Origin: a phage
Assembly: GCA_024613925.1 (NCBI GenBank)
Contig: GCA_024613925.1_4713.1
Strand: one strand, 5' to 3'
Length of the DNA stretch: 64,000 nt
Shown: positions 1 through 64,000 of the stretch, one piece after another
How the letters are laid out: every line of letters begins with the position of its first letter
Numbering within the stretch: position 1 is the stretch's first letter
Made by a program: the position numbers and the translations under genes
The notes under the pieces: generated by a model
What the model was told of the DNA's origin: nothing
Seen by the model: the letters and a program-made list of their open reading frames with translations, nothing else
Database searches by the model: none

Positions 1-889
1 TCACGAGCGCGCAGGCCTTAATGGTATCTTTCTCAGCCAAAAGAGCGTCAAGACCTTTAACAACATATCGTTTCCCACCGCTTTCTGGTATTTTGAGTCC
101 TTTTAACGCAGGCTTGATAGCGTAAATATAATCGTCCAGAATATCGGCAAGTGTCGTCAAATCAGTTAGTTTATTAACTTTCTTGTTAATGTCGTCAGTT
201 TGGAGTAGTAAAAAAGCGGATGCTTGTGTGGATGCCGCTAACTGCTCGATATGTTTACGAACCTCCAACGCGTTAACCATTTTTGCGTTAGGGAACATGC
301 TAATCATATTCCCGGTCGGTTTATTTAGTTGTTTGATGTGACGCTCGCCTTTATTTACAGCGGTTGCAACATCGGTAATTTTTTTATACGCTACCGCAAG
401 GTTTTTGAAAAGCAGCTGAATCAGTTTACATAACTGTTCAGCCATGTTCGCAATGATTACCCAAACTGCGTATAACGCTTGTGCTGCGCGTTCTTTAAAG
501 CCTTCCAGTACAATAGCCTGTCCTTCCACCAAACGATCGTCAGCTTGGAACATGTCTTCATCGGACATCCCCAGGTTTGCTGCTGACGTCGAAGCAATCT
601 GACGGATAAGGGCGATGTCGCTCGCACGTGCTTCCGGGATCGTAGGCGCGATCATGTACGCGGTATCTTCCAGCGTTGCTGAGGTACGCACTGCAATTTC
701 AGCCAGTTCGCTGGATTCATCGATCGTCTCGTCGGTGCGTCGAATCACCAACTCAACTTCGTCCTCTTCGATTTCTGCGTTGGGATCATTTTGCTCCGCT
801 GGAATTGTCGCAAGAAGATCTTCGGCGCTCAGCAAAGCGAGTTCGAATGCGTTTTTATTGACGTTATCAAAAAGAGAGATGCGGGCCAT
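1..889 (-). CDS. Acidic virion-associated protein, paralog A (partial; C-terminus runs off the left edge)
   Basis: Hand translation of minus strand from ATG at 889-887 (MARISLFDNVNKNAFELALLSAEDLL...) stays open to position 2; AGGAA Shine-Dalgarno upstream; N-terminus resembles the next gene (MVHIPLFATQGDISLEAFEK). Confidence 0.6.
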   Translation of the reverse strand, partial: MARISLFDNVNKNAFELALLSAEDLLATIPAEQNDPNAEIEEDEVELVIRRTDETIDESSELAEIAVRTSATLEDTAYMIAPTIPEARASDIALIRQIASTSAANLGMSDEDMFQADDRLVEGQAIVLEGFKERAAQALYAVWVIIANMAEQLCKLIQLLFKNLAVAYKKITDVATAVNKGERHIKQLNKPTGNMISMFPNAKMVNALEVRKHIEQLAASTQASAFLLLQTDDINKKVNKLTDLTTLADILDDYIYAIKPALKGLKIPESGGKRYVVKGLDALLAEKDTIKACALV

Positions 890-898
890 GTTAGTTCC

Positions 899-2215
899 TT
901 AACCTTTGGTATAAGCTTTAACGAGAGTGTTGATAAATGAGGTCAATGCACGAAGATACTGGTAAGCGAACTGGTTTTGAATACGGTTCTCTTTACCGCA
1001 AAGCAGAATCGCGCGCTTAACGAGTTTAGGATAGATCTCGACGTATGGCTGGTAGCTTGCATCAAAATTCTGCTCGTTGAAGCGTTTCATGGTGATTTCC
1101 TGGATGCGCTCCATGGTGCGAATTTTATTGCGAGAGAACATCTCAGAGAAAGCACGTCCGCGTTTTGTTACCATCAACAGATCTTTCGCGAACGTCAGTT
1201 GTCGAACGCTACGCAAATCGTCAGGTGTCGGTAGGACGTACGTTTCCGGATCGCTATCCCATTCAACATCTTCAACGACAATATCCAAGTCGAGGTAACG
1301 TTTAACCGCATCGATGATATTGTCTTTTGACGCATCGAATTCTTTCAAGAAGACTGCACCGTTGATGTAACGGATACGTTTCCCGGAAACCGTTGGAGTG
1401 ATAACGTCAGTACCTTCCACGGAACCGCGATTTTCCAGTGTCGATTTGACAGCGTGCAAGAAAGACAGATAATCAACGGGAAGTTTTTCGACCTTATCTA
1501 AATGGAAGTCGATGATGTTTAATCCTAACCCATCAATAACCGAATAACCATCCGATTTAAGGAACATCTGATTGAAGGTATCGATGTTGCTTTTCAGCGT
1601 GTCTACACCACCAACGCTGTTACGGTTAGGGAAAAGCGTCCGCCACTCCGCTTTAAACGCAACTTCTTTATTTTCCTCGTATTTGCCTTTAGGCATTTGT
1701 TCGAGGGCTGCAACGGCTTTTTGAAAATTGCGCGTCTCGTCGTAAACAAGACGGGTAAGCTTCTCGAAGGCTGCTGCCAAGGTCAGGGCAATATCAACAA
1801 TGATATCCCAGATCTTTTTCATGGCTTTTACAACGGTGTCCTTAAACCCTTCAACAACCAAAGCTTCTCCAACCTCAACACGATCGGTTGGCGTCAGCAA
1901 TGCTTCGGAGGGTAGACCCAGAGCAATCGATGCGGATTCTTGCACGTTACGAACTAATGCAACGTCACTGTAGTTAGCCGATTCGATAGTCGGAGCAACA
2001 TCAAAACTGATTTCCCGTAATGCGGCAACAGCAGGGAAAGCACGATCAAGTGCATCTTCATGTTCGTCGATTGTCGCTAAACGTAATTCAACGCCATCGG
2101 CATCGATAACTTCAGCGGTAGGCTCCACAGCAAGCGCCTCAGCAACAATAGGATCTTTTTCAAACGCCTCAAGGCTAATATCGCCTTGGGTCGCAAATAA
2201 CGGTATGTGTACCAT
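899..2215 (-). CDS. Acidic virion-associated protein, paralog B
   Basis: Track ORF 899..2239; start moved to ATG at 2215 (MVHIPLF) because GGAGA sits 6 nt upstream and the 2239 start overlaps it; paralogous to 1..889. Confidence 0.6.
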   Translation of the reverse strand: MVHIPLFATQGDISLEAFEKDPIVAEALAVEPTAEVIDADGVELRLATIDEHEDALDRAFPAVAALREISFDVAPTIESANYSDVALVRNVQESASIALGLPSEALLTPTDRVEVGEALVVEGFKDTVVKAMKKIWDIIVDIALTLAAAFEKLTRLVYDETRNFQKAVAALEQMPKGKYEENKEVAFKAEWRTLFPNRNSVGGVDTLKSNIDTFNQMFLKSDGYSVIDGLGLNIIDFHLDKVEKLPVDYLSFLHAVKSTLENRGSVEGTDVITPTVSGKRIRYINGAVFLKEFDASKDNIIDAVKRYLDLDIVVEDVEWDSDPETYVLPTPDDLRSVRQLTFAKDLLMVTKRGRAFSEMFSRNKIRTMERIQEITMKRFNEQNFDASYQPYVEIYPKLVKRAILLCGKENRIQNQFAYQYLRALTSFINTLVKAYTKG

Positions 2216-2263
2216 GTGTTGTCTCCAGTAATGATTCAAAAGATAAACCTGAGCGGCATAGAA

Positions 2264-2295
2264 CCCTCTCCCTTCCCTTACGGGTTGGGAGAGGG
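2264..2295 (-). terminator. GC-rich hairpin CCCTCTCCC..GGGAGAGGG downstream of gene 2318..3655
   Basis: 9-bp stem plus 3-bp extension, loop TTAC; weak U tract; member of repeated hairpin family. Confidence 0.4.
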
Positions 2296-2317
2296 GATAT
2301 ATCAGTTTATTAACTGA

Positions 2318-3655
2318 TTACTGCTGTGCTTTCTTTGCTTCCAGAGCTTCCTTTTTCGCGTAGTATTTCGACTGGATGTGCCCTTTCAGCATTTTAGCAA
2401 CGCCGTCCAGAACAGCGTTACCTGCCTGAACACCGTATTTCATCAGACCGACCTGCGGGTTCACGTAGCAGGAACGTGCGTCTTTCAGTGCAGACAGTAC
2501 AGCTTGAACACGCTGTTTTTCCTGAGCGGAAACATCGCCTTTCTTAGACAGATCGGCTTCCATATCGTCACCGAATTTAACAGCGTCTTTGAAGCCCTGG
2601 GATTTCTTACCGATGGTGCCTTTCAGTGCAATCAGTTTATCAGCCAGTACATCAACGCTGTGAACCGCAGCAGTCAGTTGATTCTGAGACAGAACAGGCG
2701 CTTCAACTTCTTTCGCTTCGCCGGAACGTTCCCAGGTTACTTTACCGTCGTTGGTTTTGAAACCCCAACCAGCCGGGCCAGTAACATCTGCGATCGCCGG
2801 TGCGTTCAGTTTATCAGTGTATTCGGTGTGGGACTTAGATTTGACTAACCCAACGAATTTATCAGCACGATCGTCAGCAGCCTTCATTGCTTTCTCGAAG
2901 GTGTCAGCGATTTTAGTCGCTGCGGTAACCAGATCGTCACCACCGATATAGCCAGAAACGCCGCTACCCAGAGTAACTTTGGCATTTTCAGCAACGCCAA
3001 TACTCTTGCCGATCATTTCTTTCAGTTTAGCAGCACGTGCTTTCAGTTTGGTCGCGCCGTCGAAGATGCGATCCATGAACTTCACGAAGGTTTCCCAGGA
3101 AGTTTTCAGGAAGTTCTTGATGGTTGCCCACAGTTTCTGCCACCATTTTTGTTCTTCCAGGAAGATCATGTTGGTCGCATCGTAACGGGAAGCGGAACCA
3201 CCGAAGCTTTCGAAGGACGGCATGGTTTCCGGCATTTTGAAACCGATAGTACCACACAAACGTTTCAGATTACGCATGTGTTCCTGAGCGGTTTGTGCAG
3301 ACATACCGCCGTCTTTCAGGTAGCTTTCGGTTGCAACAACGGTTTCCGTCAGTTCATCCATGGCTTCATCCATGGCTTCTGCGGTTTCGTCGTCTTTTGC
3401 AATTTCGATAACAACAGCATCAACCTGCTCGATATCACCACGAACTTCGATAGCCAGTTCGGTTTCAGCTGCGGTATCTTCAGCGATTTCAGCACGTTCG
3501 GTCAGTTCAGCCACAACGTTTTCATCCGCTGCTGCAGCATCAGCTGCCGGTTCTGCTTCAACGGTTGCCGCTGCATCCGGATCGATCTCAGCAGCCAGTT
3601 GAACCAGCTGTGCGTTAGATGGATTTGCGACAAGACGATCAAAAATAGAAGGCAT
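2318..3655 (-). CDS. Hypothetical protein with strongly acidic Ala/Glu/Asp-rich N-terminal region (scaffold or internal virion protein candidate)
   Basis: 445-aa ORF; AAAGGAAAC ribosome-binding site before ATG; low-complexity acidic N-terminus then helical-looking sequence. Confidence 0.6.
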   Translation of the reverse strand: MPSIFDRLVANPSNAQLVQLAAEIDPDAAATVEAEPAADAAAADENVVAELTERAEIAEDTAAETELAIEVRGDIEQVDAVVIEIAKDDETAEAMDEAMDELTETVVATESYLKDGGMSAQTAQEHMRNLKRLCGTIGFKMPETMPSFESFGGSASRYDATNMIFLEEQKWWQKLWATIKNFLKTSWETFVKFMDRIFDGATKLKARAAKLKEMIGKSIGVAENAKVTLGSGVSGYIGGDDLVTAATKIADTFEKAMKAADDRADKFVGLVKSKSHTEYTDKLNAPAIADVTGPAGWGFKTNDGKVTWERSGEAKEVEAPVLSQNQLTAAVHSVDVLADKLIALKGTIGKKSQGFKDAVKFGDDMEADLSKKGDVSAQEKQRVQAVLSALKDARSCYVNPQVGLMKYGVQAGNAVLDGVAKMLKGHIQSKYYAKKEALEAKKAQQ

Positions 3656-3719
3656 AATTTGTTTCCTTTACAATAAATTACACATTAGCTAATGCGGCTT
3701 AAGTGAACCGTCAGCTCAC

Positions 3720-4250
3720 TTAAAAGCCCTTAAAACCCGGTGCCATAGGTTGCCCAAACACCGCATTCAAAGTACATATGATGTCCTGGATGCCATTGTC
3801 CCAATGGAGCCAAGTACGCACCATCTCTTCGTCTGACAACGTGATATAACTCATAAGTTTACCGCTGCTTTCCAGACGTTGGTGCGAACTTAACGACTGA
3901 CGATCCGACCAGTTATCAATCAATTGACCCGCAATCTGAACGTTCGTGTCTCGTCTACCCGTGTGAATGAACCGTAGTGTATCACGGATAAACTCCAGAC
4001 TGGTGAAGTTCAGATTTGGGTTATGGCTGTTCATTTCCACCCAATCGGTGATAGGGTACATCAAACGATAAAGGGTAGAAAGAACCTGACGTTCATATTT
4101 CCAGTCATCGAGAGGAGTACCGTCGACCAGACGCTGATACAAACTAACAACGTCGCGATCGTAGTTCTCCTGGCGTTTTACACCGTTAACCGGAAATCCA
4201 AAGAACCCGGTACCGTATAACGTTAAAGGGACGTCACGAAGTGCATTCAT
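3720..4250 (-). CDS. Hypothetical protein
   Basis: 176-aa ORF; 4-bp overlap (ATGA-type coupling) with upstream gene. Confidence 0.5.
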   Translation of the reverse strand: MNALRDVPLTLYGTGFFGFPVNGVKRQENYDRDVVSLYQRLVDGTPLDDWKYERQVLSTLYRLMYPITDWVEMNSHNPNLNFTSLEFIRDTLRFIHTGRRDTNVQIAGQLIDNWSDRQSLSSHQRLESSGKLMSYITLSDEEMVRTWLHWDNGIQDIICTLNAVFGQPMAPGFKGF

Positions 4251-5149
4251 ACAGCTGCCTCTTCTTTTCGTTTAATATCATAACGAAGTTTCTTCAGTCG
4301 CTCTTCGTGATATTCGATCTGCTGCTGGATTTTTGGATCGTTGCCTGCATTCTGTTGCTTTTGCTTCAGTGACAAAATCCAATACTCCAACGCTTGGGCT
4401 TCTTCTTTGGCTGCTTGTAACGACGCTTCTTCACGTTCGCTGCGCCAGATGCGATAACGGTAAATAAGCGTGTTGGTCATTTGAGTGTCGGACCATGAAC
4501 CCATACGCATCGGGTCAGTATTACCTGCGTTGTACAATCCATTACCAACACCGTCTTCATCAGAAACCACAACATCCGGGATTTTATCCAACCCAGCAAG
4601 GATCTGTTGTTTCTGTCCACACAGCACCTCGGTGGCGATGGCGAAACCGTACATGTTGGCGGTCAGGTAAGCAATCTCGTTTTTGGTGAAGAACTCACCA
4701 AGTGCTTTATCACCACCTGGCATGCTTTCGCAGATGACCGTCGCACGAAGCAGCGTACGAGCGTAGCTAACGTAGAAGCCCAGGGACTCAACAAGACGTA
4801 CCAGAGCGGCTTCTTTGAAACTTAGGCCGTCAGCAGCAACATCGATTTCCAGGTTTTTGTTAACACGTTTAACAATTTCTGGAATCAGGTCAACAGCATT
4901 ACGTAGCGCTAAGTGAACGTTTTCTACCCAGCTTCCAGAGCGAACGCGGGTTAAACGCTGGTGAAGATCCTTATCGGCAAGTTTCCATAAGGCGCTTTCA
5001 CCCTTTTGGAGAAGCGAAGCGGATGTCTCGTAGTAAGGAATCGCGGTGTTGTTGATTTCGTCACGGATTGATTCAAGTGCGTCAGCAACACCGGTGCGTT
5101 TAAAAAGCGGCTTCAAACCGCGAATGAATTCTTTAAAATCGATTGCCAT
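4247..5149 (-). CDS. Hypothetical protein, Lys/Glu-rich coiled-coil-like C-terminus
   Basis: 300-aa ORF in minus-strand operon. Confidence 0.55.
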   Translation of the reverse strand: MAIDFKEFIRGLKPLFKRTGVADALESIRDEINNTAIPYYETSASLLQKGESALWKLADKDLHQRLTRVRSGSWVENVHLALRNAVDLIPEIVKRVNKNLEIDVAADGLSFKEAALVRLVESLGFYVSYARTLLRATVICESMPGGDKALGEFFTKNEIAYLTANMYGFAIATEVLCGQKQQILAGLDKIPDVVVSDEDGVGNGLYNAGNTDPMRMGSWSDTQMTNTLIYRYRIWRSEREEASLQAAKEEAQALEYWILSLKQKQQNAGNDPKIQQQIEYHEERLKKLRYDIKRKEEAAV

Positions 5150-5188
5150 GAGTGAGCACCTATGCTATTTCGAAACAGGTTGCGTGTA

Positions 5189-6295
5189 TTAACGAATCTG
5201 TGGGACGTTTCCGGTACGGAGCGCCTGGAGGATCGTCAGAAGATCGGAACCCGAGGTTGACGAACTGTTGGATTTTTCCAGTTGCTTGAAGCTTACGGTG
5301 GTCCCTTGATCCAAGCTGTGGAAATAGAAGGTCACCATCTCTTCAGCTTCGTCGATGATGATCAACTGCATTGCGAGGGCTTCAGCCATGACTTTCTGAC
5401 GTGTGGTATAGTCAGATAAACGACGTCCGATCTTACGCTCGATGGCTTCCTGGTTAGCCTTAGAGATGATATAGGTGGAGGCGATGGCTCCAGAAGAAGG
5501 GATCTTTGTGCTCGCTGCAGCTTTTGCGGCATTGATGCGCGCAGCATTAACAGCCTTACGGATACCCTCTTTATCCATGCGTGAGATTCGTTTGTGTTCA
5601 CGAACCAGATCGCTAAGCAGGATCATATCGCTCCAGAAAGACAGCTCACCGGCCATCATGCGATGCCAACGTGCTCGCCAGGTGTTCTGTGGACCGCCGA
5701 TCGCTAAAATCGACGCAAGCACTTCCGCTGGTGAACTTGCGATACGCATGCTGATATTCAGCGGCATTTTCATCGTTGCCTGACCATCGGTCAGCGTCAC
5801 GGTTAAGAACTTCCCGGTGACCGCATTCGCATCTTTGTTCAGCAATTCGATCGCCGCGTCGCTGGCTCCAACATCGAGGCTATTTTTTTGTTTCCCCTGC
5901 AGGTTGAATCCTTTGCCGTCAAGGAAAACAAGGCTTTTGCTATCCGCACTTTCCAGCGCTAATTTAATAGCCTTATCCGTCAGGTTAGCGTTACGGTTTG
6001 GATTCACGCGACCCAGCGTTTTATCGACACTGATATTACCCACCTGCATGATGGTGTTCAACGCCAGTAAATAGAACCCGGTATACATGTTTTCAGCGGT
6101 GCGCATGCAGTTGCCTAACGCATTGCGTGCGTCGCTATAATACAACTCACGTTCAAAGATCAGCGGTGCGATAACGCGTGAAGGTTGTGAGAGTTCAACC
6201 AGCGAACCTGGCTGGATAAGTTTATTAACTTCGTAGACTTTAGCGATACCGGACGCAACAACGTTAACAGCGTCGGCAATTTCTGATGCTACCAT
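5189..6295 (-). CDS. Hypothetical structural protein (capsid-related candidate, unverified)
   Basis: 368-aa ORF with AAGGA ribosome-binding site; no diagnostic motif recognised. Confidence 0.5.
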   Translation of the reverse strand: MVASEIADAVNVVASGIAKVYEVNKLIQPGSLVELSQPSRVIAPLIFERELYYSDARNALGNCMRTAENMYTGFYLLALNTIMQVGNISVDKTLGRVNPNRNANLTDKAIKLALESADSKSLVFLDGKGFNLQGKQKNSLDVGASDAAIELLNKDANAVTGKFLTVTLTDGQATMKMPLNISMRIASSPAEVLASILAIGGPQNTWRARWHRMMAGELSFWSDMILLSDLVREHKRISRMDKEGIRKAVNAARINAAKAAASTKIPSSGAIASTYIISKANQEAIERKIGRRLSDYTTRQKVMAEALAMQLIIIDEAEEMVTFYFHSLDQGTTVSFKQLEKSNSSSTSGSDLLTILQALRTGNVPQIR

Positions 6296-6329
6296 ATTGA
6301 AATCCTTATTTACAAATAAAGGAAAGAAA

Positions 6330-7535
6330 ATGTCTAATTACTACGACCAAGCTATTCAAACCATTCAGGAGAATAATGCGTCGTTAACACCCGAAGCTGT
6401 GGAGGCAGCGGGCAATGCGGTGTTATTCACTGATTCGGATTGGGCAATAGCGCGGAAGAATATTCGTACCAGTGTCGGTCAAGGGACATACGAGGACAGT
6501 ATCGCCAGACGGTATCGGAATGTTTCACCTATTCCAGGGAACAGCCCGATTCCGATTAACCGCGATCATGCCGGTATTACCTTCTTCACACGACCTAATT
6601 TACATCTTACCGACGCGAACTTAAAACGAGATCGACGTTTGTGGTCGTTACGCACGGATAACCCTAACAGTATTCAGGCTGTTGTCCGCGACTACTTGGA
6701 CCCTGTGGGTGCCAGAAAGCGGAACCATCGAGGACGTGCCATCGTCGATGAGCGCAATCCATTCATAAGTATACTGACGGACAACCTGACGGATATCAGC
6801 GGTTTCAATGACATGGAAATGCAGGTCTATCAGGGCAAACCGGGATTACGCCAAGAAACCGTTGTGATGGCTGACGGTTCAGTGGATATGTTTCAACCCT
6901 ATAACCTGAACGCGACGTTCAAGAACATCATGGGTAACCCCATCATGTTCCTTCATTATATTTGGTTGATTTACATCGCTGGTGTGCATAATGGCGAACT
7001 GACGCCAAGCCCTCAGGCCATCATCGATAACGAAATGGATTACTGGACAAGATGTTATCGTATCATCTTGGATCCGACTGGGATGTATGTTCGTTATATC
7101 TTCGCACCGACCGCGATGTTTCCTGTCGGGTTACCGATCGGTAATATGGCTAACTACAGCATCGATAAACCCTTCACGCAGGATAACGAACGTATCACTA
7201 TCCCATACCAAGCGGTTGGTAATAACGCATTCGATGAAATTCTGAAGGATGAATTCAATCGACTTGTCTTGATGTTCTATTACGGTGAGAACGATACCCG
7301 TACGTTCCTTGAAGATGAGGAGTTGGTACCTATCTCACCCTACGAACGTCGAATCATGTCGTATCGTGTCGATATGTATCCATTTATTCATCCGTTGACC
7401 TCAGAGCTTCTTTGGTTCGTACCCGCTGATGATTACAACGAATTCTATCTGGATCTTGAGCCGTCGGCGTTACCACCGGATACGTTCAGTCGCGATCTTG
7501 TCCGAACCACCATTCCGCAAAATTACGAGGGATAA
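6330..7535 (+). CDS. Hypothetical protein
   Basis: Track ORF 6297..7535 begins with TTG; ATG at 6330 preceded by AAGGAAAGAAA is the better start. Confidence 0.6.
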   Translation: MSNYYDQAIQTIQENNASLTPEAVEAAGNAVLFTDSDWAIARKNIRTSVGQGTYEDSIARRYRNVSPIPGNSPIPINRDHAGITFFTRPNLHLTDANLKRDRRLWSLRTDNPNSIQAVVRDYLDPVGARKRNHRGRAIVDERNPFISILTDNLTDISGFNDMEMQVYQGKPGLRQETVVMADGSVDMFQPYNLNATFKNIMGNPIMFLHYIWLIYIAGVHNGELTPSPQAIIDNEMDYWTRCYRIILDPTGMYVRYIFAPTAMFPVGLPIGNMANYSIDKPFTQDNERITIPYQAVGNNAFDEILKDEFNRLVLMFYYGENDTRTFLEDEELVPISPYERRIMSYRVDMYPFIHPLTSELLWFVPADDYNEFYLDLEPSALPPDTFSRDLVRTTIPQNYEG

Positions 7536-7538
7536 TAA

Positions 7539-10532
7539 ATGAGCGTAACCAACAAAGATCTTGCTGAACAGCTCAATCGCTATATGCTTTCACCTATTGA
7601 AATGCAGGCTGTTGCAAGCGATATGATTCGTTTGGCCTCTGATGGCGAGTTAACCCTGGTTGACCCCAGCTGTCCGTTTGTTTATCTGCTGGAGGTTGCA
7701 ACAGCAACGGCGGCGAACCAGAACGCACGAGATGAGTCCCGTGTTCGCGAACTGTATCCGAAGCTTGCAACCAACTGGAGCCAGCTCTATCGTTGGATGT
7801 ATGACGAGTCGTACGTCGGACGTTTCGCAATGCCGGGTAAAACGGAAATCATTTATTCGTTAGGGTATCAGGAAATCCTCGACCGGGCTGTAGAGATTCC
7901 CAACACCATCGCCTCCGATGATTTAAGCCGTTCTTACAGCCGTAAGTTAGTGATACCACGTACGACGGCGTTTACGGTAGCCGGAATGGATTTCGGGTTG
8001 CATTATCCCATCGAAATCCAAGTACAGGCGCACGATCAGATACGCGTTGTTTATAACACCGATAACATCAGCCCGTTGCAAACCTTGGAGAGTAACCAAG
8101 TTGAGTACGGGGTTGTTCGCGTAAAAGCGGGTAAAGTGTTGGTGATGCGTATCCCGCTGTTCCAGTTTAAAACGCTGGTAAAAGATGTGCCGTTTAACAG
8201 CGTTCACGGGATGAACAGCAGCATTACCTTCGAAGATCAGTTTTACCATTGTCGTGCGTACATGTCGTCGGACAACGATACCTGGACGGAGATAGCGACA
8301 ACACACAGCCAGCAGATCTACGATCCGTTAACACCAACCATCGCGTTACAAGTAGAAGGGAACAAACTGAACTGGCGTGTTCCTGAAATTTATTTGTCTC
8401 AAGGTACGATGGATAAAAGCACCATTCGACTTGAGGTGTTGACGACGAAAGGGAAAATCAGCGTCGACCCGTCTGATTACGACGTGACCGATTGGAAAGA
8501 TAACTACATCGATTTGTCGCCAAAAGCCGAACAGAAATACAGTGCGCCGCTAAGTGCGTTCAATATTAAAGGGATTTATAGTGAAGGGGCATTGTCGGGT
8601 GGACGATCTGCGTTAACGTTCGAGGAACAACGTGAACGCGTTATGGCGGGCGTGAACAAAACCAAGGTGCCGATCACAGGAACGCAGGTAGAGCTGGTGC
8701 TTCAAGATGCGGGTTATGGGATGGTGACCACCATCGATAACGTAACCAATCGTTCGTTCCTGGCAACCCGAGATTTACCGCAATTGAGCGACAGCGTGCC
8801 GCAAGCCGGTTCGTTGATGGGGTCTTTCTATACGTCAGCCGCAGCATTGGTGAAAAGTAAGTTTGTCGCTGATAACGGCGATCGTATTACGATTAAACCG
8901 GATTGCTTGTATCGTGACAGTAACGGAAGTATCGCGCTGTTGTCGGACGATGAAATTGACCGTATTAATGCAGGCAACTCCGATGCGAAGTTGAACGCGG
9001 TAAACAACACCATGTTGTTTTACAGTCCGTTTCATTACGTATTAGACGCAACAAGCGATTTCGACATCCATGCTTATTACCTGGATGCCCCTAAGATCGG
9101 CACACAAGCATTCCTCGACGCGAACGAGACAATCCCGTTAACCGCTATGGTGACCGGATACCGTCTGGATCGTATCGCTGAAGGATATCGTCTAAGCCTC
9201 ATTGTAGAAGGTAACGACGCATGGAAGGCGCTCGACGATAAAAACGTGCACATCCAGCTGGGGTTCAATCCGCGGGGTGAGGGCGATTATGCGACGATGT
9301 TGGCGTCACCGACAACCGATGAACAAGGTCGTCGTTTGTTCACCTTCGATATCACCACGAATTATGATTTTACGCGGATCCTGGCCGATGATTCCACGGC
9401 GTATGAACCGTATATCGCACTGACTTCGTTCTCGATGTATGAATCAACACCGCGGGATTATTGGGCATCACTGCAGCAGTATTTGGAAATCTTCCATGTG
9501 GTGACGGATTACGCACCGGAAGATGTCGACGGTATTTTACACAGTGCTTCCGATAATTACCTGGTTAAGAAACTTACGCTTCAAAATGGGTATTGTTTCT
9601 ACCGTGAACGTCTCACCGCAACCTTTGGTTATGATCTGGATGGCCTTTGGATGCGTTCTCGTACGGTGGCCTCGGAGATCACGTATAAACGTTACACCGA
9701 GAACATCCCGTGGGTGTATGACGAAGACATTCCAGCGACGGATGAGACCGGTTCGGTTATCATCGAGCAAGGTGATGATGGTACGTTGTCGGTTAAATAT
9801 CTGCATCGTAAAGGTGACCCGAAATTAAACAGTGATGGAAGCCAAGCCTATCGTTATCTGAAAGGCGACATCATGAAAGATAATTACGGTAATCCGATCC
9901 CTGTCGATGAACGTGAGGTTCTGCGTAACCTGGACATGTTCTTTATCGATGCGTCGTATCTGCTCGCGAACGATACGGACGTGATTGACTATCGTAACAC
10001 GATTCCTACACAGCTTATTGAGTGGATTCAGAACGATATCAGCACGTTCAGGAATTTCTGTTATGAGGAAACAGCGATTTCACTGTATCCTAAGCAATCG
10101 CTGGGGTATGTGGATGTTATTGTGGAAAACGGATTGGAAACAACGCTTCCTGCTGCCTTATCGTTCAACGTGACGCTTTACTTACCGGCTAAGCAATACG
10201 CAGACTTGGATCTACGTCAAGTCCTTCAAGCGATGGTATCGAAAGTCATCAATGAATGTTTAACATCCCGTACGGTGGCTAAAGCAGAAATGATCGCGAT
10301 GATTCGTGAAGAGGGTGGTGACGACATCCTGAACGTTGAAATCGATGATTTTGGACCAGGTAAGAACCTCAGTGTTTATACCGCGAAGAACGATGGTGTT
10401 CGTTGTGCGGTGAAGAAAGAGCTTTATGTGAAAGCGGATGGTATCTTGTCCGTACGCGAAGCGATTGATGTGAATTTTGTGAAACACGCACAAAGCAACA
10501 GTTCAGCGCTAGCGCAAGGCCTTCGTGTCTAA
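7539..10532 (+). CDS. Large hypothetical protein (997 aa)
   Basis: Long ORF, GAGGGA ribosome-binding site, immediately follows 6330..7535. Confidence 0.6.
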   Translation: MSVTNKDLAEQLNRYMLSPIEMQAVASDMIRLASDGELTLVDPSCPFVYLLEVATATAANQNARDESRVRELYPKLATNWSQLYRWMYDESYVGRFAMPGKTEIIYSLGYQEILDRAVEIPNTIASDDLSRSYSRKLVIPRTTAFTVAGMDFGLHYPIEIQVQAHDQIRVVYNTDNISPLQTLESNQVEYGVVRVKAGKVLVMRIPLFQFKTLVKDVPFNSVHGMNSSITFEDQFYHCRAYMSSDNDTWTEIATTHSQQIYDPLTPTIALQVEGNKLNWRVPEIYLSQGTMDKSTIRLEVLTTKGKISVDPSDYDVTDWKDNYIDLSPKAEQKYSAPLSAFNIKGIYSEGALSGGRSALTFEEQRERVMAGVNKTKVPITGTQVELVLQDAGYGMVTTIDNVTNRSFLATRDLPQLSDSVPQAGSLMGSFYTSAAALVKSKFVADNGDRITIKPDCLYRDSNGSIALLSDDEIDRINAGNSDAKLNAVNNTMLFYSPFHYVLDATSDFDIHAYYLDAPKIGTQAFLDANETIPLTAMVTGYRLDRIAEGYRLSLIVEGNDAWKALDDKNVHIQLGFNPRGEGDYATMLASPTTDEQGRRLFTFDITTNYDFTRILADDSTAYEPYIALTSFSMYESTPRDYWASLQQYLEIFHVVTDYAPEDVDGILHSASDNYLVKKLTLQNGYCFYRERLTATFGYDLDGLWMRSRTVASEITYKRYTENIPWVYDEDIPATDETGSVIIEQGDDGTLSVKYLHRKGDPKLNSDGSQAYRYLKGDIMKDNYGNPIPVDEREVLRNLDMFFIDASYLLANDTDVIDYRNTIPTQLIEWIQNDISTFRNFCYEETAISLYPKQSLGYVDVIVENGLETTLPAALSFNVTLYLPAKQYADLDLRQVLQAMVSKVINECLTSRTVAKAEMIAMIREEGGDDILNVEIDDFGPGKNLSVYTAKNDGVRCAVKKELYVKADGILSVREAIDVNFVKHAQSNSSALAQGLRV

Positions 10533-10553
10533 AACAAAATAGCATGAGCATAA

Positions 10554-10585
10554 CCCTCCTCCTTCCCTGATGGGAAGGAGGAGGG
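10554..10585. terminator. Bidirectional hairpin between convergent genes
   Basis: Perfect 14-bp stem CCCTCCTCCTTCCC/GGGAAGGAGGAGGG, loop TGAT, flanked by GCATAA/ATATGC. Confidence 0.5.
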
Positions 10586-10594
10586 AATATGCTG

Positions 10595-13500
10595 TTATCT
10601 TACGTTATTGCTATTCTGCTGTTCGCTGAACCAACCGTACACCTTGAGATCGGTACCGTATTTCAATGCGATATACGCATTGAGCGCAGCACAGAACAAA
10701 GACGCGAATGCCCATATCAGCGAAGGATCAACATCTTCCGTTACCACCGGGAGAGTATTATCCGGTTCCCACGATGGAGAACCGTCCATGAACGTCGTGT
10801 ACCATTCCCGCCGTTGTTCTTCGGTGGTAAAGTCGCTATGGGGTTCCAATGCTTCTTTTGCCAAACGTCGATATTCGAACATATGCGTTGCTAAAGCCGA
10901 TGAGTTACCAGATTCGCCTTCATAGTTCGGATCCACCGCATAACAGAGTTCTGTTGAATCTAACAAAGCAACCGCCTGTGTGATGCTGTCGGCAGTGCCT
11001 GCACCATAGAGCTCGATAGACTGCGAAAGCTTCTCACAGAACGCATTTAACGCGGCAGGATTGGACACCTGAAGGTCAAGGCCTAATGTCCACGGATAGT
11101 TACTGAACACACCCGTAAACCGCGGCATGACACCCAACAGATGTTGTCCGATTACGGCACGGTTATAAACAGCCCGGTTATAGACTTGAAACGCAGCCTC
11201 CAAGGCTTGGTTATAATGACGACGAAGTTCGTCACGCGAGTTGCGGAATCTGTTTGCCGCAAGACTCGTGGCTGCGACGCTACAAACATCGTAATTGGTG
11301 GACGAGAGCACAGTTTCGTTAAGATCGAACGATTCCTGTTTCAACGATCCGCTAACCGCTGCTGCTTCGCTGTTTGCTTTATCGACAACTGTACTCAAAG
11401 CGTTGATGTAACGTTTCGCTCGGACTTCCAACCATTGTGCAATGCCGAGAATATCCACCGCAGCTTTAGCAAGATCGCGTGCATTCACGATTTCGTTCTT
11501 CAACGCCCCTAAACCTTTATTCTCAGGCGAAGAGGCTTGTTGACGAATCATGCTGTTCAACATGGTAAGCAGATTATCCAACTCATGTCCACTGACCTTG
11601 TTACGCGCATCGGTAATCGGCCCTTGCAGGAATTTACGGCAACCGTCGTTGTATCGAATCAGTTTATCCACATCGATCGATTCGTTCGTAGATTCCTTGA
11701 ACTGATCCTTCAATTCTTCACGGTAGTCATGGATTTCACTTGCGAGATTATCGATAGTGATACCGTTATGTCCAAGAAGAACTTTATTGAAGCTACCTTT
11801 CTCGAATGCAAGAGCAAGACCTTCACGAATCTTAGCGAGTTTATCCTGATCGAGTTCACGACCGTTCGATAGCTCTTTCACTTCCGAGCTGATTAGTGCC
11901 GCAACGTTACCCAGATTGTCGGTAACCCCTTTGAACGCTCCCGACCAGATCGTTCCTGCTTCAGCATATTTCGCAATGGTCTGAATACCGACGGTGTGCA
12001 GCGACGCTAAACGTTTCTTCGTGCCTTCGGTAAGCAGTGCGTCTTTAGCTCGCGTAAGTTGACTGTTATTAGCTTCCGCCTGCTGAATCGCCGCTTTCGC
12101 ACTTCCATTACGCCAGCTCTTAACCAACCAATCAACCAAACGTTTTAAGATGTTGACGGTGTATTCCATCGTCCGCCGTAACGTTTCCCACGCGCTTTCT
12201 GCGGTATAGATGCCGTACCCTTCCATCTTCAACGCTTTCAAGCTTGTTTGACGTGCCAACCATTCTACCGTTGCAGAACAAACGTTTACTAATGCTTCCA
12301 GGTAGTTGTAATAGACGTCTGTTGCGGCCGTTTCGTTGAGCTTTGAATGCAGATAAAACTGATCGTAAAGTTCGTCGTCATCGCCGAAGGCATCGTAGTT
12401 CCACAGCTCAGTATCGCAGCCTGTGCCGCAGAAGACGTCTGCTGTTGTAAACTCTTTAAGCGCTTTAGCCGCATCATTCGTCAGGAATTTACCTGTTTCA
12501 ACTACATCATCGACGTTAAGCTTGGGGAGTTCATCAGTAACTGGCTCTTGCAACATTAACGTGTTGAAGAATGCGTTGTACTTGTATCCGAGCCATTTTG
12601 GATAACTGCTTTCAGGTATCGTAGACAACGGCTTGATTTTCTTGGCTTCAGCCAGCGTGTCTTTTGCAACCTGATATTGGTTTTCCCCGGCCTTGATACG
12701 ACGTAATGCTTTTTCTTCCAACTGCTGGAGTTTGGCATGCCGTGCTTGTGCGGGAGCTTCAACAAGTTTTTGTACCGACCGCACTGCAGAAATCGCTTCT
12801 TTTAATACGATCATCGGCATACGAACTTTGCCGTCGTCAAAACTAAGAGCCCGAGCGACACGCTTACTTACGACAGGTTTGTCGTGGATATTTCGTTCCA
12901 CCCACGATTTGTTTGCGTAAGTTTGGGTGAGCTGCTGCTGGATATTTTCAAGGTATTTCCAGCTTTTGGACGCTTTGCTATCCAAAAGCGGATTCGGTCC
13001 CTTCTTATCGAAAAGTTTCAGAATCGGATCAAAGAAACCTTCCTGTACGAGATCGATACACGTGTAACCATCAGCCGCTTCGATTTCCTCTTGGGTTTTA
13101 TCCCAGAGTTGTTCACTGTGTACCGCACGAGCTGTTTCTGATACGGACATAATAACTTCAGTGACAACCTCAGCGTAAGACAATACTGCCCGCACCCACT
13201 CTACCAACATACGCTGATAGATAACACGTTGACATTGACAACGTGTGATGATGGCGAGATAACTTACGCTGTCGAGTTGTTCATTCGTACGAACATCCTC
13301 AACTTGTTCAATTAGTTGTTTAACTAACTGTGCTGTCTCTGGGTAATCGTGGACGACGTCGCGAATAACTTGCGAAGCATACACTGCGGTACCAAGGGCG
13401 AGATGGAGTTTGGTTGCATCCCACTCTTTTTCTGCTGTTGCCGGATTGTTCGGTATTAGGTAACCGATATCGTCGAAATATGGCTTAATAACATCGATAT

Positions 13501-14191
13501 TAGTCTTACTCTTAGTCGGTATCAGCGTATCATCAATGTTGCTTTGGTCTGGTGTTAATGCTAGCATACCCTTGAGAATTTGAGTATCAGCAGCGTATAA
13601 CGAAGTTAATGCTTCAGTTACGTCAGCGAGATCGATAATAGGCGACCATACCTTCAAGAGTTTACTTTCGTATTTCTCAATCGCGATTTCGATATCTTCC
13701 TTTACATCGGGATGATCGATAAGACGACCTACCGTCTGTTGTATCTCGGCAAATCGGTTGACATGATTTTGAGTCAATGCGGTAAAATCGTCAACGTACG
13801 ACGCATTGTCTTCAAGACGCGTAAGTTCCTGCTCCAGAAGATCTTTTACTTGCGTGGCGGATGCGTTTCTCAACTGTTCCCCGATAATCGCGATGGCTTT
13901 ATCGACAACACGGCAGGCTTCATTGAAACCGGTTGTTGAAGGTAACTCGGTCCATAATGCCAGCGGCTTACCTTCCATTGCGTCAGGAAGGGAATATGAC
14001 AACATTGCTAGTTGTTGACGTGATACCTGTTTGTCACGATGTAACGTTTCTTTCAACGCCAGAAGCTCATCAAGACCCACACTGCTAGGGATCGTGGGAT
14101 GTGATACGGCGTTGATATTTTCTGTCAATGACTCAAGAACCAATAAACCATTTTCAGCGGAAGATAACCCTGCTTTAAGGTATTTGTTCAT
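10595..14191 (-). CDS. Giant alpha-helical protein (1198 aa), virion or ejection protein candidate
   Basis: Long ORF, helix-rich composition, no catalytic motif recognised. Confidence 0.6.
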   Translation of the reverse strand: MNKYLKAGLSSAENGLLVLESLTENINAVSHPTIPSSVGLDELLALKETLHRDKQVSRQQLAMLSYSLPDAMEGKPLALWTELPSTTGFNEACRVVDKAIAIIGEQLRNASATQVKDLLEQELTRLEDNASYVDDFTALTQNHVNRFAEIQQTVGRLIDHPDVKEDIEIAIEKYESKLLKVWSPIIDLADVTEALTSLYAADTQILKGMLALTPDQSNIDDTLIPTKSKTNIDVIKPYFDDIGYLIPNNPATAEKEWDATKLHLALGTAVYASQVIRDVVHDYPETAQLVKQLIEQVEDVRTNEQLDSVSYLAIITRCQCQRVIYQRMLVEWVRAVLSYAEVVTEVIMSVSETARAVHSEQLWDKTQEEIEAADGYTCIDLVQEGFFDPILKLFDKKGPNPLLDSKASKSWKYLENIQQQLTQTYANKSWVERNIHDKPVVSKRVARALSFDDGKVRMPMIVLKEAISAVRSVQKLVEAPAQARHAKLQQLEEKALRRIKAGENQYQVAKDTLAEAKKIKPLSTIPESSYPKWLGYKYNAFFNTLMLQEPVTDELPKLNVDDVVETGKFLTNDAAKALKEFTTADVFCGTGCDTELWNYDAFGDDDELYDQFYLHSKLNETAATDVYYNYLEALVNVCSATVEWLARQTSLKALKMEGYGIYTAESAWETLRRTMEYTVNILKRLVDWLVKSWRNGSAKAAIQQAEANNSQLTRAKDALLTEGTKKRLASLHTVGIQTIAKYAEAGTIWSGAFKGVTDNLGNVAALISSEVKELSNGRELDQDKLAKIREGLALAFEKGSFNKVLLGHNGITIDNLASEIHDYREELKDQFKESTNESIDVDKLIRYNDGCRKFLQGPITDARNKVSGHELDNLLTMLNSMIRQQASSPENKGLGALKNEIVNARDLAKAAVDILGIAQWLEVRAKRYINALSTVVDKANSEAAAVSGSLKQESFDLNETVLSSTNYDVCSVAATSLAANRFRNSRDELRRHYNQALEAAFQVYNRAVYNRAVIGQHLLGVMPRFTGVFSNYPWTLGLDLQVSNPAALNAFCEKLSQSIELYGAGTADSITQAVALLDSTELCYAVDPNYEGESGNSSALATHMFEYRRLAKEALEPHSDFTTEEQRREWYTTFMDGSPSWEPDNTLPVVTEDVDPSLIWAFASLFCAALNAYIALKYGTDLKVYGWFSEQQNSNNVR

Positions 14192-14207
14192 AAAACACTC
14201 CGTTGAC

Positions 14208-14237
14208 CTAGGTGGAGGCCAATAACCTCCACCTAGG
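14208..14237 (-). terminator. Perfect palindromic hairpin between the two giant genes
   Basis: CCTAGGTGGAGG ccaataa CCTCCACCTAGG, 12-bp stem. Confidence 0.35.
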
Positions 14238-14272
14238 GTTGAACAACGCGTACGGTTATACGGTACGCACGA

Positions 14273-17068
14273 TTACGCTAATTTACCGAAACCGGCTTTC
14301 TGTAGTTTCTCGTTGATCAGTTTTGCTTCCGCGAAAACATAATCACGATACGCAGTAACTAATCCGTCCACCCGTGAGCGCAAGGCTTCTTCGAAGCTAT
14401 ACCACGCAGCGATTTCACGAATCTGTGCGTTGATATAATCAACGGTTGAGTGAAGCTCGGTTGCGTTTTCTTGCGGGATGGCTTTCACCTGGCGAGCAAC
14501 GTCATTTAAACGACGGAACTGTGTTTCGATTTCTTTAAACTTACTGTCGGCAAGTTTGCTGAATTCATCACCGGAACGGGTAAATAACAGATAGCTGTTG
14601 CCGTCAAGTGCGGTCGCTAACTGCTGAAGTACGTTGGTGTCCGGATACACTGGGGTACCGCTTTGCAGTACTTTCTCACCGAATTCCGCGAAGTCCTTCG
14701 GTGGTAAGTGCGCAGACGTTGTCAACTCGTTGAAACGGAAAGTCAGCGAATTATCATACAGCATCCGGTACGCTTCCATACCCTGTTTCATGGTACCAGC
14801 CAGGTTAGCCAGACGCGGAGCAATCTCGCCTTCTTTAGCGCGTTTCTGGTCTTCTAACGCCCCTTCGAGTTCTTTACACTGGTCGTTCAGATACACGATA
14901 CGATCGGGACGCAGACGACGCATCTCACGAAGAATAGTATCCAGCTTACCTTCCTGGAAATAACCTAACGTTAAAGACGTACACGCTTGCTGAAGACGAT
15001 CGAACACCGGTAAGGTTACCATCTCTTTACGGATACCATCAACAATCGCAGAAACAGCCGAAAGTTTCTGTTCGGTAGTTAATGGAACGTCAGAGACCGA
15101 CTTACTCGGCGCACCAACAACGTTACGCATTGCGTCGGTATCCTCGGTTTTATCAACCTCTTTACGAACATGCTCGTCAGGAACATAAACGTTCGCGTTA
15201 CGTTTCGCCTGCTTGATAGCATCGCTGGCCGCTTTTTCGGTGGCAGCTACGCTATCGGTACGTTTCTTCAAGAGTTCGATAATCCAGAGCAACAGACGAC
15301 GAATCGCGGTATAGGCCGTCGTGATGATGACGCCGATAACAGCCATCTTCATGATACCGAACGATTCCATGGTCGGCTCTAACGCCTGGTCTGGCATATA
15401 CCGTTCACGTAGCTCGAGATAGATCTGCTCGTCCGGTTTGCTGATCTCACCACGATGCGATGTCCGATAGATAGCTTCATCAATTTCAACAAGATCTTTG
15501 CGTGCCTGACGGTCTGTTTCGGTCAAATAAGCGCAGCCGGATACGTCGTCTTCAAAACTTTCGAACTTAAAGAAATCGACAACCATCTTGGCAAGCGTCT
15601 CTTTCTTAGCAGGGTCGAATGTCTTCGCATTTTCTTTTATTTCCTTGAATTTCTCTTTATAGTCATTCAAGGGTTTTACCGCCCTTGTCTTCAACGCGTT
15701 ATAGATAGTTTTCCAACTTTCTTCACGTTCTAAGATAAGGAAGTAATTTTTGAGTTCAAAAGCACGATAACGTGCAACGAGCTGCTCCACCTGAATGTGG
15801 GCGAGCTGGATATCCATTAACCAACGCGACATCGCCGAGATCAAACGGCTATAAGCGAACAACGTTTGGTAGGTTAACTTCATGTATGTTTCATACAGCT
15901 CAATATCGCCGCTCTGAATATTGGCCGTTGGATTCATTTCCTTCGTTGCTTTGAAAACTTGCTCTGCTTCTTTCAAGGTCTTCTCGAACTTAACCTCGTT
16001 GAAAGCAGTGAATGGCTCAGCCAACTCGTGCATTTTATCATGAAGCTCGCGTACCCATTCTTCCTTGTTGTTGCGAATACTGATGTCGTCATGAAGCTCG
16101 GTTTGATGTTTTCGTACCCATTCTTCCACGATATCGGCTGCGGAAACAATCGGGACGCGATCTGAAATGAGTGGGACGATCGCGTGAAGCGCCCCGACAC
16201 ATTCTGGTGTGTCCCAGTATTTTTGGAGTTCATCACGGAAACGGTTGATGTTTTCTAAGGTGGTACCTAAATCAAGGAAAGTACCGCCATTATGACTCAT
16301 TTGTGCAACCAGATCGGCAAATACCTTTTGTTTTTCGATGACAAAAGGAACCATCTGCATAAGCCACTCAGCGGTTGCTTTAGCCTTTTCTTTCAGGTTC
16401 TTATCGGCGATTTCTTTGAGGTTAATCGCACTACCGTATCCGGCCAGTTCTTTGTAAATATCACTAAGTGTCATCTCTTTATCCAACATTTCTTTGAAAC
16501 GTGGATAATCCGCACCTAACGCGTCGATGACTTCTTGGATGACGTCGTCTGTGGTAGCGATAAATTTATTTGTGCCGCCGTAATGTTTCCAGATTTTCTG
16601 TAGCATCTTCTTAAAGAATTCGAAGACGAATGTCCAGATACGCTTGATGAGTTCCCAGACTTTCTTCGCGCCATCAACAAACAGTTTAGAGACCTTAGCA
16701 ACGAATCCTTCCTGCACCAACTCAACGCCGTTACGTGACGGGATTTCCGTGAAGAAAGCATCCGGCAGTTGTTTCGGGAACGCGTCACCAAGACGCATAC
16801 GCAGTTCGGGTACATCAGCGCGAGAAATACCGCGTGTCGTTAGTTGCTCGTGAAGACGAACGTTTTCTTCACCAGAGGCTACGAATTCGTTAACATCGAA
16901 GGACACCATTGCTTCCTGATCTTCGGTGGTAACGACGCTTGAACCATCGCTGGTTTGGATGTCTTCGTCAGGGAATGCCATGAGCATACCGTGACGCATT
17001 TCAACCACCCCGTAATCGGTTGCTAAACCGAATTCGTTATGATCGGGGGTAATAACTGGGATACTCAT
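14273..17068 (-). CDS. Giant alpha-helical protein (931 aa)
   Basis: Long ORF; 4-bp overlap with upstream gene 17065..17505. Confidence 0.6.
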   Translation of the reverse strand: MSIPVITPDHNEFGLATDYGVVEMRHGMLMAFPDEDIQTSDGSSVVTTEDQEAMVSFDVNEFVASGEENVRLHEQLTTRGISRADVPELRMRLGDAFPKQLPDAFFTEIPSRNGVELVQEGFVAKVSKLFVDGAKKVWELIKRIWTFVFEFFKKMLQKIWKHYGGTNKFIATTDDVIQEVIDALGADYPRFKEMLDKEMTLSDIYKELAGYGSAINLKEIADKNLKEKAKATAEWLMQMVPFVIEKQKVFADLVAQMSHNGGTFLDLGTTLENINRFRDELQKYWDTPECVGALHAIVPLISDRVPIVSAADIVEEWVRKHQTELHDDISIRNNKEEWVRELHDKMHELAEPFTAFNEVKFEKTLKEAEQVFKATKEMNPTANIQSGDIELYETYMKLTYQTLFAYSRLISAMSRWLMDIQLAHIQVEQLVARYRAFELKNYFLILEREESWKTIYNALKTRAVKPLNDYKEKFKEIKENAKTFDPAKKETLAKMVVDFFKFESFEDDVSGCAYLTETDRQARKDLVEIDEAIYRTSHRGEISKPDEQIYLELRERYMPDQALEPTMESFGIMKMAVIGVIITTAYTAIRRLLLWIIELLKKRTDSVAATEKAASDAIKQAKRNANVYVPDEHVRKEVDKTEDTDAMRNVVGAPSKSVSDVPLTTEQKLSAVSAIVDGIRKEMVTLPVFDRLQQACTSLTLGYFQEGKLDTILREMRRLRPDRIVYLNDQCKELEGALEDQKRAKEGEIAPRLANLAGTMKQGMEAYRMLYDNSLTFRFNELTTSAHLPPKDFAEFGEKVLQSGTPVYPDTNVLQQLATALDGNSYLLFTRSGDEFSKLADSKFKEIETQFRRLNDVARQVKAIPQENATELHSTVDYINAQIREIAAWYSFEEALRSRVDGLVTAYRDYVFAEAKLINEKLQKAGFGKLA

Positions 17069-17505
17069 GCATTCTCTCCTTGCAGTGCGTTAGCGAAAGC
17101 CGTTGCGAGTTGCGCAACCAGCTTAGGATCAACACCTTCGATAACGTCGGGCAGTCCTGCGGTTTCTTGGTCACGAACAGCGGAGGCTAATAACAACATG
17201 GTTTCAGGTGCTGTCGGCTCGTGCACCATGCGGTAACGCAAGCACCAGAAATAGCGAGCGACGTCTAACGCGTCAGCTAACCCGATAACCAGTACCTTGT
17301 TCAGCTTATCCAGCCCTTCACGGATTTTAGGGAGATGTTCACGAACGAAGATGCTATCCGCAGTCAGATCTTCTTTTTCAGCGAATACTGGCATGCTGTA
17401 ACCGGCGATGTAACCTGCGGCAATACTTAATGCACGGGTCTGTTGTTCGGCCGGGAAGTCACGTACCAGGTCTTTCAGCTGAACGGCGAAATCAGAAATA
17501 TTCAT
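17065..17505 (-). CDS. Hypothetical protein
   Basis: 146-aa ORF, translationally coupled to downstream gene. Confidence 0.5.
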   Translation of the reverse strand: MNISDFAVQLKDLVRDFPAEQQTRALSIAAGYIAGYSMPVFAEKEDLTADSIFVREHLPKIREGLDKLNKVLVIGLADALDVARYFWCLRYRMVHEPTAPETMLLLASAVRDQETAGLPDVIEGVDPKLVAQLATAFANALQGENA

Positions 17506-17538
17506 GTTAAATTCCTTTATAGTAGAAGGTGAATTAGG

Positions 17539-18858
17539 TTACGCGACGACAGAGTCGAGTTTCGCTGACACTTTGAACAGATCGTTGTTGATAACCGTAG
17601 ACAGTGTTTTCTGAACCTGCTCCTGCTTCACGGCTTGATGAACGTCAGGACGCAATGCGATGGTAATGAGCTCCATAATGGTACGATTATCGTTGAGAGT
17701 TTTCAAGATCTTGTCGATTTCCTTTATTGCGTCTAATGTCGATACGCGGATATCCTGAGGCAAATCGCGATCTTTAAGACGCCCAACCAACTCTTGTTTT
17801 AATTTCGCAACACGATCCTTATCACTGGTATACGTGGAATAGGTGAAGTCATACTGCGTTATTGTTTTCAGGTTGACGAAAAGAGCCACCGTGCCCATTG
17901 TACCCAGGAATGGGTTAATTAACGATAAACCGGCGATTGCACTAATAACTGACAATGAACATATGGCATATTGCGCCCAAACACTAACGCGATCCCTTAC
18001 TGATATTCTTCCGAAGTGTTTATACATCTTCGCTAGTGTGTCTGCCATTGCAGCCCCACCACCATGACGGGTGACGAATTGATCAGCAGCAAATTCCGCT
18101 GAGGTATCAGAATACCGTCCGGTATGCGTTGCGACACGTGCCTGTTCTTCTTTATTGCTTATATACACGGTATACCAAGTGGCAACATCGCTTGATTCCG
18201 CAATGGCGTTGACATCAACCGTTGTGCCCATCGCATCGTTTAATGATTTCGCGAGAGTGATCTTTTTCTCTTTATCCGTTGTTTGCAGTAGTTCGCGTGC
18301 GACGGTTGCGAGAGAAAAATCGGTCTTAGCGGATTCGGCGATAAATTCCAGGAAAGTAAAAGCATGCCCAACCTCGTGCATGATAAGCGCTGCTTTGTTT
18401 TCTGGAATAAATTCCGTGGTACGAATAAATCCGTCGGTTACTAATACACGGATAGTGATTTTCTCGAATGCGCCTTTCACCCTACCGTTGACAAGATCGA
18501 CCACACCGACGACTTCGTCGATGTTTTTGCTTAACTGTTTAAAGTCGCTGTTTCGGTAGAACTGTTTACGCCATTCCTCAATAAGCACGTTGTTTTTTGT
18601 AATATCCGGAGTAATACAGAAACAGTTAACTTCACTCATGTTCGGTATTACTTCTGTCTGGATAGTCAACCCAGTGTATTTGCGTATTAAATCGGTTAAT
18701 ATTTTACCACCGATATATTTTACCTTTTCCTCATAGCTGGTAAGATTATCCATTGTTTTGAAGAACTCGGTCATTTCCTTGAACATGGAACCATCTTGAA
18801 ACTTGATGGCCTCCATCGTTAATTCGTCATGACCATACACGCGTTGTAGTAATGACAT
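17539..18858 (-). CDS. Putative Zn-metallopeptidase (HEXXH) with hydrophobic C-terminal segment
   Basis: ALIMHEVGHAF contains HEXXH; hydrophobic stretch WAQYAICSLSVISAIAGLSLINPFLGTMGTVALFV. Confidence 0.55.
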   Translation of the reverse strand: MSLLQRVYGHDELTMEAIKFQDGSMFKEMTEFFKTMDNLTSYEEKVKYIGGKILTDLIRKYTGLTIQTEVIPNMSEVNCFCITPDITKNNVLIEEWRKQFYRNSDFKQLSKNIDEVVGVVDLVNGRVKGAFEKITIRVLVTDGFIRTTEFIPENKAALIMHEVGHAFTFLEFIAESAKTDFSLATVARELLQTTDKEKKITLAKSLNDAMGTTVDVNAIAESSDVATWYTVYISNKEEQARVATHTGRYSDTSAEFAADQFVTRHGGGAAMADTLAKMYKHFGRISVRDRVSVWAQYAICSLSVISAIAGLSLINPFLGTMGTVALFVNLKTITQYDFTYSTYTSDKDRVAKLKQELVGRLKDRDLPQDIRVSTLDAIKEIDKILKTLNDNRTIMELITIALRPDVHQAVKQEQVQKTLSTVINNDLFKVSAKLDSVVA

Positions 18859-19080
18859 ATTACACTCTCTAAATTCACGTAAATTTAAGGGTTAATGGAT
18901 CGGCTGGCCGCACCAATCACAATGTGTTCGTTGCTATGCAACGGCATTCATAGAAATACCTTTTGACGGTAACATCACCTTTCACACCCCAAGCGATAAG
19001 AGTGGTCGGTTAAAAACAACAGAACGTGGGGATGATATAGAAAATCACCTTTTTAACACTTATTACGAGTTTATCAAGCC

Positions 19081-20580
19081 ATGAGCGAACAAGAACGAAA
19101 ACCTAAGAAGAAACTGCTCGGTATTCAATGTCGACACATCAGCTATAACGAAGCGAACGATGGCAGCAAGAACGACCTCATGATCGCAAAAGAGATCATG
19201 TTCTTTGATGATAATACGCAAGCGACGAACCTTCGCTTCTTCGAGAATTACAAACGTCCGTTTTGGGTGACGGTAGAGAGTAAACGCAAGAACAAATATA
19301 AAAAGGAAAGCGAGAAGCTATCGCATGTGCGTCGCTACGATGTCCGTCAAAGTGAACTGGTTGAAAAGATCAGTTCGGTGCTTTATAAAAGACGTGCTGA
19401 TGATAACACCCGTTTACAACAGCTTGCACGGAGTCCCTACCTCTATGGCACGGACGTTAGCGCCAGCTGTTATTTAAAAACCCAATACAATACAAAATGG
19501 CCGGAATACGTCGATAAATTACCTGCTTCCATTGCCTGTTTCGATATCGAAACCGACGTTGTCCACGGGCACGGTAAGATCGTCTGTATGTCTATTACAA
19601 TGGGATACAATGCGATACTTTGCTATACCAAGGACTTCGTTGGTCATATTCCGAATGCGATTGAGAAAACCCATGAGAAGATTCGATATTACCTGGCCGA
19701 ACGTCTGAACACCAAAGAAGATCCGCACGCATTTGAAAAATACCAATACGATGTTCGAATCGTAGAAAGTCCAGCACAAGCGGTCATCCAATGCATGCAG
19801 AAGGTTCACGAATGGCAACCGGATTATCTCCTTGGCTGGAATATCGCGTTCGATATTCCGCGTATGCTCCAGGCACTGAACGAGGAAGGGTATCGTCCCG
19901 AGGATGTTTTCTCCGATCCTCGTGTACCACCTAAATACCGTATTGCTCGCTGGGTGCCACCGAAGACCGACAAGGTATCTGCTTCAGGTCGTAAAACCAA
20001 CCTTACCCTTGAGCAAACCTGGCCGATGTTTTATACGATGGCCACGTATCAGGTTATGGATGCGATGTGTGGTTATAAGTTCGTTCGTTTAGGAAGACCG
20101 GATGAGGGACGCTATTCACTCGATGCGGTATTAGAGCGAAATAAATGCCATACGAAATTAAAAGCAATTCCTGGTACAGAAGGGTTCACAGAGCTCGCCT
20201 GGCACGAAGAGATGCAAACGAACCATCAAATCGACTACGGCGTATATAACCTTTGGGATAACCAAGGCATCGAGGCGTTGGACCAGAAAACAAAAGACTA
20301 TTCGATGACCATCCCTATTCGTTTGGCGGCGTCGGATTTGAAAGATTTCAGTTCTAACCCTAAACGTATCTGCGATAAACTTTTCTTCGTTTATCTTAAC
20401 CGTGGGGAAGTCATGGGATGCACCGCCGACGATATGACTCAGGAAGAAGATAAGTGGGTTATCTCACGAACCGGACATATCGTCACATTACCATGCGATC
20501 TCATGGCGGACAACGGCATTCATCTCTTCTGGGATATGCCGAACCTGAGAAGTTATATTCGATTATTTGTTGCGGATTAA
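19081..20580 (+). CDS. Family-B (T4 gp43-like) DNA polymerase N-terminal plus 3'-5' exonuclease fragment
   Basis: Exo I CFDIETD, Exo II GWNIAFDIP (cf. T4 GWNIEGFDVPYI), Exo III block NHQIDYGVYNLWD (cf. T4 NHQRYISYNIIDV); GHIVTLP then FWD at residue 485 resembles the pre-motif-A region; ORF stops before any fingers, motif B/C or thumb. Confidence 0.7.
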   Translation: MSEQERKPKKKLLGIQCRHISYNEANDGSKNDLMIAKEIMFFDDNTQATNLRFFENYKRPFWVTVESKRKNKYKKESEKLSHVRRYDVRQSELVEKISSVLYKRRADDNTRLQQLARSPYLYGTDVSASCYLKTQYNTKWPEYVDKLPASIACFDIETDVVHGHGKIVCMSITMGYNAILCYTKDFVGHIPNAIEKTHEKIRYYLAERLNTKEDPHAFEKYQYDVRIVESPAQAVIQCMQKVHEWQPDYLLGWNIAFDIPRMLQALNEEGYRPEDVFSDPRVPPKYRIARWVPPKTDKVSASGRKTNLTLEQTWPMFYTMATYQVMDAMCGYKFVRLGRPDEGRYSLDAVLERNKCHTKLKAIPGTEGFTELAWHEEMQTNHQIDYGVYNLWDNQGIEALDQKTKDYSMTIPIRLAASDLKDFSSNPKRICDKLFFVYLNRGEVMGCTADDMTQEEDKWVISRTGHIVTLPCDLMADNGIHLFWDMPNLRSYIRLFVAD

Positions 20581-20648
20581 GAAATAAATCGGTTAAGTAT
20601 TACTACTCTGTTCGATGGTTATGGGATAACCAAATGGAGTAGTCATGC

Positions 20649-21755
20649 ATGAATAAATGGTATTTACCAGAGGCACGTTTTAAATACTACGCAACTGACG
20701 ATGGTCTTTTCCATTCAACTGGAGAGGCTGTTCCGGTTACCGTTAAAGATGGTATCTCGTATGTCGAGATCGACTGGTATCGTGGTCTAGGTCTATATGA
20801 CGCCGGACTCGCTGTTATGTGTGCGTTGAGAGCGATAAACATACCAATCTACTTACTTGATCAAGCATATTCTCTTTACATTGACGGGAATCCTGAGAAT
20901 GTAAAACGTGAGAACCTGCTTTACCGTTTCAAAGGCGGTAGGTTGGAAGTACCTGGATGTCCCGGCTATTATTTCATCCCCTTCCATTCTCGTTATGCTA
21001 TTAACGAGGAAGGTTTGGTGATCAATGTCGAGACGGGGTTCGAAAAACGCTGGTCGCAAATGAAACCTAACAAGAAACAAAAGACCCATGGCGGTTACGT
21101 TTACCAACGTACGGTAAATGATAACGGATTCACATCCCAGCTTTATCAGCATCGTGCTATGGGTTACGTGTTTCTTGAATACGGTGCCGACGTTATGGAT
21201 AAGACAATAAACCATAAGAACGGCATCAAATGGGATAATCGTCCATGTAACATTGAGTGGGCAACGTATACGGACAATAATAAGCATGCGGTTGATAGCG
21301 GTCTTCGTACAGAAGGATTGCATCCTGTTAAGGTTAAGGATTACAACACCGGTGAAGTCAGGGTATTCCCTTCAATCGCTGCGTGTTGTGCTGCTTATCC
21401 ATGCTTGGAACGTAAACGTGTTTGGTATTGGATGACGCGTAAAACGAAATTCATGCCAGCCTGCAATCTGTATTTCAAAGAAGTTGACGATGATACCCCA
21501 TGGCCAGATTGGCAGATCGGACAGCCTCGTCGTCTTCAAGAATATACGATGCCTAACCCTATCGCAGCTATCGATAAACAAACTGGTAAACGTTATGTGT
21601 TTGCATCAATTGCTCACGCACAACGAGAGACAGGTGTTTCTAACGTGACTATCATGAAGTACTGTCGTAATAGGCTTACAGAAGGTCGTTCTCCATTCAT
21701 CTTCCGCTATTTTGAAGATGTTAGTTCGATGCCTGTAGGCCTTAACGACGCTTAA
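20649..21755 (+). CDS. HNH homing endonuclease (HNH_3 type)
   Basis: INHKNGIKWDNRPCNIEWATYTDNNKH matches the H-N-(DNR)-N-H signature; C-terminal G.RVFPSIA / GKRYVFASIAHA repeats resemble intron-encoded nuclease DNA-binding modules. Confidence 0.8.
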   Translation: MNKWYLPEARFKYYATDDGLFHSTGEAVPVTVKDGISYVEIDWYRGLGLYDAGLAVMCALRAINIPIYLLDQAYSLYIDGNPENVKRENLLYRFKGGRLEVPGCPGYYFIPFHSRYAINEEGLVINVETGFEKRWSQMKPNKKQKTHGGYVYQRTVNDNGFTSQLYQHRAMGYVFLEYGADVMDKTINHKNGIKWDNRPCNIEWATYTDNNKHAVDSGLRTEGLHPVKVKDYNTGEVRVFPSIAACCAAYPCLERKRVWYWMTRKTKFMPACNLYFKEVDDDTPWPDWQIGQPRRLQEYTMPNPIAAIDKQTGKRYVFASIAHAQRETGVSNVTIMKYCRNRLTEGRSPFIFRYFEDVSSMPVGLNDA

Positions 21756-21789
21756 CCGATTTTAGGTCCCGGTGGGGATAACGCCCCCA

Positions 21790-22114
21790 CCGGATTCCCG
21801 TTAATTGCTGGAACCCCCTAAAGCCTTTCGACCACAGCGGATTCTGAAAAGAAAAACGTCAAGGTTAGAAAACAGAAAGGATGTTCGTAAGGAAACGATA
21901 AATGGGCAATCAGCAGCGAAGCTTCTAAGGGCCTGCATTAGCAATAAGACCTAAGAAGAACGTTCAACGACTATCCGGTCGCGCGGAGTAAGGGACAAGC
22001 GTCCCCAAACACGGGAGGGGTGCGAAAGCATTCCATGATATAGTCTGCTCCTAAGTGAAAGCTTAGGCGGGTGGTACACACCGGCATAAGAGTTGCGTCT
22101 TATGTGGACAATGG
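21790..22114 (+). ncRNA. Group I intron-like ribozyme core
   Basis: Q-like AATCAGCAGC (21908-21917), R-like GTTCAACGACTA (21962-21973) and S-like GATATAGTC (22037-22045) in the canonical order; P7 GACTA/TAGTC pairing; P9-like hairpins CCTAAG..CTTAGG and CATAAGA..TCTTATG. Confidence 0.5.
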
Positions 22115-22369
22115 CTTGACATTTCTTCAAGTTATCCCAACGGGCAGATACTGCTCAATCTATCCAGAGCATGTGTTTTTCGTGAGCTCTCGCGCATTGA
22201 GGGCGTCTCTGACTATCAATTCAGGAAGTTAGGTATCAACTTTATTACCGGAGGTAAAACGAACGCTGTAGACTTCTGTAGAATCGTTTATAAAGCGCCA
22301 TCGATGTTTGAACTCTTAGAACATTTCGATGCGACGCGTCCAAAAGAGGAAGCGCGGACCATCGAATGA
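22115..22369 (+). CDS. Putative 3' exon (start-less ORF) of the interrupted polymerase gene
   Basis: Frame with no stop from 22067 to TGA at 22367-22369 and no start codon; translation ..QWLDISSSYPNGQILLNLSR.. contains a motif-A-like DxxSxYP; a terminator hairpin follows. Confidence 0.3.
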   Translation, partial: LDISSSYPNGQILLNLSRACVFRELSRIEGVSDYQFRKLGINFITGGKTNAVDFCRIVYKAPSMFELLEHFDATRPKEEARTIE

Positions 22370-22417
22370 TTCAAGTAAGTTGATCCTCGTTTAACAAAAA
22401 AGAAAACGCATGCGAAG

Positions 22418-22449
22418 CCCCTCCCCCTGGCGGAAGCCGGAGGGAGGGG
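22418..22449. terminator. GC-rich hairpin between convergent transcription units
   Basis: CCCCTCCC..GGGAGGGG stem followed by TTT; lies between the putative 3' exon and minus gene 22456..22941. Confidence 0.4.
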
Positions 22450-22455
22450 TGGGGT

Positions 22456-22941
22456 TTATGCGTGTTCGTTGCCAACCTTCACTTTGTAATCAGCGTCGGT
22501 TAAGAAAATAGACAGGAATCCATGTTCTTTGCAAATCTGACTAAGGATGTCAGCAATGATTTCGTTGATCATCGGTTTGTTTGCAAGGGCATAGATGTAC
22601 CCGGGTGTAAAAGAAAGTGCATGATTGATCATAGGCTCATGAGAAGCCAAGATAAGGATCACGTGATGCTTCCCATCGTCGGTAACGACCGCTTGCGTAG
22701 ACACGAAGAAATCAGTGAAGCAGCAGCGATCACAGGCTTTAGGTATATACAAATCACCCAGAGCTTCGTCGCGTGCTTTTATGTGTGTTTCAGGGGTGAT
22801 GCTGCTAAGTTGATCTTCAGCGAGATCCAAGACATCCTCAATCGTTTTAAGAATAGCGTTGCGGAAATCCTCGCGGTAGAATGGGATGATATCACGATCG
22901 TTCATGTAATCGCCGGATTCGATAGTAAAGTTGATGTTCAT
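22456..22941 (-). CDS. Small hypothetical protein (array member 1)
   Basis: 161-aa ORF with AGGAG ribosome-binding site. Confidence 0.5.
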   Translation of the reverse strand: MNINFTIESGDYMNDRDIIPFYREDFRNAILKTIEDVLDLAEDQLSSITPETHIKARDEALGDLYIPKACDRCCFTDFFVSTQAVVTDDGKHHVILILASHEPMINHALSFTPGYIYALANKPMINEIIADILSQICKEHGFLSIFLTDADYKVKVGNEHA

Positions 22942-23011
22942 TGAATGCTCCTAGTGGTTATGTCGATTGATTGATGTATTGATTTATGTTTGAAGGTGTT
23001 GTTCACCTTCG

Positions 23012-23479
23012 TTAGATATCATCATCCGTGGTGCCGTAGGACATATGCTGAATTAATTTTCTCGGCTCGATGAAAATACGACATGTGATAAACACATCGG
23101 GATCGTATTGCTCCACGCAACGTCCGAAGGCTTGTTTTGCGGCTTGACGCACCGATGTTATTTCCTGATCGTTCATCGCATTATCGAATTCGATGTTGAT
23201 CGTGATTTTATCGGGAAATAAATAGATAAAGTAATCGCCACTGATACCACCATCATCAAAGTGACGTTCATTGTAACACTGGACGAGCTTACCTTCACGT
23301 TCTTTCTGATACCATCCAAGGATACTATTAAGACCTCTGTCCACGCATTCGAATGCTTGAGTAATAACATCCTCAACGACGGAGGCTGCCGTGGGACCAT
23401 TGAATAGACGATCTAAGCGCTTTTTCATCGATTTGTCGGTTTTCATGTTCATTGTTTCTTTTCCTGTTATAGTCAACAT
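23012..23479 (-). CDS. Small hypothetical protein (array member 2)
   Basis: 155-aa ORF. Confidence 0.5.
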   Translation of the reverse strand: MLTITGKETMNMKTDKSMKKRLDRLFNGPTAASVVEDVITQAFECVDRGLNSILGWYQKEREGKLVQCYNERHFDDGGISGDYFIYLFPDKITINIEFDNAMNDQEITSVRQAAKQAFGRCVEQYDPDVFITCRIFIEPRKLIQHMSYGTTDDDI

Positions 23480-23529
23480 ATAGCCCTTCCCCGGCCTTGA
23501 CGGCTAGGGAAGGGTATGTTTACGTGTAA

Positions 23530-23925
23530 TTACTCTTTGACGTCAGTTGTCGTTTCGACATGCTTCTCACTACTGACGTACCAGAGCAGGTACGTTGGGA
23601 AAAGATTGACCTCTAAGCTAAATGGGATATTGTATTTCTCTTCCATTTTACAGAGATGTTCTTTAAGTAAATTTCTCGCGTCTCTGTCACCACGAACAGA
23701 GTGCCAGTCTAGTTCTTTGTTCTCCTTTACCAGGACCTCTACGATGATACGTTGCTCGTGAACCTCGGTTTTCACAGTGAAAAGTAAATCGCTGCTATCA
23801 AAACGGGTAAAACGAATGTATGAGCCAGGTGTTTTTTCTTGTTTAATAATATCGATCATGGTAGAAATGCGCGGATGATCGATGTTGTCGTTAACAGCTT
23901 TAACGATGGATTCTACAATGCTCAT
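23530..23925 (-). CDS. Small hypothetical protein (array member 3)
   Basis: 131-aa ORF. Confidence 0.5.
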   Translation of the reverse strand: MSIVESIVKAVNDNIDHPRISTMIDIIKQEKTPGSYIRFTRFDSSDLLFTVKTEVHEQRIIVEVLVKENKELDWHSVRGDRDARNLLKEHLCKMEEKYNIPFSLEVNLFPTYLLWYVSSEKHVETTTDVKE

Positions 23926-24084
23926 TTTTTTTATCCTTAATGTTATCGGTTTAGAAATATTACTTAAATATTGTTTTATTTATCGATGGTTGTTACCCAT
24001 GATGGGAAAGCCGGATGGAAACAGAGCGTGAACGTAACCTTCGTATCGTATTTAATCGCTGAACTTTATCTTTGATAGACATGA

Positions 24085-24543
24085 TTACCCCTTAGCTCCT
24101 TCTTCGTCTGGAGAGTATTCCATCGTGTAGAATTCATAACCATCGGAAAACTTGAGTGTTAATGTAATAGGGAAATCGCACGGCATAGCTGATTTCGTAA
24201 ATGCGTTATTAGCAACATCAGCCAACCGACGTATAGCATCAACCCCGCTGACGCTGAATGGTAGTTGTATGTTGATAAGGATACGATGCTTGTAAACATA
24301 GAAAACAACGGTACTGTCGAGATAAACGCTATGGAACGGTATTGTTGGGATGCGTTCCACAATGGTAAAATACGTCCCGTCATTATCGCTATGCCCCATC
24401 GACCAAATATCGGATTTGCGTAGATTTTGTTTGAGGGATTCGATACTTCGAGTGACGGTCTCAGCAACAGGCGTGACGTAAGTGTCTCTATGCGAGTCGA
24501 AAAGTTCGTTGACGTTAGATTCGAATGAATACATTGTTGCCAT
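24085..24543 (-). CDS. Small hypothetical protein (array member 4)
   Basis: 152-aa ORF, GAGG ribosome-binding site. Confidence 0.5.
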   Translation of the reverse strand: MATMYSFESNVNELFDSHRDTYVTPVAETVTRSIESLKQNLRKSDIWSMGHSDNDGTYFTIVERIPTIPFHSVYLDSTVVFYVYKHRILINIQLPFSVSGVDAIRRLADVANNAFTKSAMPCDFPITLTLKFSDGYEFYTMEYSPDEEGAKG

Positions 24544-24609
24544 TTTCTACCTCAATAGTTTAACCGGCACGTGTCCCCACCTAACAAGGGACACGATATC
24601 GTTGATTAA

Positions 24610-25110
24610 TTACTCTTCTGTGTTTTCATTGTCAGGATCGTAGTGGAATTCGAACAGCCCTGAACCGTCGTGTCCGTTGATTGTTAGTATAACGGGCATA
24701 TCGAATCCTCGGACGCGCGAATGAAAACACTGTGCTAATTTGAGTTTGGCGTATGCCACTATTTCATTGACGGCAATGCACGACTCACCTGTTATACTCA
24801 GTATAACGTCGATACTAACAATGTTGTCGTGCAACGCAAAACGCCAACGATCGATACGAGTATTATCTTTAGCGGTTGTCTCGTTTACGAGATAGACTTT
24901 ATCATCAACCGACAAAGCGGGACTCCAGCAACGTTCGTTTATTAAATTCGCCTGGAGTTTTAGTATCGTCTGATCGATAATATCCCAACACGTAACCAGC
25001 GTGACGTCAGGCACTGAGTAGAGAAGGGCGAGCACTTTATCCTTTATTTTAGGTGTCTCTGCAGGACGTCCGCAAATACCATGCATTTCAACTTTCTTAT
25101 TCATATTCAC
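24610..25110 (-). CDS. Small hypothetical protein (array member 5)
   Basis: 166-aa ORF. Confidence 0.5.
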   Translation of the reverse strand: MNMNKKVEMHGICGRPAETPKIKDKVLALLYSVPDVTLVTCWDIIDQTILKLQANLINERCWSPALSVDDKVYLVNETTAKDNTRIDRWRFALHDNIVSIDVILSITGESCIAVNEIVAYAKLKLAQCFHSRVRGFDMPVILTINGHDGSGLFEFHYDPDNENTEE

Positions 25111-25148
25111 TTCTTTCTTAATCTAAATGTTAGTTGGGGATGGGATGC

Positions 25149-25781
25149 TTACATGCTTTCTAGCATATTGACGATCATGGAACCCATACCGAAACTCGGT
25201 CTCTCACCGATATACTCAGCAAGTTGACGGTGTACGTCTTTTGGATTTCCTTCTTCACCATCGGCATCGATGTAGACCGAAAAAGAAACCGAATCGGAAT
25301 CCACGCTGATAACCAGACGACGTTCATTGCGTTCCTTGAGCGTGTCGACGATAGATGCTTTCAGTACCGGGATCGCATTCATCGCGTGCAAGATATCTCC
25401 ATCGGGTTTCGGCAGATCGATCTTTTCTTTCAGGTCGATATTGATGTTGGTTACAATTGGGTTGAGGTCGACCTTGACATAATCGTTGGGATACATGCGA
25501 ATAATCGCACGATCGATATCTGAACCGTAAAAGTCAACACGTAGCTTTAACACTTCTTTGTTTGGATCCATGTTTTCATCCATACCCGCCTGCAAGAAAC
25601 GTTCTACGTTATCCAGTTCACGATAAACTGACGCTTCGATTTCTTTCAGATAGTTGGCTGCGGTTTCATGTTCCTTACGTAGCTCGTCTTTAAGGAGCTG
25701 TACGGTGGTTTCACTGGAACGAATGCTGTTCGCGAATTGGGTAATTGACATATTGAATTCCTTAAATTCTCTTGAGTTCAA
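25149..25781 (-). CDS. Small hypothetical protein (array member 6)
   Basis: 210-aa ORF, AGGAA ribosome-binding site. Confidence 0.5.
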   Translation of the reverse strand: MNSREFKEFNMSITQFANSIRSSETTVQLLKDELRKEHETAANYLKEIEASVYRELDNVERFLQAGMDENMDPNKEVLKLRVDFYGSDIDRAIIRMYPNDYVKVDLNPIVTNINIDLKEKIDLPKPDGDILHAMNAIPVLKASIVDTLKERNERRLVISVDSDSVSFSVYIDADGEEGNPKDVHRQLAEYIGERPSFGMGSMIVNMLESM

Positions 25782-25799
25782 TTAATGATGAAAAGCTGT

Positions 25800-25827
25800 A
25801 AAAAAAAAAGGTGGGGCGAACCCCACC
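25800..25827 (-). terminator. Rho-independent terminator (minus strand)
   Basis: GGTGGGG cgaa CCCCACC hairpin followed on the minus strand by a 10-nt U run; directly after the stop of 25853..26278. Confidence 0.65.
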
Positions 25828-25852
25828 AAAACGTCAGACACACGCAGGAAAA

Positions 25853-26278
25853 TTAATTCAGTGATGCATATAAGGCATAACGACTGTAGATCTCAACCGC
25901 CGGTCCGTTATGGGTTAACAGACCATCCTGGCTGTAATACTGGAAAAATGAATAACGTTTGTCGAAGTGATAAACAAAAGCAATGTCTTTGCCGTCAAAA
26001 CCCATGACGCGCGGCCTGTTTTTATCTAGCAACGCTTTGACTTTTAACAGTGTTGCCGCACGCGCTTTAACATTAGGGATTAATCCATCACAATCGATAT
26101 AAACCGTGTAACCTGTTTCAGATGTTGCGACGGTTGTATTGCGATTGACGCGAAAGATTTTTGTTTTGTACGTATCATCTTCAAGAATTGGGTTTTGTTT
26201 TTCGTATTTTCGTTTACGTAGAAATTCTACAACGGTGATATAGTTAGCGGTAATATGCCCGGTTATAGCTTGTAACAT
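25853..26278 (-). CDS. Small hypothetical protein (array member 7)
   Basis: 141-aa ORF; shares its 5' leader with gene 54730..55047. Confidence 0.5.
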   Translation of the reverse strand: MLQAITGHITANYITVVEFLRKRKYEKQNPILEDDTYKTKIFRVNRNTTVATSETGYTVYIDCDGLIPNVKARAATLLKVKALLDKNRPRVMGFDGKDIAFVYHFDKRYSFFQYYSQDGLLTHNGPAVEIYSRYALYASLN

Positions 26279-26289
26279 CTCGACATCCT

Positions 26290-26317
26290 TTTATATTGGA
26301 TTGATTGCAATTGTCTT
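26290..26317 (-). promoter_or_regulatory. Sigma70-like promoter candidate (AAGACA, 16-nt spacer, TATAAA) with conserved leader
   Basis: About 30 nt including the TATAAA and AAAGGATG ribosome-binding site identical to the leader of gene 54730..55047. Confidence 0.3.
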
Positions 26318-26449
26318 AAATAGATGATAAGATATTTTGCTCTTATCATTAAGGTAACGCTTACGCGTCGCGTTCATGATGTCATGCATCATGAAGGTAA
26401 TGTAGTCGTGAAATAAACTGCGTTAACACGAAATAAAACAGCATAGAAC

Positions 26450-26480
26450 CCTCTCCCAACCCGTAAGGGAAGGGAGAGGG
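26450..26480 (-). terminator. GC-rich hairpin, inverted copy of the 2264..2295 element
   Basis: CCCTCTCCCAACCCGTAAGGGAAGGGAGAGGG preceded by GCATAGAA. Confidence 0.4.
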
Positions 26481-26493
26481 AATATTAAAATTG

Positions 26494-26949
26494 TCACTTT
26501 ATATTGAACGCTTTTCGCAACGCATTAAGAACTAAATTAATTTCTTGCGCTTGTAACTTTAATCCCTGTGCTGAGCCATCAAACCCAAGCCAACGCCATA
26601 CAAGGCATTTTACAGGTTTGTTGTTATCGTCGATACTATATGTGATCTCCAGTGTACTTTGATACGCGTAGTCACCATGTGTTTTCAGCGACTGATTGAA
26701 ATAAATATCAAATGCTTCTTCTATAGCCTGTTTACCGCGATCGTTACAAACAAACGCGATGTATCCGTCGGAATATCCAACTTCCTCTGGATGTCCTTGG
26801 CAGGAGAAAATACTGATGGCGTCTTGCTGAGCAAGATTGAACACCGTGAAGAAATCACCAAATAAAGGATCGAGATTTAATGCGTTGTTATCGATAAGGT
26901 TCCTTACCGCTTTACGGTATTCTCCCAGACTATTGTTCGCTGTAAACAT
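26494..26949 (-). CDS. Small hypothetical protein (array member 8)
   Basis: 151-aa ORF. Confidence 0.5.
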   Translation of the reverse strand: MFTANNSLGEYRKAVRNLIDNNALNLDPLFGDFFTVFNLAQQDAISIFSCQGHPEEVGYSDGYIAFVCNDRGKQAIEEAFDIYFNQSLKTHGDYAYQSTLEITYSIDDNNKPVKCLVWRWLGFDGSAQGLKLQAQEINLVLNALRKAFNIK

Positions 26950-26959
26950 TCTTTTACCT

Positions 26960-27361
26960 TTAAATATCGTGGATAGCGGTGCCGTTTAGCCAACAATACA
27001 ACTTAATGCGACACGGATAGCGATTCGTAGCCAAGAGCAGTTCGTCGCGTAAACGCTGGTAGATTTCATCCTGGTGTTCACGATCAATTGGGTAATCAGC
27101 CCAACATTCGATCATGACGTCACCATTCGTCAGAATCGTCGTACGCATCCTGTCCTGGATACGGCGGTCTTTCCCGGCATTAGGGAAATACATTCCTTCA
27201 GTACGAATAAGGTCGCCGCAGGGCATGACTAACCATTCGTTCGTTTTGCCGGTATTCTTATAATCCATTACGGCTTGCATTGCGGTGTCAACGCTAAAAG
27301 AAACATAATTCCAAACGGATGTCCAACGATAGATTGCGGGTTGTTCGAGTGTTTCGTTCAT
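26960..27361 (-). CDS. Small hypothetical protein (array member 9)
   Basis: 133-aa ORF; possible TTGAAT-17-TAAAAA promoter upstream. Confidence 0.5.
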   Translation of the reverse strand: MNETLEQPAIYRWTSVWNYVSFSVDTAMQAVMDYKNTGKTNEWLVMPCGDLIRTEGMYFPNAGKDRRIQDRMRTTILTNGDVMIECWADYPIDREHQDEIYQRLRDELLLATNRYPCRIKLYCWLNGTAIHDI

Positions 27362-27575
27362 GGAGTGCTTGTCCTATTTTTTATTTTCTGCACAGGATAA
27401 ATTCAACGGCATAAAGCCCTTCCCTGCCCTTATATGGGGCGGGAAGAGTTTATGACCGCAATGAGAATCTCTCACGACAAGCTCACGACGATTATCGCAT
27501 CACCCCGCGAGTGAGGGAGATCAGGATCACCTCCTACGTCGTAACGACAGCAATCCCGTTACGTCGCCTTAGACG

Positions 27576-28202
27576 TTATGCAAAGCGACGCATGTAACCT
27601 GCCAGATAGTTACGCGTATCGAAGTAGGCAATTTCAGGAATTGCGATATTAAGGTCGATAGCGCGGATTTCAACTTGGCGACGGCTTTCATCATAGATCG
27701 CATCCATCAGACGCAGTACTGTCAGGAAAGCCATGCGTGTATGGTAGTCCAGCGGCATGTTATCGATACCGCGATACAGATAACGGTTTGCATTAAATGC
27801 CCCTTCGCTGTTATCTTTCCAGATCTTCAGAATATCAGCAAAGGCGGTGCGGAAAACCTCAGGATTATCCACATCCAGTAACGCACGGAAAGCAGACATT
27901 AAAGACCGCTGATGACGGATCAACGACTGCGGCGTTTGCGGCATGGTCGGACCCATTTCTTCCGCATATTTCTGGAACGGGGCAACCAGGGTTGCGGCAC
28001 GAGAAGCCACGATAGAAACAGCAGGCGATTCTTTCACCGCTGGTTTCGCAGGCTTTTCTTCAACAACGGTTTCCTTCTTCTCAACAGCGACCGTTTCCGG
28101 CTGTGCTACAACATCACCAACCGGAGCATCTGCAATGGTGGTTTCTACCGCAGTAATCTCCTCGTCCATTTTTGCAGAACGTTGGTCTTTATTCTTGCTC
28201 AT
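27576..28202 (-). CDS. Hypothetical protein with Lys/Glu/Val-rich low-complexity N-terminus
   Basis: 208-aa ORF. Confidence 0.5.
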   Translation of the reverse strand: MSKNKDQRSAKMDEEITAVETTIADAPVGDVVAQPETVAVEKKETVVEEKPAKPAVKESPAVSIVASRAATLVAPFQKYAEEMGPTMPQTPQSLIRHQRSLMSAFRALLDVDNPEVFRTAFADILKIWKDNSEGAFNANRYLYRGIDNMPLDYHTRMAFLTVLRLMDAIYDESRRQVEIRAIDLNIAIPEIAYFDTRNYLAGYMRRFA

Positions 28203-28227
28203 GTTTATTTCCTTTCATTTAACAAGG

Positions 28228-29529
28228 TTAACTAATATAAAGTTCAGGATCGTAAGGCGCTAACGATACACTGGCGTTATGCATTGCTTTCATCATAGTG
28301 TTCATGAAAACGTTGTTTACACCGGTGATCTCTGCCCCGATCGCATCTGGGGTTGGAGCCATCGCGTTACCGCAACAGGTAGCACAGTATTCCAATGGGC
28401 CTGCTTTACAACGTTGAGGATCACGTAACTTGATGGTCTGTCCTTCCAAGGAAGCGAGTAATTCAGCATCAATAAGTTTAAGCGCCGCGCCGTCGATCAT
28501 GTAACGGCCGACAAGCAGCTTATCTTTGATGTGGTCGCGGTTTACCGTGAACAGAATATGTTCGTGGGTACCGCAGTCGTCCATCGTGATTTTAAGGTTC
28601 TGTGTCGCACGTTGCGATTCTTTCGCCGTCTGTCCAGCTAAAGCGGTCAACGCACCACGTGAGAACGAACCAGCACGTGCGCTGTTGTTGTACTCCGCCC
28701 AATGGTCGACACGCATCCCTTCAGCCAGGCTGTGTGTGATAACGTTACGTTTACCGGGGTCAACGAAGTCGGCTTCAACCCCCATCATGATGTGCGTTTT
28801 CTTTCGAGTATTACCGAAACTCTTGCCTGGGTTAATATAGAACCCTTCCGATTCATCGCCCTTAAAGGATTCCTTATCCATTTTGGTTAACGTGGCTTCG
28901 AGTTTGATCAGTTCTTCAGGCGTGAACTTACCTTCCTCTTGTAAGCGTGCCAACTCTTTATCACGATAGGCAATAATATCATCATCGACCGTTAACGCCT
29001 TATCGCTCATCGATGGGACAATTAAACGGTTGATGGCGGTTAGCGCACTGATATTGTTGGTGAATTTCTTCACTTCGCTTGCGTACAACGGACCAATTGG
29101 ACGTTCGTTAGGATCGGGTATTCCCTCTTCAGGATCGTCCGCTACGCGTGGCGCAATCAGTGACTCCAGTGTACCGCTGGTTAACCGTCCTGCCTGATAT
29201 TCAATCTGAATACCGAAAGCATCATAAAGGACGTACATATTGAACAGAGCTTCGCCGAAGGTTGTGGTGGTTGTGTTCTTAACCGACGGTAGATCGCCAG
29301 GTGCGAGCTCCAATGGCTCCCAGAAACTCAACAAGGGTTTTGTTGGCTCGGTTTCCCACCGGTGTTCTTCACCGTCGATGGTAACCGTAACGACGTTACC
29401 TTGACGACGTAATTTAGGCTGATACTTCTCAGCGCCACCTTCCGTAAAAGCAAATGCGTCGTTAATCCATTCAAGATAACGGTAGTGCCCTTCACGCATC
29501 GCGTAAAGGAAATATTCACGAGGTGTCAT
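28228..29529 (-). CDS. Hypothetical protein with C-terminal Cys cluster (CKAGPLEYCATCCG)
   Basis: 433-aa ORF; no family assignable by eye. Confidence 0.55.
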   Translation of the reverse strand: MTPREYFLYAMREGHYRYLEWINDAFAFTEGGAEKYQPKLRRQGNVVTVTIDGEEHRWETEPTKPLLSFWEPLELAPGDLPSVKNTTTTTFGEALFNMYVLYDAFGIQIEYQAGRLTSGTLESLIAPRVADDPEEGIPDPNERPIGPLYASEVKKFTNNISALTAINRLIVPSMSDKALTVDDDIIAYRDKELARLQEEGKFTPEELIKLEATLTKMDKESFKGDESEGFYINPGKSFGNTRKKTHIMMGVEADFVDPGKRNVITHSLAEGMRVDHWAEYNNSARAGSFSRGALTALAGQTAKESQRATQNLKITMDDCGTHEHILFTVNRDHIKDKLLVGRYMIDGAALKLIDAELLASLEGQTIKLRDPQRCKAGPLEYCATCCGNAMAPTPDAIGAEITGVNNVFMNTMMKAMHNASVSLAPYDPELYIS

Positions 29530-29542
29530 GTAACAACTCCTT

Positions 29543-30421
29543 TTAAACCCGGGTCAGGTCACCGTGACGTGAAACGAACTCTGATAACGCTCGGGTTGCT
29601 TCTTTGGATTCTTCAGCCATCGGGAAGTTTGCGGTAATAAGTTCTCGTAAGACAGGGACGAGTTCGTTATCTTCGAGATCGGAAGCTAAAGCGAATGCAA
29701 TCAGTTCTTGGGTGTATGCGTACGGTTGCTGACGTAATGCAGCAAGCTGATCCCGACACTGCGCCATCAGCAGGTCCAGTGGAACCGCTATCGTACCCCC
29801 TTCATCAATATACTGGCTGAACACCGGTGGGAACGCATCGCTGATGACACGAATACGTCGACGAATATGATCCGGAATCTGGACGTTTTCCTCGTCGACT
29901 ATGTTCTCGCTGTCTTTCTCCAGCTTCTTGGTCAGTACCTGTTGAATGCGTGGGAGTAAGCTTGAATGTACGAAACCGATTAATGGGGTTACATTCGCAG
30001 CATCAACGCTGTAAATATGATGCACGCATTCCGCCAGCGCTTCAGCTGTGGTGTAGTCTTCATCTTCAACGATAGCAAGTAGAAAAGCGGTATCGTCGTG
30101 TGTTTCCAGGTCTAATAACGTAGACGCTAGCGCATGAAGATATTTCAGGCTATCCAGCGATAGCTGTCCTTCGTTAATTCGGATCCCGAAGGCAAGCAAT
30201 TGTTGTTTATAAAGTTCGATACATCCGTTTGTTAAAATGATGTCTAATTCGTTTAAATCGTATTGTTCCCCAGCACCTGACAACATCGTACTGCAGAACG
30301 TTTCCAGTTGTTCACATTTAAAATCTTGGTATAAACGATGCATGCAGTGCTGTAACAGCGTACGCCTTGTTTCAGGGATCTTACCTTCTAACAAAGCCAA
30401 GACGGAATCAATCATATCCAC
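29543..30421 (-). CDS. Hypothetical protein
   Basis: 292-aa ORF. Confidence 0.55.
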   Translation of the reverse strand: MDMIDSVLALLEGKIPETRRTLLQHCMHRLYQDFKCEQLETFCSTMLSGAGEQYDLNELDIILTNGCIELYKQQLLAFGIRINEGQLSLDSLKYLHALASTLLDLETHDDTAFLLAIVEDEDYTTAEALAECVHHIYSVDAANVTPLIGFVHSSLLPRIQQVLTKKLEKDSENIVDEENVQIPDHIRRRIRVISDAFPPVFSQYIDEGGTIAVPLDLLMAQCRDQLAALRQQPYAYTQELIAFALASDLEDNELVPVLRELITANFPMAEESKEATRALSEFVSRHGDLTRV

Positions 30422-30511
30422 TCCGATGCGGTAAATGTCTACTAGCTCTCATAATCTATTGAAGAAACTACCAGCTTACGCCAACTTAGATTAATCAGGA
30501 GTAACCATCCC

Positions 30512-30985
30512 ATGCCAGTTTCATCCAAACCAAGAAAAAAATCCGTAGGAAACCCTAAAGCTCAGGAAACAACAGCAATTCGTTGGGACGAGTTACGTGA
30601 ACCTATCGAAAACTGCGAATTGTTATTAGGTACCCTGGGTGCGGCTATTTACCAAGCGACGCAACCCTGTCGTTTACGATTAACCCAAAACAAACGTGAT
30701 GAGTTCGTTGCGTTATCAACAAGCACGAATAAAGATCTGACCGAACTTCAAACCGAGTTGACGACGATCAAGAACTCCATTACGCCGATGTACGGTAAAG
30801 AAGTTGATGAACAAAGTATTCTGTTACAGTACAACTACGGGATGTCGTTAATGAACATCCTGGAACGCGCATCCGATATTCTGCGTCCTGACGTTGCACG
30901 CCTGAGCCAACTGCGTGTCGAAGGGATGGAGAACCAGATCCGATTCGCTAACAGTGTTAAATCTCAAGGAGCCACCGAAGCATGA
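30512..30985 (+). CDS. Hypothetical protein
   Basis: 157-aa ORF; AGGAG before ATG; 4-bp overlap with next gene. Confidence 0.5.
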   Translation: MPVSSKPRKKSVGNPKAQETTAIRWDELREPIENCELLLGTLGAAIYQATQPCRLRLTQNKRDEFVALSTSTNKDLTELQTELTTIKNSITPMYGKEVDEQSILLQYNYGMSLMNILERASDILRPDVARLSQLRVEGMENQIRFANSVKSQGATEA

Positions 30986-32667
30986 GCGAACAAGAAAAAG
31001 AAGTCGTGACGAATCAGGAAGCCGTTGAGCGTTCAGAGTCGTCCGCTGAAACAACGATTCCAGCAAGTTCCGATCCTGTTGGTTCCGCACAGCAGGAAAG
31101 TAAAGACGAAGTAAACACTACTAAAGAAGATGTAGTGGCTCCAGAAGCAACCCGTGAAGAAGAACCGTCACATCCGCCGCTGGTCGATTTCTCGAAGGCG
31201 ACGATACGTTTCCAATGCGAAGACATTCGTCCTAAGAGTCCGAAGAAAACAAAACGCCAGCCGCTGGTGTTACCGCTGTATTCTCCACGTGTGCAGACAA
31301 CGTATTACCGGGAATACATCAACGAAGCAATGGATACCGTACAAGCCATTGTCGCTCAACGCGGTAAACCTACAGACGAACAGTTTGATAAATTCAGTAA
31401 AGCGGTGGTACAATCGGTTGCTGATGGACAATACCATCCGCGTGGCCCAGCTCACGATCGCGCGTTGGAACGTAAGGGCAGTCAGTGGACTAACGTACCC
31501 GTAGACTCATCGGGTGTTGGTCGCGTTATTCCTGGCATCCCGCAACCGAACCATATCCCTGATGATGTCGAAGCGCCGCTGACAGGAACCGATGCGATCT
31601 ATTTTGCCATCCGCAATACGAAATCAGGCGCACCTGCGGTAATGCCGTTATGGCATAGCGGTATTAAGCTGCAGTTCAATCCGCCATCAAATGAACGTGT
31701 TGCAATTATGCACGAACGTATTGCACGCGATAAAATCCTGGGTGGACGTGATAGCACCGGTTTCCTGTTTTCGGCAACCTCGATTATCACCATGAAGCAT
31801 GCTATCGAATTAGCGTTAGAATGCTGTTACATGGCCAACGTACCGAACCTGGATATCCAGCGTTTGAAAGACATTATTCCGGTTACCGATGTTCCGGCAT
31901 TGTTGTTGAACGTGCTGGTAACCATGTATCCGTACGGGTATCCTTACGTACAGACCTGCTATCAGAATCCAGAAACCTGCGACTATCGTGTCGAAGACAC
32001 CGTAAGCTTTGCGAAGCTCTATCAAGTTGACAACAGCGCAATTACCAAACGTATGCGACAGATCATGACCGAAGGTCCGGTCATGACCGATGAACTTTTG
32101 CGTGAGTATGCAAACGAACTGGGTGAAACGAACTCCCGCACGTTGGATCTGTCCGACAACGGTTCTGTTATCATTGAGCTTGAAGTGCCGAAGATTTCAC
32201 GACAAATCGCCATGGGTGAACGTTGGTTAAGCGATACCTTGGAAGATCTGCGTGATATTCTATCGCGTCCGTCAATGACCGAAGAAGAGCGTGATCGTGT
32301 TATTCGTGAACGTCAGTTCTATAGCTGGATGCGTCAGTATGATGCATGGATCAAATCGATGCATGTGTCAGTAAACGGTACCATGCGTCGTGTAAGCGAT
32401 GCGGATACGGCAACGGTATTAGCACAGCTGTCTCGTGACAGCGACCTTCGTGAACGCTATATCGATGGGCTGATGCAATTCATCGGTGATTCGACGATTG
32501 CGCTCGCAGCAATGCCTGCCTGGAAATGTCCGAAATGTAATGCCGATATTGCTGACAATCTGCGCGACCAGAAATACTACGATCTGATTGCTTTGGATGT
32601 ACCCCAGCTTTTTTTTACCCTAAACTCCGTCCAATCTCTTCAGGAGGGGATGGACGCGGTATTCTAA
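30982..32667 (+). CDS. Hypothetical protein (561 aa), candidate upstream partner of a -1 frameshift
   Basis: Long ORF ending 51 nt after a T8 run; the -1 frame stays open from 32556 to 33089. Confidence 0.6.
   Translation: MSEQEKEVVTNQEAVERSESSAETTIPASSDPVGSAQQESKDEVNTTKEDVVAPEATREEEPSHPPLVDFSKATIRFQCEDIRPKSPKKTKRQPLVLPLYSPRVQTTYYREYINEAMDTVQAIVAQRGKPTDEQFDKFSKAVVQSVADGQYHPRGPAHDRALERKGSQWTNVPVDSSGVGRVIPGIPQPNHIPDDVEAPLTGTDAIYFAIRNTKSGAPAVMPLWHSGIKLQFNPPSNERVAIMHERIARDKILGGRDSTGFLFSATSIITMKHAIELALECCYMANVPNLDIQRLKDIIPVTDVPALLLNVLVTMYPYGYPYVQTCYQNPETCDYRVEDTVSFAKLYQVDNSAITKRMRQIMTEGPVMTDELLREYANELGETNSRTLDLSDNGSVIIELEVPKISRQIAMGERWLSDTLEDLRDILSRPSMTEEERDRVIRERQFYSWMRQYDAWIKSMHVSVNGTMRRVSDADTATVLAQLSRDSDLRERYIDGLMQFIGDSTIALAAMPAWKCPKCNADIADNLRDQKYYDLIALDVPQLFFTLNSVQSLQEGMDAVF
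32609..32616 (+). other. T8 homopolymer, candidate -1 slippery site (U UUU UUU in the zero frame)
   Basis: Codons CTT TTT TTT in the 30982..32667 frame; a -1 slip gives ..FFYPKLRPISSGGDGRGILIDPRYGLHDGQLV.. Confidence 0.4.
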
Positions 32668-32729
32668 TCGATCCGCGATACGGGTTACATGACGGACAAC
32701 TTGTTCGTAATGATGAAAAAATCTGGGAA

Positions 32730-33089
32730 TTGCTGTTAGCGCGTAAAGGCGACGGCGGCATGAAACTGAACATCGAAATGGGTATTGCGTACGATACCAT
32801 GTTTGGTTTGTACGACCGCGTTAACGAATGGACACCGTTGAAATGGGTGGCTCAGCATCCCGCTGAAGATCCCTGGGACAGATTAGGGATTAAACCCTTA
32901 ATCGAGGATTATGTTCGATTCGGTATTAAAGAGTTCATGACGCTGGATGCGTTTTTAAAAGCACCGTATCCTTACGCGCAAACGGTACTCAAAATCGCAC
33001 AAGACGAACTGCGGAAACGTAGTGCGGTACTGGACGACGATGAGGACAAGTTACGACGAGAAGAAGAACGTTTACGAAACGGAAAATAA
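32730..33089 (+). CDS. Downstream ORF, either a frameshift extension of 30982..32667 or a separate small gene
   Basis: Track start is TTG with no convincing ribosome-binding site; frame is open upstream to 32556. Confidence 0.35.
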   Translation: MLLARKGDGGMKLNIEMGIAYDTMFGLYDRVNEWTPLKWVAQHPAEDPWDRLGIKPLIEDYVRFGIKEFMTLDAFLKAPYPYAQTVLKIAQDELRKRSAVLDDDEDKLRREEERLRNGK

Positions 33090-33090
33090 A

Positions 33091-33600
33091 ATGGCGAGAT
33101 TTACCAGTTTGATTGGGTTGGATATTTGGGAAACACCGGCTGACGTTCGGGTTATTCCTGTCAACACCGTCGGTGTGATGGGACGCGGTCTTGCCAAGCA
33201 GGCGGCCGATCGTGTACCCGGTCTTCTTGAAGCGTACCGTAAGCAATGTCAAGATGGGTTTAAGGTGGGCGAAGTCGTGTCATATCAGCATGGCGAGAAC
33301 GATCAGCTCACCTACGTGTTGTTTCCATCAAAATCGGATTGGCGCGAAAAAACACGACGTGAGTATATCGTTAATGGTTTACTGGCGTTAAAAGCGTGGT
33401 TATTGGAGCTTCAGTTCGAAAGAGACGGCTTCTCATACCACCGTCCGGCTGAACCGTTGATTGTCGCAATTCCTCCGGTTGGTTCTGGTTGCGGTAATAT
33501 CGGTTACGGACAATCCGAAACAATCCAGCCTCAATGGGTACGCGCACAAATCAAACAGTATCTTGCCACCGTGCCAAACGTTCATTTCTACTTGTTCTAA
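33091..33600 (+). CDS. Macro-domain protein (ADP-ribose binding or processing)
   Basis: VIPVNTVGVMGRGLAKQ matches the N-terminal glycine-rich macro-domain motif; start moved to ATG at 33091 (MARFTSL) one nt after the upstream stop. Confidence 0.65.
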   Translation: MARFTSLIGLDIWETPADVRVIPVNTVGVMGRGLAKQAADRVPGLLEAYRKQCQDGFKVGEVVSYQHGENDQLTYVLFPSKSDWREKTRREYIVNGLLALKAWLLELQFERDGFSYHRPAEPLIVAIPPVGSGCGNIGYGQSETIQPQWVRAQIKQYLATVPNVHFYLF

Positions 33601-33611
33601 TGCAACGGTAA

Positions 33612-33653
33612 CATAACCCTCTCCCTTCCCTTACGGGTTGGGAGAGGGCTTAT
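33612..33653. terminator. Bidirectional hairpin between convergent genes
   Basis: CATAACCCTCTCCC...GGGAGAGGGCTTATG extended stem, same core as the 2264 and 26450 elements. Confidence 0.5.
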
Positions 33654-33665
33654 GCTGTTATGTTA

Positions 33666-34040
33666 TTAATGTTCGTTCCAGATGGCATCTTCCGGTGGAA
33701 CAATAGGATCTTTCTTCGGCATTGATGGCACTTCATGACGATGTTTACGGAACTGCCTATCAATAACCTCACGAAGCCGGTACGCGTCAACCCATGTTGA
33801 TTTATTGAACAGCTCCAACGTCACGGTTAATCGTGTTCTTGACATTGAATAGCTTTTCTTTGCAATCAAATTGGGATAATTCAGTTGAGCGAACCACGCA
33901 CGTATCTGTGCTTCGGTAAAAGCGATGCTGTAATAACTAAGTTTACCGTCATTAAAATCGTGCGCGTGGGTGTAGCGTCCAGCGTAACGCCAGACAAGAT
34001 GCACATTCAGATCGATCCATGGTGGGGTGGTATCAGCCAT
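33666..34040 (-). CDS. Hypothetical protein
   Basis: 124-aa ORF. Confidence 0.5.
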   Translation of the reverse strand: MADTTPPWIDLNVHLVWRYAGRYTHAHDFNDGKLSYYSIAFTEAQIRAWFAQLNYPNLIAKKSYSMSRTRLTVTLELFNKSTWVDAYRLREVIDRQFRKHRHEVPSMPKKDPIVPPEDAIWNEH

Positions 34041-34049
34041 GTGTTACCC

Positions 34050-34619
34050 TCAACGATTCTTCATCACTTTACCCAGGCTTTCGATATTATCCCAAAAGCG
34101 ATTTTTACTTGGCGCATCGCCAACGATAACCGACATCAAATCGCGACGTTCACGACTGATGATGCCCTGTGATTTCCAGATCACCATCGTCCAGCAAGCT
34201 GCCAGAACGAACAGATGGTTAATGCTCGGTTTGGTTTGCGCGATGAACGCAAGCCATGCCCAGATACCGGTATATACTAGCGTCACTAAAAAGAGGGAGA
34301 TTGTCGCAATGACAACAACGAAGTTTTGGACAGCGGGTTGATTCGCGTTATCATGAATAGCGGTAAGATCGGGAAGGTTACCTTCAACTGAACTCGTTTC
34401 ATCGATTTCCAATTCTTCGATTTCTTTTCGTGTGTCGGGAGCTAATCCGGCATCATCAAGATGCTTTTTTAACCGCTGTATACTTAATCGTTGACCGACA
34501 GGAATGTTGATGTTGTCGTAACTATTAAGCGCATCAACCAGGGAGCGCCCGTCAACGAGAACCAAGCTCGCAGTACCCATTGTCTGCGGTTTTATTTTGT
34601 AAAGGTCTTTTACTTTCAT
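34050..34619 (-). CDS. Putative membrane protein
   Basis: 189-aa ORF with hydrophobic segments (FVVVIATISLFLVTLVYTGIWAWLAFIA, LFVLAACWTMVIW). Confidence 0.5.
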   Translation of the reverse strand: MKVKDLYKIKPQTMGTASLVLVDGRSLVDALNSYDNINIPVGQRLSIQRLKKHLDDAGLAPDTRKEIEELEIDETSSVEGNLPDLTAIHDNANQPAVQNFVVVIATISLFLVTLVYTGIWAWLAFIAQTKPSINHLFVLAACWTMVIWKSQGIISRERRDLMSVIVGDAPSKNRFWDNIESLGKVMKNR

Positions 34620-34640
34620 GTAGACACCACCTCCAACGTG

Positions 34641-37253
34641 TTAAGCGTCTGGTGTAAAATCAAAAGGAATGTCCGTACGAATGACATCATAGCGTTTTCC
34701 GAGGAAATAAAACTCTTCGGGAACCTGACCGGGAATAATGCTATCGCCGATGAACTGCGGATACGCCCAGATGTACTGAGTGAGTCCTTCGAACATATCC
34801 AGGTTATTTGCGTGGTTGCCCATGATACGTTTCCAGAGTTCGCGTTTATACGGTGTTTTAACATCGAACCCATAAAGCGGTGCAAGATCTTCACCAGGAA
34901 CAAATCCCAGGTAATAGTGAATCTGACTAACCGGGAAACCAAGCGTATCTCGCGGAATGGTGATCGCTTGCTCTGCCTTGGTGACATGCGTCTCAATAAT
35001 CCAGTCGTAACACTCCGAATAGAACCGATCGAATTTCTCTGGATTATACCACGCTTTGGGAAGATTCAGTTTCTCCGTGAACGCGTTCGACATGATCGTC
35101 GGCAAGAACGGAAGAATACCGGTTTTGATCTGCGTGTATTTCGATTTTACCCGGTTAACCAAATTCCAGCAACTGTATCCTAACTGTTCGTTACAAAACT
35201 CAACGTAGAGATCGTAGTCACCGCCGGATAATGGGTTGTTGATGTCACCGATGTCTGCGGCATATTTGTTGGGATATCGGTTATTGAAAGCCAGTTTGGT
35301 CTGGTAGTCGTAGATACACGGTTTGTTGTTCGCTGTATTGATCCACCACCAAGGTTCACCTACCTGCACACAAATGTCCTGGACATGAGGGTAGATGATA
35401 TCAGCGAATGCCGTTAACACATCCCCTAACCACGCCATCGCCTGTTGGTTACATGGAGACAGCAACCAAGATGGTGGCGTATATCCGGTTGCTGCGATGT
35501 TTCCTTCCCAATCCTGCTGCGCCCACTCGAACGGGCATGCGGTACTCATCAATTCGTAACTTAAACTGATGGTGACAGAGAAATGGTGTTTTGCAGCATA
35601 TGCGGCGAAAGCTTCATGCCACGCAATACAGGCCGGATTTAATACATCCGTGGTGTTTACCAGTAACTTACCTGCACTTGGCGTCCAGACAGTATCGTAG
35701 AAATGCGACATGCCAACATAATGCACTAATTCATCTTGATATCCCGCATAAACCAGGTTCTCAAATACGCGCTCCGGCGTGATGTTGTAATGGTCATCAT
35801 AAGCAGTTATCGCACGAAGTTCGTGTGGTGTACAGTGGTGGCGACTAACCGTCATTTCCTGATACACCCCATCGATAGGAAGAATCTCGAGGGTTAAGCC
35901 GAGGTCGATTGGCGTTTCCAGATAGGTCGTTTCAGTCGCACCTTCCTTATAATGTCGAGAACTCATGCTGAACATCAACGACGCTACCGATTCGAGTTCG
36001 ATAGGCTCGTCAGCATAGAACCCCGCCATTGCGTCATTGAAATCGATCGTCACGATTGCGCTTCTACCGTCTTCAGAGACATCGGTCGCATATCGGGTTA
36101 ATGAGATATACTGACGGCTATCGTCTTTGTGTACGACGGTTAAAACCGGCGGGTGTTCGGTATCTGCAAAGTTACGCTGGTCGCCAGTAAACGTGACCTT
36201 CGCTTTAAAGATCAAACCGAGTAACGATGTCATGGGATCATACGCAATACTGCCGTGATCCAGCGTATCCGTTGTCCGCCATTCTATCCCGACCAACCCG
36301 TTAGCGGTATGGCATCGCATATACGCATTAAGTGTCATGTCCTCACTGACAACCGCGAAGTTCTCTGTTGACTGACCGTTGATAATCCAATACATCGGTT
36401 GCCAGAGGTTACGCGTACCTTTTGCGTAGTGGTAGGTTGGTGCGCCTTTGGGATTGCCATTATTAAGATGAAATACAGCAGTACCTTGATAATGGTCGTT
36501 CGTATTAATCGGAACACTGTAAGCATCACCGAGGTCCGTACGTTCGACCTTCGTGACTGTTGCGTTTTCAAACAACCCACGTAACGCCGGTAAACCGATA
36601 TCTTCAGGTGCGTTTTCTCGACGAATCGCATCCGCGATGCGGTGGGCTAAGGCGGGGTAAATGGCATCACCCTGTTGTAGGTTTGCAAGACCTACAAAGC
36701 GATCGGGGTCGATGCCAGCAATCAATAACTCAACATCACCCTTCGTTCTATCGTTGTGAAGATATTTCAGTCCAGTAAGATCGAGGTGCTGAATAAGCGA
36801 CAACAGGTTGTATTTACGGTTTTCAACAGTTAGTACAAGATCGCCTGCCCAAACCAAACTTCCCTCATCCGCTGTTACTTTAACGGATTGTCGGCCTGTG
36901 GTAGACGTTGTTGTCGTTTTATTTAATTGTCCTTGTAGGAAGTCGGTTGCGAGGTCAAAGGCAATGCCGTAACGGTCAGCGACCGCTTGCATGATTTCAC
37001 GTAACTGGGTATCTTCTTCAATGATAATCTTGACAGGTATTCCCAAGAACGCTTTAGCGAGGTCTCGTTTAACCAACGAGACGAATACGGATTTGTAGTA
37101 TCGACTTCCATCTTTCCCTTTAAAAAGAATGGAGGTTGTTTCGGGTGACGATAGAATACGCGCAAATTCAACATCGTCGAAAGTAAGAGAAAGTCCGTTT
37201 TTCTCGTTGACCAATCTTAGTATTTCATTTTGCGCGGTTTCATGTAACTTCAT
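34641..37253 (-). CDS. Tail fibre or tailspike protein with conserved N-terminal anchor domain and aromatic-rich C-terminal domain
   Basis: N-terminal block ..RDLAKAFLGIPVKI..YGIAFDLATDF shared with three other genes; C-terminus rich in W/Y (GEPWWWINTANNKP). Confidence 0.6.
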   Translation of the reverse strand: MKLHETAQNEILRLVNEKNGLSLTFDDVEFARILSSPETTSILFKGKDGSRYYKSVFVSLVKRDLAKAFLGIPVKIIIEEDTQLREIMQAVADRYGIAFDLATDFLQGQLNKTTTTSTTGRQSVKVTADEGSLVWAGDLVLTVENRKYNLLSLIQHLDLTGLKYLHNDRTKGDVELLIAGIDPDRFVGLANLQQGDAIYPALAHRIADAIRRENAPEDIGLPALRGLFENATVTKVERTDLGDAYSVPINTNDHYQGTAVFHLNNGNPKGAPTYHYAKGTRNLWQPMYWIINGQSTENFAVVSEDMTLNAYMRCHTANGLVGIEWRTTDTLDHGSIAYDPMTSLLGLIFKAKVTFTGDQRNFADTEHPPVLTVVHKDDSRQYISLTRYATDVSEDGRSAIVTIDFNDAMAGFYADEPIELESVASLMFSMSSRHYKEGATETTYLETPIDLGLTLEILPIDGVYQEMTVSRHHCTPHELRAITAYDDHYNITPERVFENLVYAGYQDELVHYVGMSHFYDTVWTPSAGKLLVNTTDVLNPACIAWHEAFAAYAAKHHFSVTISLSYELMSTACPFEWAQQDWEGNIAATGYTPPSWLLSPCNQQAMAWLGDVLTAFADIIYPHVQDICVQVGEPWWWINTANNKPCIYDYQTKLAFNNRYPNKYAADIGDINNPLSGGDYDLYVEFCNEQLGYSCWNLVNRVKSKYTQIKTGILPFLPTIMSNAFTEKLNLPKAWYNPEKFDRFYSECYDWIIETHVTKAEQAITIPRDTLGFPVSQIHYYLGFVPGEDLAPLYGFDVKTPYKRELWKRIMGNHANNLDMFEGLTQYIWAYPQFIGDSIIPGQVPEEFYFLGKRYDVIRTDIPFDFTPDA

Positions 37254-37275
37254 TAAAAACCTCAGCCCTTTAGAA

Positions 37276-37917
37276 TTAAATGTACTGCTTACCGCCCACG
37301 AAGGAAGTTAACCAGTTACCCGAAACAAGCTGCGAAGCCCAGCCAGGCACTGCCCTACCATTCTGGCTCATGATGTTACCACACCAACCAGGGAATCCGG
37401 GACGGATGTAATAGAAAGTTAAATTGTAGAGATGGCAATTCCATACCGCAACGTTATGTTTACCAGAAACCGCTTTAAAGACAAACGCAACGGGTAAAGG
37501 CGACGATAACAATTCAGTCACAGGAACAGCTGACCAGTTCGCATTCGCGTTCCACGGCTGCCATGTGTGTTTGCGCGAGTCACAGTTAACGTTACCGTTG
37601 TTACCGCGCCCACCCGCATGCCACCATAGCGACGGACTCATGTTCTTAAGTGAGGTAAATTGCTGCGGTGGAATATTAGGAATGATAACAGGGTTGGTAC
37701 CTTGTCCGTGTTTCTTTTCTTTTGCGTTTACATACCCACTTATCGATTCGAGGTATTTGACACCAGGATAATTGTTCTGGACTTGTGTCGCAATATCACG
37801 AACGTCGAACGTCCAGCAGATCATGGTGTTGTAGTAAGCGTCGGTGTTATCGTGCCATGAGTTACCATCTTGTAAACGTGCGCCGCTATTCGGTGTTTTA
37901 TCTGTACTTATAGCCAT
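37276..37917 (-). CDS. Hypothetical Trp-rich protein in the fibre cluster
   Basis: 213-aa ORF. Confidence 0.5.
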   Translation of the reverse strand: MAISTDKTPNSGARLQDGNSWHDNTDAYYNTMICWTFDVRDIATQVQNNYPGVKYLESISGYVNAKEKKHGQGTNPVIIPNIPPQQFTSLKNMSPSLWWHAGGRGNNGNVNCDSRKHTWQPWNANANWSAVPVTELLSSPLPVAFVFKAVSGKHNVAVWNCHLYNLTFYYIRPGFPGWCGNIMSQNGRAVPGWASQLVSGNWLTSFVGGKQYI

Positions 37918-38055
37918 GGTCTTGTCCTATACGTTGGTGGTTGAAATGGCGGATATCGGATGCATGCTGGACGTGAACCCTATAATTCGCGCTATCGCCA
38001 TTTTCTACCTCGTTTCTATTCTCAAAAAGGAAATTTCATACGATGACGCCATAGC

Positions 38056-38090
38056 AGCTCCTCCTTCCCTGACGGGTTGGAGGAGCATAC
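38056..38090 (-). terminator. GC-rich hairpin downstream of the lipoprotein gene
   Basis: GCTCCTCC ttccctgacgggtt GGAGGAGC with CATAGCA flank. Confidence 0.35.
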
Positions 38091-38094
38091 TTAA

Positions 38095-38601
38095 TTACTT
38101 ACTGATAACCTCAACGGAATCCGGGTCGGCGATCAGCGCACGATCGGTAGAACAATTGAAGAAGACCATACCAACACCATCACCGTTCGAGTTCAGGGTT
38201 GAACTTGCGTAAGACAGGGTTGGTTTATTCATGCGGTAGAAGCGTTCGCTGGTTGTGGTATTGAACCCCAGATCAACGTAGTCTTTCACCGTGGTGTACA
38301 ACTGTGTGGACTCGAAAACGGTTACCGGAGAGTCAACGGTAAACTGACTGCCTTCATCCACAACCAGAACTTTATCGTTCCAGATTTCAGTGGTTGAGAA
38401 CTTCGGTTTCCAATGTTCGAATTCCTGGGTTGCACCCCAGCAAGAATACACAGCGAGATTGCTGTTCTTCTCGACAGGTTTCAACCCCACCAGTTGTGTC
38501 AGGTCTTTATCCAGGTTCGGTAAACCTTCCAGCGTAGCACACCCACCCAGAGAAAGCACCATCAACATACCAAGAACGATCGTGCAAAGTTTCTTCATCA
38601 T
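38095..38601 (-). CDS. Putative lipoprotein (superinfection-exclusion candidate)
   Basis: N-terminus MMKKLCTIVLGMLMVLSLGGCAT: signal peptide with lipobox-like LGGC; sits between fibre genes. Confidence 0.55.
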   Translation of the reverse strand: MMKKLCTIVLGMLMVLSLGGCATLEGLPNLDKDLTQLVGLKPVEKNSNLAVYSCWGATQEFEHWKPKFSTTEIWNDKVLVVDEGSQFTVDSPVTVFESTQLYTTVKDYVDLGFNTTTSERFYRMNKPTLSYASSTLNSNGDGVGMVFFNCSTDRALIADPDSVEVISK

Positions 38602-38641
38602 CGGATTTCCTTATGTGTAACGGGAGTGATCTCCATAGTAA

Positions 38642-39226
38642 TTACACAGTTGTAGGAAATTCCGGCCAATCGATATTTGGTGCTGTTGATGTGTCAACGC
38701 GATGCAGAGCCACCCGATACTTTTTCCATGCCGTCAACATGGACACCTCTTCTTCCGTTGCGATCTCCAGATCCACAGCATCCTGAAGTGGCGTAATATG
38801 ATCATTCGCCGCCTTCATCAGACTGTTTTTTGTTTCTTCCGCCTCCCGGATCCGGAACAGTTTTTCTGCTTCCGTATCCTTCACCCAGGCTGTGCCGTCC
38901 CACTTCTGAAACTCCCCTTCCGGCGATAACCAGGTAACATTTTCCGGTAACGGACCGAGTTCAGAAATAAATAACGCGTCGCCGGAAGCCACGTCATAAA
39001 CCGTTTTACCCCGATGATCTTCAACGAGATGCCACGATTCATTTTCATTGTTAAAAACTGCCACAAAACCAGCAGGAATTTCCGGTGGGGCGATATCTGT
39101 AGAATTAGCTGGCAGACCTGTATGAGGCGGAATATATGCATCACCTTCACCAATAAATTCATTAGTTCCGGCCAGCAGATTATAAATTTTTATGGTCCGT
39201 GGTTGTTCACTCATTCTGAATGCCAT
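38642..39226 (-). CDS. tfa: Tail fibre assembly protein (lambda Tfa family)
   Basis: [39 protein letters not shown]... matches the lambda/E. coli prophage Tfa chaperone as recalled from memory; directly follows the fibre gene with start/stop overlap. Confidence 0.85.
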
Positions 39227-42200
39227 TATGCAAGCCTCACGATGTAGTTAAATGCAATGTTTTTGACGGTGTTTTCCGCGTTACCCGTAGCGTTAACGGT
39301 GATGGTGTGTCCATGTGATCCAATCGCAACCGAGTGCGTATGCGCACCAATACCTACAGTATGTGCATGTGCGCCAGAACTTGCTGCAGTACCAGACAGC
39401 GAGTGGGTATGTGCTCCATCTGATGATGTCTTCCCTGATATACGGGTCATACCTGAGCCACCTTCCAGTGGTACAATTGGTGCTTTGACTGAAACCTGGG
39501 TATAACCGTTAGGAAAGAGTGCACCATTATTAGAATTCGTATATGGTCCAGAACTCCGGTGTTGGTGCCCACCTGCACTATTTGCAGTCCCGCTCACACT
39601 GTGTGTATGTGCCCCGGTGTTATTCGTGGATTTAGTGCCGTAATCAAACGACGATGTGGTTTTCGTCCCCAAATCCGTATTGGATGCGCTGGCGCTATGG
39701 TTGTGCGATTTTATGCCGTCCTGTTCCTGAGACAATACGGCACGACCACTGGCAGGTTTGCCCTTAATCGTCCAGCCACGCATATCAGGAATAACGCCTG
39801 ACGGATAAGCCACTGCAAGTTTCGGGTATACAGATTTGTCAAAAGTCTGCCCTTGCATCAGAGCATAACCAGACGGAACGGTATCTGAAGGCCATGGAAT
39901 AGGCGCGCCAACAGGCAACTCCGGAGGTGCGGTAAACTCACCCAACTCCTTTATTGCCTCAATAAGTAGAGCTATTTGGGCAGAGATAGAGACCGTTAAA
40001 ACGTCCTCACCATTAGCGTCTTTATAAGTAGAAACTGCTTCAGGTAACACTTTTTGTAAGGTTTGTGCTACAACGCCAACCTCACGATGAACATTAGTGG
40101 ATTTAAAGTTCTCCTTTTTGTCGTATATTAAACCTGACAATTTCTTTACCTTCTCCAATGCATTAGTTATTGGAGAGAAATTACTTTTCAGCCGGGCGTC
40201 TGATCGTGTATAAACTTCGTTAAAGTTACCGTTCCCATCACAATCTATATTTCCAGTAACGTTGAGAGGTACATAGCTTTGAACAGCCTCTCTCGTAAAG
40301 CGTAAAACGTGGTCATAATCGGCGTAAACATCTAGAACGCCGTCCCCGTTCTGCTTAAAGCCGGTGTCATCATCCCCTAAAGCTATGGAGTTCTCACCTA
40401 AATGATTCTCGGTTCCAATACCCAGATTATCGCTTAAAATACTATCAATAGCAAATATTGAATGAGAACAATAAAACCCTCGTCCATTGTTAAAATCCAA
40501 AATGGTTTGTGCGTTCGTGCTTTCTGTCGCGGGATTAGTTGCTCCCCACTTATAGGTTGTTTGACCGACGGTATAATTCTTGGTCGGAACACTAACCGAT
40601 AACCCTTCTTCGGCAAAAACTTGAATAGGGAAAGCCCTACCTTCGACGTAAAAAACGCTGCACACATCATCATCTTCCGCACCTGTTACAATGGAATGGA
40701 TTGCGCGCTCATCAGTATCATATATCGAAAAATACCCTGCTGCGTATGAACCACGATCAGTCCAACCGCCCGGCATTACCGTTCCATTGAATTCGCAGTT
40801 ATTCATTGCATAATCACCACTGGCAGATGTGGTTGTAATAACCACTCTGGAAGCCAGTTCGCCAGTGCTACCAGTGGAACGCCGGAAAATAACTGGATAC
40901 CACTTTCCGCCAACGGCTTTAGACGGCGCGTTAAATACGTACTGCCGCATTCCTTTTTTCTTATCCACCTCGTCTTTGCTGTAAACATTAATGTTACTCA
41001 GGAAGCGACCCTTATCAGGAATATCTGCGCCGTTAGAACTGCGTTGCATAGCGCCCGCAGCTTTATCAACAGTGGTTTTCAAACCCAGGAAGTTAATGAT
41101 ATCGGCCGTCGACCCTTTCGCTAACAAATCACGCGCAGTCGAGGTGAAATCCGCTAACCCTACCTGATTACTACCGGTAAAATAAGGGAGTTTATTCGCT
41201 TCTGTTGTTAGGTTAGACCACGCCGTGAGCAGCGCGTTCAAAGGTTGTTTACCCGCCAACGTATTGGTTATTGTCGTTGCGAAATTAGGATCGTTCCCTA
41301 AAGCTTGAGCCAGCTCATTAAGCGTATTTAGCGCTTCTGGAGACGAGTCGATCAGTGATGCGATAGCACGCATCACAAATTCCGTGTTGGCAATCTGTCG
41401 ACTGCTATCGTTCTCTGCAGCCGTAGGCGCTGCCGGGATACCGGTGAACACAGGGCTATTAAGATCTGCCTTGAGAGCGATGAGACGTTTAAGTGCGTCG
41501 ACATCGACTTTCAGGTTTTCCCATCCGATGAGAGAACCACCACTGCTGGCATGGTAACGGTTGTACCAGAAGTCACCGTTAACGCCTAAAAAGAATATTC
41601 CCTTCTCTTCGTTTTGTGGGCCGGAACTATTTCGTGACGAGCTGATGTAATTGATTTCAATGAGGCCGTTAAACGTCACTCCCGGGATGATTTTGTTGTC
41701 TCCAGCCGACTGTGATACCTGGTAAATCCCCGGGGTTGCGGCTTTGACCCATGTTAAGAATTCTGTTACTCCAGCGGTACCGCTGAAATTCTTAACGTCG
41801 GTAAGTATTGCCCCATAACCGAACATACCGGGTAGAGCCACTCGTCCGTTGGTGCGGTCACGAATATCTGTTGCAACAACAGGCAATTGTTTACGAACGG
41901 CATTAACCGCTTTAGGCGTGGCCGATTTTGTCTCGTCGTCGCTATCGGTTTCATTACTTAGAATAGTTAAACCGCGCGTAGCAGTCGTTGCATCAGGAAG
42001 AAATGCGTTATCCAACACCTTAAGCTGTATTGCACTCGTATTACTAACAACGACATGCACCTGACAGTTAAGAACGCTGGTTGCGCCTTCGGTAGGCGTA
42101 GGCTTATATCTTTCTGGCGCACTGCAGACGGCAATCAGAACACCTTGGTCATCATACAAACCGATCTCACGTACCCAGAACCCACCTTGACCAGCAGGAA

Positions 42201-42438
42201 TAATACCCTCAACGATAATCCTGGTTGTGCTGTCACCATCCGCATGGATATTAGAAACTTCCCCACGATAAACTTCGTGAACAAGCGCTGTTTGGCTGGC
42301 GTTCGGGGTTGGGATCGAGCCGTTACCATCACCAACGGCAAAGTGTGTGATTTTTAGTTTCTCACCGTCGGGAAGTAACGCAGCGGTGATACGTTCTGCT
42401 CCTTTATCGGTAACTACCGTTATATATGCTGTACTCAT
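39226..42438 (-). CDS. Tail fibre protein, mosaic: P2 gpH-like N-terminus and lambda Stf-like His-x-His C-terminal tip
   Basis: N-terminus ..[20 protein letters not shown].. and collar motif [26 protein letters not shown]; C-terminus [53 protein letters not shown]. Confidence 0.85.
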
Positions 42439-42444
42439 GGTGTT

Positions 42445-42972
42445 TTATCCTGGATAAATAGTGATGATATCACCAATGACGGTTGTGGCACCGGCGTAAA
42501 GATGAGCCGGGGATACATCGTGTTGGTTTGTCACAGTAAGATCCAATCGACCACGCCAAACCATGGAGGTATTCGCGATGGGGATAGAGATCTTTTTGGA
42601 TATATCGTCACGAAAATCAATAACAGTGGCAAGGGTAACTGCATCAAAATCGACGTCGGGGTCAAAGACGAACCCGTATCGATCTGAAATCGCCCGAATA
42701 ATCGCATGTATAGTTGTTGTCTCAACGGACTCTAAAACGATTTTTACCGGTATTCCTAAAAATGCCTTCGCGATATCGCGTCGAGCGTAAACGATAAAAC
42801 TTTCACCGCACCACTTTGTTCCTTCATTTGCTGTGACGATCACTTTTGCCCTGTTAGCACCAGAACTCCCATCCAATGTTAATGTAAGATCGGAGCTGCT
42901 GAACACGCTACCGTTACGTTGGTTTATCAACGTAATCAGTTCGTCTTTCCATGGCGGGTAAAGTGAACGCAT
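42445..42972 (-). CDS. Small fibre-associated protein with the conserved N-terminal anchor domain
   Basis: Start moved to ATG at 42972 (MRSLYPPWKDEL) with GGAGGAGGG ribosome-binding site; RRDIAKAFLGIPVKI..YGFVFDPDVDF block. Confidence 0.55.
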   Translation of the reverse strand: MRSLYPPWKDELITLINQRNGSVFSSSDLTLTLDGSSGANRAKVIVTANEGTKWCGESFIVYARRDIAKAFLGIPVKIVLESVETTTIHAIIRAISDRYGFVFDPDVDFDAVTLATVIDFRDDISKKISIPIANTSMVWRGRLDLTVTNQHDVSPAHLYAGATTVIGDIITIYPG

Positions 42973-43127
42973 AAGCGCACCCTCCTCCAACAATCAAATT
43001 AAATTGTAAACGCCTCGAGACCGGAGTGCGATTCGAGGTAAACGTAAACAGTCCAGACGACCGCATAAAATTCCGCGCATATTGCCCCTCTATCCCGACA
43101 AAGCGAGATAGAGGGAGGATAATACTT

Positions 43128-44882
43128 TTATGCTGCTACGTATCCCGGCCAACGTTCTCTTGGCCAGTTTGTTGCGCCCTGCCCAACGTTGTCCTTACCA
43201 GAAATTACATTACTTACGTCCCAACCGCTAAGGTCTTGGTTAAATGCGGTGTTATCGCGCATCATGAGATCGATCTCACGTAGTGACTGGGTATTCCAGC
43301 CGGAAATGTCTTGGTTAAATGCTTTATTGGAGGCAAACATGTTAGTCACGTTCTGTAATTTTGATGTGTTCCAACCACCGATATCACTATTGAACGACGT
43401 GTCCGAGAACATGCCTGCGGCGTTAATGAGGCTGTCTGTTTTCCAGTTAATCAGCTTGTCACCATCGAGCGCCCTGCAACCACCGAACATAAAACTCATA
43501 TCGTTAACTTTGGATACATTCCATTTATCTAACCCGTTACCAACGAACGCGTAACAAGACTGGAACATCCAGCTCATATCGGTAACCCGACTCACATTCC
43601 ATTTACTGAAGTCGAGGTTAAGTTTCTGACACCCTAAGAAGGTTTCACACATACTGGTGATACGACTAACATCCCACTCTTGGATGTTGGGGTCGTTAAG
43701 CGTCGTTAAATAGTTGAACAATTTGTCTAACGACGTCCATTTCTCTGGGATACGGTTTGGTACTGTATGAAGCGATGAAAGGTTATTGGTTGATGGAGAG
43801 CGGAACATGCCGTTATCCCAATTTACGATCTCCGTAATTTCGTACCCTCTGATCGTCTGAGTAGCGTAACCATCTTTCACCGTACCTGTAGCGACGATGG
43901 TATATTCACCAGTGTCCGCATAATCGTGGACGTAGGCATTGTTGCTGGCGGTCTCCGTCGTCTTAGTCCCATCACCCCAATCGATATTGACGTTATCCCA
44001 CCCACCTAGTTTGAACTGTACTTTGCCTCCGGTGGCTTTTAGGATGTATTTACCCCCATTGTCTGTATAATAACAGACAACCATTGGACCGTACAGATTA
44101 CCTATCTGCCAATCATCCTTTTGCGTTATTGCGATTTGCGCCGCACCACGCTGTACGAAGAGTACCGTACGATTCTCGGCAGTCTGTAATGTGGTTATTG
44201 CCTGAGCCTTATCGTCCTCGCTAATTTCACCAGACACCACTAAAGCGCTTAACATCCTTTCGAAGTATTCGATCGGTAACTCAGCTCCAACAGACTTATC
44301 AACAGACTGTACAGCAAGATCACCCAATGCTGCAGTGGTAGCCAATGCCAATGAACCCTTGGTCATATCTGTTTCTTGGATGTAATGCAGTCCCGTAAGC
44401 TGGTACGCTTGAATAATAGTAATCAGGTTCAGCGTATCGTTAACGACCTGTACTTGTAAATACCCGGACCACACATAGCTGTCTTCGGCAATTAGTAGAT
44501 CGACTGACTGAATACCTGATGTTTCAAAGGTGATCTTCTCATTAAGATCGGTTTCCAGGAAATCAACCGCGAGGTCGAAATTAATGCCGTACTTTTCAGC
44601 GATGGAATCTACGATATTTCTTAAAGTAACATCTGTGCTTACGATAAAACGTAACGGAATTCCTGTAAACGCTTTAGCAATGTCTCGACGAACATACGTA
44701 AGCGATTGTTCGAAGAAATACGGGCTGTTATCTCCAGGCTTGATGGTTACCTGGCACACTTCAGGATATTCGGCTGGGATGAACGATTCGAATTTAACAT
44801 CGGATTCTTTCAACGAAAGATTGTTATTCCGGTTCACTAACGCCAGAAGATCGGCTTTCCATCCGGGGTAAACTGTAGACAT
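43128..44882 (-). CDS. Tail fibre with N-terminal anchor domain and C-terminal DUF285/BspA-like repeats
   Basis: Start moved to ATG at 44882 (MSTVYPGWKADL, GGAG upstream); C-terminal repeats WDVSRITSMCETF / WNVSRVTDMSWMF / WNVSKVNDMSFMF / WNTSKLQNVTNMF / WNTQSLREIDLMM / WDVSNV. Confidence 0.65.
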   Translation of the reverse strand: MSTVYPGWKADLLALVNRNNNLSLKESDVKFESFIPAEYPEVCQVTIKPGDNSPYFFEQSLTYVRRDIAKAFTGIPLRFIVSTDVTLRNIVDSIAEKYGINFDLAVDFLETDLNEKITFETSGIQSVDLLIAEDSYVWSGYLQVQVVNDTLNLITIIQAYQLTGLHYIQETDMTKGSLALATTAALGDLAVQSVDKSVGAELPIEYFERMLSALVVSGEISEDDKAQAITTLQTAENRTVLFVQRGAAQIAITQKDDWQIGNLYGPMVVCYYTDNGGKYILKATGGKVQFKLGGWDNVNIDWGDGTKTTETASNNAYVHDYADTGEYTIVATGTVKDGYATQTIRGYEITEIVNWDNGMFRSPSTNNLSSLHTVPNRIPEKWTSLDKLFNYLTTLNDPNIQEWDVSRITSMCETFLGCQKLNLDFSKWNVSRVTDMSWMFQSCYAFVGNGLDKWNVSKVNDMSFMFGGCRALDGDKLINWKTDSLINAAGMFSDTSFNSDIGGWNTSKLQNVTNMFASNKAFNQDISGWNTQSLREIDLMMRDNTAFNQDLSGWDVSNVISGKDNVGQGATNWPRERWPGYVAA

Positions 44883-44922
44883 AAGCACTCCAAAGTTCAT
44901 GGGGCGGTAACCGCCCCGTTGG

Positions 44923-47900
44923 TTAAATTGTTGGTTTAATATCGCGTAATAGGGCAATATAATAGCCTAATCCTCGGAGGATCTCTCCACTCCAGAAACC
45001 AAAATACATTCCGTCTCTGCCGAGATTAGCGCTATCTGGTGCAGGACTCCACCCACCATTCATTACGTCATCAACGGTGTAGCGGTTGATGTAGTTCTCA
45101 ACGATTTCGTTATACGCATTAACCGCAACAGAATAGCCTTTATCGTTGGGATGTCCGTACAACATTGCTAACGACGCACCCGCCAACCATAATCCTGCCA
45201 TATGACCAGTAAAATCATTAGGGATAAAAGCAGGGGGTTTATCCATCGGAAAATCCGTAGGAGATTGATAAGCGTTTTCCTGTTGATACGTAAACAAGAA
45301 ATCGATCCAATGGCTGATGTAAGTGGTTAACTTCTCAGGGACGGCTAAACCACGATCGAGCAGTCCAGCATAAAGCCTCACCGCTGAGAAGAAAGCCCTC
45401 GGCTGATAACCAGACCATGCCGTCTGATCGCCGAAGTGGTACATCGTAAAATCATTAACTTTTGATCCGCTTGGCGCATCCCAACGATCCCACACGTACG
45501 CACTTGCCCCTGGCCCTAAAACCCCGAATTTCTGATAATACCACTGCTGCGAGTCATACCAGAAATTCACAACATTCTGAATCATGAGGTCACGTCGTTC
45601 AGCCGATACGTCCATATCCAGGAAGACCCATGGATGTTGGTAGCCGGGATAAGGCTGACCACGCCAACTGTCGAACGTCGGTGCGTTAGGGACATAGTTG
45701 TTCGAGAACGGAATAATACCCGGAGTATAAGGCAATGGATCCAGACGTTGGTTGACAATCGTACAATCGCCAACACGCAGTGTGCCCTCCGCCTCAAAGG
45801 TTGCTTTTAACGTAAACAGCATGGTATATCCGTCATCCGTGGTGTAAGTTGACGGTGGATTGTTGATGGCGTAAAGCTTAAATACCCCTTCAGCGATATC
45901 GCCGTCGTCAGGCAAGAACAGAATTTCAGTTGAACCATCGCCCCACACAGGTGCAGAAGGTTTAGGGTCAGTATCAGCGTGGCCCGGTTGATACCCTGAG
46001 AGCGTCCATCCGTTCGCCGAAAGCGTCAATGTATTTCTTGCTGTGGTGGCCGGTAGCATATACCACCATCGCCAGCCGTTTGTATCTTCTACACGAACGT
46101 TGTAGTCAATCGACGCGAAATAACTGACCTGCCTTACGATCTGTTTTGCGGTCGGATTGAATTCAAATTGCCCGCCTGCCGCAGTAAGCTGCGCTTTTAG
46201 GAACAACCCATCCCAGGAATCTTCCACCGCTTCGCTGAATTCTGTTGTGATGGCGACATCATCTTTCCAGCCGACTTTATCAGCCGATATCAACACAGAA
46301 CCTGTAACAGCATCGCCGGTTGGCGTTGAAGCTTCATCAACCGCATCAGCAGGAATCAACGAGCCTATTTTGAAATCCCATTCTTTCGGCTCGGCACTGG
46401 AAGGTAACACCAGCTTGTACGTTTTGGCTTTCGCTTCGGTTTTGTCCAAAGAAAGCGATAATGAGATCTCAACCGGAATTGCAATACCCGCTGTATCTTT
46501 ACCACCGCAGGTTACACGAAGAATTGAATCACGATTGACGCGGAACGGAATAGCCTGCTGTTCAAGGTAAATTTGTGCTGAGGATGCTTGAATCACGATC
46601 CAGCCGTCAGTATCACGTGTAATTGTGAACGGTGCTTTCGATGGATAGGTATACGTGTAAGCGATACCGTCGGTGTCGTAACGATCGGTTCCTTTTACCT
46701 GACGGAAGAACTTATCGTTGGCGTCGATACGAGTATATTCTTCAATCGTAAACAACGATGCCTTGTACGCTTTCTGATAGCGCTCCTGCTGCGTTAAACT
46801 GTATAAGGTGTAGGCTGCTTCACAAAACCACTGTTCAGCGTCTGACGCGTTTCCCATGTAGTCTCTGGTGACCGGCACCTGGATCGGTCGGTTATGCTGA
46901 CACTCGTTCGTTTTGATGAGGTATCCGCCATATTCAACAGGAACGCGGGGTGCCCACGCAACCAAATAAGAACCGCTGACGGACTTATCTTTGAGTACGA
47001 TGGTGCCCACCTCATCGTCAGTACACGCTTCAAGATCGTCCCCGCCCACACTTACGTATCGTTTTGTGCGTAACGCAACTTTCTCGATAGGGAACACCGT
47101 ACCCTTTGTATCCCAGTCAATCGTCCCATCATCATTGGTTTTGAACACATCGGCGTTCAAATTCTGCCAGCCGAGTTTACCCTCATAGACCTGAACAACA
47201 AGATCCATGTATTCCCCGAACGTTGGTGCCCCATGTGTTATTTTCCCGATACCGTTGGTGAATGTAACCGCGGTGTCATGGAAACCGCCATGTGTCGGGT
47301 AATCGTTTTTTGCAAGAGGATAATGGGCCAACACCGGCTGTTTACCATTAACAATCCAGTTAGCGATCCAGCGTGCCGGTGTATCCGGTGGTTCAAGACC
47401 CGCATAGAACGCTTTTATATACGCATCGAACGATGCCTCCGCTAATGTGAGATAGTGCGCTTTAAGCTTGGTATCATCCGTTGTATGACTGAATATACCC
47501 GCACCCAGAATTAACAACGACTGTCCTTCTGTTGTTGCGTCACCATCCGGTTGTGCTTCTTGTCGTGTTGCTGCAATGAAATGACGGTTGTTTACCATGA
47601 CCCCGCTTTCATTTAACACGTAATGATCGGTTTCTGGATCGGTAAACGTTCCTGTGTTTCGGGTTAAGAATCTTGCATGGCCATAACCAACGAAATTAAC
47701 CGGCGACGCTGTAATCATCCATTTACCGATAAGTTGAGCAACATCATTATAACGCTCGGATGCGGTGATTTGTTTCACGTACCAGTCTTTACGGTTAAAT
47801 GTCCAAAGCAGGAAGTAATAAGTTGTATCGATTTCCATCACTGGGAACGTCGGCGTTAACGGCTCCAGCATTAAGTAGTTGCTCCAGTCAATCTGTCCGC

Positions 47901-48519
47901 CAACAACCGATGGGGTAATCTCTAATAACTGACACCATTCATAACGGTCCGGTACACTACTGGACGTTGTTGGTAAAGGTAACTTGTATACGCCGGTACG
48001 ATTCAGATCGAACGCTTTTCTAGCCGATCCTAAATCAACATAAATACTCGATGATGCGCTTGCACTATACGCTCCCAAAGCACCTAGCGTTGACCGATAC
48101 ATTGAGATGAACAACGTATCTTTCCAGTACGGGTTATCCTTGGTTGGTTCTAAAGCGATTTGTGCGGAGATGCTGTTCTGTGTCCCTAACTGGTATGTTG
48201 CATTTAAAGATTCTTCCGTGAAATAACTTTCTGCAATTGCCAGATGGAACTGCTCGTTCAATAATGCGAGTGCGGCGCGTCCAGTAACATCCTCATTACC
48301 GGTTTCTTTTTTCATGATCGCGCCGAACGGAAACAATGTCGCGAATGACCGTTTTGGTTTATTAACCGTAACCGTCCCTGTGTAATTTCCAACACCATCA
48401 AGTTTTTGACTATCGCCAACAGCAGTGACTGCGATACCATCAGCCGGGATATCTGTTTTATTTAGTATATTGAGTTGGTCAACCAGATCCTGCTTATCGT
48501 CAGGTAAGAATGTCGCCAT
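44923..48519 (-). CDS. Large tailspike or fibre protein (1198 aa)
   Basis: Strong AAGGTGGAG ribosome-binding site; very long ORF next to fibre genes; Gly/Trp/Tyr-rich. Confidence 0.65.
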   Translation of the reverse strand: MATFLPDDKQDLVDQLNILNKTDIPADGIAVTAVGDSQKLDGVGNYTGTVTVNKPKRSFATLFPFGAIMKKETGNEDVTGRAALALLNEQFHLAIAESYFTEESLNATYQLGTQNSISAQIALEPTKDNPYWKDTLFISMYRSTLGALGAYSASASSSIYVDLGSARKAFDLNRTGVYKLPLPTTSSSVPDRYEWCQLLEITPSVVGGQIDWSNYLMLEPLTPTFPVMEIDTTYYFLLWTFNRKDWYVKQITASERYNDVAQLIGKWMITASPVNFVGYGHARFLTRNTGTFTDPETDHYVLNESGVMVNNRHFIAATRQEAQPDGDATTEGQSLLILGAGIFSHTTDDTKLKAHYLTLAEASFDAYIKAFYAGLEPPDTPARWIANWIVNGKQPVLAHYPLAKNDYPTHGGFHDTAVTFTNGIGKITHGAPTFGEYMDLVVQVYEGKLGWQNLNADVFKTNDDGTIDWDTKGTVFPIEKVALRTKRYVSVGGDDLEACTDDEVGTIVLKDKSVSGSYLVAWAPRVPVEYGGYLIKTNECQHNRPIQVPVTRDYMGNASDAEQWFCEAAYTLYSLTQQERYQKAYKASLFTIEEYTRIDANDKFFRQVKGTDRYDTDGIAYTYTYPSKAPFTITRDTDGWIVIQASSAQIYLEQQAIPFRVNRDSILRVTCGGKDTAGIAIPVEISLSLSLDKTEAKAKTYKLVLPSSAEPKEWDFKIGSLIPADAVDEASTPTGDAVTGSVLISADKVGWKDDVAITTEFSEAVEDSWDGLFLKAQLTAAGGQFEFNPTAKQIVRQVSYFASIDYNVRVEDTNGWRWWYMLPATTARNTLTLSANGWTLSGYQPGHADTDPKPSAPVWGDGSTEILFLPDDGDIAEGVFKLYAINNPPSTYTTDDGYTMLFTLKATFEAEGTLRVGDCTIVNQRLDPLPYTPGIIPFSNNYVPNAPTFDSWRGQPYPGYQHPWVFLDMDVSAERRDLMIQNVVNFWYDSQQWYYQKFGVLGPGASAYVWDRWDAPSGSKVNDFTMYHFGDQTAWSGYQPRAFFSAVRLYAGLLDRGLAVPEKLTTYISHWIDFLFTYQQENAYQSPTDFPMDKPPAFIPNDFTGHMAGLWLAGASLAMLYGHPNDKGYSVAVNAYNEIVENYINRYTVDDVMNGGWSPAPDSANLGRDGMYFGFWSGEILRGLGYYIALLRDIKPTI

Positions 48520-48532
48520 TATTTACTCCACC

Positions 48533-49363
48533 TTAATCGTAACTAAAATAAAGTTTGCTGCTGACGCCGCTATCGGAATGAGGTTTTAACACCAGAACAG
48601 AGCTTCCGAACGACGGAAGTATTGGAACATCTAAATCGTTCGCGTCAGCAACTTTTCCATTATAAACGACACTGGCTGTTGTGATGAGTTCCCAAGCTGA
48701 GGTATAACTCATTGAAATCAGCGATGAGGCTAAACGGAATGCGTTGTATCCTTCTGGACTATCTCCAACCGACATCGAACGTATCGCATCTTGCGGCGGT
48801 AAATTTAGCTTGATACCGTAAGTGCTGAATGTGTGGAAATCCCCTTGTTTACTATCTTCTGGATAGTACGAGGTTAGTGGTTCTCGCACCGTAAACAGTT
48901 CGCTAATATCGGTACTTACCGCTTTTCGTGCGAGGAATTGAAACGTACCGTACCACGATGCCGATGCATCAGAACGAACGGGAACAGATATGGTTTTCTC
49001 GCCGCTTTCAAATTTAACCTGTGATGCTAACGCTGAAGAATCAAAGATCGTTAAATCGATCTTCAACCCATACTTCTTAAACAGCTGCGTTAAGCAATCT
49101 GCTATCGTCGTCTTATCAGCAACGACAATAAAAGGTTGGTGTTTGATAAAGAGCTTATTAATGTCTCGACGTTGAAGATAAACCTGTACGGGGTCTTCGA
49201 CGTAGTAAACCGATTGTGGTGCGGGGGCTATAGAAAGGCGTAACCGACCCGATGCACCATACCAGGCTGGCGTTAACGTAATGTCTGACAGGGATAACGG
49301 ATGCTGGAGATAGGTGTTTATTTTAGATAACACTTCCTCCTGCCATGATGCTTCAGGATACAT
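48533..49363 (-). CDS. Fibre-associated protein with the conserved N-terminal anchor domain
   Basis: ..YLQRRDINKLFIKHQPFIVV..YGLKIDLTIFD resembles the anchor block; GAGG ribosome-binding site. Confidence 0.55.
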   Translation of the reverse strand: MYPEASWQEEVLSKINTYLQHPLSLSDITLTPAWYGASGRLRLSIAPAPQSVYYVEDPVQVYLQRRDINKLFIKHQPFIVVADKTTIADCLTQLFKKYGLKIDLTIFDSSALASQVKFESGEKTISVPVRSDASASWYGTFQFLARKAVSTDISELFTVREPLTSYYPEDSKQGDFHTFSTYGIKLNLPPQDAIRSMSVGDSPEGYNAFRLASSLISMSYTSAWELITTASVVYNGKVADANDLDVPILPSFGSSVLVLKPHSDSGVSSKLYFSYD

Positions 49364-49420
49364 GCTGACCTCATAGATGATCGTTGATAGGAAAGAGACC
49401 TAATTCATACCATGGGAACC

Positions 49421-49476
49421 TTAAAAAAAAGAAAAATAGGAAAACGGTGTTCATCCTTTTAGGGATGAACACCGTG
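49421..49476 (-). terminator. Rho-independent terminator (minus strand)
   Basis: 13-bp stem ACGGTGTTCATCC/GGGATGAACACCGT followed on the minus strand by a long U-rich run. Confidence 0.65.
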
Positions 49477-49494
49477 TACCGTTATATCGAACGA

Positions 49495-50070
49495 TTAATG
49501 AGGAATCAGATCGTTAAGCTTTTCTTCTTCAATGACAAAGAAGTTGTTCTGGTCGTCTAAATCTGTTAACAGGACTTGCCCAACAGTAAAGCAAGTTCCG
49601 CCTTTCTTAGGCACCCATACAGGCTCGTTCGTTACCTTATCGGGATACCATTTGAAACGATTGGTATCTAAGAAGAACGCTGCTTTGTTCGCTTTATCGG
49701 TTGAACGATAGCTAACTAGCGCAGGCCACTCAATCCAGGTGTTTGTGCACGGCACATGTAAAGGATACCATGCGCGCCAGCGTTTGCCTGGCCTGTTAGG
49801 ATCAACCCAATACTCGGCAGTCAATACAGCATCTTTATAATGTTTCTGCATTAACATTTCGAGCACAAGCTCATTGCCTTTTGATGCGTCTAAAGTCACT
49901 TCCGTCATATAAAGAGATTTAGGTAATTCAGACTGTTTTGCGGGTGTTACAACACCGGTAACCAACGGTCTGCTCGGTTTACGTTTCTGTTCTTTCCGAC
50001 GTGTGTAAAAGAATAGTCCGATAGATACAGCAACAAGTATAATAAACAACACTACCTTAATCCAACTCAT
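49495..50070 (-). CDS. Hypothetical protein with N-terminal transmembrane helix
   Basis: MSWIKVVLFIILVAVSIGLFFYTRRK..; 4-bp overlap with upstream gene. Confidence 0.5.
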   Translation of the reverse strand: MSWIKVVLFIILVAVSIGLFFYTRRKEQKRKPSRPLVTGVVTPAKQSELPKSLYMTEVTLDASKGNELVLEMLMQKHYKDAVLTAEYWVDPNRPGKRWRAWYPLHVPCTNTWIEWPALVSYRSTDKANKAAFFLDTNRFKWYPDKVTNEPVWVPKKGGTCFTVGQVLLTDLDDQNNFFVIEEEKLNDLIPH

Positions 50071-50855
50071 TCGTCAATATCTCCTTCCACAAACAGAGTC
50101 AATTTGATTTCAGGGTCATAGAACATGGTAATCACATCATCTTGCTCTACTGAACGCTGTGCTGTCCATATTAACTGTTCATCCCGAATATCAAATTTAT
50201 GTCGTTCGTCACTCACCACAGCTTCCGCATCAACGTAGTGGTAAACATCACCGAGAGGATTCTCAATCCAGCCGCGTACCATCAAACGTTCTTTTTGTTT
50301 ACGTGTAAAGAAGCGATAAGGATCTTCGCACGTGCGCCACACGTCCCCGTTCTCGTTAACCAACTCATCATAAACTTTAGAGAGTTCGTCGGGTACCGGA
50401 ATCAAAATGTTATCTTGATAGTTCGACCAGAAACAACGTACATCTTGGATCAACTCATCGCCTGGGAGTTTAGTCGCTATGTTACTATAATCGATTTCAA
50501 CAGTATCGATATCAGGACGGGTAAACGGAAGAGCGTCTAGGTTTCCCACCATGACCTCGATACTATCATGATGAACACGAATCCATCCATCGAACCATCT
50601 GTACCCATCAGCTTGATATAACGTTGTGTGATAAGTGACGACGTTAATATCCTCGAACGATTCTAATAAGGCTTTAGCGGCTAAAAGCGGCGAAAAGTTC
50701 TTTGATTGTCCTGGTTTACGTATTTCTTCTTTGATGAACAATTTACCAAGCGCCGGGTGTTCGATAACAAAACCACAGGAGAGCATGATGCTTCCTTGAT
50801 AACGTGCTTCTTGCATTTTCCATTCCTTAAACAAAGTGTGTCTTTTACGCGACAT
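50067..50855 (-). CDS. Hypothetical protein
   Basis: 262-aa ORF. Confidence 0.5.
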   Translation of the reverse strand: MSRKRHTLFKEWKMQEARYQGSIMLSCGFVIEHPALGKLFIKEEIRKPGQSKNFSPLLAAKALLESFEDINVVTYHTTLYQADGYRWFDGWIRVHHDSIEVMVGNLDALPFTRPDIDTVEIDYSNIATKLPGDELIQDVRCFWSNYQDNILIPVPDELSKVYDELVNENGDVWRTCEDPYRFFTRKQKERLMVRGWIENPLGDVYHYVDAEAVVSDERHKFDIRDEQLIWTAQRSVEQDDVITMFYDPEIKLTLFVEGDIDE

Positions 50856-50892
50856 GATTACTAGTACACAGGTTACTGAATTTCTGTAAAAG

Positions 50893-51393
50893 TTAATGTT
50901 TGTTCTTTACGAACTCTATCGCCTCCAGAATACCAGCGTTTAATCGTTGACCGCGTTCCTCCATTGTCCCGCCATCGCGATGTTTGAAATTAACCGAGTG
51001 GATATCCCAAGCCCAGTAATGTGTCTCCGGCGTGTCGTCTTCTTTGGTGGGATCGCTCAATCTGTTAACCCCAATTCGCCAAATATAATCAGCGGGTTGT
51101 CGTCGTAAGCATTCACCTATAGCGTCTATATAAGACAACCCTTCGGTCGTCACAGCGACGACAACGTGTGGGTGTTTTTTGACTTCTTTGGTTGTTTGTT
51201 TGCCGTCCAATGTCACGCTGATCTTTTGAATTTCGTGTCCTTCGCACGACCATATCGGTGCAATACCTGGCGCATCTAACAACGCCTGGCATGCGGGTAA
51301 TATACCAGGTTCAATGACTCCTTCCTTGATAGCCATCCGTGCGCGTTCTTTGAATATCGCTAATTGTTCTTCGGTGACAACAAAAGAAAACAT
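50893..51393 (-). CDS. Hypothetical protein
   Basis: Start moved to ATG at 51393 (MFSFVV) with AAGGAG 6 nt upstream. Confidence 0.5.
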   Translation of the reverse strand: MFSFVVTEEQLAIFKERARMAIKEGVIEPGILPACQALLDAPGIAPIWSCEGHEIQKISVTLDGKQTTKEVKKHPHVVVAVTTEGLSYIDAIGECLRRQPADYIWRIGVNRLSDPTKEDDTPETHYWAWDIHSVNFKHRDGGTMEERGQRLNAGILEAIEFVKNKH

Positions 51394-51465
51394 AATTACT
51401 CCTTTCTGGTTCTTCCCCTCCACAGCTTCAGGAAGAGAAGAACCGTTTGTTACGTTGCTAAGTAA

Positions 51466-51723
51466 TTAAAAGGCGTTGATTGGATTGTTCAATGCTTTAT
51501 CGCGGATTTGAATTGCTGCTCGCATTGCTTTCTGATACGAATCGTAAGCATCAACAGAAACCGTCATATCAACCAATTTCTCTAATACGGATTCAGCCGC
51601 TTTTACGCGGATGCGGAACTTGGTGATGGCGTTATCTTTGTTACGATAAACCGTGATATGGTGCAGCGGTTGAACGTTAGTTTTATTTGTTTTAACGGAT
51701 TTAGTTGCTTTGATCGTTTTCAT
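51466..51723 (-). CDS. Small basic hypothetical protein
   Basis: 85-aa ORF. Confidence 0.45.
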   Translation of the reverse strand: MKTIKATKSVKTNKTNVQPLHHITVYRNKDNAITKFRIRVKAAESVLEKLVDMTVSVDAYDSYQKAMRAAIQIRDKALNNPINAF

Positions 51724-51777
51724 GATGATTTCCTTCTTTATTAGGATAATTACGTTTTAGTCAGTTTAACAGCATAA

Positions 51778-51803
51778 ACCCTTCCTGCGTAAGGCAGGAA
51801 GGG
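51778..51803 (-). terminator. GC-rich hairpin with AGCATAAA flank
   Basis: CCCTTCCTGC gtaa GCAGGAAGGG, perfect 10-bp stem. Confidence 0.4.
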
Positions 51804-51817
51804 CATACGGATTTGTT

Positions 51818-52315
51818 TTACGTGTGTCGTCGTTTACCAAAGAAAATGTGGCTGTCTACCACGGTGATATTGGTAGCATGTTTTCTGAAATGTTTAGGGC
51901 GAAGATGTTTCGTGTTAAAGAATACGGCTCCTCGTGTTGGGTCGGCTTTATGGTAAGCCGCAATGTCAGTATAACGTAATGTTGCGACCTCTCGTGCTAT
52001 TGCTCTTGCTCGCTCAAAAGCAGCATGATCGCGTATGATAATACGCCTTTGTTTTGTCCAGGGGAATTGACCTCTTTGCAGTACGACGTCTTTGACGTTC
52101 GTAGGGAATCGGTAGTCCATAGATCGATTATGTATTAAAAACGCCACGGAGTATTGCCCTTTTACAGATTCGCCTCTGGCTTCCATATACACGGCGCATG
52201 CGACGATCTCTTTCCGGCAATCGATTCTAGGTCCTGCGTTCACTGATGCTTGACTGAACGGTGTGATAAGCAACATAACAAGCCCTAAAATCAACGTGTG
52301 TAAAATACCTTGCAT
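51818..52315 (-). CDS. Putative endolysin, SleB/CwlJ-type cell-wall hydrolase with N-terminal signal or signal-anchor sequence
   Basis: CAVYMEARGESVKGQYSVAFLIHNRSMDYRFPTNVKDVVLQRGQFPW matches the YxEARGE...NR...FP...QF signature of Hydrolase_2; hydrophobic N-terminus MQGILHTLILGLVMLLITPFSQA. Confidence 0.6.
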   Translation of the reverse strand: MQGILHTLILGLVMLLITPFSQASVNAGPRIDCRKEIVACAVYMEARGESVKGQYSVAFLIHNRSMDYRFPTNVKDVVLQRGQFPWTKQRRIIIRDHAAFERARAIAREVATLRYTDIAAYHKADPTRGAVFFNTKHLRPKHFRKHATNITVVDSHIFFGKRRHT

Positions 52316-52567
52316 CTTAATAACCTCACGATAAGGTGCTGTCCACTGGCGTCTTGATAACGCATCCCGTCATCGGGTTGTTCTATTCAGCGGGCAGCAG
52401 GTTAGCGTCAGATGTTTGCCCGACATCCACGACAGAAATAAACGGTACTGAAAATACGGTCTCCTCTGGTTTGGCAATAAACATAACGTTGGATAACAGA
52501 ACCCATTTCCCGCATCCAACGCGGTAAAGGTGTACATCGTTTGAATTCATATAGTTTCTCAAAGATG

Positions 52568-52879
52568 TTAACCTCTACCGTCGAGCCATAGGTTGTATTT
52601 ATCCCGAACATACGGATCGCGATAAATACGTCGATAGACTTGATGTGGTATAAACTCGCAATGTACGAGTTCGTCGCTTAATTTATGACGTCGTTCCATA
52701 ACGTTGTGAATACGACGTATCTCCCGGATATTAAAGGTTGTTTTATTCAAGAGAATAGACATAATGGCGGATCGATGATCCAGATTAAAGATCGCCATCA
52801 CGCTTCGTATCTCGCGTAAAACAACTTCCCTATCGACAAGGATGCGATTAGTTAACTTAAGATTCTCCGTGATACCCAT
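52568..52879 (-). CDS. Hypothetical protein (uncertain)
   Basis: Track ORF 52568..53050 trimmed to ATG at 52879 because its N-terminal part overlaps the better-supported membrane-protein gene. Confidence 0.3.
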   Translation of the reverse strand: MGITENLKLTNRILVDREVVLREIRSVMAIFNLDHRSAIMSILLNKTTFNIREIRRIHNVMERRHKLSDELVHCEFIPHQVYRRIYRDPYVRDKYNLWLDGRG

Positions 52880-53249
52880 AACCTTCATCCTCGACACGTC
52901 GACACCTCGGTAAAAATAAACACCAGCTTGTTGCACTGAGGATCGCCGTTGCGATGATACTTGCGATATCACCCAGTCGAGCATCGACCTGCCACATAAC
53001 AAGCATAAAAAGCCACATAACAAGCATAAAAAGAACGTACGCGAACCCATACACGATAAACCGTTTGATGTTGCGCGTCGACCCCGTACAAATATACAAA
53101 AGGGGAAGCTGCCCTATAACACAAACGATGGTTCGGATAACGTAATAAACGCGTTCCGTCGTTGTTTCAAAATCGATATTCGTTGCAGAAATCCCGATCA
53201 TTATAAAAGTGAAAAAGAAATAGATTTTTGCGTATGTCTTTAAACTCAT
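52857..53249 (-). CDS. Multi-pass membrane protein (lysis-associated candidate)
   Basis: 130 aa with about four hydrophobic segments; contains the in-frame duplication FMLVMWL FMLVMWQ. Confidence 0.5.
   Translation of the reverse strand: MSLKTYAKIYFFFTFIMIGISATNIDFETTTERVYYVIRTIVCVIGQLPLLYICTGSTRNIKRFIVYGFAYVLFMLVMWLFMLVMWQVDARLGDIASIIATAILSATSWCLFLPRCRRVEDEGYGYHGES
52991..53032. repeat. Perfect 21-bp tandem direct repeat, two copies
   Basis: GCCACATAACAAGCATAAAAA twice, read directly from the sequence. Confidence 0.9.
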
Positions 53250-53265
53250 GGCTTTTCCCGATCGT

Positions 53266-53460
53266 TTATTTGTGTTTTCCTACATTCCTCAACAAGGTAA
53301 CGATAACGAATACCGCTATCATCAAGAAGACGAACCATAACCCTACGTTAATTCGAGCAGCAGGTTCATCGACCATGAAGAACATCATCCCACAAAACCC
53401 AATGACCATCCATGCTAGAACCATCCCCGTTAATCCCCGTAGTAGCATATGTCCCATCAT
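53266..53460 (-). CDS. Small two-helix membrane protein (holin-like candidate)
   Basis: Start moved to ATG at 53460 (MMGHMLLRGL) with AGAAGGAG ribosome-binding site; two hydrophobic stretches. Confidence 0.45.
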   Translation of the reverse strand: MMGHMLLRGLTGMVLAWMVIGFCGMMFFMVDEPAARINVGLWFVFLMIAVFVIVTLLRNVGKHK

Positions 53461-53861
53461 GAACTCCTTCTTACTTTTTCTGATAAAGCGATGATTCAAA
53501 TTTTAGAAACATCCCTAATGCGAATGCGAGTAATATCGCACGTACCCACATACCTCCTTGACAACTGTTGTACAACATAAAGACCAGAGCGATGCCGCCC
53601 ATATGCAGGCGGCACTTATCGAACAGTGTTGGTTTATACATAAGAGATCAATCGTTGAATGATTTTTACTTTGCCTTTACCTGGACCTTTCTTGCGGCGA
53701 TTCAACAGACGGATACTGTTTCCAGTTACGGTGTCGCCATCATAATCAGCCTGGAACTGTGATAAAAAAGCAGGCTGTATCGGATCGACACCAGGATTGC
53801 TATAGAAAGGATTGAGACTTAAAAGAGGATTAGCTGGAATCATCGTATTGTCCTTACTCAA

Positions 53862-54212
53862 TTATTTACCCAGATAGAGGTATTCACCACCCTGAACAAC
53901 CCCGGTTGCTGGATCAACAAGTATACGAACCCGCGCGTAGGTCTTGAAAGAGGGGTTGAAAACTTCGAAGTCTGCCACTTTCAATTTCACGCTGGGGTTG
54001 GTAGGGTTCTTAACTCCGGGAAGTTCTTTCGGGGTACCAAAATCAACACCACATTCTTCAAGGTCTGCTGGTGTCATGCTCTCCATGGCCATGTAGATTG
54101 CTTTTGCTTTATCGTAAACTTCTGGGCTATCCAGCAACCCAGCCTGTGCTGAACCGACAACACTACCGAACAGAATAGCAATAGCAACAAACAATTTAGT
54201 TAACGTTTTCAT
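53862..54212 (-). CDS. Secreted or periplasmic protein with signal peptide
   Basis: MKTLTKLFVAIAILFGSVVGSAQA then mature region; GAGGA ribosome-binding site. Confidence 0.55.
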   Translation of the reverse strand: MKTLTKLFVAIAILFGSVVGSAQAGLLDSPEVYDKAKAIYMAMESMTPADLEECGVDFGTPKELPGVKNPTNPSVKLKVADFEVFNPSFKTYARVRILVDPATGVVQGGEYLYLGK

Positions 54213-54248
54213 GATATTTTCCTCGAAAGTAAAATGTTACAATACCTA

Positions 54249-54671
54249 TTAACGTACGGCCGCTACGCTGTTAGCGCATGCCTGAATATCATCGGTATTT
54301 ACGATGATGGTTTCGTTAAACGCACGAATACGCGCACGACGTGCTTCTTTAAGGCTGGCGATTGCGCTAGCAGCTTGATCTGTATTCGCAAGGCTAATAA
54401 CCGGGATCAAACGCATGTCAGGACTGCAGATATTCAATGCTTGGTATACACGCCCATTGATTCCTACGGTATCAGACATCGGATAGTGCGCGCTGCATTG
54501 AAATTGACCCATGACAACAAGCGAACGATCGGAGATACCAATCTGATAACGCCCGTCTTCGCTGTAGGCGTAGCAGTTATTCCCACGAGCCATCCAGTTA
54601 GCCTGTGCTTGCGTGCTAACAAAAGCCAGAGTGGTAACGATAGCGAATACGATATTTTTGAGCAGTTTCAT
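54249..54671 (-). CDS. Secreted protein with signal peptide
   Basis: Start moved to ATG at 54671 (MKLLKNIVFAIVTTLAFVSTQAQA) with GAGGA ribosome-binding site; four Cys in the mature part. Confidence 0.55.
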   Translation of the reverse strand: MKLLKNIVFAIVTTLAFVSTQAQANWMARGNNCYAYSEDGRYQIGISDRSLVVMGQFQCSAHYPMSDTVGINGRVYQALNICSPDMRLIPVISLANTDQAASAIASLKEARRARIRAFNETIIVNTDDIQACANSVAAVR

Positions 54672-54729
54672 GATAAAGATCCTCGTTGAAATAAAATCGG
54701 TATAAAGGCCCCCATTTAGGGGGACCTGA

Positions 54730-55047
54730 TTAGTTTGCACGTAAGAAATGACCCAGAACCGTTACGATTGGAAACAGTCCTGTAACAGTACCATCGCCCG
54801 AAAACATCATCATTGTTCCGTTAACGGTGATGAAACGGATGTCGGTTGCGGACCCATCGATAGCGACAAAACGCATCGAGTTCGGTGGAAGGTCCTCAAC
54901 CACTTCCACGAGATACTCGCGATTATCAAAGGCTTCTTTAACACGACGCATGAAACGAATCAATGTTCCTTCAGCGTCGGCTTCCAAATGGCCTAAGATA
55001 TCGCGATTATTACGAACAGCGAATACAGCCATTTTAAACATACACAT
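54730..55047 (-). CDS. Small hypothetical protein
   Basis: 105-aa ORF; shares promoter and leader with gene 25853..26278. Confidence 0.45.
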   Translation of the reverse strand: MCMFKMAVFAVRNNRDILGHLEADAEGTLIRFMRRVKEAFDNREYLVEVVEDLPPNSMRFVAIDGSATDIRFITVNGTMMMFSGDGTVTGLFPIVTVLGHFLRAN

Positions 55048-55058
55048 CTTGACATCCT

Positions 55059-55088
55059 TTTATATTGGATTGATTGCTAATAATTCAA
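55059..55088 (-). promoter_or_regulatory. Sigma70-like promoter candidate (TTGAAT, 18-nt spacer, TATAAA) with conserved leader
   Basis: Leader GCAATCAATCCAATATAAAAGGATGTC repeated at 26280-26306; preceded by hairpin GGTGAAGC..GCTTCACC. Confidence 0.3.
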
Positions 55089-55155
55089 GGTGAAGCTGAT
55101 TACTGCATTGCTTCACCTAAGTAATATAGCCGTGAAAATTAATGTATTAACCCAT

Positions 55156-56112
55156 TCACGCTTTTGCTAAGTAGGGTTGGATCTCATTAATCCGTTTAAC
55201 CACAACCTCAGGGAAAAGTTTGAGTATTTCATCAGGTGGTATCGCACCTTCTGTCCAACGATAGCGTTCAACCATCTCGATGCGTGGACTCCCTCCGACG
55301 TCAGCGATACGAAAGATGCAGGCGATGCCTAAATCGAAACATACGCTGTATATATCTTCCGTGCCTCCTTTATCAGCAAGTATTTTCGCAAAATGCTCGT
55401 TATCGGGAAGAATGGCTAAATTACGGATACACCAAACATTATTCCCCATTTCTTCAAGTTTTGGGTAGGTTAAAGTGTGCCCGTATTGTGTCAACCATCG
55501 ATGATTTTCGAGGTAGAAGTCCTTATCCCCTGGCCGATAACCCAGTATCACTCCCGTGTAGAAGAGATTGGGCATATCGAGCAGTTCTTGAATCGTTGGA
55601 CCCGTATGCTCCCAAAGACAGATTTGTTTACGGTCTATATCGTAATCTGTGACGTTACTCACCTCCCAACTTATCGTAAGTTCGTCGACAACGTGCCAAC
55701 CTAAAGCATGTTCGCCACCAAGCAGATTAACAATGGCTGATATTTCATACTTGTCAAATACGCCTAAATTACGCGGTGGTTGCATCGTACGTAATGGCTC
55801 CCACAGCACACTGTAATCATAGAGCAAATGGCGACATAAACTTTTTGTTAGCGGTGTCTGTTCGGTGAACAGCGGAAGAATTACCGTATCTAACAGTGGA
55901 CGTAATGGATGGTTGTCAGGTGGTAGAGGAGAAACCAGACGACCTCCTTCTTTGGGGTAATCGAGACCAAACCCGTAACGCTCCGAAATGAGCGCAATCA
56001 ACACTTTTGCTACGCGGTTACGTAGCATGCGATGGATATCATCACTGTAACTGAATTTCGGTTTATTACCGCAAACGAAGGTGAAGTATCTGGGCGTTAG
56101 CACAGCCATCAT
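55156..56112 (-). CDS. Hypothetical protein
   Basis: 318-aa ORF. Confidence 0.55.
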   Translation of the reverse strand: MMAVLTPRYFTFVCGNKPKFSYSDDIHRMLRNRVAKVLIALISERYGFGLDYPKEGGRLVSPLPPDNHPLRPLLDTVILPLFTEQTPLTKSLCRHLLYDYSVLWEPLRTMQPPRNLGVFDKYEISAIVNLLGGEHALGWHVVDELTISWEVSNVTDYDIDRKQICLWEHTGPTIQELLDMPNLFYTGVILGYRPGDKDFYLENHRWLTQYGHTLTYPKLEEMGNNVWCIRNLAILPDNEHFAKILADKGGTEDIYSVCFDLGIACIFRIADVGGSPRIEMVERYRWTEGAIPPDEILKLFPEVVVKRINEIQPYLAKA

Positions 56113-56119
56113 CTTTCCC

Positions 56120-56566
56120 TCAATCTAAATAGTACGTGATGGATAGGTCTTTTCCATCGAATACGATATCCGTGCAATCGTGGATCGTCGGTAATACCAT
56201 TTTTGCCGCTATTGGGACGTACGCCTGCAGCTCCACGAAGTTATTCATGCGGAACGCACGACGTACCATCAGCGGTGTTAGTGTAAACGTTACGCTAACG
56301 TTACCGCTTGGGAGCAGGTGCATTATCGCATGCCCGTGATCGCACCAGCAATGGTTTTCGATCCATCCGGTGTAAATCAGAATGTCTTTATCTTCGTCGT
56401 AATAAGCAATGCCGGTCTGCTTTAAGTGGCTGGTAAATCGAGAGGCTTGCTCGTAGCCTGCACGCAACATTCGAGCAACCAGTCGAGTATTGTTAGCGAT
56501 TCGATTCTGTTCGTTGGTTTTTGTGGTTTTGAAAATTTCGATACGTTCTGCTTTTGTAATTTGCAT
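56120..56566 (-). CDS. Hypothetical protein with His/Cys cluster (NHCWCDHGHAIMH)
   Basis: 148-aa ORF. Confidence 0.5.
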   Translation of the reverse strand: MQITKAERIEIFKTTKTNEQNRIANNTRLVARMLRAGYEQASRFTSHLKQTGIAYYDEDKDILIYTGWIENHCWCDHGHAIMHLLPSGNVSVTFTLTPLMVRRAFRMNNFVELQAYVPIAAKMVLPTIHDCTDIVFDGKDLSITYYLD

Positions 56567-56571
56567 GATTA

Positions 56572-56985
56572 CTAACCTAATGAATTGCGTTTAAATAATT
56601 GGATGTATGGGGTACCAAATAAAGGGCTATATGAATGTATTCGGTTCTCCTCCGATTCGTAATACTCGATAGGCCACGATATTGGTTTAGGTAGACGATC
56701 TAATGCTTGCAACACAGCAAGTTTAACATCATTACTTTCGATCGGATACGGAAGTACCGTCGACGAACAGAACACACGTGTTCGATGTAAATAAATGAGA
56801 TGCTGCTGTAGCTTAGACAAACGCCTACGTTTGATTAAGAAACCGATTACGCGGCAATCGGGGTGATCGTAGTGATAACGTGCGCTATCGAAATAAACCT
56901 GTTCTCCTCTAACAATGAGGTACTTTATTGCACGTATGAAAGAGTAACGGCGTAATTCTCCATTAGCCAACATAACACGAATCAT
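56572..56985 (-). CDS. Hypothetical protein
   Basis: 137-aa ORF. Confidence 0.5.
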   Translation of the reverse strand: MIRVMLANGELRRYSFIRAIKYLIVRGEQVYFDSARYHYDHPDCRVIGFLIKRRRLSKLQQHLIYLHRTRVFCSSTVLPYPIESNDVKLAVLQALDRLPKPISWPIEYYESEENRIHSYSPLFGTPYIQLFKRNSLG

Positions 56986-57584
56986 TACTTAGGTTCCAGT
57001 GTTGGTCCAAACAACCAGAATGTCAGGCGCTGATAGACCTGCTCAACGACTGCGGCTTCTGTTTGCTCTTCCAGTGCTTTCCCTTTCTTATGTTGTATTT
57101 CTGGCGGGATGTCTCCGCTGTAAACATACTCTGTTGAGAAGTCCCACGCCAACCGTTTACCGAAAGTGGGTAAGAACACCTCTTCGAATCGGAACGCTTT
57201 CGAATTCCAATGAAGTAGCTGATCGGATTCAACATGTAAAGCTTTATTACGTTTGCTTGGCACGTTTCCGAAGTACTGAACGATAGCTGATTTCATAACC
57301 CGATCTGCGAAGTCTTTGGCTTCGGCCTCATCGAGGGGAGGCAGACGATGCGACAGATTCAGCTTGCGTTGTTCAACATCGATCTTACGCATCGCTTTAA
57401 TCAAATCACCAGGAACGATTTTACCTTTATGTCCTTCCTGTCGATGTACGAAACACCCCTGGAATAACACGCAAAGCTCTTGAGGCGCGCTGCTTTCCAT
57501 TCGTCCGTAAGCAACGATCACCGATCGACGACGATCGATAACTTCGCGGATAAACCGCGGCTCAGTAATACTCACCACTGTCAT
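56985..57584 (-). CDS. Hypothetical protein
   Basis: 199-aa ORF with GAGGG ribosome-binding site. Confidence 0.5.
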   Translation of the reverse strand: MTVVSITEPRFIREVIDRRRSVIVAYGRMESSAPQELCVLFQGCFVHRQEGHKGKIVPGDLIKAMRKIDVEQRKLNLSHRLPPLDEAEAKDFADRVMKSAIVQYFGNVPSKRNKALHVESDQLLHWNSKAFRFEEVFLPTFGKRLAWDFSTEYVYSGDIPPEIQHKKGKALEEQTEAAVVEQVYQRLTFWLFGPTLEPK

Positions 57585-57629
57585 TTAAAGCCCTCTTTAT
57601 CTTTTTTCCATTTCTCTTTACATAACCAC

Positions 57630-58301
57630 TTAAGACGTTGCCATCTTATCTTCCAGAGACTTCTTCGGTAAACCATGGATAACTCCTTCCGGGGTTAAGA
57701 ACACGCAGTCTGGATTCTGCGTTCGTGAACGGTCGTCTGGACTGTTCAACGAAAACAACAACGCAGAAATACCTTTTGTCCGGTTTAACGTCGCTACGAT
57801 CACGTCAAGCTGCCGTAGCGCATCCGATACGGTTCGATGCGGAACGATTCGTGACTGTTTGAAGCTGGCTAACCGCCAAGTCTCGAACAAACAACGCAGT
57901 TTAAACACGTCGGACGGAATAGCTGTAGATCCCTGTTCGATAACCTCAACCCGATCCGCTTCAGGATAACCTACAGCAACCGCACTAAAGTGTCTTACCC
58001 CATTATGAAAATCATCGATAGACGCTTCAGCGTATTTACATACCGTACCAGAAACGACCATCACTTTTGCTAAACCGCGATAATTGATCGTTAACGGAAT
58101 ACGAAATACGCGTAAAGCATGTTCCGGATTTAATGAGACGTCATTCACTTTCGCAGATACCAGCGCACCTCGTTCATATCGAGCTTTGAACGGCAGTCCA
58201 TTATAAACGGGATTGATCACAACGCCCCCTGGGGAGGCGTTAGCGTTAAGATGAATGTTAAGCCAATCGGATACTTCCTGTCTGCTGGTTACGATTAACA
58301 T
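57630..58301 (-). CDS. Hypothetical protein
   Basis: Start moved to ATG at 58301 (MLIVTSRQ) with GGAGGA ribosome-binding site. Confidence 0.5.
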   Translation of the reverse strand: MLIVTSRQEVSDWLNIHLNANASPGGVVINPVYNGLPFKARYERGALVSAKVNDVSLNPEHALRVFRIPLTINYRGLAKVMVVSGTVCKYAEASIDDFHNGVRHFSAVAVGYPEADRVEVIEQGSTAIPSDVFKLRCLFETWRLASFKQSRIVPHRTVSDALRQLDVIVATLNRTKGISALLFSLNSPDDRSRTQNPDCVFLTPEGVIHGLPKKSLEDKMATS

Positions 58302-58326
58302 AAAACGGTCCTCCATTTCTTTTCCT

Positions 58327-58977
58327 TCATTCATGGCGCATATCTTCCAAATCATCCTTTTGTTTTGTAAATTCTGATTGCTTGCGATAAACCGTCCATG
58401 AGTCGTATATACCGTAAAAGTTCAAATGACGTGCATTTAAGTTCACAGTAAATTCTTCCACAGAGGCAAAATCAGAACGAAGCATCGAATGGAAGGTGTC
58501 GTCTCCGGTACAGCCTCCGTATCCTTCACCCTGATAGACCAAAAGCTGGTGAGGTTGGATACGTGCGGTAACCAATGCCGCTTGTGGTTTGTCGTAAGGC
58601 GGCCACGACAGTAAAATAACGTCGTACTGTGAAAGATCGATGTTTGTATAGTCGGCTTGCTGGATATCATCGATAAACGGATGGGGATGTACTGTAACAT
58701 CGTACGCGGTAATATCCTCCACGCCGAGTTTGCGTAACACGTATGTCAGGTAACCTGTCCCACAACCCAAGTCAGCGACACGTCGTCCGTAACAGATGTT
58801 CGCCAACTGGAGCGCGGTATCCATGGTTAACAACGACCATCCGACATGCTGAGTATATTCTTCACGCACAATCCATTGTTGATGGTGCGTCATCGGTTCT
58901 AAGATAGCAGCAAGCTGCTGGTACGGCAACGGCATTTTGGTTTCGCCTTGCGTGAGTAATGCGATAACATCGTTCAT
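58327..58977 (-). CDS. SAM-dependent methyltransferase with PPY-type motif (amino-methyltransferase candidate)
   Basis: Motif I VADLGCGTGYLT; LLSWPPY about 50 aa downstream; start moved to ATG at 58977 (MNDVIALL) with AAGGAA ribosome-binding site. Confidence 0.6.
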   Translation of the reverse strand: MNDVIALLTQGETKMPLPYQQLAAILEPMTHHQQWIVREEYTQHVGWSLLTMDTALQLANICYGRRVADLGCGTGYLTYVLRKLGVEDITAYDVTVHPHPFIDDIQQADYTNIDLSQYDVILLSWPPYDKPQAALVTARIQPHQLLVYQGEGYGGCTGDDTFHSMLRSDFASVEEFTVNLNARHLNFYGIYDSWTVYRKQSEFTKQKDDLEDMRHE

Positions 58978-59118
58978 TCTGTTTCCTTTTATCGGCATAA
59001 GCCCTCCCGGCATGGGAGGGTACAATTATTCATTTATGTGGGTAAAGGTGTGGATCGGCGGCCGTTGAGGCGATAACGCAATAGAACGGCCGTTCATTAA
59101 TAACTACGGTTTTGATGT

Positions 59119-59625
59119 TCATGCTAAAATTCCTTCATTACCTAACAGTCGATTACGATGACGTCGGTACATTTGACAAAGTGTTGTGATTTGATAATGT
59201 TTGTTGTAACGTACCTCGATACGTTTTTGCACCTCTTTCCATGGAAGTTTATCGTATTGCCGATAACGATGGATTTCATTTAACATACGAAGACGAGTAG
59301 GATCGGTGTTCTTTATCGTCGTGAGCTTCACGCGTTGATATCCACGCTGTAGTCCCGATTCGGAATACGTGACGTCAAACTCATCCTGAATGATGGTGAT
59401 GATCTCCCGCCACCGACGGTTCTCGCCGTCACGTAAATGGACAACCCGCGATAAGATATCGTTCCGATTACGATGACTCAGTTTGATGTTAAGCATTGAA
59501 GCAATCGCGCTAATTGCTCTCTGACTCCGTCCTAACGCTTCACCGATTTCTTTCGATGTCATGACGCCCGCGTTTCGGCGTATGAATGCGATTTCGGTTG
59601 TTGTGTATTCTTTACCTGCTGCCAT
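59119..59625 (-). CDS. Myb/SANT-like helix-turn-helix protein, array paralog 1
   Basis: Repeat YTTTEIAFIRRNAGVMTSKEIGEALGRSQRAISAI plus C-terminal W/Y-rich domain shared with neighbours. Confidence 0.5.
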   Translation of the reverse strand: MAAGKEYTTTEIAFIRRNAGVMTSKEIGEALGRSQRAISAIASMLNIKLSHRNRNDILSRVVHLRDGENRRWREIITIIQDEFDVTYSESGLQRGYQRVKLTTIKNTDPTRLRMLNEIHRYRQYDKLPWKEVQKRIEVRYNKHYQITTLCQMYRRHRNRLLGNEGILA

Positions 59626-60089
59626 TTCTTACCACGTGTGTTATAATAGTAACGCTGACAAAGATGTGTGTGACGATACTCCCGTTTGAACTCGACGCTG
59701 ATAATGCGAGCAACTTCTCTCCAGTTAACCCCTTCACGTCGAAGTGCTGTAATACGGTCTGAAATTCTGCACCATTCATCCGGGTCGTATCGTCGTAGCT
59801 TGAGTCGTCGTATTACGGAGGCGACACTCGCTCTCGATCGGCCAAGATGATTTGACAGCTGTTTAACCGAGTATCTGTGGATATTGTCACGAATATAGGA
59901 AATCTCGTTGTCCGTATATGCCTCATTGGTTCTCGACGAAGGGAACAGCATATACAGCTTATTCTTAATCGCGCTTTCTGTGCGTTGAAATACAGCAGCC
60001 AGCTCACTAACCGGTGGTCTGGGTATCCGGTCCGCGTAATCCTCGAGGCGTGAGAGTTCCTCATCTGTCCAGCGATGGTACTTGCGCAT
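59559..60089 (-). CDS. Myb/SANT-like helix-turn-helix protein, array paralog 2
   Basis: Start moved to ATG at 60089 (MRKYHRWTDEELSRLEDY) with AGGAG 6 nt upstream; two repeats. Confidence 0.5.
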   Translation of the reverse strand: MRKYHRWTDEELSRLEDYADRIPRPPVSELAAVFQRTESAIKNKLYMLFPSSRTNEAYTDNEISYIRDNIHRYSVKQLSNHLGRSRASVASVIRRLKLRRYDPDEWCRISDRITALRREGVNWREVARIISVEFKREYRHTHLCQRYYYNTRGKKWQQVKNTQQPKSHSYAETRAS

Positions 60090-60564
60090 GGGCAACTCCT
60101 TTGTTTTTCGTGTAGTAACACCAACGTTGATACAACGCATGTTTATTCGTTGTAATCCCAAATTTAACAACAACGTCGTAGGTAATAACATCCCAATTTT
60201 GGGTGACGTTAAGTCGTTCCGCGATAAACGCGATAATCGCTTCCCGTTCTTGCTTGGTTAGCGCACGACGAATTCCGTTAAGCCGTATAAACTGACGAAC
60301 CGAGTCATACGAACGGTTTAAATCGTACGCAATCTCCCGCAGCGATTTTTGTCTGATTACCGACTTGATGTATGTGCGTTCTTCTTCCGTATACGGCCGA
60401 TGCTTTTGACGTTGACGTATTCCCAAACGCCCCAGACGCGCGTCGACGCTGGCGCGTGTTCGCCCTGTCCGTTGCGCGATTTCATCAATCGTCATCGATG
60501 TGTTCAAATACAGATGCGTAACATCTTTCAGCTCGTCGTCACGCCACGGTCGAGATCGTCCCAT
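60061..60564 (-). CDS. Myb/SANT-like helix-turn-helix protein, array paralog 3
   Basis: RPWRDDELKDVTHLYLNTSMTIDEIAQRTGRTRASV and YTEEERTYIKSVIRQKSLREIAYDLNRSYDSVRQFI. Confidence 0.55.
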   Translation of the reverse strand: MGRSRPWRDDELKDVTHLYLNTSMTIDEIAQRTGRTRASVDARLGRLGIRQRQKHRPYTEEERTYIKSVIRQKSLREIAYDLNRSYDSVRQFIRLNGIRRALTKQEREAIIAFIAERLNVTQNWDVITYDVVVKFGITTNKHALYQRWCYYTKNKGVAHAQVPSLDR

Positions 60565-61042
60565 CTTGTATCCCTCTTTTCTTTCTATGATGCCACCAAC
60601 GCTGATAGACAGCTTGCTTCGTACGTGTTATACCGAAATGCGCATTAACCCGTTCAGCAATGTGGTGCCAATCCTGCGTTTCTTCCAACAATGTATCAAC
60701 GAAGGCTATGAAGATCTTAGTATCAGCCTCGCTTAACCGCTTGAAACCATGACGATGTGCTATCGTTCTGATACTGTTTGGATCCCTGTTTAAATCGCGT
60801 GCGAGTTGTTTGTAACTTTTGTGTTTGCAGTGTGCTCTGATATATTCCAACTCATCGACGCTGAAACGTTTATGTGGTTTACGACGTTCAACATTTAAGT
60901 ATACCAACCTCGATTTAATTGCACCGTACGTTGTTTCCATGATTTCTGCGATTTCACGGATTTTTAATTTCGGGTGACGATAGTACAATTCCAGCAACTG
61001 TTCATCATCCTTACGATTCCATCGTCGTACTGGAGGTTTCAC
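60539..61042 (-). CDS. Myb/SANT-like helix-turn-helix protein, array paralog 4
   Basis: RRWNRKDDEQLLELYYRHPKLKIREIAEIMETTYGAIKSR and FSVDELEYIRAHCKHKSYKQLARDLNRDPNSIRTI. Confidence 0.55.
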   Translation of the reverse strand: MKPPVRRWNRKDDEQLLELYYRHPKLKIREIAEIMETTYGAIKSRLVYLNVERRKPHKRFSVDELEYIRAHCKHKSYKQLARDLNRDPNSIRTIAHRHGFKRLSEADTKIFIAFVDTLLEETQDWHHIAERVNAHFGITRTKQAVYQRWWHHRKKRGIQDGTISTVA

Positions 61043-61055
61043 AACGAGATTTCTC

Positions 61056-61523
61056 CTATTCTACGCGTTTTAATGCTTGAGTGTAGTAGAGGCTATGAAC
61101 ACCGCTTAACGTGTAATGGGTGTTAAATTCGTTATTGATGATATTCCGTATTCTCTCCCAGGTGTTATTCTCTTTTCTAAGGGTGTGTATTCGATAATAA
61201 ATCATCTCTCGACGTTGCGCTTTGCATGCAACAATGCCATAACGGTAGCAGAGTTTAGCGATTGCGTCCACGCTACGATTGAACATCGCTGCAGCTTCTT
61301 TTACGCTATGCGTCTTAAGATAATCAGCTAACATCACACGTTCTTCGAAACAGCAATAGCGGTGACGCGACATGAGTTTCCAGCGCTTGCGATTGCGGTT
61401 AATTCGACCTTGAACAGAGCCTTCTGTTCGGTCAAGCCGTGCCGCAATCTCTTGCATCGGGATACCGTTTCGGTACAGGGTAATCAATATCGCGTCTTCT
61501 TCGGGTGTCCAGTCCTTGACCAT
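61056..61523 (-). CDS. Myb/SANT-like helix-turn-helix protein, array paralog 5
   Basis: KDWTPEEDAILITLYRNGIPMQEIAARLDRTEGSVQGR and second repeat; C-terminal ..W..I..F.....Y..Q.Y block. Confidence 0.55.
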   Translation of the reverse strand: MVKDWTPEEDAILITLYRNGIPMQEIAARLDRTEGSVQGRINRNRKRWKLMSRHRYCCFEERVMLADYLKTHSVKEAAAMFNRSVDAIAKLCYRYGIVACKAQRREMIYYRIHTLRKENNTWERIRNIINNEFNTHYTLSGVHSLYYTQALKRVE

Positions 61524-61535
61524 AGCGCCACCCCA

Positions 61536-64000
<2,465 letters not shown>

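Follow-up and report, generated by a model that had tools for sequence, protein, structure and literature searches.

A DUF7941 domain probably shared by five clustered tail genes in a jumbo phage related to Goslar

In a Goslar-like jumbo phage infecting E. coli, five clustered genes each start with a DUF7941 domain of ~150 residues, and sequence comparison identifies four of them as members of the chimallivirus DUF7941 family and the fifth, g1198, as a likely member. The five open reading frames all lie on the minus strand of the 64-kb stretch of DNA analysed here (the window), at the positions given in the initial annotation, which had described proteins with one N-terminal anchor domain. This observation is correct but largely known already; a preprint of April 2026 on phage Goslar had the family and its likely role first (10.64898/2026.04.21.720040), and no new principle is added here. 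Compared with Goslar, the phage adds one extra cassette only, the gene g584.

This analysis established the homology, the limits of the domains, the match in fold, the linker motif and the variation in cassettes. The new points are modest: g584 is missing from the Goslar locus by a precise deletion yet common among Goslar-like contigs, the g276/g1198 gene pair is gained or lost as one unit, a linker thought to be disordered bears a motif conserved between paralogues, and the catalytic-looking C-terminal heads are the best-conserved parts and not the most variable ones. Chimalliviruses are candidates for phage therapy, because the phage nucleus protects their genome against many defences of the host, and their host recognition is poorly understood. 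If DUF7941 is a general attachment for accessory binding or cutting domains, cassette variants would be natural experiments linking heads to host range, and the module could be used for grafting new specificities. The window contributes a further family member and comparative detail.

Homology of the five proteins

BLASTP among the cluster proteins connected g175 with g870 (E 7e-22), g584 (E 1e-21) and g276 (E 1e-10), g276 with g584 (E 2e-8), and g584 with g870 over ~250 residues (E 2e-34). No similarity of the cluster proteins to the long fibre, Tfa, g213 or g168 was found by BLASTP. In Pfam the shared block is PF25613 (DUF7941), with scores of 154.4 bits for g870, 86.0 for g584, 59.0 for g175 and 34.5 for g276 at a gathering threshold of 27 bits. 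The N-terminal block proposed for the genes at 34641..37253, 42445..42972, 43128..44882 and 48533..49363 is confirmed by both methods above threshold, and the motifs quoted for it (WKxE/DL, RRDIAKAFxGIP and YGxxFDxxVDF) are present in the N-terminal alignment. Fold comparison showed that the N-domain has the fold of phiKZ gp127 residues 1-150. AlphaFold2 on the single sequence of g276 gave an unusable model with a pLDDT of 33.

The 1198-aa protein, g1198, had been described as having a loosely similar N-terminus. It gave no significant match to DUF7941 by BLASTP, with an HMM of the four sequences (E 3.9) or in Pfam (15.1 bits, cutoff 27). Only three remote relatives of g1198 were found among 1.84 billion representatives, and these match DUF7941 collinearly with 20-27 bits. 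When this small family was aligned with the DUF7941 N-domain alignment by hhalign, residues 6-144 matched N-domain residues 5-147 with a probability of 96.8% and E 2.4e-10 over 132 columns. The sequence evidence makes homology of g1198 to DUF7941 likely, at a score under the formal Pfam threshold. Because hhalign and the remote relatives tie g1198 to DUF7941, five proteins and not four probably share the domain; a further copy was not found in the 64-kb window. With residues 1-300 of g1198 as query, a word-indexed homologue search gave two fragments only, and an N-domain profile search returned short Goslar-like proteins only. Bacterial and archaeal genome contigs scanned with g175 gave no match, and a sequence search of the PDB with g1198, as a single sequence or as a three-sequence profile, gave no relative.

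Module, linker and heads

The module consists of an N-domain of ~150 residues, a short flexible linker and a C-domain of ~90 residues. The shared region comprises all three parts and reaches ~residue 260-280 in g870, g584 and g276. The full module is present in g870 (Pfam residues 2-277), in g276 (Pfam residues 56-275) and in g584, where the C-domain was placed at residues 176-260 by AF2 and BLAST similarity to g870 runs through residue 259. In g175 there is the N-domain only, and in g1198 the N-domain alone was detected. The initial annotation had described a shared N-terminus followed by unrelated C-termini; the first part stands, whereas g870, g584 and g276 stay alike to the end of the module. 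The 'small domain' regarded as a separate C-terminus of g276 is the DUF7941 C-domain itself.

The linker carries the motif (N/D)(L/I)xx(L/I/M)(I/V)x4 LxGLx(Y/F)...K, which is conserved over eight paralogues of ~15-35% identity. The mean pairwise BLOSUM62 score over these paralogues is 0.60 for the linker motif and 0.94 for the N-domain core (residues 61-149), compared with 0.28-0.29 for N-domain residues 1-60 and for the C-domain. In the monomer model the motif coincides exactly with the stretch of lowest pLDDT. Peptides that fold upon binding a partner typically show this combination of a conserved motif and low predicted confidence.

The cluster starts with g276 (48533..49363; all coordinates are on the minus strand), an orthologue of Goslar gp93 with 97% identity. 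It is a stand-alone, complete module with an N-domain (aa 1-150, 48914-49363) and a linker plus C-domain (aa 151-276, 48536-48913). Stand-alone modules terminate at a conserved ...G..h.hY(N/D) motif, and the C-terminal end of g276 is this family motif. The next gene, g1198 (44923..48519), is the orthologue of Goslar gp92 and encodes a divergent N-domain (aa 6-144 by hhalign, 48088-48504) followed by a large body; it matches PHROG 2871 'tail protein' with E 1e-295. The body is classed as carbohydrate-binding/hydrolase in the Goslar preprint (10.64898/2026.04.21.720040).

In g584 (43128..44882) the N-domain (44433-44882), linker motif (44358-44429) and C-domain (44097-44357) are followed by an Ig-like beta-sandwich (43812-44096) and PARCEL/DUF285 leucine-rich repeats (43131-43811). 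These 26-residue repeats ('BspA-like LRR') gave a repeat match above threshold and have the fold of a leucine-rich-repeat solenoid. The orthologue of Goslar gp91, g175 (42445..42972), has the N-domain (Pfam residues 7-150) and a tail of 25 residues, which is without the linker motif in the paralogue alignment. It lies 6 nt upstream of the long-fibre gene and was found in every related locus examined. The orthologue of Goslar gp86, g870 (34641..37253), combines the PF25613 module (aa 2-277, 36423-37250) with an NCTSP_N domain (aa 284-450, 35904-36404; PF23844, 41.1 bits) and a TIM barrel of the N4 gp64/gp65 type (aa 476-837, 34743-35828; PF23845, 285 bits), with a cutoff of 27 bits for each of the two families. 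In the PDB it matches N4 gp64 (9lc0_M, E 2.4e-29) and N4 gp65 (E 2.6e-7).

Large heads are thus found on three of the five cluster members, and these differing heads plausibly bind or cut surface glycans. The members had been called fibres; they are not classical trimeric fibres, and g175 and g276 are headless. PHROG families 1037 and 2935, which are matched in the cluster, are annotated as virion structural proteins.

The long fibre and related loci

The long tail fibre of 1070 aa (39226..42438) belongs to the cluster and not to the DUF7941 family. It has a PF12571 (Phage_tail_fib) N-terminal anchor with 140 bits in Pfam, which none of the five DUF7941 proteins has. Homology to Goslar gp90 is absent from the C-terminal ~650 residues of this fibre, the last ~230 of which are lambdoid Stf-like. 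It is accompanied by a tail-fibre assembly chaperone of the lambda Tfa type (38642..39226; PF02413, 146 bits; PHROG 105, E 4e-98). Both the fibre tip and the chaperone differ from those of Goslar, with nucleotide breakpoints at 38684 and 41173, and show 87-91% nucleotide identity to lambdoid stf-tfa; the chaperone was swapped in along with the tip. The tip differs in nearly every related locus, at fibre lengths of 834-1324 aa.

Two hairpins flank parts of the cluster. A strong, intrinsic-terminator-like hairpin with a 13-bp stem and a T-run (49444..49475) lies directly upstream of g276 and marks the cluster start as a separate transcription unit. A GC-rich hairpin, GGGGCGGTTACCGCCCC (44901..44917), lies just past the g1198 stop codon; comparison with Goslar shows that this hairpin and the GGAG ribosome-binding site after it are the conserved limit of the g584 cassette on its upstream side. 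Matches to sigma-70-type promoters in the cluster were below those in shuffles (19 versus 28.8), and no tRNA genes were found in the window.

Goslar shares the module, the domain architectures and the genomic position of the cluster, and its gp86, gp91, gp92 and gp93 are 97-98% identical to g870, g175, g1198 and g276. Its DUF7941 family comprises gp22, gp23, gp31, gp33, gp34, gp86, gp91, gp92, gp93 and gp161 (Basu et al., 10.64898/2026.04.21.720040). Unlike Goslar, the phage has g584 between the gp91 and gp92 orthologues; g584 is 46% identical to the paralogue gp161, which is encoded elsewhere in Goslar. The stretch 43140-44885 is without a Goslar counterpart, and 13 bp stand there in place of the g584 cassette, with the ribosome-binding site kept. 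Only 13 nt separate the gp92/gp93-type genes, and of 14 complete related loci six have both intact and eight have neither. Among the cassette variants the g276/g1198 pair occurs together with g584 in three and without it in another three, and g584 occurs without the pair in eight. That g276 and g1198 come and go jointly is trivially explicable by adjacency and shared contig ancestry.

Conservation among Goslar-like phages is highest (96-99%) in the TIM barrel of g870 and in the last 300 residues of g1198, and the modules vary more than the heads. This is not expected of tips that switch host range. The genes g584 and g175 are among the most variable of the region (60-99%). In one related locus (L015) the g584 N-domain is 68% identical, the g584 linker plus C-domain 96% and g175 also 96%. 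Plug-socket co-evolution of g175 with the g584 linker and C-domain was considered and rejected, since similar co-variation is seen for the LRR part and for the N-terminus of the fibre; the g175/g584 co-variation is explained by no more than linkage within a hot spot of recombination.

Possible assembly at the baseplate

Three points are taken from the literature: that the proteins occur in virions, that gp22 forms filaments and where gp127 lies in the phiKZ baseplate. The Goslar preprint covers orthologues of four of the five cluster proteins and proposes head-to-tail filaments. By LC-MS/MS (Table S4) these orthologues were detected in purified virion preparations at ~1-5 copies per virion (gp86 ~4.5, gp92 ~4.9, gp93 ~4.8, gp91 ~1.2, the last resting on two peptides), whereas gp161 was estimated at ~111, gp22 at ~580 and gp23 at ~2,140 copies (10.64898/2026.04.21.720040). 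The Goslar orthologues were thus found in virion preparations, and the refuting condition stated with the initial annotation, absence of the proteins from virions, fails. The Goslar preparation also held host proteins, the phage-nucleus shell and PhuZ, and therefore detection at 1-5 copies is weak evidence. Filaments of gp22 were seen by negative stain, and head-to-tail dimers are predicted by AF3; the baseplate map of Goslar shows no resolved density of any DUF7941 protein (10.64898/2026.04.21.720040), and in neither the Goslar nor the phiKZ map is the peripheral baseplate resolved. In phiKZ the gp127 N-domain (PDB 9XQD) is a docking module at the outer baseplate periphery, where the gp139 spoke 'terminates at gp127' (PMC13250141).

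We consider it probable on balance that the DUF7941 set are accessory host-recognition proteins on the outer baseplate rim, chained head-to-tail through the module. The N-domain would be a socket, and the proteins would string head-to-tail because the linker and C-domain of one docks on the N-domain of the next. Such docking is suggested by a single preprint, through AlphaFold predictions, the filaments of gp22 and a model placed by hand in unassigned density of phiKZ. The order in the chain, the functions as adaptor and cap and the glycan targets are our inference. The chain would begin at the end of the baseplate spoke (Goslar gp32, phiKZ gp139). On it g870 would hang the N4 gp64/gp65-type TIM barrel, g584 the Ig-like domain and PARCEL leucine-rich repeats, and g1198 a large glycan-binding or glycan-cutting body. 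The bare module g276 is probably an adaptor that presents g1198, whose N-domain has diverged; the almost equal copy numbers of gp92 and gp93 in the preprint were counted as support for this pairing. With a socket and no plug, g175 could serve solely as the last member of a chain, as phiKZ gp126 does on gp127. With its different anchor, the long fibre at 39226-42438 would stay the main, rapidly swapped receptor binder.

The adsorption apparatus proposed initially is therefore retained in part: a docking fold of the baseplate periphery and differing glycan-type heads agree with it, but the module looks chain-forming, with socket and plug, and not like a single common socket for parallel fibres. 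The evidence agrees better with chaining via the module than with several fibres on one socket. It is unlikely that every N-domain binds the same baseplate-rim site independently, with the heads competing for few sockets. A single gp127 N-domain does sit directly on each spoke end of phiKZ, six per virion (PMC13250141), and gp86, gp92 and gp93 of Goslar, each at ~5 copies, come near six. However, six identical anchoring sites are insufficient because Goslar family copies span ~1 to ~2,100 per virion, and the other members at ~27 to 2,100 copies are beyond their capacity. Headless g175 and g276 would also be senseless as parallel fibres, the conserved linker motif and C-domain require a partner, and gp22 makes filaments by itself.

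The heads might also be virion-associated without binding receptors, either clearing capsule, biofilm or debris at release or stabilising the baseplate, so that the long fibre alone recognises the host. The high conservation of the g870 barrel and the g1198 C-terminus, the long-fibre tip that changes from locus to locus and a K-12 screen for Goslar that returned only LPS outer core genes as receptor speak for this, and with conserved heads and the LPS core as the only receptor found for Goslar on K-12, the heads have no more than a putative role in host range. We nevertheless regard this explanation as distinctly improbable: the g870 head is homologous to the sheath subunits of N4, where gp65 is the one that binds the receptor, PARCEL/LRR domains are modules that bind surfaces, and the variability of g584 and g175 fits the expectation for proteins under host selection. 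In addition, K-12 is without O-antigen and capsule, and glycan-directed heads would be invisible in this screen. Paralogy without shared function, with duplicates that merely keep the fold and low-copy members contaminating a preparation that included non-virion assemblies, would agree with the two-peptide estimate for gp91. It is very hard to reconcile with the place of the cluster between the long fibre and other tail genes, the relative phiKZ gp127 modelled in the baseplate map, gp161, the g584 paralogue, at ~111 copies, and the PHROG annotations.

As a more speculative extension of the chain model, which we hold to be doubtful, the genes would be plug-and-play cassettes for non-trimeric heads, each with its own socket and plug, with g276 as adaptor and g175 as chain terminator and the baseplate left untouched. 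In that case natural presence/absence variants would differ in the surface glycans they exploit, and g175 would set the end of the accessory chain beside the long fibre.

Several known systems resemble the cluster in part. The phiKZ proteins gp126 (147 aa), gp127 (290 aa) and gp143 (177 aa) have ~21-23% identity to the window members and consist of the module or part of it without a head domain; g175 has the architecture of gp126. From the same virus family, phiKZ gp131-gp135 are similar in design, sharing an N-terminal attachment region with differing distal domains, and form a hetero-hexameric fibre base with a six-helix bundle. They belong to another domain family, and identity with DUF7941 was rejected: window-derived DUF7941 HMMs and BLASTP gave no significant match to gp131-135 (HMM E > 0.07). 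The N4 sheath proteins gp64/gp65 (PDB 9LC0, 9YF4) have the TIM-barrel family in common with the C-terminal 400 residues of g870. In N4 this domain sits in a six-fold sheath round a short non-contractile tail, whereas g870 has it as a fusion with a DUF7941 module, and the phage is a jumbo phage with a contractile tail. Conserved N-terminal adaptors attach several receptor-binding or depolymerase proteins to one virion in CBA120 (TSP1-4), G7C (gp63.1/gp66), phi92 and Klebsiella phage PhiK64-1. In these branched systems trimeric spikes branch through dedicated adaptor domains, whereas TIM barrel and LRR solenoid heads need no trimers and the assembly proposed here would be a linear head-to-tail chain.

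A shared DUF7941 domain in five proteins

The genes of the cluster all lie on the minus strand and encode, in transcription order, g276 (48533-49363), g1198 (44923-48519), g584 (43128-44882), g175 (42445-42972), a 1070-aa long fibre (39226-42438), the tail-fibre assembly chaperone Tfa (38642-39226), g168 (38095-38601), g213 (37276-37917) and, last, g870 (34641-37253), where g-numbers give protein length in amino acids. A strong terminator-like hairpin is located upstream of g276. The initial annotation had assigned one N-terminal block to g870, g584, g175 and g276, and this holds: pairwise BLASTP E-values range from 2e-8 to 2e-34, a similarity that by sequence is far beyond chance, and all four proteins lie above the Pfam gathering score for PF25613 (DUF7941). 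They belong to PHROG families 1037 and 2935, 'virion structural protein'. HMMs made from the four copies were run over all six frames of the whole window and detected no further DUF7941 copy, and the long fibre has an unlike N-terminal anchor, PF12571 in Pfam.

The N-terminus of g1198, previously described as loosely similar, gave no BLASTP match, a local HMM E-value of 3.9 and a Pfam score of 15.1 bits in simple tests. When its first 300 residues were searched exhaustively with phmmer against 1.84 billion representatives, three relatives only were obtained, each of which matches DUF7941 collinearly, one of them at gathering score. This small family was aligned by hhalign to the DUF7941 N-domain with a probability of 96.8% (E 2.4e-10, 132 columns). 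Because of these matches we consider g1198 a likely, divergent DUF7941 member. The earlier observation is confirmed and slightly extended, to five members and to a module longer than described.

The C-termini behind the block do differ, but the similarity runs past residues 120-150 in g870, g276 and g584. PF25613, a 276-position model, spans residues 2-277 of g870 and 56-275 of g276, and the BLASTP alignment of g584 with g870 reaches residue 259. In a confident AlphaFold2 model of g584 (72-sequence alignment, mean pLDDT 88.9) an alpha/beta N-domain (1-150), a low-confidence linker (~151-175) and a helical/beta C-domain (~176-260) are followed by a beta-sandwich (265-355) and a repeat solenoid (360-584). 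The window proteins were aligned with Goslar gp22, gp23, gp31, gp33 and gp34 and phiKZ gp126, gp127 and gp143 from public records. The linker carries the motif (N/D)(L/I)xx(L/I/M)(I/V)x4 LxGLx(Y/F)...K (g584 residues 152-175), which is kept in paralogues of ~15-35% identity. Stand-alone modules finish at a conserved ...G..h.hY(N/D) motif, and the N-domain alone makes up the whole of g175 and of phiKZ gp126. Mean BLOSUM62 by column was 0.94 in the N-domain core, 0.60 in the linker stretch, 0.29 in the first 60 residues and 0.28 in the C-domain. The linker, better conserved than the first 60 residues and the C-domain, is yet the least confident part of the g584 monomer model, as expected of a peptide that becomes ordered when it binds a partner.

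The C-terminal half of g870 matches PF23844 and PF23845, which represent the N4 'non-contractile tail sheath protein' (N-domain and TIM barrel, respectively), with N4 gp64 as best PDB relative (E 2.4e-29), followed by gp65. In N4 the sheath is formed by the heterodimer of gp64 and gp65, the latter long known to bind the receptor (PMC13434306). In g584 a PARCEL/DUF285 repeat solenoid, placed after an Ig-like sandwich, makes up the head. For g1198, PHROG 2871 'tail protein' was the sole family match found and no relative was detected among PDB sequences; its Goslar relative gp92 is classed with carbohydrate-binding/hydrolase domains (10.64898/2026.04.21.720040).

The published family in Goslar

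By megablast the window is ~95-96% identical to positions ~61.4-124.2 kb of Escherichia phage vB_EcoM_Goslar (Goslarvirus, Chimalliviridae; 237 kb). The DUF7941 family was defined in this phage in a preprint on its cryo-EM structure and virion mass spectrometry (bioRxiv, 22 April 2026, 10.64898/2026.04.21.720040, where PDB entry 9XQD, which holds the phiKZ gp127 N-domain, is written 9QXD), with gp22, gp23, gp31, gp33, gp34, gp86, gp91, gp92, gp93 and gp161 as members and a module of N-domain, disordered linker and C-domain. As g870, g175, g1198 and g276 are 97-98% identical to gp86, gp91, gp92 and gp93, our finding essentially equals the published family. The cluster adds one more member and a locus variant to a family that had been described some months before in the closest relative, and its moderate interest is mainly as comparative material.

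According to the same preprint (10.64898/2026.04.21.720040), gp86, gp92 and gp161 bear carbohydrate-binding, glycoside-hydrolase or LRR domains, head-to-tail dimers are predicted by AF3, purified gp22 forms filaments, and a dimer of gp126 and gp127 was placed in phiKZ density that had no assignment; its authors suggest that a 'fibre cloud' serves in the first recognition of the host. Estimated copies per virion (its Table S4) are ~4.5 for gp86, 4.9 for gp92, 4.8 for gp93, 1.2 for gp91, 43 for the long fibre gp90, ~19 for gp87 (the g213 orthologue), 111 for gp161, 112 for gp33, 27 for gp34, 8.5 for gp31, ~580 for gp22 and ~2,140 for gp23, in a preparation that also held host proteins and non-virion phage assemblies. 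The module is stated there to be exclusive to chimalliviruses, which may be too strong, since DUF7941 is reported, on the basis of InterPro, for Spiroplasma, both in Spaid-like proteins and in further species of the genus (PMC13375240).

In Goslar the gp31, gp33 and gp34 genes (L016 15788-19407) flank gp32, a spoke protein homologous to phiKZ gp139, on which gp127 sits (10.64898/2026.04.21.720040). This gene order hints that gp31, gp33 and gp34, not the window's proteins, may contact the baseplate directly.

Variable cassettes across related loci

At the cluster, collinearity with Goslar extends over three blocks (33001-38683, 41174-43139 and 44886-51000), whereas 38684-41173 (fibre tip and chaperone) and 43140-44885 (the DUF285 gene, g584) are without counterpart. 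At the position of g584 Goslar has 13 bp between flanks conserved to the base. Conserved hairpins bound the cassette, GGGGCGGTTACCGCCCC upstream (44883-44922) and CCCTCTATC...GATAGAGGG downstream (42973-43127). By comparison of the window with L002 (9793-10000), Goslar retains both hairpins and an orphan GGAG ribosome-binding site; because the upstream hairpin and this site are retained, Goslar most likely lost g584. Its gp161, encoded 40 kb away, is 46% identical to g584, and many contigs of 235-248 kb from samples of E. coli, Salmonella, Shigella and Enterobacter carry homologues of 68-91% identity.

In a set of 14 related loci, all complete and taken from IMG/VR, metagenomes and assemblies, g175 and g870 were present in all and g584 in 11 (absent in Goslar, L003 and L010). 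g276 and g1198 were both intact in six (window, L002, L003, L005, L009, L010) and both absent in the other eight (L006, L012, L015, L019, L020, L022, L023, L024). Three further loci hold remnants of this pair: in L011 (5472-8049) g276 codon ~149 is joined out of frame to g1198 codon ~480, in L008 (290-886) g276 is truncated at residue ~192 and directly adjoins g175, and all that is left in L004 (2712-3845) is the final 378 residues of g1198. From these three different decayed versions the pair appears dispensable and lost by several independent routes. By domain-wise identities the g870 TIM barrel is best conserved (97-99% in all but one locus; L003, 90%), together with the last 300 residues of g1198 (96-99%), and variation is highest in g584 and g175 (60-99%), which are mosaic. 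The long-fibre gene differs in length in almost every locus (834-1324 aa).

For g213 no family assignment was found. In many related phages a second g213 paralogue (~205-270 aa, 29-48% identical) lies immediately upstream (e.g., L005 16867-17682, L006 15509-16219, L010 11723-12463); as it is absent from the window and Goslar, it is another variable cassette in the cluster.

Proposed assembly of the heads, and the long fibre

The initial annotation had envisaged a branched apparatus of several parallel fibres on one anchor. An attachment module with diverse heads stands, the parallel fibres do not. In the best-supported reading the N-domain would be a socket and linker plus C-domain a plug, so that family members would be strung head-to-tail, starting at the baseplate rim where the spoke ends, with monomeric, glycan-directed heads attached at the side or at the end of the chain. 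A single socket shared by all members, with no chaining, is less favoured, because copy numbers range from ~1 to ~2,100, members without a head exist and the linker motif is conserved. Within such a chain g276 might present g1198, as the genes are adjacent, are gained or lost together and have near-equal copy numbers, and the g1198 N-domain is divergent; g175 might only be able to end a chain, in the way of gp126 on gp127. Both roles are tentative, as the pattern behind them could also come from adjacency and shared descent.

The distal part of the long fibre (C-terminal ~650 residues) and Tfa (38684-41173) are not homologous to the P1 S-like gp90/gp89 of Goslar, and the DNA for the last ~230 fibre residues and Tfa is 87-91% identical to stf-tfa of lambdoid phages and prophages. 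Judged from these alignments the difference is a horizontal tip swap, through which the primary receptor probably differs from that of Goslar, a user of LPS core. LPS outer core is the sole receptor found for Goslar on K-12 (supplement of 10.64898/2026.04.02.716166), which fits its P1 S-like tip. The glycan-directed heads might target O-antigen and capsule, with a putative role in host range. Both structures are lacking in K-12. Inside the fibre a Peptidase_S74 domain (intramolecular chaperone, residues 746-802) is followed by a collar domain and ~270 residues; domains of this type are usually C-terminal and self-cleaving.

The N-terminus of g168, MMKKLCTIVLGMLMVLSLGGC, resembles a lipoprotein signal peptide with lipobox and is kept across all related loci. 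The orthologue in Goslar, gp88, is among the most abundant proteins of the virion preparation (~740 copies) and is listed as function unknown, with the lipobox unmentioned (10.64898/2026.04.21.720040). g168 could be an Llp/Cor-like lipoprotein, which would mask receptors and be purified along with membrane debris, or a true component of the virion that carries a lipid. All related loci also conserve a 189-aa protein encoded downstream of g870 (34050-34619, minus strand), whose C-terminal half is hydrophobic and probably spans a membrane; its Goslar orthologue gp85 was detected at ~4.6 copies per virion (10.64898/2026.04.21.720040).

Follow-up and report, generated by a model that had tools for sequence, protein, structure and literature searches.

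T5 Llp is a lipoprotein that blocks FhuA, and its benefits to the phage are exclusion and the shielding of progeny from receptor-bearing debris. Cor, from phi80, N15, HK022 and T1, is a phage protein that is small and exported, lies next to tail-fibre genes and acts in exclusion at the outer membrane; it is a moron of temperate or T1-like phages and is tied to FhuA. A further precedent for a block of entry at the outer membrane is the surface-exclusion lipoprotein TraT. To our knowledge, the phage receptor-masking or protective outer-membrane lipoproteins described so far (Llp and Cor) are only small factors, matched to a specific receptor.

The window analysed here is the whole of a 64,000-nucleotide stretch of phage DNA (GenBank assembly GCA_024613925.1), in which a first-pass annotation had singled out a lipoprotein gene as a candidate exclusion factor. 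Like Llp, its product is a predicted lytic-phage lipoprotein with a conserved Cys pair, encoded beside receptor-recognition genes, and the benefits that Llp brings, exclusion and progeny protection, provide the best functional analogy for what it may do. It differs from Llp in showing no sequence homology (no match other than phrog_9559 at E<=0.01) and no co-variation with the receptor-binding protein. It differs from Cor in belonging to the gene backbone of jumbo phages that are strictly lytic, and in giving no match to phrog_1119; one of the 24 family members matched this Cor family marginally (E 0.0082), which is attributed to signal-peptide similarity. The lack of any recognisable similarity to Llp or Cor, as noted in the annotation, was borne out in Pfam, PHROGs, NCBIfam, PADLOC and PDB sequence searches. 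Since it is unchanged when the tail fibre is swapped, the protein probably acts on the envelope as an accessory factor instead of masking the fibre's receptor in the way that T5 Llp does. It would represent a backbone barrel-type lipoprotein, larger than Llp or Cor, across nucleus-forming jumbo phages of several enterobacterial genera.

Gene structure and lipoprotein signal

The open reading frame encodes 168 aa and is read from 38601 to 38095 on the minus strand, which the annotation had not stated (Table 1). The gene is real. Its ortholog in the nucleus-forming jumbo phage Goslar, a giant phage of E. coli, is gp88, which shares 97.6% aa identity and lies in the same position and flanking sequence, and dN/dS values of 0.05–0.09 (0.055 against Goslar and 0.09 against the related phage L007) indicate strong purifying selection. 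A second ATG at 38598 would give a protein of 167 aa and may be the true start, as the first ATG is replaced by ACG in Goslar; the signal peptide is unchanged whichever of the two is used.

Table 1. Coordinates of the lipoprotein gene, its sub-features and its neighbours in the 64-kb window.
Feature	Position	Strand	Details
gp086-like DUF7941 + NCTSP TIM-barrel host-recognition filament protein, 870 aa	34641..37253	-	domain match
gp087-like protein, 213 aa, downstream neighbour	37276..37917	-	97% identical to Goslar, 37% to L007 counterpart
Strong RNA hairpin, starting 4 nt past the stop codon	38053..38091	-	dG -25.4 kcal/mol, z -6.7
Lipoprotein CDS, Goslar gp88 / HOV27_gp088 ortholog	38095..38601	-	97.6% aa identity to YP_009820773.1; phrog_9559 E 7.5e-22
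Predicted all-beta barrel domain, residues 41-155 (~115 residues)	38137..38481	-	invariant C54 and C150 (putative disulfide), G84, R120, Y122, S134, G140, G142
Predicted flexible tether, residues 22-40	38482..38538	-	pLDDT 46-63
Lipobox L18-G19-G20-C21	38539..38550	-	Cys21 = predicted lipid-modified mature N-terminus; +2 = Ala
Signal peptide, residues 1-20 (K3/K4 n-region, hydrophobic core)	38542..38601	-	rule match; predicted helix 4-17
Shine-Dalgarno AAGGA	38608..38612	-	6 nt ahead of first ATG, 9 nt ahead of second; identical in Goslar and L007
Tfa tail-fibre assembly chaperone, lambda-like, upstream neighbour	38642..39226	-	PF02413 E 8.8e-43; ~89% nt identity to lambda-type tfa
Mosaic joint	38664..38683	.	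below: ~95% identical to Goslar; above: lambda Stf/Tfa-like
Tail fibre, 1070 aa	39226..42438	-	N-terminal 485 aa Goslar gp090-like (88.7%); rest lambda Stf-like tip

The N-terminus of the 168-aa protein reads MMKKLCTIVLGMLMVLSLGGC followed by ATLEG in the mature part. A PROSITE PS51257-type rule was applied, calling for K/R in residues 1-7, an uncharged hydrophobic core, the motif [LIVMFWSTAG]2-[LIVMFYSTAGCQ]-[AGS]-C and a Cys at position 15-35. The window protein conforms to it with K3/K4, an uncharged hydrophobic core, L-G-G-C and Cys21, confirming the signal peptide and LGGC lipobox described in the annotation, and the rule was satisfied in 22 of the 24 family members. No other ORF of 40 aa or more, in any of the six frames across the window, had a lipoprotein signal. 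The signal peptide evolves fast (dN 0.46 against L007) yet keeps its character, and its retention in 22/24 homologs whose mature parts are just 25-35% identical, together with the strong purifying selection, indicates that the signal is not due to chance. These features show that the gene encodes a predicted precursor of bacterial lipoprotein type, and the lipoprotein nature and export of the gp88-family protein can be held with high confidence. In E. coli, lipoproteins are exported by Sec, modified by Lgt, LspA and Lnt at the lipobox Cys and sorted by Lol following the '+2 rule'. The +2 residue across the family is A, S, K, T, V or Q and in no member Asp, as expected for sorting to the outer membrane, which makes an outer-membrane location likely.

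The gene appears always to be terminal in its transcription unit, with a strong hairpin behind it; hairpins differing in sequence were found at the same place after the gene in L007, L006, SPN3US, ChrisDB and SNUABM43. This element is a candidate 3' end of the transcription unit or a candidate mRNA-stabilising element. A TATG element, the core of phiKZ late promoters (PMC4666361), is present upstream of the lipoprotein gene in all lineages. Upstream of the genes of the window as a whole, TATG was seen 12 times against 12.2 expected and neither it nor CTATGG was enriched, so that promoter motifs were dropped as a guide to expression timing. A sigma-70 scan of the window gave fewer sites than in shuffled sequences and none at the lipoprotein gene.

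Family distribution and predicted fold

All 24 family members matched phrog_9559 (best E 6e-85), a family found only in enterobacterial jumbo phages with hosts in Escherichia, Salmonella, Erwinia and Proteus. An exhaustive HMMER search recovered 13 clusters among 1.84 billion representatives; four long matches from this search (P0006, P0011, P0013 and P0015) were discarded as LRR or repeat proteins aligning to the hydrophobic signal region and not homologs. Searches of 5,426 complete E. coli genomes and of the PLSDB plasmids gave no match to the gene, and a prophage or moron origin was rejected on this basis. The lipoprotein gene was shown to be a backbone gene of enterobacterial nucleus-forming jumbo phages. 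In existing records, homologs from the Erwinia phages Kwan, Huxley and Asesino carry the UniProt label 'Lipoprotein'. A DUF2846 label in the GenBank record of pEa_SNUABM_43 was not upheld, as no family member matched Pfam DUF2846 at E<=10, and PADLOC and NCBIfam gave no matches for the window protein. Apart from SPN3US virion proteomics, the SPN3US and Erwinia phage papers examined do not mention the homolog.

An AlphaFold model built from the 24-sequence alignment predicted a signal helix, a tether of ~20 residues and an all-beta barrel, with pLDDT ~90 in the beta core; a 4-sequence alignment gave a pLDDT of only 32. The mature protein would comprise ~147 aa. C21, C54 and C150 are the Cys residues that are invariant across the family, and the tether is missing or ~8 residues shorter in the SPN3US/Erwinia clade. 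The nearest structures were small 8-stranded barrels, many from bacterial outer-membrane or periplasmic lipoproteins (NHBA, TbpB, fHbp, PhiA, ACP, YceI), with no confident relative among them. Foldseek against the PDB gave no significant match for the barrel model, the fold search returned no specific functional relative of the barrel, and the PDB sequence and profile search of the lipoprotein gave no match at E<=10. The predicted architecture recalls that of the neisserial surface lipoproteins (NHBA C-domain, TbpB/LbpB and fHbp), 8-stranded barrels fixed to the membrane by a lipid anchor and a flexible linker.

A conserved gene beside, not within, the exchanged fibre-tip/Tfa cassette

In agreement with the first-pass annotation, the lipoprotein gene was found between the Tfa gene (PF02413) and genes of the host-recognition cluster. 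Its placement beside DUF7941, DUF4376 and fibre genes is kept in Goslar, L007, L006, SPN3US and ChrisDB. The adjacent 213-aa gp087-like protein had no Pfam, PHROG or NCBIfam match, and the gene beyond it encodes a host-recognition filament protein of the gp086 type described for Goslar (bioRxiv 10.64898/2026.04.21.720040).

The fibre tips and Tfa proteins of the two phages are unrelated, being lambda Stf/Tfa-like in the window phage and P1 S-like in Goslar, and the window Tfa shares just 34% aa identity with Goslar gp089, while the lipoproteins are still 97.6% identical. The recombination joint falls ~80 bp upstream of the lipoprotein start, within the 3' end of tfa, in the codons of the conserved Tfa C-terminus NIDWPEFP. 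Compared with L007, identity is 86% for the lipoprotein and 37-70% for its neighbours. The L006 lipoprotein is 49% identical, and L007 and L006 carry still other receptor-binding genes around it. The lipoprotein gene belongs to the host-recognition cluster and lies just outside the cassette in which fibre tip and Tfa are exchanged. This position, together with its better conservation than that of its neighbours, argues against a mask of Llp/Cor type matched to the fibre's receptor, and the proposal that the lipoprotein masks the receptor of the adjacent fibre was not supported, given that the fibre tip and Tfa were swapped relative to Goslar through a joint upstream of a nearly identical lipoprotein.

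Virion proteomics, proposed role and alternative readings

Goslar gp88 was reported as a high-copy virion-associated protein 'lacking a clearly predicted function', at ~737 copies per virion (range 491-1158) by LFQ-MS of PEG-/CsCl-purified virions, with 78% coverage, 20 peptides and the fourth place in abundance among unmodelled proteins; it lies outside the 28-protein cryo-EM atomic model (bioRxiv 10.64898/2026.04.21.720040). The word 'lipoprotein' appears nowhere in the text of that paper. A predicted exported lipoprotein ranks among the top four, by abundance, of Goslar's unassigned 'virion-associated' proteins. The same sample contained the non-virion phage proteins chimallin (~126), PhuZ (~170) and thymidylate synthase (~20), and its authors state that non-virion assemblies were captured by the method (bioRxiv 10.64898/2026.04.21.720040). 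Host outer-membrane protein was also present: among the peptides listed with initial A-D, the OmpA peptide area was at least 1.21e6 against 0.93e6 for gp088, which corresponds to at least ~300 OmpA copy-equivalents per virion on the paper's own calibration. OmpA is among the most abundant outer-membrane proteins. As gp88 reached up to 2.4x the level of OmpA and 17x that of the fibre, far above the other non-virion background (20-170), plain membrane carry-over would need very high expression, or else gp88 is enriched on the particles. It was stoichiometric with no neighbour product (per virion, fibre ~43, Tfa ~52, gp087 ~19 and gp086 ~4.5). The DUF7941 filament protein gp22 was present at ~580 copies in the Goslar virion MS. 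In SPN3US, neither the virion proteome of 86 proteins nor the proteomes of mutant particles contained the homolog gp159, and its neighbour gp160 (DUF7941) was abundant in virions (>300 copies). The first-pass annotation had named detection as a virion component as a result that would count against exclusion; formally the Goslar ortholog is such a component at ~737 copies, but this is confounded by the OmpA and non-virion proteins in the sample and by the absence of the SPN3US homolog.

Overall, the best reading, which we favour tentatively, is a lipoprotein of the outer membrane that acts on a conserved target in the envelope of the infected cell. During infection, the protein would be exported and triacylated at Cys21, as is known from E. 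coli lipoprotein biogenesis, and by the '+2 rule' it would end up in the outer membrane's inner leaflet, with the barrel, stapled by a C54-C150 disulfide, presumably displayed in the periplasm. The envelope of the infected cell could then be altered to the phage's benefit, either through superinfection exclusion, with the entry of another phage blocked at adsorption or later, or by keeping progeny from waste on envelope debris. An exclusion or progeny-protection role of this kind, suggested by analogy, is conceivable at somewhat less than even chances. The retention of the lipoprotein whichever fibres are carried would imply that it targets an envelope or entry step that is conserved, and such a target would be a useful handle on how jumbo phages cross the envelope. 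That target would be conserved among Enterobacterales or these phages, unlike the variable receptor recognised by the adjacent fibre; examples are an abundant component of the outer membrane or periplasm and the penetration machinery of an incoming tail. The high gp88 signal in the Goslar 'virion' MS would then come from outer-membrane material co-purifying with virions. Either there is substantial outer-membrane contamination in the Goslar virion proteome, which would bear on how its other high-copy proteins are interpreted, or a tailed phage carries many copies of a lipoprotein.

A true virion-associated protein, present in several hundred copies, for example on the peripheral baseplate or the DUF7941 'fibre cloud', is the first alternative and is considered unlikely. 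It could be acquired after lysis as a mature lipoprotein, bare or in a patch of membrane, or it could remain unprocessed in the cytoplasm and attach via its hydrophobic N-terminus. The copy number of gp088, well over the non-virion background and similar to that of gp22, speaks for it, as does the location of the gene inside the DUF7941 cluster in all lineages, and the peripheral baseplate and fibres, which are unresolved in the cryo-EM maps, leave room for unassigned proteins. Against this, gp88 lies outside the GFP-fusion set as well as the atomic model, the conserved Sec/lipobox signal and invariant Cys pair mark an extracytoplasmic protein whereas virion assembly is cytoplasmic, and the Goslar sample also contains OmpA and phage nucleus proteins. 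Further points against it are the lack of stoichiometry with the neighbour products and the fact that SPN3US gp159 went undetected both in a cleaner CsCl preparation of virions and in mutant particles, although gp160 exceeded 300 copies.

Chimalliviruses characteristically form a lipid-bounded early-infection (EPI) vesicle. In a variant that is given little probability, Goslar-type virions would carry several hundred lipid-anchored copies that become active at the next infection, in an entry and not an exclusion role: the particle would acquire the lipoprotein from the envelope when the cell lyses or afterwards, or would bear it on its peripheral baseplate or DUF7941 fibre cloud, and the protein might, for example, insert into or prime the host membrane during tail penetration and EPI vesicle formation. 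If true, this would make a lipoprotein a component of a tailed phage particle.

The barrel also invites comparison with periplasmic peptidoglycan-hydrolase inhibitors. By analogy with the architecture of MliC/PliC, Brucella PhiA and Neisseria ACP, the protein might serve a function like that of T4 Spackle, neutralising the tail lysin of a superinfecting phage or restraining the phage's own muralytic enzymes until lysis. This appears quite unlikely; Pfam at E<=10 gave no MliC-type domain in the 24 members, and the PDB profile search gave no sequence relation to solved inhibitors. An improbable reading of the same fold is a lipocalin- or YceI-like ligand-binding lipoprotein that carries or sequesters an envelope molecule (lipid, isoprenoid or muropeptide), unrelated to exclusion.

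A strict Llp/Cor-type protein, binding and masking the outer-membrane receptor of the adjacent tail fibre, is very improbable. The gene does lie directly downstream of the fibre and Tfa genes, in the order known for llp in T5-like phages and for cor in phi80, N15 and HK022, and the conserved Cys pair recalls that of Llp. However, the exchange of fibre tip and Tfa left the lipoprotein unchanged, the lipoproteins of L007 and L006 (86% and 49% identical) are surrounded by other receptor-binding genes, homologs occur in phages of four host genera, the mature protein has ~147 aa against ~60 for Llp, and the window protein matches only phrog_9559.

Size, fold and context led to the rejection of a lysis protein, whether an o-spanin subunit or a unimolecular spanin (u-spanin), which is barely credible. 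In its favour, o-spanins are outer-membrane lipoproteins, the SPN3US clade has the gene close to the endolysin and a few members matched Rz-like spanin PHROGs or Pfam Lysis_col marginally (E 0.005-0.15), but these matches concern just 1-3 of 24 members, as shared lipoprotein signal peptides produce, the ~115-residue folded barrel is not a short proline-rich peptide, no i-spanin gene is adjacent or embedded (the neighbours being Tfa and the 213-aa soluble protein), the absence of a C-terminal transmembrane segment argues against a u-spanin, and the gene is near no lysin in Goslar-type phages.

For the favoured outer-membrane lipoprotein, the Goslar peptides also bear on processing. The mature N-terminal peptide (C)ATLEGLPNLDK was missing among the MS peptides listed with initial A-D, as would be expected with a lipid-modified Cys, and the coverage of 130/167 residues fits the loss of the signal and N-terminal peptide, or of another 31-mer. 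The peptides that would distinguish the processing states of Goslar gp88 are LCAIILGMLMVLSLGGCATLEGLPNLDK for the uncleaved form and CATLEGLPNLDK for the lipidated form.

The lipoprotein gene and its family

The ORF called as a lipoprotein gene in the first-pass annotation was confirmed on the minus strand, with an AAGGA ribosome-binding site shortly 5' of its start. Its N-terminus satisfied PROSITE lipoprotein rule PS51257, bearing out the claimed signal peptide and lipobox, and it was the sole ORF with such a signal in the 64-kb window (six frames, ORFs of at least 40 aa). In Goslar, ACG replaces the first ATG, so that translation may really begin at the second (167 aa); the signal peptide is the same with either codon.

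The region is ~95% DNA-identical to Escherichia phage vB_EcoM_Goslar, a nucleus-forming jumbo phage of 237 kb, and the window protein is the ortholog of Goslar gp88 (HOV27_gp088, YP_009820773.1; 97.6% aa identity). The gene is already catalogued as gp88, as phrog_9559 and, for some Erwinia phages, as “Lipoprotein” in UniProt. The sole family match was phrog_9559 (a PHROG without functional label), shared by all 24 collected members, in agreement with the earlier statement that the protein lacks similarity to the phage exclusion lipoproteins Llp and Cor; Pfam, NCBIfam, PADLOC and PDB sequence searches gave no matches. The “DUF2846” label of a family member in one GenBank record was not reproducible by searches. 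Of 1.84 billion cluster representatives, an exhaustive HMMER search matched 13 (about nine real); with a profile search, 30 of 5.8 billion proteins matched, all from contigs the size of a jumbo phage. The gene was found by tblastn in 55 phage records, covering jumbo phages of Erwinia, Salmonella, Escherichia and Proteus and including SPN3US and the Machinavirus group. Searches of 5,426 complete E. coli genomes and of the PLSDB plasmids gave no match, which rules out a prophage-moron origin and indicates a lytic-phage gene.

Mature parts share only 25-35% identity across the family. Signal peptide and lipobox are retained in 22 of the 24 members, the exceptions being one partial/degenerate copy and one protein with a very short n-region. 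In a partial Proteus mirabilis contig (P0031, 471 nt), AISS replaces the lipobox Cys amid many nearby substitutions, suggesting either a degenerate copy or poor-quality sequence. Asp follows the lipobox Cys in no member, and C54, C150, G84, R120, Y122, S134, G140 and G142 are invariant. The dN/dS value was 0.055 against Goslar and 0.09 against an 86%-identical relative; the signal peptide diverges in sequence (dN 0.46) while keeping its character, as is typical of signal peptides. The gene encodes a lipobox-bearing precursor that is conserved and under selection and has a predicted tether and β-barrel.

Position relative to the exchanged fibre cassette

As first described, the gene lies between that for Tfa, the tail-fibre assembly chaperone, and another fibre-cluster gene, and its place inside the host-recognition cluster is conserved across relatives. 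The Goslar order is DUF7941 (gp091), fibre (gp090), Tfa (gp089), lipoprotein, gp087 and gp086 (DUF7941, a host-recognition filament protein); that of L007 (lipoprotein 86% identical) is DUF7941, fibre, DUF4376, lipoprotein and a 255-aa protein. In L006 (49% identical) the gene lies between 604-aa and 572-aa DUF7941 proteins and Stf/Tfa are wholly absent from its neighbourhood. In SPN3US and Erwinia phages it stands solo on the opposite strand, adjoining DUF7941 (gp160) and DUF4376 (gp161).

Features of the window in and around the host-recognition cluster
Feature	Coordinates	Strand	Description
609-aa DUF7941 + DUF285 gene	43128-44957	minus	between gp091-like and gp092-like genes
Cassette exchanged relative to Goslar	38664-40984		fibre residues >485 and tfa
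Tail fibre gene			1070 aa; upstream of lipoprotein gene
Tfa chaperone gene			PF02413, E 9e-43; upstream of lipoprotein gene
Lipoprotein ORF	38601→38095	minus	168 aa; N-terminus MMKKLCTIVLGMLMVLSLGGC followed by ATLEG
Candidate element GCTATGGCGTCATCGTATGAAATTTCC	38029-38055	minus	just past the post-stop hairpin
gp087-like protein	37276-37917	minus	213 aa; downstream neighbour; no family match
870-aa DUF7941 + TIM-barrel protein gene			downstream of lipoprotein gene
gp085-like protein	34050-34619	minus	189 aa; no family match
ORF at Goslar gp083 (macro-domain) position	33022-33600	plus	opposite strand, just past cluster end

The first 485 residues of the window fibre are Goslar-like and the remainder lambda Stf-like, whereas the Goslar fibre is P1 S-like. 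Tfa is likewise lambda-like and only 34% identical to Goslar Tfa, the exchanged distal fibre and Tfa together showing ~89% nt identity to lambda-type Stf/Tfa. One joint follows fibre residue ~485; the other falls within the last ~13 tfa codons, where Goslar similarity returns sharply at 38683, inside the codons for the conserved C-terminus NIDWPEFP and ~80 bp 5' of the lipoprotein start. The jumbo phage has borrowed a lambdoid receptor-binding module, with which the lipoprotein gene does not co-travel. In comparison with L007, the lipoprotein (86%) has diverged less than any of its neighbours (37-70%), and relative to L006 (49%) its rate of change is close to that of the backbone. The lipoprotein gene is a backbone gene in the host-recognition cluster, outside the exchangeable cassette.

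Virion proteomics and candidate roles

A 2026 preprint combines a cryo-EM structure with label-free quantitative MS of Goslar virions purified with PEG and CsCl; in it gp88, listed without predicted function and outside the GFP-fusion set, is the fourth most abundant protein outside the atomic model, its copy number per virion being about 737 (range 491-1158; 20 peptides, 78% coverage) (bioRxiv 10.64898/2026.04.21.720040); the word “lipoprotein” occurs nowhere in its text. The first-pass annotation had opposed an exclusion role to a place in the virion; in those terms the Goslar MS formally speaks against exclusion, but the sample is mixed. Copy-equivalents in the supplementary tables include chimallin ~126, PhuZ ~170, exoribonuclease ~59 and thymidylate synthase ~20, and the authors note that non-virion assemblies were also captured (bioRxiv 10.64898/2026.04.21.720040). 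Among peptides starting A-D in MS Table S4, OmpA totals at least 1.21×10^6 area units and gp088 0.93×10^6; by the paper's own calibration, the A-D peptides alone place host OmpA at at least ~300 copy-equivalents per virion. Outer membrane therefore co-purifies with the virions, which bears on the reading of all “high-copy unmodelled virion proteins” of that study. The copies of fibre (~43), Tfa (~52), gp087 (~19) and gp086 (~4.5) show that gp88 is stoichiometric with no adjacent gene product. The mature N-terminal peptide (C)ATLEGLPNLDK is missing at its sort position among the listed A-D peptides, consistent with lipid modification of the Cys; the coverage figure fits more than one reading.

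The SPN3US homolog gp159 is found neither in the virion proteome of 86 proteins nor in those of mutant particles, where the gene lists go from 155 and 158 to 160; its DUF7941 neighbour gp160 exceeds 300 copies in virions, and known non-virion proteins were undetected in that preparation (PMC5694885). Other SPN3US and Erwinia phage papers leave the homolog unmentioned.

The protein is best described as a variant among phage-encoded envelope lipoproteins. Llp and Cor come nearest in working logic, but it fails all testable membership features of their families. By standard E. coli lipoprotein biogenesis, it would be Sec-exported, acylated at Cys21 and, with Ala at +2, sorted by Lol to the outer membrane, holding a disulfide-stapled barrel in the periplasm. 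Our tentative reading is that, through a conserved target other than the fibre's receptor, it modifies the infected-cell envelope and so either blocks further infection or keeps progeny from being lost to debris.

At up to 2.4 times OmpA, gp88 is abundant for simple carry-over, so that it may be truly enriched on particles; with OmpA and non-virion phage proteins in the same sample and gp159 missing from SPN3US virions, a truly particle-associated protein is nevertheless unlikely, and one virion-borne and used at entry is more doubtful still. Inhibition of a peptidoglycan hydrolase in the manner of MliC/PliC/PhiA, with T4 Spackle as the analogue, would suit a weak fold resemblance and the nearby lysin genes of the SPN3US clade (a GH108 endolysin lies 2-3 genes away in SPN3US and Erwinia phages), but no sequence signal was found and we consider it improbable. 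The chances of a ligand-binding barrel are slim. Slimmer again are those of a strict Llp/Cor mask of the neighbouring fibre's receptor, as originally proposed, given the lack of co-variation with the receptor-binding module, the size mismatch and the absent homology. Size, fold and context led us to reject a spanin.

Transcription unit and neighbouring genes

A strong hairpin (ΔG −19 to −31 kcal/mol, z −4.5 to −6.8), differing in sequence between lineages, follows the stop codon in all of them, indicating that the lipoprotein gene ends a transcription unit. In L006, near-identical units of a GC-rich hairpin and then (C/T)TATGC..TGTATTTTATG flank the gene (7925-7960 and 8513-8550), which looks like a stand-alone unit delimited by putative terminators and promoters. 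A TATG element resembling the phiKZ late-promoter core (PMC4666361) lies 5' of the gene in all lineages; upstream of window genes TATG is not enriched (12 seen, 12.2 expected), and expression timing is therefore not inferable from it. Scanning for sigma-70 promoters gave fewer sites than shuffled sequences did, with none at the lipoprotein gene.

Past the window hairpin, the GCTATGGCGTCATCGTATGAAATTTCC element is identical in Goslar and near-identical in L007, although synonymous sites between window and L007 are near saturation (dS ~0.9); it may serve the gp087-like gene as a promoter or other regulatory element. The gp087-like protein is by far the cluster's most variable (37% to its 255-aa counterpart in L007, where the lipoprotein reaches 86%) and could determine specificity or act as an adhesin.

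In the gp085-like protein, a soluble N-terminal part of ~105 residues precedes hydrophobic transmembrane-like segments (…FVVVIATISLFLVTLVYTGIWAWLAFIA… LFVLAACWTMVIW…). Conservation in L006 is 45%, the gene closing the cluster there too, and the Goslar virion MS gives ~4.6 copy-equivalents of gp085; the protein may be the second in the cluster to act on the envelope. The 609-aa protein has no Goslar counterpart at its position, only ~37% matches to other DUF7941 proteins, and is 70% identical to an L007 gene product; its gene is an additional one for a host-recognition filament and, from the TTG called as start, overlaps the 3' end of the upstream 1198-aa ORF by 35 nt. Just past the other end of the cluster lies the ORF at the gp083 position, and in Goslar an annotated terminator separates gp083 from gp084.

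Follow-up and report, generated by a model that had tools for sequence, protein, structure and literature searches.

An apparent multi-donor tail fibre in a relative of jumbo phage Goslar, with a truncated T2-type S74 chaperone upstream of a lambda/T4-type tip

Phages are well known to trade fibre tips with one another. Peptidase_S74 intramolecular chaperones (IMCs; endosialidase, T5 pb1 and T2/S16 gp37 type) have a Ser-Lys dyad in S-D-x-R-x-K, end the protein with a coiled-coil helix and are released by autoproteolysis after trimerisation. In phage T4, the fibre ends in a Collar and an HxH needle tip, and a lambda-Tfa-type chaperone gene lies directly downstream. Tips of this lambda Stf/T4 gp37 type are trimeric, iron-binding needles that bind OmpC and/or LPS. 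T4 gp37 is not known to contain an S74 chaperone. The T4 fibre end dates from the substitution of lambdoid sequences for the T2-type fibre end of a virulent phage (PMC3157838). In the gp37 proteins of T2, S16 and the fPS phages, the GDxDTGxKQNGDG motif is accompanied by a short distal end and by an IMC that has the site ...VY.R^SD.RLKSNF, and cleavage occurs at this type of site in T2 and the fPS phages (PMC7917993). An internal S74-type domain with more polypeptide after it is found in the eukaryotic protein MYRF, where cleavage is efficient even though hundreds of residues follow the domain (PMC3742443); MYRF has a complete four-heptad coiled coil, its cleavage needs trimerisation through this helix, and single mutations in the last heptads abolish cleavage (PMC8326128). 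In the BASEL T-shaped dual-RBD fibres (for example, IrisVonRoten Gp24), two receptor-binding-type modules and an IMC occur in one polypeptide, with the IMC at the extreme C terminus after RBD2 (PMC11990801). Jumbo phage Goslar encodes a 1324-aa fibre (gp90), annotated as P1 gpS-like and with a Gly_rich_2 C terminus, together with a 138-aa Tfa (gp89); gp90 has been detected in virions, and Goslar-like phages have many further host-recognition fibres, the DUF7941 proteins (bioRxiv 10.64898/2026.04.21.720040).

The window analysed here, i.e. the whole stretch of 64,000 nucleotides of phage DNA, is a relative of Goslar at ~94-96% nucleotide identity (Sharanji, considered as another Goslar relative, was ruled out). 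The fibre that it encodes at the same place as gp90 shares with T4 the Collar, the needle tip and the lambda-Tfa-type gene directly downstream but, unlike what is known of T4 gp37, retains a truncated S74 domain just upstream of the tip and begins with a base of the P2 gpH/Goslar type rather than the T-even type. It shares with the T2/S16 type the shaft motif, the short distal end and the IMC, but no gp38 gene accompanies it in the window; the IMC is internal and short of 8 residues at its end, and after it come 238 residues that belong to another tip. As in MYRF, to which the direct sequence match is weak (7DC3, E 0.12), more polypeptide follows the S74-type domain; the helix, complete in MYRF, is truncated here. 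Compared with IrisVonRoten Gp24, the IMC stands before the only intact tip rather than after it.

Parts of the fibre and its chaperone gene

The fibre ORF (39226-42438; all features given in this text are on the minus strand) encodes 1070 aa (113.5 kDa) in a single unbroken reading frame across all junctions, and its stop codon overlaps the start codon of tfa (38642-39226, 194 aa) by one base (TAATG), as in lambda. An earlier examination of the letters alone (the sequence-only reading) had placed both ORFs correctly, and all the motifs that it quoted were found; it had described a P2 gpH-like N terminus fused to a lambda Stf-like tip with a cognate Tfa. Pfam searches assigned residues 1-141 to Phage_tail_fib (PF12571; E 6e-41), 151-182 to Phage_fiber_2 (PF03406), 746-802 to Peptidase_S74 (PF13884; E 2.7e-15) and 844-891 to Collar (PF07484; E 9e-11). 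Judged by sequence comparison, the fibre is built of four main parts rather than two, namely a Goslar base, an L007-type shaft, an S74 chaperone and a lambda/T4-type tip, and we regard it as almost certain that it is a real multi-donor mosaic. Both ends are as the sequence-only reading had them, but it overlooked the internal S74 domain directly upstream of the tip. A two-part mosaic, in which the P2 gpH-type N terminus is joined straight to the lambda Stf tip with an ordinary shaft between, would account for both end domains but is scarcely credible, since residues 422-840, including the Peptidase_S74 domain and a relic of tfa, are of separate origin, from neither Goslar nor lambda.

The base (residues 1-421, 41176-42438) belongs to a stretch (41174-43139) with 96.3% nucleotide identity to Goslar. 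It consists of the P2 gpH-type domain (residues 1-141), a Goslar-specific insert (~183-320) and a conserved stretch with KLPYFTG, within which the donor switch from base to shaft falls. The match to P2 gpH (BLASTP E 6e-73) amounts to ~50% identity over residues 1-140 and ~60% over 323-467, with the Goslar-specific insert between. The shaft (residues 422-745, 40204-41175) is of the type found in L007 and L012, which represent a second jumbo-phage lineage. By blastn, identity to the Salmonella-associated jumbo phage L007 is 92.6% over 40246-41034 and 83.7% over 41012-41304, and tblastn shows the shaft to be collinear with the L007 fibre. That fibre has two copies of NGADIPDK with ~680 aa between them, and the one copy present here (41011-41034) joins the two places. 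Stf of lambdoid prophages and P2-like fibres share with the shaft a domain of ~190 aa (476-665), as judged from similarity to PS1/Chlobot Stf and to P22H4. The distal shaft contains the GDxDTGxKQNGDG motif followed by the short T2-gp37-like end; it matches S16 gp37 (6F45) with E 8e-9, and over the region of motif, distal end and IMC, T2 is ~53% identical at the amino acid level (tblastn).

The S74 chaperone (residues 746-832, 39943-40203) is of the T2/S16 gp37 type. Its cleavage motif, EVYTR^SDARLK, is intact and aligns with that of T2 gp37 (Ser746 codon, 40201-40203; Lys751 codon, 40186-40188), and the segment 39942-40243 is 95.7% identical to L007 in nucleotides; no relative of it was found among GTDB representative genomes. 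L007 and L012, its closest relatives, are arranged just as in T2/S16: S74 ends the protein and cleaves itself off, and gp38-type adhesin genes (Pfam Gp38_N/GP38) come next, two of them in L007 and L012. Relatives read ...IKELAEIIETKL before the stop, and all 10 of the 10 S74-terminated relatives examined keep 8-17 amphipathic residues after the KEL core and then end. Here, the last 8 residues of the terminal coiled-coil helix are missing, AEIIETKL being replaced by GEFTAPPE, and the protein continues. This linker (833-840, 39919-39942) is what is left of a Goslar-type tfa: in a stretch of 23 nt, 20 positions agree with nt 156-179 of Goslar tfa, where Goslar Tfa reads ...NGEFIAPPEPERQHEE..., and the relic is fused in frame to the tip. 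The lambdoid Stf proteins of Chlobot, mEp332 and PS1, which seemed to span the S74-collar junction, have no S74 domain, and their alignment there is spurious. The composition profile showed no strong contrast for the module, apart from a dip in GC to 0.39 at 40000-40499, in the S74-type segment.

The tip (residues 841-1070, 39229-39918) is a receptor-binding tip of the lambda Stf/T4 gp37 type and matches the solved T4 gp37 tip (2XGF) with E 1.5e-81. It comprises the Collar (39766-39909), a variable head (~958-1012, 39403-39567) and a conserved C terminus, and has seven HxH motifs (at residues 912, 944, 958, 1010, 1024, 1033 and 1042), against eight in lambda Stf, from which it also differs in its head and whose N-terminal anchor and shaft are unrelated. 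The proposed kinship with lambda was borne out, and the identities are not low: BLASTP gave 68% to the C terminus of lambda Stf (orf-314; E 2e-110) and 86% to lambda Tfa (E 3e-128). Neither these matches nor those to Pfam, P2 gpH and 2XGF are such as chance would give. Nucleotide identity of the tip to lambdoid stf is 84-92%, with a gap over the head; it is in the same range for tip plus tfa against lambdoid stf/tfa and ~96% for the flanks against Goslar. The tip and Tfa are 91% and 87% identical, respectively, in amino acids to a Qin-type prophage of E. coli MB53. The head is the part that diverges from lambda; it is ~45% identical to T4 and 76-78% to siphophage fibres of the JenK1/HdSG1 type.

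The adjoining gene belongs to the lambda Tfa family, as had been proposed (Caudo_TAP, PF02413; E 8.8e-43), and is itself composite. Its N-terminal and middle parts (38684-39226) are lambda-type, whereas the last 13 codons and the stop (38642-38683), unlike those of lambda/Qin/Rac-type stf-tfa cassettes, are Goslar-type. The right-hand crossover falls inside the conserved VDT..AP..WP motif, with the Goslar-like alignment reaching 38683 and the lambda-like alignment starting from 38664. The N-terminal part of Tfa is reportedly the fibre-binding domain (work by North et al. in 2019), and the crossover leaves this lambda-type part intact. The Mu Tfa structure 5YVQ, presumably the entry matching that work, aligns with residues 126-191. 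Tip and Tfa very probably form a foldable lambda/T4-type module. An AF2 monomer model of residues 647-1070, made with a 26-sequence alignment, had a mean pLDDT of 39.8 and a pTM of 0.21, too low to be informative, which is no surprise when a trimeric fibre is modelled as a single chain.

The exchange slot and the reality of the fusion

The fibre and tfa lie between conserved flanks. Upstream of the swap hotspot is the gene for a 182-aa DUF7941 protein, the homologue of Goslar gp91 (42445-42993), and downstream is that for a 168-aa protein with a signal peptide and a lipobox-like LSLGGC, the homologue of Goslar gp88 (38095-38601). Goslar gp90/gp89 occupy the same slot, and the first 421 residues of the two fibres are ~95% identical; Goslar's distal 900 residues, with the P1 gpS-like repeats and the Gly_rich_2 end, and its 138-aa Tfa have been replaced here. 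The module is, as had been suggested, foreign to the backbone, in which Goslar carries another fibre end and another Tfa. The same flanks enclose four different distal ends in four related jumbo phages, an argument that this end of the fibre is important. Since chimalliviruses rely on polymerases of their own for transcription, a sigma-70 promoter scan is of doubtful relevance to them; our promoter and terminator scan of 37900-45100 gave a signal at background level.

One E. coli assembly has, on a contig of 238,567 bp, the gene for an identical protein, HCJ5982422.1. A second variant, P0266, was found in a Logan assembly; it is 97% identical (13 substitutions) and has the same S74-to-tip fusion, with an in-frame linker that is 22 aa longer and retains a 15-residue stretch of the tfa relic plus 15 further residues. 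Among the matches examined, only the identical protein and P0266 have the junction in common with our fibre, and the exact junction pattern was absent from IMG/VR and the JGI metagenomes. P0122, the second-best match in the exhaustive search, was rejected as a junction relative, having two collars and no S74. The 13-to-0 distribution of substitutions between the two variants (P = 0.009 if uniform) was set aside as evidence: the differences lie in clusters, a pattern that points to patchy recombination more than to point mutation.

An E. coli data set, assembled by a third party, is the source of the contig, and stf/tfa sequences occur in 4,438 of 5,426 complete E. coli genomes; an assembler might in such material have joined jumbo-phage reads to those of a resident lambdoid prophage. 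We give such an artefact almost no credence. The independent Logan assembly contains a diverged variant in which the fusion recurs with a linker of another length, neither junction breaks the reading frame, and the best prophage match is only ~90% identical in nucleotides. Moreover, the relic of Goslar tfa at the left junction and the return to Goslar-like sequence within tfa at the right one are not what an assembler makes. On sequence grounds, we hold it to be almost certain that the fibre gene is genuine and was put together in nature, in a jumbo phage of the nucleus-forming, Goslar-like kind.

Retention or release of the tip

The sequence also makes it fairly probable that the tip stays covalently attached on most virion fibres. 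With GEFTAPPE in place of the last 8 residues of the IMC helix, the terminal heptad is missing, the IMC is shorter than in any natural relative examined (n = 10), and the equivalent region is essential for cleavage in MYRF (PMC8326128). In both known variants, the tip (230-250 codons downstream) and the tfa that goes with it are still in frame, which as a sample of n = 2 sequences is weak evidence. Against retention, neither the Ser746/Lys751 dyad nor the cleavage site is damaged, and both agree with their counterparts in T2, S16 and the fPS phages. Were S74 fully active, the chains would be cut between Arg745 and Ser746 after trimerisation, leaving a 745-aa (79.7-kDa) T2-gp37-like stub without an adhesin, and a 33.8-kDa IMC-linker-Stf-tip fragment would be released with Tfa as a functionless passenger of a recent recombination. 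MYRF cleaves despite a long C-terminal extension (PMC3742443), the 95.7% nucleotide identity of the S74 segment implies an acquisition too recent for decay, and a blunt fibre might be tolerated by a phage with the many other host-recognition fibres of the Goslar-like group. That same identity makes the intact catalytic residues uninformative on selection either way. The missing heptad and the conserved downstream frame weigh against full activity, as does the appearance of a locus under strong diversifying exchange, which would favour recombinants with a working tip, and we consider it unlikely, if well short of far-fetched.

The downstream trimeric tip could, by holding three chains in register, rescue trimerisation of the IMC, a further point against retention. 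Cleavage might instead be partial or conditional, a rather improbable outcome in our estimation, which would yield tip-bearing fibres alongside blunt fibres and a soluble IMC-linker-tip trimer (3 x 33.8 kDa) released at lysis. In that event, virions of mixed specificity would amount to bet-hedging; alternatively, the free receptor-binding protein might mask the receptor on debris or neighbouring cells. A further scheme, prompted by the two gp38-type genes that come next in L007 and L012 and by the match of the distal shaft to S16 gp37 (6F45), has processing of the T2/S16 kind followed by capping of the fibre with a gp38-type adhesin whose gene lies at another place in the genome, with the Stf tip irrelevant. 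In all known cases, however, gp38 is directly downstream of g37, a position filled here by tfa, and tblastn of the 64-kb window and of the complete Goslar genome turned up no homologue of gp38; we consider such capping very improbable.

Proposed origin, host and receptor

The distal two-thirds of the fibre, together with its assembly chaperone, have been replaced, by our reading through successive recombination, and parts of at least three other phages went into the rebuilding. The base (1-421) is Goslar's own and anchors the fibre; the shaft and S74 (422-832) derive from a fibre of the Salmonella-associated jumbo type, ending at S74 and followed by gp38-type adhesin genes; and the tip (841-1070) with Tfa comes from a lambdoid stf-tfa cassette. 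Joints lie at conserved motifs (the base/shaft stretch and the C-terminal VDT..AP of Tfa), apart from one irregular joint, at which the truncated S74 domain was fused to a fragment of Goslar's old tfa. In our preferred reading, in which the tip is retained, the lambda-type Tfa is predicted to fold the trimeric HxH needle tip, the putative receptor-binding end of the fibre. S74 may still aid trimerisation of the upstream beta-helical shaft. With a Gly/Pro-rich linker in place of its terminal coiled-coil heptad, it would cleave at most poorly and would remain in the chain as a knot that separates shaft from tip. The replacement of a T2-type by a T4-type fibre end would thereby have happened again, this time in a jumbo phage and with the T2-type chaperone left in place.

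Two alternative solutions are known for T-even fibre ends, the T2-type self-cleaving chaperone (which goes with a separate adhesin) and the T4/lambda-type tip plus Tfa; here, they stand in tandem, in one polypeptide, as if the kind of swap that gave rise to the T4 fibre had been caught halfway. It is also a natural test of an S74 chaperone that is truncated and upstream of another trimeric domain, which should be useful to engineers of chimeric fibres. Core genes of chimalliviruses show little horizontal transfer, attributed to genome segregation in the phage nucleus (PMC12908238). Despite a nucleus-forming recipient, the accessory fibre locus has taken DNA from both a lambdoid cassette and another jumbo-phage lineage.

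The sequence-only reading had gone on to infer a receptor of the OmpC/LPS type, which is not justified: the head differs from that of lambda, and its nearest relatives are the allele of the Qin-type E. coli prophage (91% in amino acids, whole tip) and the JenK1/HdSG1 type. OmpC is possible as the receptor, but is not indicated by the sequence; in a receptor-prediction preprint, Goslar appears only as a strain source. The receptor is presumably an outer-membrane component of E. coli. The E. coli host that had been proposed fits the context, the phage being a relative of Goslar and the contig coming from an E. coli assembly.

Composition of the fibre and its phage background

Both genes claimed in the sequence-only reading were found as minus-strand ORFs, a tail fibre of 1070 aa (39226-42438) and a Tfa chaperone of 194 aa (38642-39226), with the fibre stop overlapping the start of tfa in the sequence TAATG. 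Pfam assigned Phage_tail_fib (residues 1-141), Phage_fiber_2 (151-182), Peptidase_S74 (746-802) and Collar (844-891) to the fibre and Caudo_TAP to the 194-aa protein. The proposed P2 gpH-like N-terminus was borne out by the gpH match (E 6e-73; identity ~50% over residues 1-140 and ~60% over 323-467) together with the Phage_tail_fib domain, and the proposed lambda-like tip and Tfa by alignments to the lambda Stf C-terminus (orf-314; E 2e-110, 68% identity) and lambda Tfa (86% identity). The tip also matched the T4 gp37 tip structure 2XGF (E 1.5e-81).

The window is closely related to the E. coli jumbo phage vB_EcoM_Goslar, to which its first 25 kb show 94.2% identity over 80%. In blastn searches, Goslar-like sequence covered 34000-38683 and 41174-43139 (~96% identity on either side of the fibre) and lambdoid stf-tfa-like sequence covered 38664-39915 (84-92% identity, with a gap over 39423-39589), which establishes that the swap is real. 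The intervening 39916-41173 matched neither Goslar nor lambdoid stf-tfa, indicating that the fibre is made of more than two parts. Thus, the earlier observation of a mosaic fibre is confirmed but its interpretation is supported only in part: a lambda-type tip and Tfa were indeed exchanged into a virulent phage, but the fibre is not a two-part fusion.

Within the middle segment, fibre residues ~476-665 form a domain that also occurs in Stf proteins of lambdoid prophages and in a P2-like phage, and residues ~675-838 are similar to the C-terminal end of T2-type gp37 (~53% aa identity) and S16 gp37 (6F45). The proteins in the databases closest to the S74 region (92-93% aa identity) terminate at the S74 domain. 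Locus L007 lies on a 224,826-bp contig that looks like a jumbo-phage genome (AAJMYY010000001.1, in the Salmonella Typhimurium assembly GCA_008057595.1); along with a T2-style fibre, this contig has a DUF7941 gene and encodes a homologue of the 1198-aa protein of the window, and the L007 segment has no close match among named GenBank phages. In L007 and the nearly identical IMG/VR locus L012, a fibre of 1541-1555 aa ends in S74; behind it come two genes for gp38-type adhesins (in L007, one adhesin contains polyglycine stretches) and then a DUF7941 gene. Nucleotide identity between the window and L007 is 95.7% in the S74 segment (39942-40243), 92.6% over 40246-41034 and 83.7% over 41012-41304. 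Unlike the window fibre, that of L007 has ~680 residues between two NGADIPDK motifs and a ~90-residue insert ahead of the cleavage site, the latter also absent from T2 gp37. We note that GC content dips to 0.394 at 40000-40499, over the S74-type segment, from ~0.46-0.50 in the surroundings.

The S74 domain and its junction with the tip

In S16 gp37, the last 113 residues (the intramolecular chaperone) are autocleaved once the protein has trimerised, exposing the gp38 docking surface, and the cleavage site DLNVS^SDRRIKK aligns with DVYIR^SDGRLKI of T2-like phages (PMC7917993). The window motif is EVYTR^SDARLKS, with Ser746 and Lys751 present. In T2 and T6, cleavage of gp37 is followed by capping with gp38, whereas in T4 lambda sequences replaced the fibre end and g38 (PMC3157838); the window fibre thus has the two solutions in series. 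No gp38 homologue was found in the 64-kb window or in the whole Goslar genome. Goslar gp25 (18462-20510 of the Goslar locus) is annotated with a Peptidase_S74 domain and was detected in virions, which means that S74-type chaperones are already in use in another tail protein of this lineage; tblastn detected no similarity between gp25 and the window S74 segment.

The window S74 domain is internal, the chain running on after ...LIEAIKEL into the Stf collar. At the DNA level, L007-like sequence up to ...AAGGAGTTGG is followed by 23 nt matching the middle of Goslar tfa (20/23) and then by the Stf tip. P0266, a sister variant from a Logan assembly that is 97% identical to the window fibre (13 substitutions), has the same S74-tip fusion with a longer linker, of which a 15-residue stretch matches Goslar Tfa (NGEFIAPPEPERQHEE) at 14/15 positions. 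The right-hand joint lies inside tfa, whose last 13 codons are Goslar-type. In the simplest account, in which we infer the order of events, a Goslar-like phage would first have exchanged its distal fibre for an L007-type end, the right joint of which ran irregularly into the tfa already present; next, a cassette of lambdoid tip and tfa would have taken over the rest of that gene up to its conserved C-terminal motif, and the window lineage would afterwards have lost 66 nt of linker.

When 1.84 billion representatives were searched exhaustively by HMMER with the 239-residue junction segment, 32,263 hits resulted; among the best 150 of these, the sole match spanning the S74 region and the collar was HCJ5982422.1, identical to the window fibre and encoded on a 238,567-bp contig; more distant proteins of this kind may lie beyond the matches listed. 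The next match, P0122, has two collars without S74. Among the top 120 matches of a word-indexed search of 5.8 billion proteins, none combined PF13884 with PF07484, and the junction DNA was not found in IMG/VR or JGI metagenomes. P0122, a 938-aa E. coli prophage protein, carries two Stf collars in tandem; its first tip breaks off after the third HxH motif, and a gp34-trimer-like segment then leads to a complete second tip, making the protein another tandem-tip mosaic. Horizontal exchange of a lambda-type tip and Tfa into a virulent phage is ordinary; what is unusual is that a truncated self-cleaving chaperone has been retained upstream of the tip, that the linker holds a tfa relic and that the recipient is a nucleus-forming phage, a group for whose core genome little horizontal transfer is reported (PMC12908238).

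The fibre slot and the fate of the tip

The slot is occupied differently in related jumbo phages. Goslar has a fibre of 1324 aa, annotated as P1 gpS-like and ending in a glycine-rich C-terminal domain (Gly_rich_2), with a 138-aa Tfa; in IMGVR_UViG_3300011560_000001, tfa is missing and the fibre (1174 aa) has another C-terminus again; in L007 and L012, an S74 end is accompanied by two gp38-type adhesins; and the window has S74, the Stf tip and a lambda-type Tfa. Comparison of L001, L009 and L007/L012 with window 38642-42438 thus shows a swap hotspot, and four different distal ends in four related phages, between the same flanking genes, suggest selection on the fibre end.

Relative to Goslar, 43140-44885 is an insertion; the 609-aa product of an ORF there (43128-44957, minus strand) has DUF285 repeats and, at its N-terminus, a DUF7941 module, and would be an extra member of Goslar's proposed DUF7941 'fibre cloud'. 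Directly downstream of the fibre/tfa slot, 38095-38601 (minus strand) encodes a protein of 168 aa that has a signal peptide and a lipobox-like LSLGGC (PHROG 9559, no assigned function) and is kept in Goslar (gp88) and L009; its place beside receptor-binding genes is reminiscent of superinfection-exclusion lipoproteins such as T5 Llp.

We consider it probable that most fibres keep the tip. Its removal by S74 cleavage seems less likely to us, even though the catalytic motif is intact and the internal S74-type domain of MYRF cleaves despite a long downstream extension (PMC3742443), because the terminal helix of the window domain is shortened: beyond the position of the fusion, T2 has 12 residues and L007 has 8, and 8-17 amphipathic residues are kept there in all 10 S74-terminated relatives inspected. 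Cleavage of MYRF depends on trimerisation driven by this helix and is blocked by single substitutions in the last heptads of the helix (PMC8326128). Further, the tip and its cognate tfa are in frame in both known variants, and the apparent selection on the fibre end also argues for the tip being kept. Partial processing and other outcomes account for the remaining probability. An AF2 monomer model was of poor quality.

Lambda Stf binds OmpC (PMC12617516, PMC11338833), and an OmpC/LPS-type receptor had been proposed here. OmpC in particular is not a fair inference, since the window tip differs from that of lambda in the central head (residues ~958-1012, between the two HxH sets); an E. coli outer-membrane component as receptor would be one. 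The head is 76-78% identical to that of JenK1/HdSG1-type fibres and ~45% identical to that of T4. Over its full length, the tip shares 91% identity with a Qin-type prophage allele of E. coli MB53, in which stf carries a frameshift. In a set of 5,426 complete E. coli genomes, the best nucleotide match was just 90.2%, indicating that the donor is unsampled or that the transfer was not very recent.

Follow-up and report, generated by a model that had tools for sequence, protein, structure and literature searches.

What is a protein that combines a phage anchor domain with repeats of a type known from bacterial surface proteins (Mollicutes, Listeria and others), and what does it do beside the tail fiber gene of a coliphage? 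The question is raised by a minus-strand gene, here called gene X, in a 64,000-nt stretch of phage DNA (contig GCA_024613925.1_4713.1 of GenBank assembly GCA_024613925.1; "the window" in the following). A first-pass annotation of the window had read this gene as a tail fiber in which at least six tandem copies of a repeat with the signature W(D/N)(V/T)S.(V/I)T.M..MF, ascribed to the DUF285 or "BspA-like" type and described as rare in coliphage fibers, replace the usual receptor-binding tip downstream of a conserved anchor. We therefore analyzed the gene with regard to its domains, predicted fold, genomic neighborhood and natural variation.

Domain architecture and predicted fold

Gene X encodes a protein of 584 amino acids in which a DUF7941 module, a linker, helices, a PKD-like β-sandwich and a DUF285 leucine-rich-repeat (LRR) domain follow each other in this order:

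43128..44882, minus strand: gene X, 584 aa (ORF and start codon; Pfam; AlphaFold2 [AF2]; NG86 dN/dS)
44888..44891, minus strand: GGAG ribosome-binding site, 5 nt upstream of the ATG at 44882 (sequence)
44436..44882, minus strand: N-terminal globular domain of DUF7941, aa 1-149, proposed virion or filament anchor (pLDDT ~80-86)
44358..44435, minus strand: linker, predicted disordered, aa 150-175 (pLDDT <50 at aa 150-171)
44169..44357, minus strand: helical segment, aa 176-238 (AF2 secondary structure, pLDDT ~65-95)
43821..44168, minus strand: PKD-like β-sandwich, aa 239-354 (pLDDT mostly >90)
43131..43820, minus strand: DUF285/PARCEL LRR solenoid, aa 355-584
43224..43676, minus strand: six full repeats of 24-26 aa, aa 403-553 (repeat profile, register, shuffle control)

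A longer, TTG-started ORF from 44957 was considered as an alternative start of gene X and dismissed: it overlaps the end of the upstream gene and is not supported by the paralogue alignment.

The region originally singled out for its repeats, 43128..43820, coincides exactly with aa 355-584 and the stop codon. Two degenerate coils (aa 355-402) are followed by the six full repeats, with the consensus WNVSxVTxMxxMFxxCxxFNxDISx, and by a truncated seventh that begins at aa 554. The i-Evalues of the individual repeats (3e-12 to 8e-17 each) come from a profile for which these six repeats were themselves the input, i.e., they are circular and fix the register only. A relaxed form of the signature motif is found five times in aa 355-584 versus at most once in 10,000 shuffles; together with the six full repeats, this bears out the claim of at least six tandem copies of this type. 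The family assignment holds as well, with matches to Pfam PF03382 (DUF285; 156 bits versus a cut-off of 25, E 4.2e-46, in two stretches, aa 383-564) and to NCBIfam TIGR02167 "PARCEL repeat" (67.2 bits versus a cut-off of 30). The term "BspA-like" is correct as NCBI's label, since the exact protein is named "BspA-family LRR protein" in GenBank (PGAP), but does not apply in the strict sense because Pfam gave no match at E <= 0.01 for LRR_5 (PF13306), the true BspA-type repeat. AF2, run with an alignment of 87 sequences (mean pLDDT 86.8), predicts aa 355-575 to be ordered (pLDDT 93-98) as a right-handed coil of short β-strand repeats that is superposable on solved LRR domains. Neither of the two outcomes named in the first-pass annotation as refuting the assignment, a lack of profile hits and a disordered repeat region, was thus observed.

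These are old, protein-level repeats. Repetition is nearly erased in the DNA, where only short fragments with 75-78-nt spacing remain and where Tandem Repeats Finder detects no repeat, which rules out recent DNA duplication as their origin. We also rejected PARCEL-style palindromes and a meaningful antisense ORF (43189..43554) because both match codon shuffles: the repeat DNA scored 14 against its own reverse complement versus 12.8 ± 2.3 for the shuffles (fraction that reach this score 0.30), and an antisense open stretch of 140 aa is not unusual by the same comparison (0.17). The authors who described PARCEL pointed out that the dyad symmetry of the repeat DNA may be erased by divergence.

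At the other end of the protein, Pfam DUF7941 (PF25613) matches aa 12-182 with 86 bits (threshold 27, E 4e-24), and PHROGs 1037/2935, annotated as "virion structural protein", match the N-terminus. This module is 31% identical to the homologue of Goslar gp91 and 36% identical to that of gp86 (over aa 11-259 of gene X), two genes encoded nearby (see below), so the repeats do sit downstream of a conserved N-terminal anchor as had been proposed. By inspection, the N-terminus itself (MSTVYPGWKADLLALVNRNN) contains no signal peptide, hydrophobic core or lipobox. The helical segment that follows the linker is absent from one natural variant (P0053). The β-sandwich displays the PKD signature IDWGDG...H.Y...G.Y and scores below the Pfam thresholds for the PKD domain (PF00801 / PF18911), with 18.1 bits versus 23.5 (E 0.003) for PKD and 13.6 versus 27 for PKD_4, while an exhaustive HMMER search matched aa 280-345 to the PKD units that giant bacterial proteins contain in tandem (37-44% identity, up to 18 stretches).

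Gene neighborhood and absence from the type phage

The window comes from a relative of Goslar (vB_EcoM_Goslar), a nucleus-forming E. coli jumbo phage of the Chimalliviridae with a genome of 237 kb: positions 30000-50000 are 96% identical to Goslar over 79% of their length. The exact gene X protein is located on a contig of 238,567 bp for which GenBank gives "Escherichia coli" as the organism, and its 90% cluster also includes proteins from assemblies of Salmonella enterica, encoded on contigs of 235-243 kb; gene X is thus a phage gene that has come to be included in bacterial assemblies. In the order of the minus strand, a gp93 homologue (DUF7941) and a gp92 homologue precede gene X, and a gp91 homologue, the tail fiber gene, the gene of its Tfa chaperone and, further downstream, a gp86 homologue follow it:

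44923..48519, minus strand: gp92 homologue, upstream neighbor, "tail protein" of 1198 aa (PHROG 2871; 97.6% aa identity to Goslar gp92)
44901..44917, minus strand: hairpin with a 7-bp G+C stem between the gp92-homologue stop and gene X (-13.6 kcal/mol)
43140..44885, no strand: stretch without counterpart in Goslar (blastn break points)
43085..43116, minus strand: hairpin with a 13-bp stem just past the gene X stop codon (-22.8 kcal/mol, z -3.2)
42445..42972, minus strand: gp91 homologue, downstream neighbor, 175 aa, DUF7941 only (Pfam; 98.3% identity to gp91)
39226..42438, minus strand: actual tail fiber gene (Pfam Phage_tail_fib, Phage_fiber_2, Peptidase_S74, Collar)
38642..39226, minus strand: Tfa fiber-assembly chaperone (Pfam Caudo_TAP)
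34647..37256, minus strand: gp86 homologue, DUF7941 anchor joined with a TIM-barrel (NCTSP) domain (Pfam)

The first-pass model of a canonical tail fiber in which DUF285 repeats have taken the place of the usual receptor-binding tip would agree with an N-terminus common to neighboring genes, with a variable C-terminus and with the adjacent fiber gene. We nevertheless consider it very unlikely. Pfam found none of the tail fiber domains Phage_tail_fib, Phage_fiber_2, Collar or Peptidase_S74 in gene X, the fold predicted by AF2 consists of globular modules joined to a disordered linker and not of a trimeric shaft, and the true fiber gene is encoded close by together with its Tfa chaperone. Furthermore, all scanned relatives that share the N-terminal domain and the β-sandwich stalk (aa 1-354) also carry DUF285, i.e., nothing was replaced. 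Because this was seen in every such relative, the PKD-like and DUF285 unit is the native C-terminus of the gene X subfamily. Also against the model, a paralogue of gene X in Goslar, gp161, is estimated at ~111 copies per virion versus ~43 for the fiber protein gp90 (10.64898/2026.04.21.720040). Gene X is an extra paralogue and not a fiber with a swapped end. The first-pass idea does hold in a modified form, since one and the same DUF7941 anchor is combined with different domains in different proteins: a TIM barrel, the large domain of gp92, DUF285 or, in a distant DUF7941 protein (P0149), a true LRR_5 domain.

In Goslar, the fiber cluster is otherwise intact and gene X alone is absent. The intergenic region of this phage reads GGAGTG|TAGTAGCATAA, i.e., the ribosome-binding site of gene X, kept despite the absent gene, is joined directly to its last 11 nt, and these are followed by the downstream hairpin. 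Because Goslar retains both remnants, its genome has lost gene X by a clean deletion. An insertion in the lineage of the window was rejected on the same grounds and because gene X is present on all seven other Goslar-like contigs. In six of these, it directly precedes the gp91 homologue and the fiber gene, while the seventh (L012) ends just after gene X; the seven contigs differ as to which of the gp93 and gp92 homologues they contain.

Both hairpins that flank gene X are conserved in Goslar. The downstream one is stable, with none of 200 shuffles folding equally well, whereas the upstream one is by itself not significant in the comparison with shuffles (z -1.2). As candidates for intrinsic terminators they were discarded since a consensus scan called neither of them.

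Orthologues, selection and exchanged cassettes

Full-length orthologues of gene X form ~50 clusters at 90% identity (59-91% identical to it, mostly on contigs of up to 248 kb), in which the gene is intact on phage contigs of 235-248 kb. At the DNA level, megablast against a phage collection and complete E. coli genomes found no relative. At the protein level, tblastn matched 114 phage records among which the only Escherichia phages are two records of Goslar, so that the repeat is indeed rare among coliphage records, though frequent in jumbo phages, cyanophages and giant viruses. A scan of IMG/VR with the gene X protein returned two distant loci, and one with the orthologue alignment returned none.

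Across the whole gene, dN/dS is ~0.1-0.2 (NG86, Nei-Gojobori; synonymous sites saturated in 16 of 36 pairs). The anchor is the most constrained part (~0.05), followed by the LRR domain (0.10-0.14) and the β-sandwich (0.14, with 0.23-0.26 in its core). With values this low, gene X is under purifying selection and hence functional. No domain showed positive selection, as dN/dS did not exceed 0.26 anywhere, but this test is weak because saturation of synonymous sites affects as many as 23 of 36 pairs.

These data bear on the notion that gene X might be a decaying or host-derived passenger gene without any role for the phage. The organism label of the GenBank entry might suggest this; the gene is deleted in Goslar, truncated and fused variants occur (see below), and DUF285 genes are known to move horizontally. 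Yet gene X is intact in ~50 clusters on contigs of phage size, has its own ribosome-binding site, keeps a fixed synteny and shows the signs of purifying selection described above, and its N-terminus is a chimallivirus-only module with no signal peptide by inspection. We thus regard a passenger gene as highly improbable.

Against this background of constraint, gene X is the fastest-diverging gene of its cluster: compared with one related contig (L007), the gp92 and gp91 homologues are 98.2% and 98.9% identical, whereas gene X is only 83.6% identical. This divergence is mosaic, with two sharply bounded hot spots:

43863..44042, minus strand: hot spot 1, aa 281-340, exchanged cassette in the β-sandwich (nucleotide identity to L007)
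43323..43502, minus strand: hot spot 2, aa 461-520, LRR repeats 3-5 (nucleotide identity to L007)

Nucleotide identity to L007 is 50-56% in hot spot 1 versus 90-96% in its flanks, and 66-80% in hot spot 2 versus 91-98% in most flanking blocks. Hot spot 1 also has the top column entropy among 51 orthologues. Where relatives are 90% or more identical, roughly one third of the substitutions lie in the bin of aa 481-540, which overlaps hot spot 2 (binomial p 2e-4 to 3e-2). More generally, variable positions of the LRR domain recur at the repeat period among orthologues, while the segment FNxDISxW(D/N)VS is nearly invariant. Further modularity is shown by natural variants such as a fusion of gp92 to the LRR domain (P0093), a truncated form without LRR (P0051) and a form of 775 aa with more repeats (P0054).

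This pattern matters for the possibility that gene X encodes a structural adaptor whose LRR domain binds a fiber, filament or baseplate protein of the phage and not the host, e.g., as a subunit that connects or caps DUF7941 filaments. Its synteny with the fiber gene and small DUF7941 genes, the network of DUF7941 interactions predicted by AlphaFold and the highly conserved anchor all speak for such a role. However, an internal connector should be conserved and co-vary with its partner, whereas gene X diverges fastest and has had cassettes exchanged, and it is dispensable in Goslar with the fiber cluster otherwise intact. An adaptor therefore strikes us as unlikely.

Related proteins and proposed role

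The closest point of comparison is provided by an April 2026 bioRxiv preprint that reports a cryo-EM structure and the virion proteome of Goslar (10.64898/2026.04.21.720040). Its gp161 shares with gene X the equal order of DUF7941, linker, helices, PKD-like β-sandwich and DUF285, matches both Pfam families and is collinear with 47% identity over aa 8-446. It differs in being shorter (483 versus 584 aa, with about four LRR repeats fewer) and in its location, as its gene lies between helicase genes at ~145 kb and not in the fiber cluster. At least one related contig carries both types (P0014 and P0080 on a contig of 235,874 bp). The virion-associated gp161 has been proposed to act in host recognition, and the estimates for gp92 and gp91 are ~5 copies and ~1 copy per virion (10.64898/2026.04.21.720040).

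DUF7941 itself has been described as chimallivirus-specific, with ten Goslar proteins carrying the module and gp92 counted among the DUF7941 proteins (10.64898/2026.04.21.720040). Family members such as Goslar gp22, gp23, gp86 and gp91-93 or phiKZ gp126 and gp127 have the globular N-terminal domain and disordered linker of PF25613 in common with gene X, which for its part carries PKD-like and LRR domains. Purified gp22 forms filaments, shown for this protein only, and AlphaFold predicts an interaction network in which the DUF7941 linker docks head-to-tail on the next N-terminal domain (10.64898/2026.04.21.720040). The authors explicitly speculate about a "fiber cloud" that would be attached to the peripheral baseplate, a part not resolved in their structure, and to which gp86, gp92 and gp161 would supply domains that recognize the host (carbohydrate-binding, hydrolase or LRR); they also count phiKZ gp127 as a DUF7941 protein (10.64898/2026.04.21.720040). 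In the outer baseplate of phiKZ, the gp139 band has been modelled with gp127 at its end.

On the side of the repeats, the DUF285/PARCEL proteins on the surface of Mollicutes, Listeria and other bacteria have the same 25-26-residue repeat that gene X matches above curated cut-offs, and many of them combine it with PKD or Ig domains, comparable to the PKD-like domain of gene X. Gene X differs from these proteins by its phage anchor, by having no detectable dyad symmetry in its coding DNA and by lacking the lipoprotein or membrane-targeting signal that is found in many, though not all, PARCEL members. DUF285 LRR domains are also encoded by other jumbo phages (Pseudomonas phage OBP gp145, Serratia phage Yubaba, Aeromonas phage D3 and ORF200 of Vibrio phage pir03) and by the giant virus AaV. 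The proteins examined among these are far longer than gene X and share ~30-40% identity with it in the repeats only; OBP_145 adjoins a baseplate gene and, unlike gene X, has no DUF7941. Searches found no solved structure or defined ligand for any DUF285 family member, and the functional evidence is limited to an adhesion mutant of Lactococcus and to the presence of the repeat in surface lipoproteins. A literature search found no paper on phage receptor-binding proteins with BspA or LRR domains.

With moderate confidence, we propose that gene X encodes an accessory and optional host-adhesion protein on the virion surface, attached to DUF7941 filaments, with two patches that set its specificity. 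Its DUF7941 module, i.e., globular domain and disordered linker, would insert into or onto these filaments, themselves proposed to be anchored on the peripheral baseplate. By analogy, the protein would be part of the virion and face outward, displaying the PKD-like β-sandwich and the solenoid of about nine DUF285 coils as a binding head for a ligand on the host surface. This head may help in a first, reversible attachment, and the exchangeable hypervariable patches at aa 281-340 and aa 461-520 would determine what it binds. The protein is optional, as the type phage Goslar, from which its gene was deleted, still infects E. coli. A host-binding role for gene X is plausible.

Alternatively, gene X might encode an effector that is packaged and injected, entering the cell with the DNA, where its LRR domain would bind a host or phage protein, e.g., in anti-defense or as an organizer of early infection. 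We find this improbable. For gp208 and gp209, GFP fusions have been reported to stay on the cell surface after infection (10.64898/2026.04.21.720040). Going further than our proposal of an accessory adhesin, gene X may possibly represent a new type of coliphage receptor-binding adhesin, in which an LRR head with a PKD-like domain is carried on a micron-scale cloud of DUF7941 filaments instead of a fiber. The cassettes at aa 281-340 and 461-520 would then tune which surface ligand of Enterobacteriaceae is bound, and gain of this one gene, its loss as in Goslar and the swapping of its cassettes could alter the host range of nucleus-forming jumbo phages, moving it between E. coli and Salmonella. 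We offer this broader idea tentatively.

The repeat family, the anchor family, their fusion in gp161, the hypothesis of host recognition and the database name of the exact protein had already been on record. What is new is the recognition of another subfamily of paralogues, longer and at a constant position within the fiber cluster, its clean loss from the type phage Goslar and the two recombination hot spots in gene X; beyond that, our results amount to a correct domain annotation that is already in public databases.

With regard to host recognition by nucleus-forming jumbo phages, the preprint went no further than to propose a part for those DUF7941 proteins that have binding domains (10.64898/2026.04.21.720040). 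Gene X constitutes a clean natural test, being present in most Goslar-like genomes sampled and precisely deleted from the laboratory type phage, where a scar marks the site. The two hot spots of gene X are candidate specificity determinants, and the protein would give DUF285, a widespread repeat, a tractable model.

Gene X and its neighbours in Goslar-like phages

Gene X, which encodes a DUF7941 anchor, a PKD-like β-sandwich and C-terminal DUF285 repeats, is absent from the DUF7941 array of Goslar (NC_048170), and its site carries a deletion scar (around 16700-16730 of the Goslar locus L001, equivalent to 43139/44886 of the window). At this scar, the ribosome-binding site of gene X directly precedes what is left of the gene's 3' end, the last 11 nt and the stop codon, and both hairpins flanking the gene are retained. 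The gene content of the array 5' of the tail fibre also differs between the window (44923..49400) and related contigs, with homologues of Goslar gp93 and gp92 both absent from loci L004 and L012 and no gp92 homologue in L011. The gp91 homologue and the fibre were found in all contigs spanning their position, though fibre length varies from 834 to 1332 aa.

Orthologues of the gene X protein vary as well: P0051 (392 aa) ends just upstream of the repeats, P0053 (477 aa) lacks the linker and helical segment, and P0054 (775 aa) has additional repeats. In P0093 of a related contig (approximately window 43716..45160; cluster of five member sequences), the gene X repeats directly follow, in frame, a C-terminal portion of the gp92 homologue (...LWLAGASLAM), with the anchor and β-sandwich missing; this fusion may reflect either genuine recombination or an error of assembly.

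A further open reading frame runs opposite the repeats:
43189..43554, + strand: antisense ORF of 121 aa, overlapping the repeat-coding region of gene X

Its translation looks repetitive, and antisense frames of this kind are mentioned in the literature on PARCEL (DUF285-type) repeats. Its length, however, lies within the range of codon shuffles (fraction reaching this length, 0.17) and thus provides no evidence of a gene.

Possible exchange of LRR-type heads and fibre tips

A genuine LRR_5 domain of the BspA type occurs in P0149, a distant DUF7941-anchored protein of 1478 aa, so the DUF7941 anchor seems to have acquired LRR-type heads at least twice independently. Next to gene X, the window encodes:
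38642..42438: tail fibre (1070 aa) and Caudo_TAP assembly gene

The Peptidase_S74 chaperone domain of this fibre is internal (aa 746-802); a Collar domain and histidine-rich GAHTHS repeats lie C-terminal to it, an unusual arrangement. The fibre C-terminus and Caudo_TAP gene (38664..39915) share 87-91% DNA identity with side-tail-fibre/tfa genes of temperate lambdoid coliphages, and 38684..41173 has no match in Goslar. Fibre tip and chaperone appear to have been swapped between jumbo phage and prophages.

Goslar-like genomes in bacterial assemblies

No Goslar-like genomes were found in complete RefSeq E. coli genomes. Via proteins P0005, P0009, P0027, P0055, P0066, P0073 and P0121-P0125, we found such genomes (235-248 kb) among the contigs of NCBI assemblies whose organism label is E. 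coli, Salmonella enterica, Shigella flexneri or Enterobacter hormaechei, which suggests that lytic Goslar-like jumbo phages often accompany clinical or food isolates.
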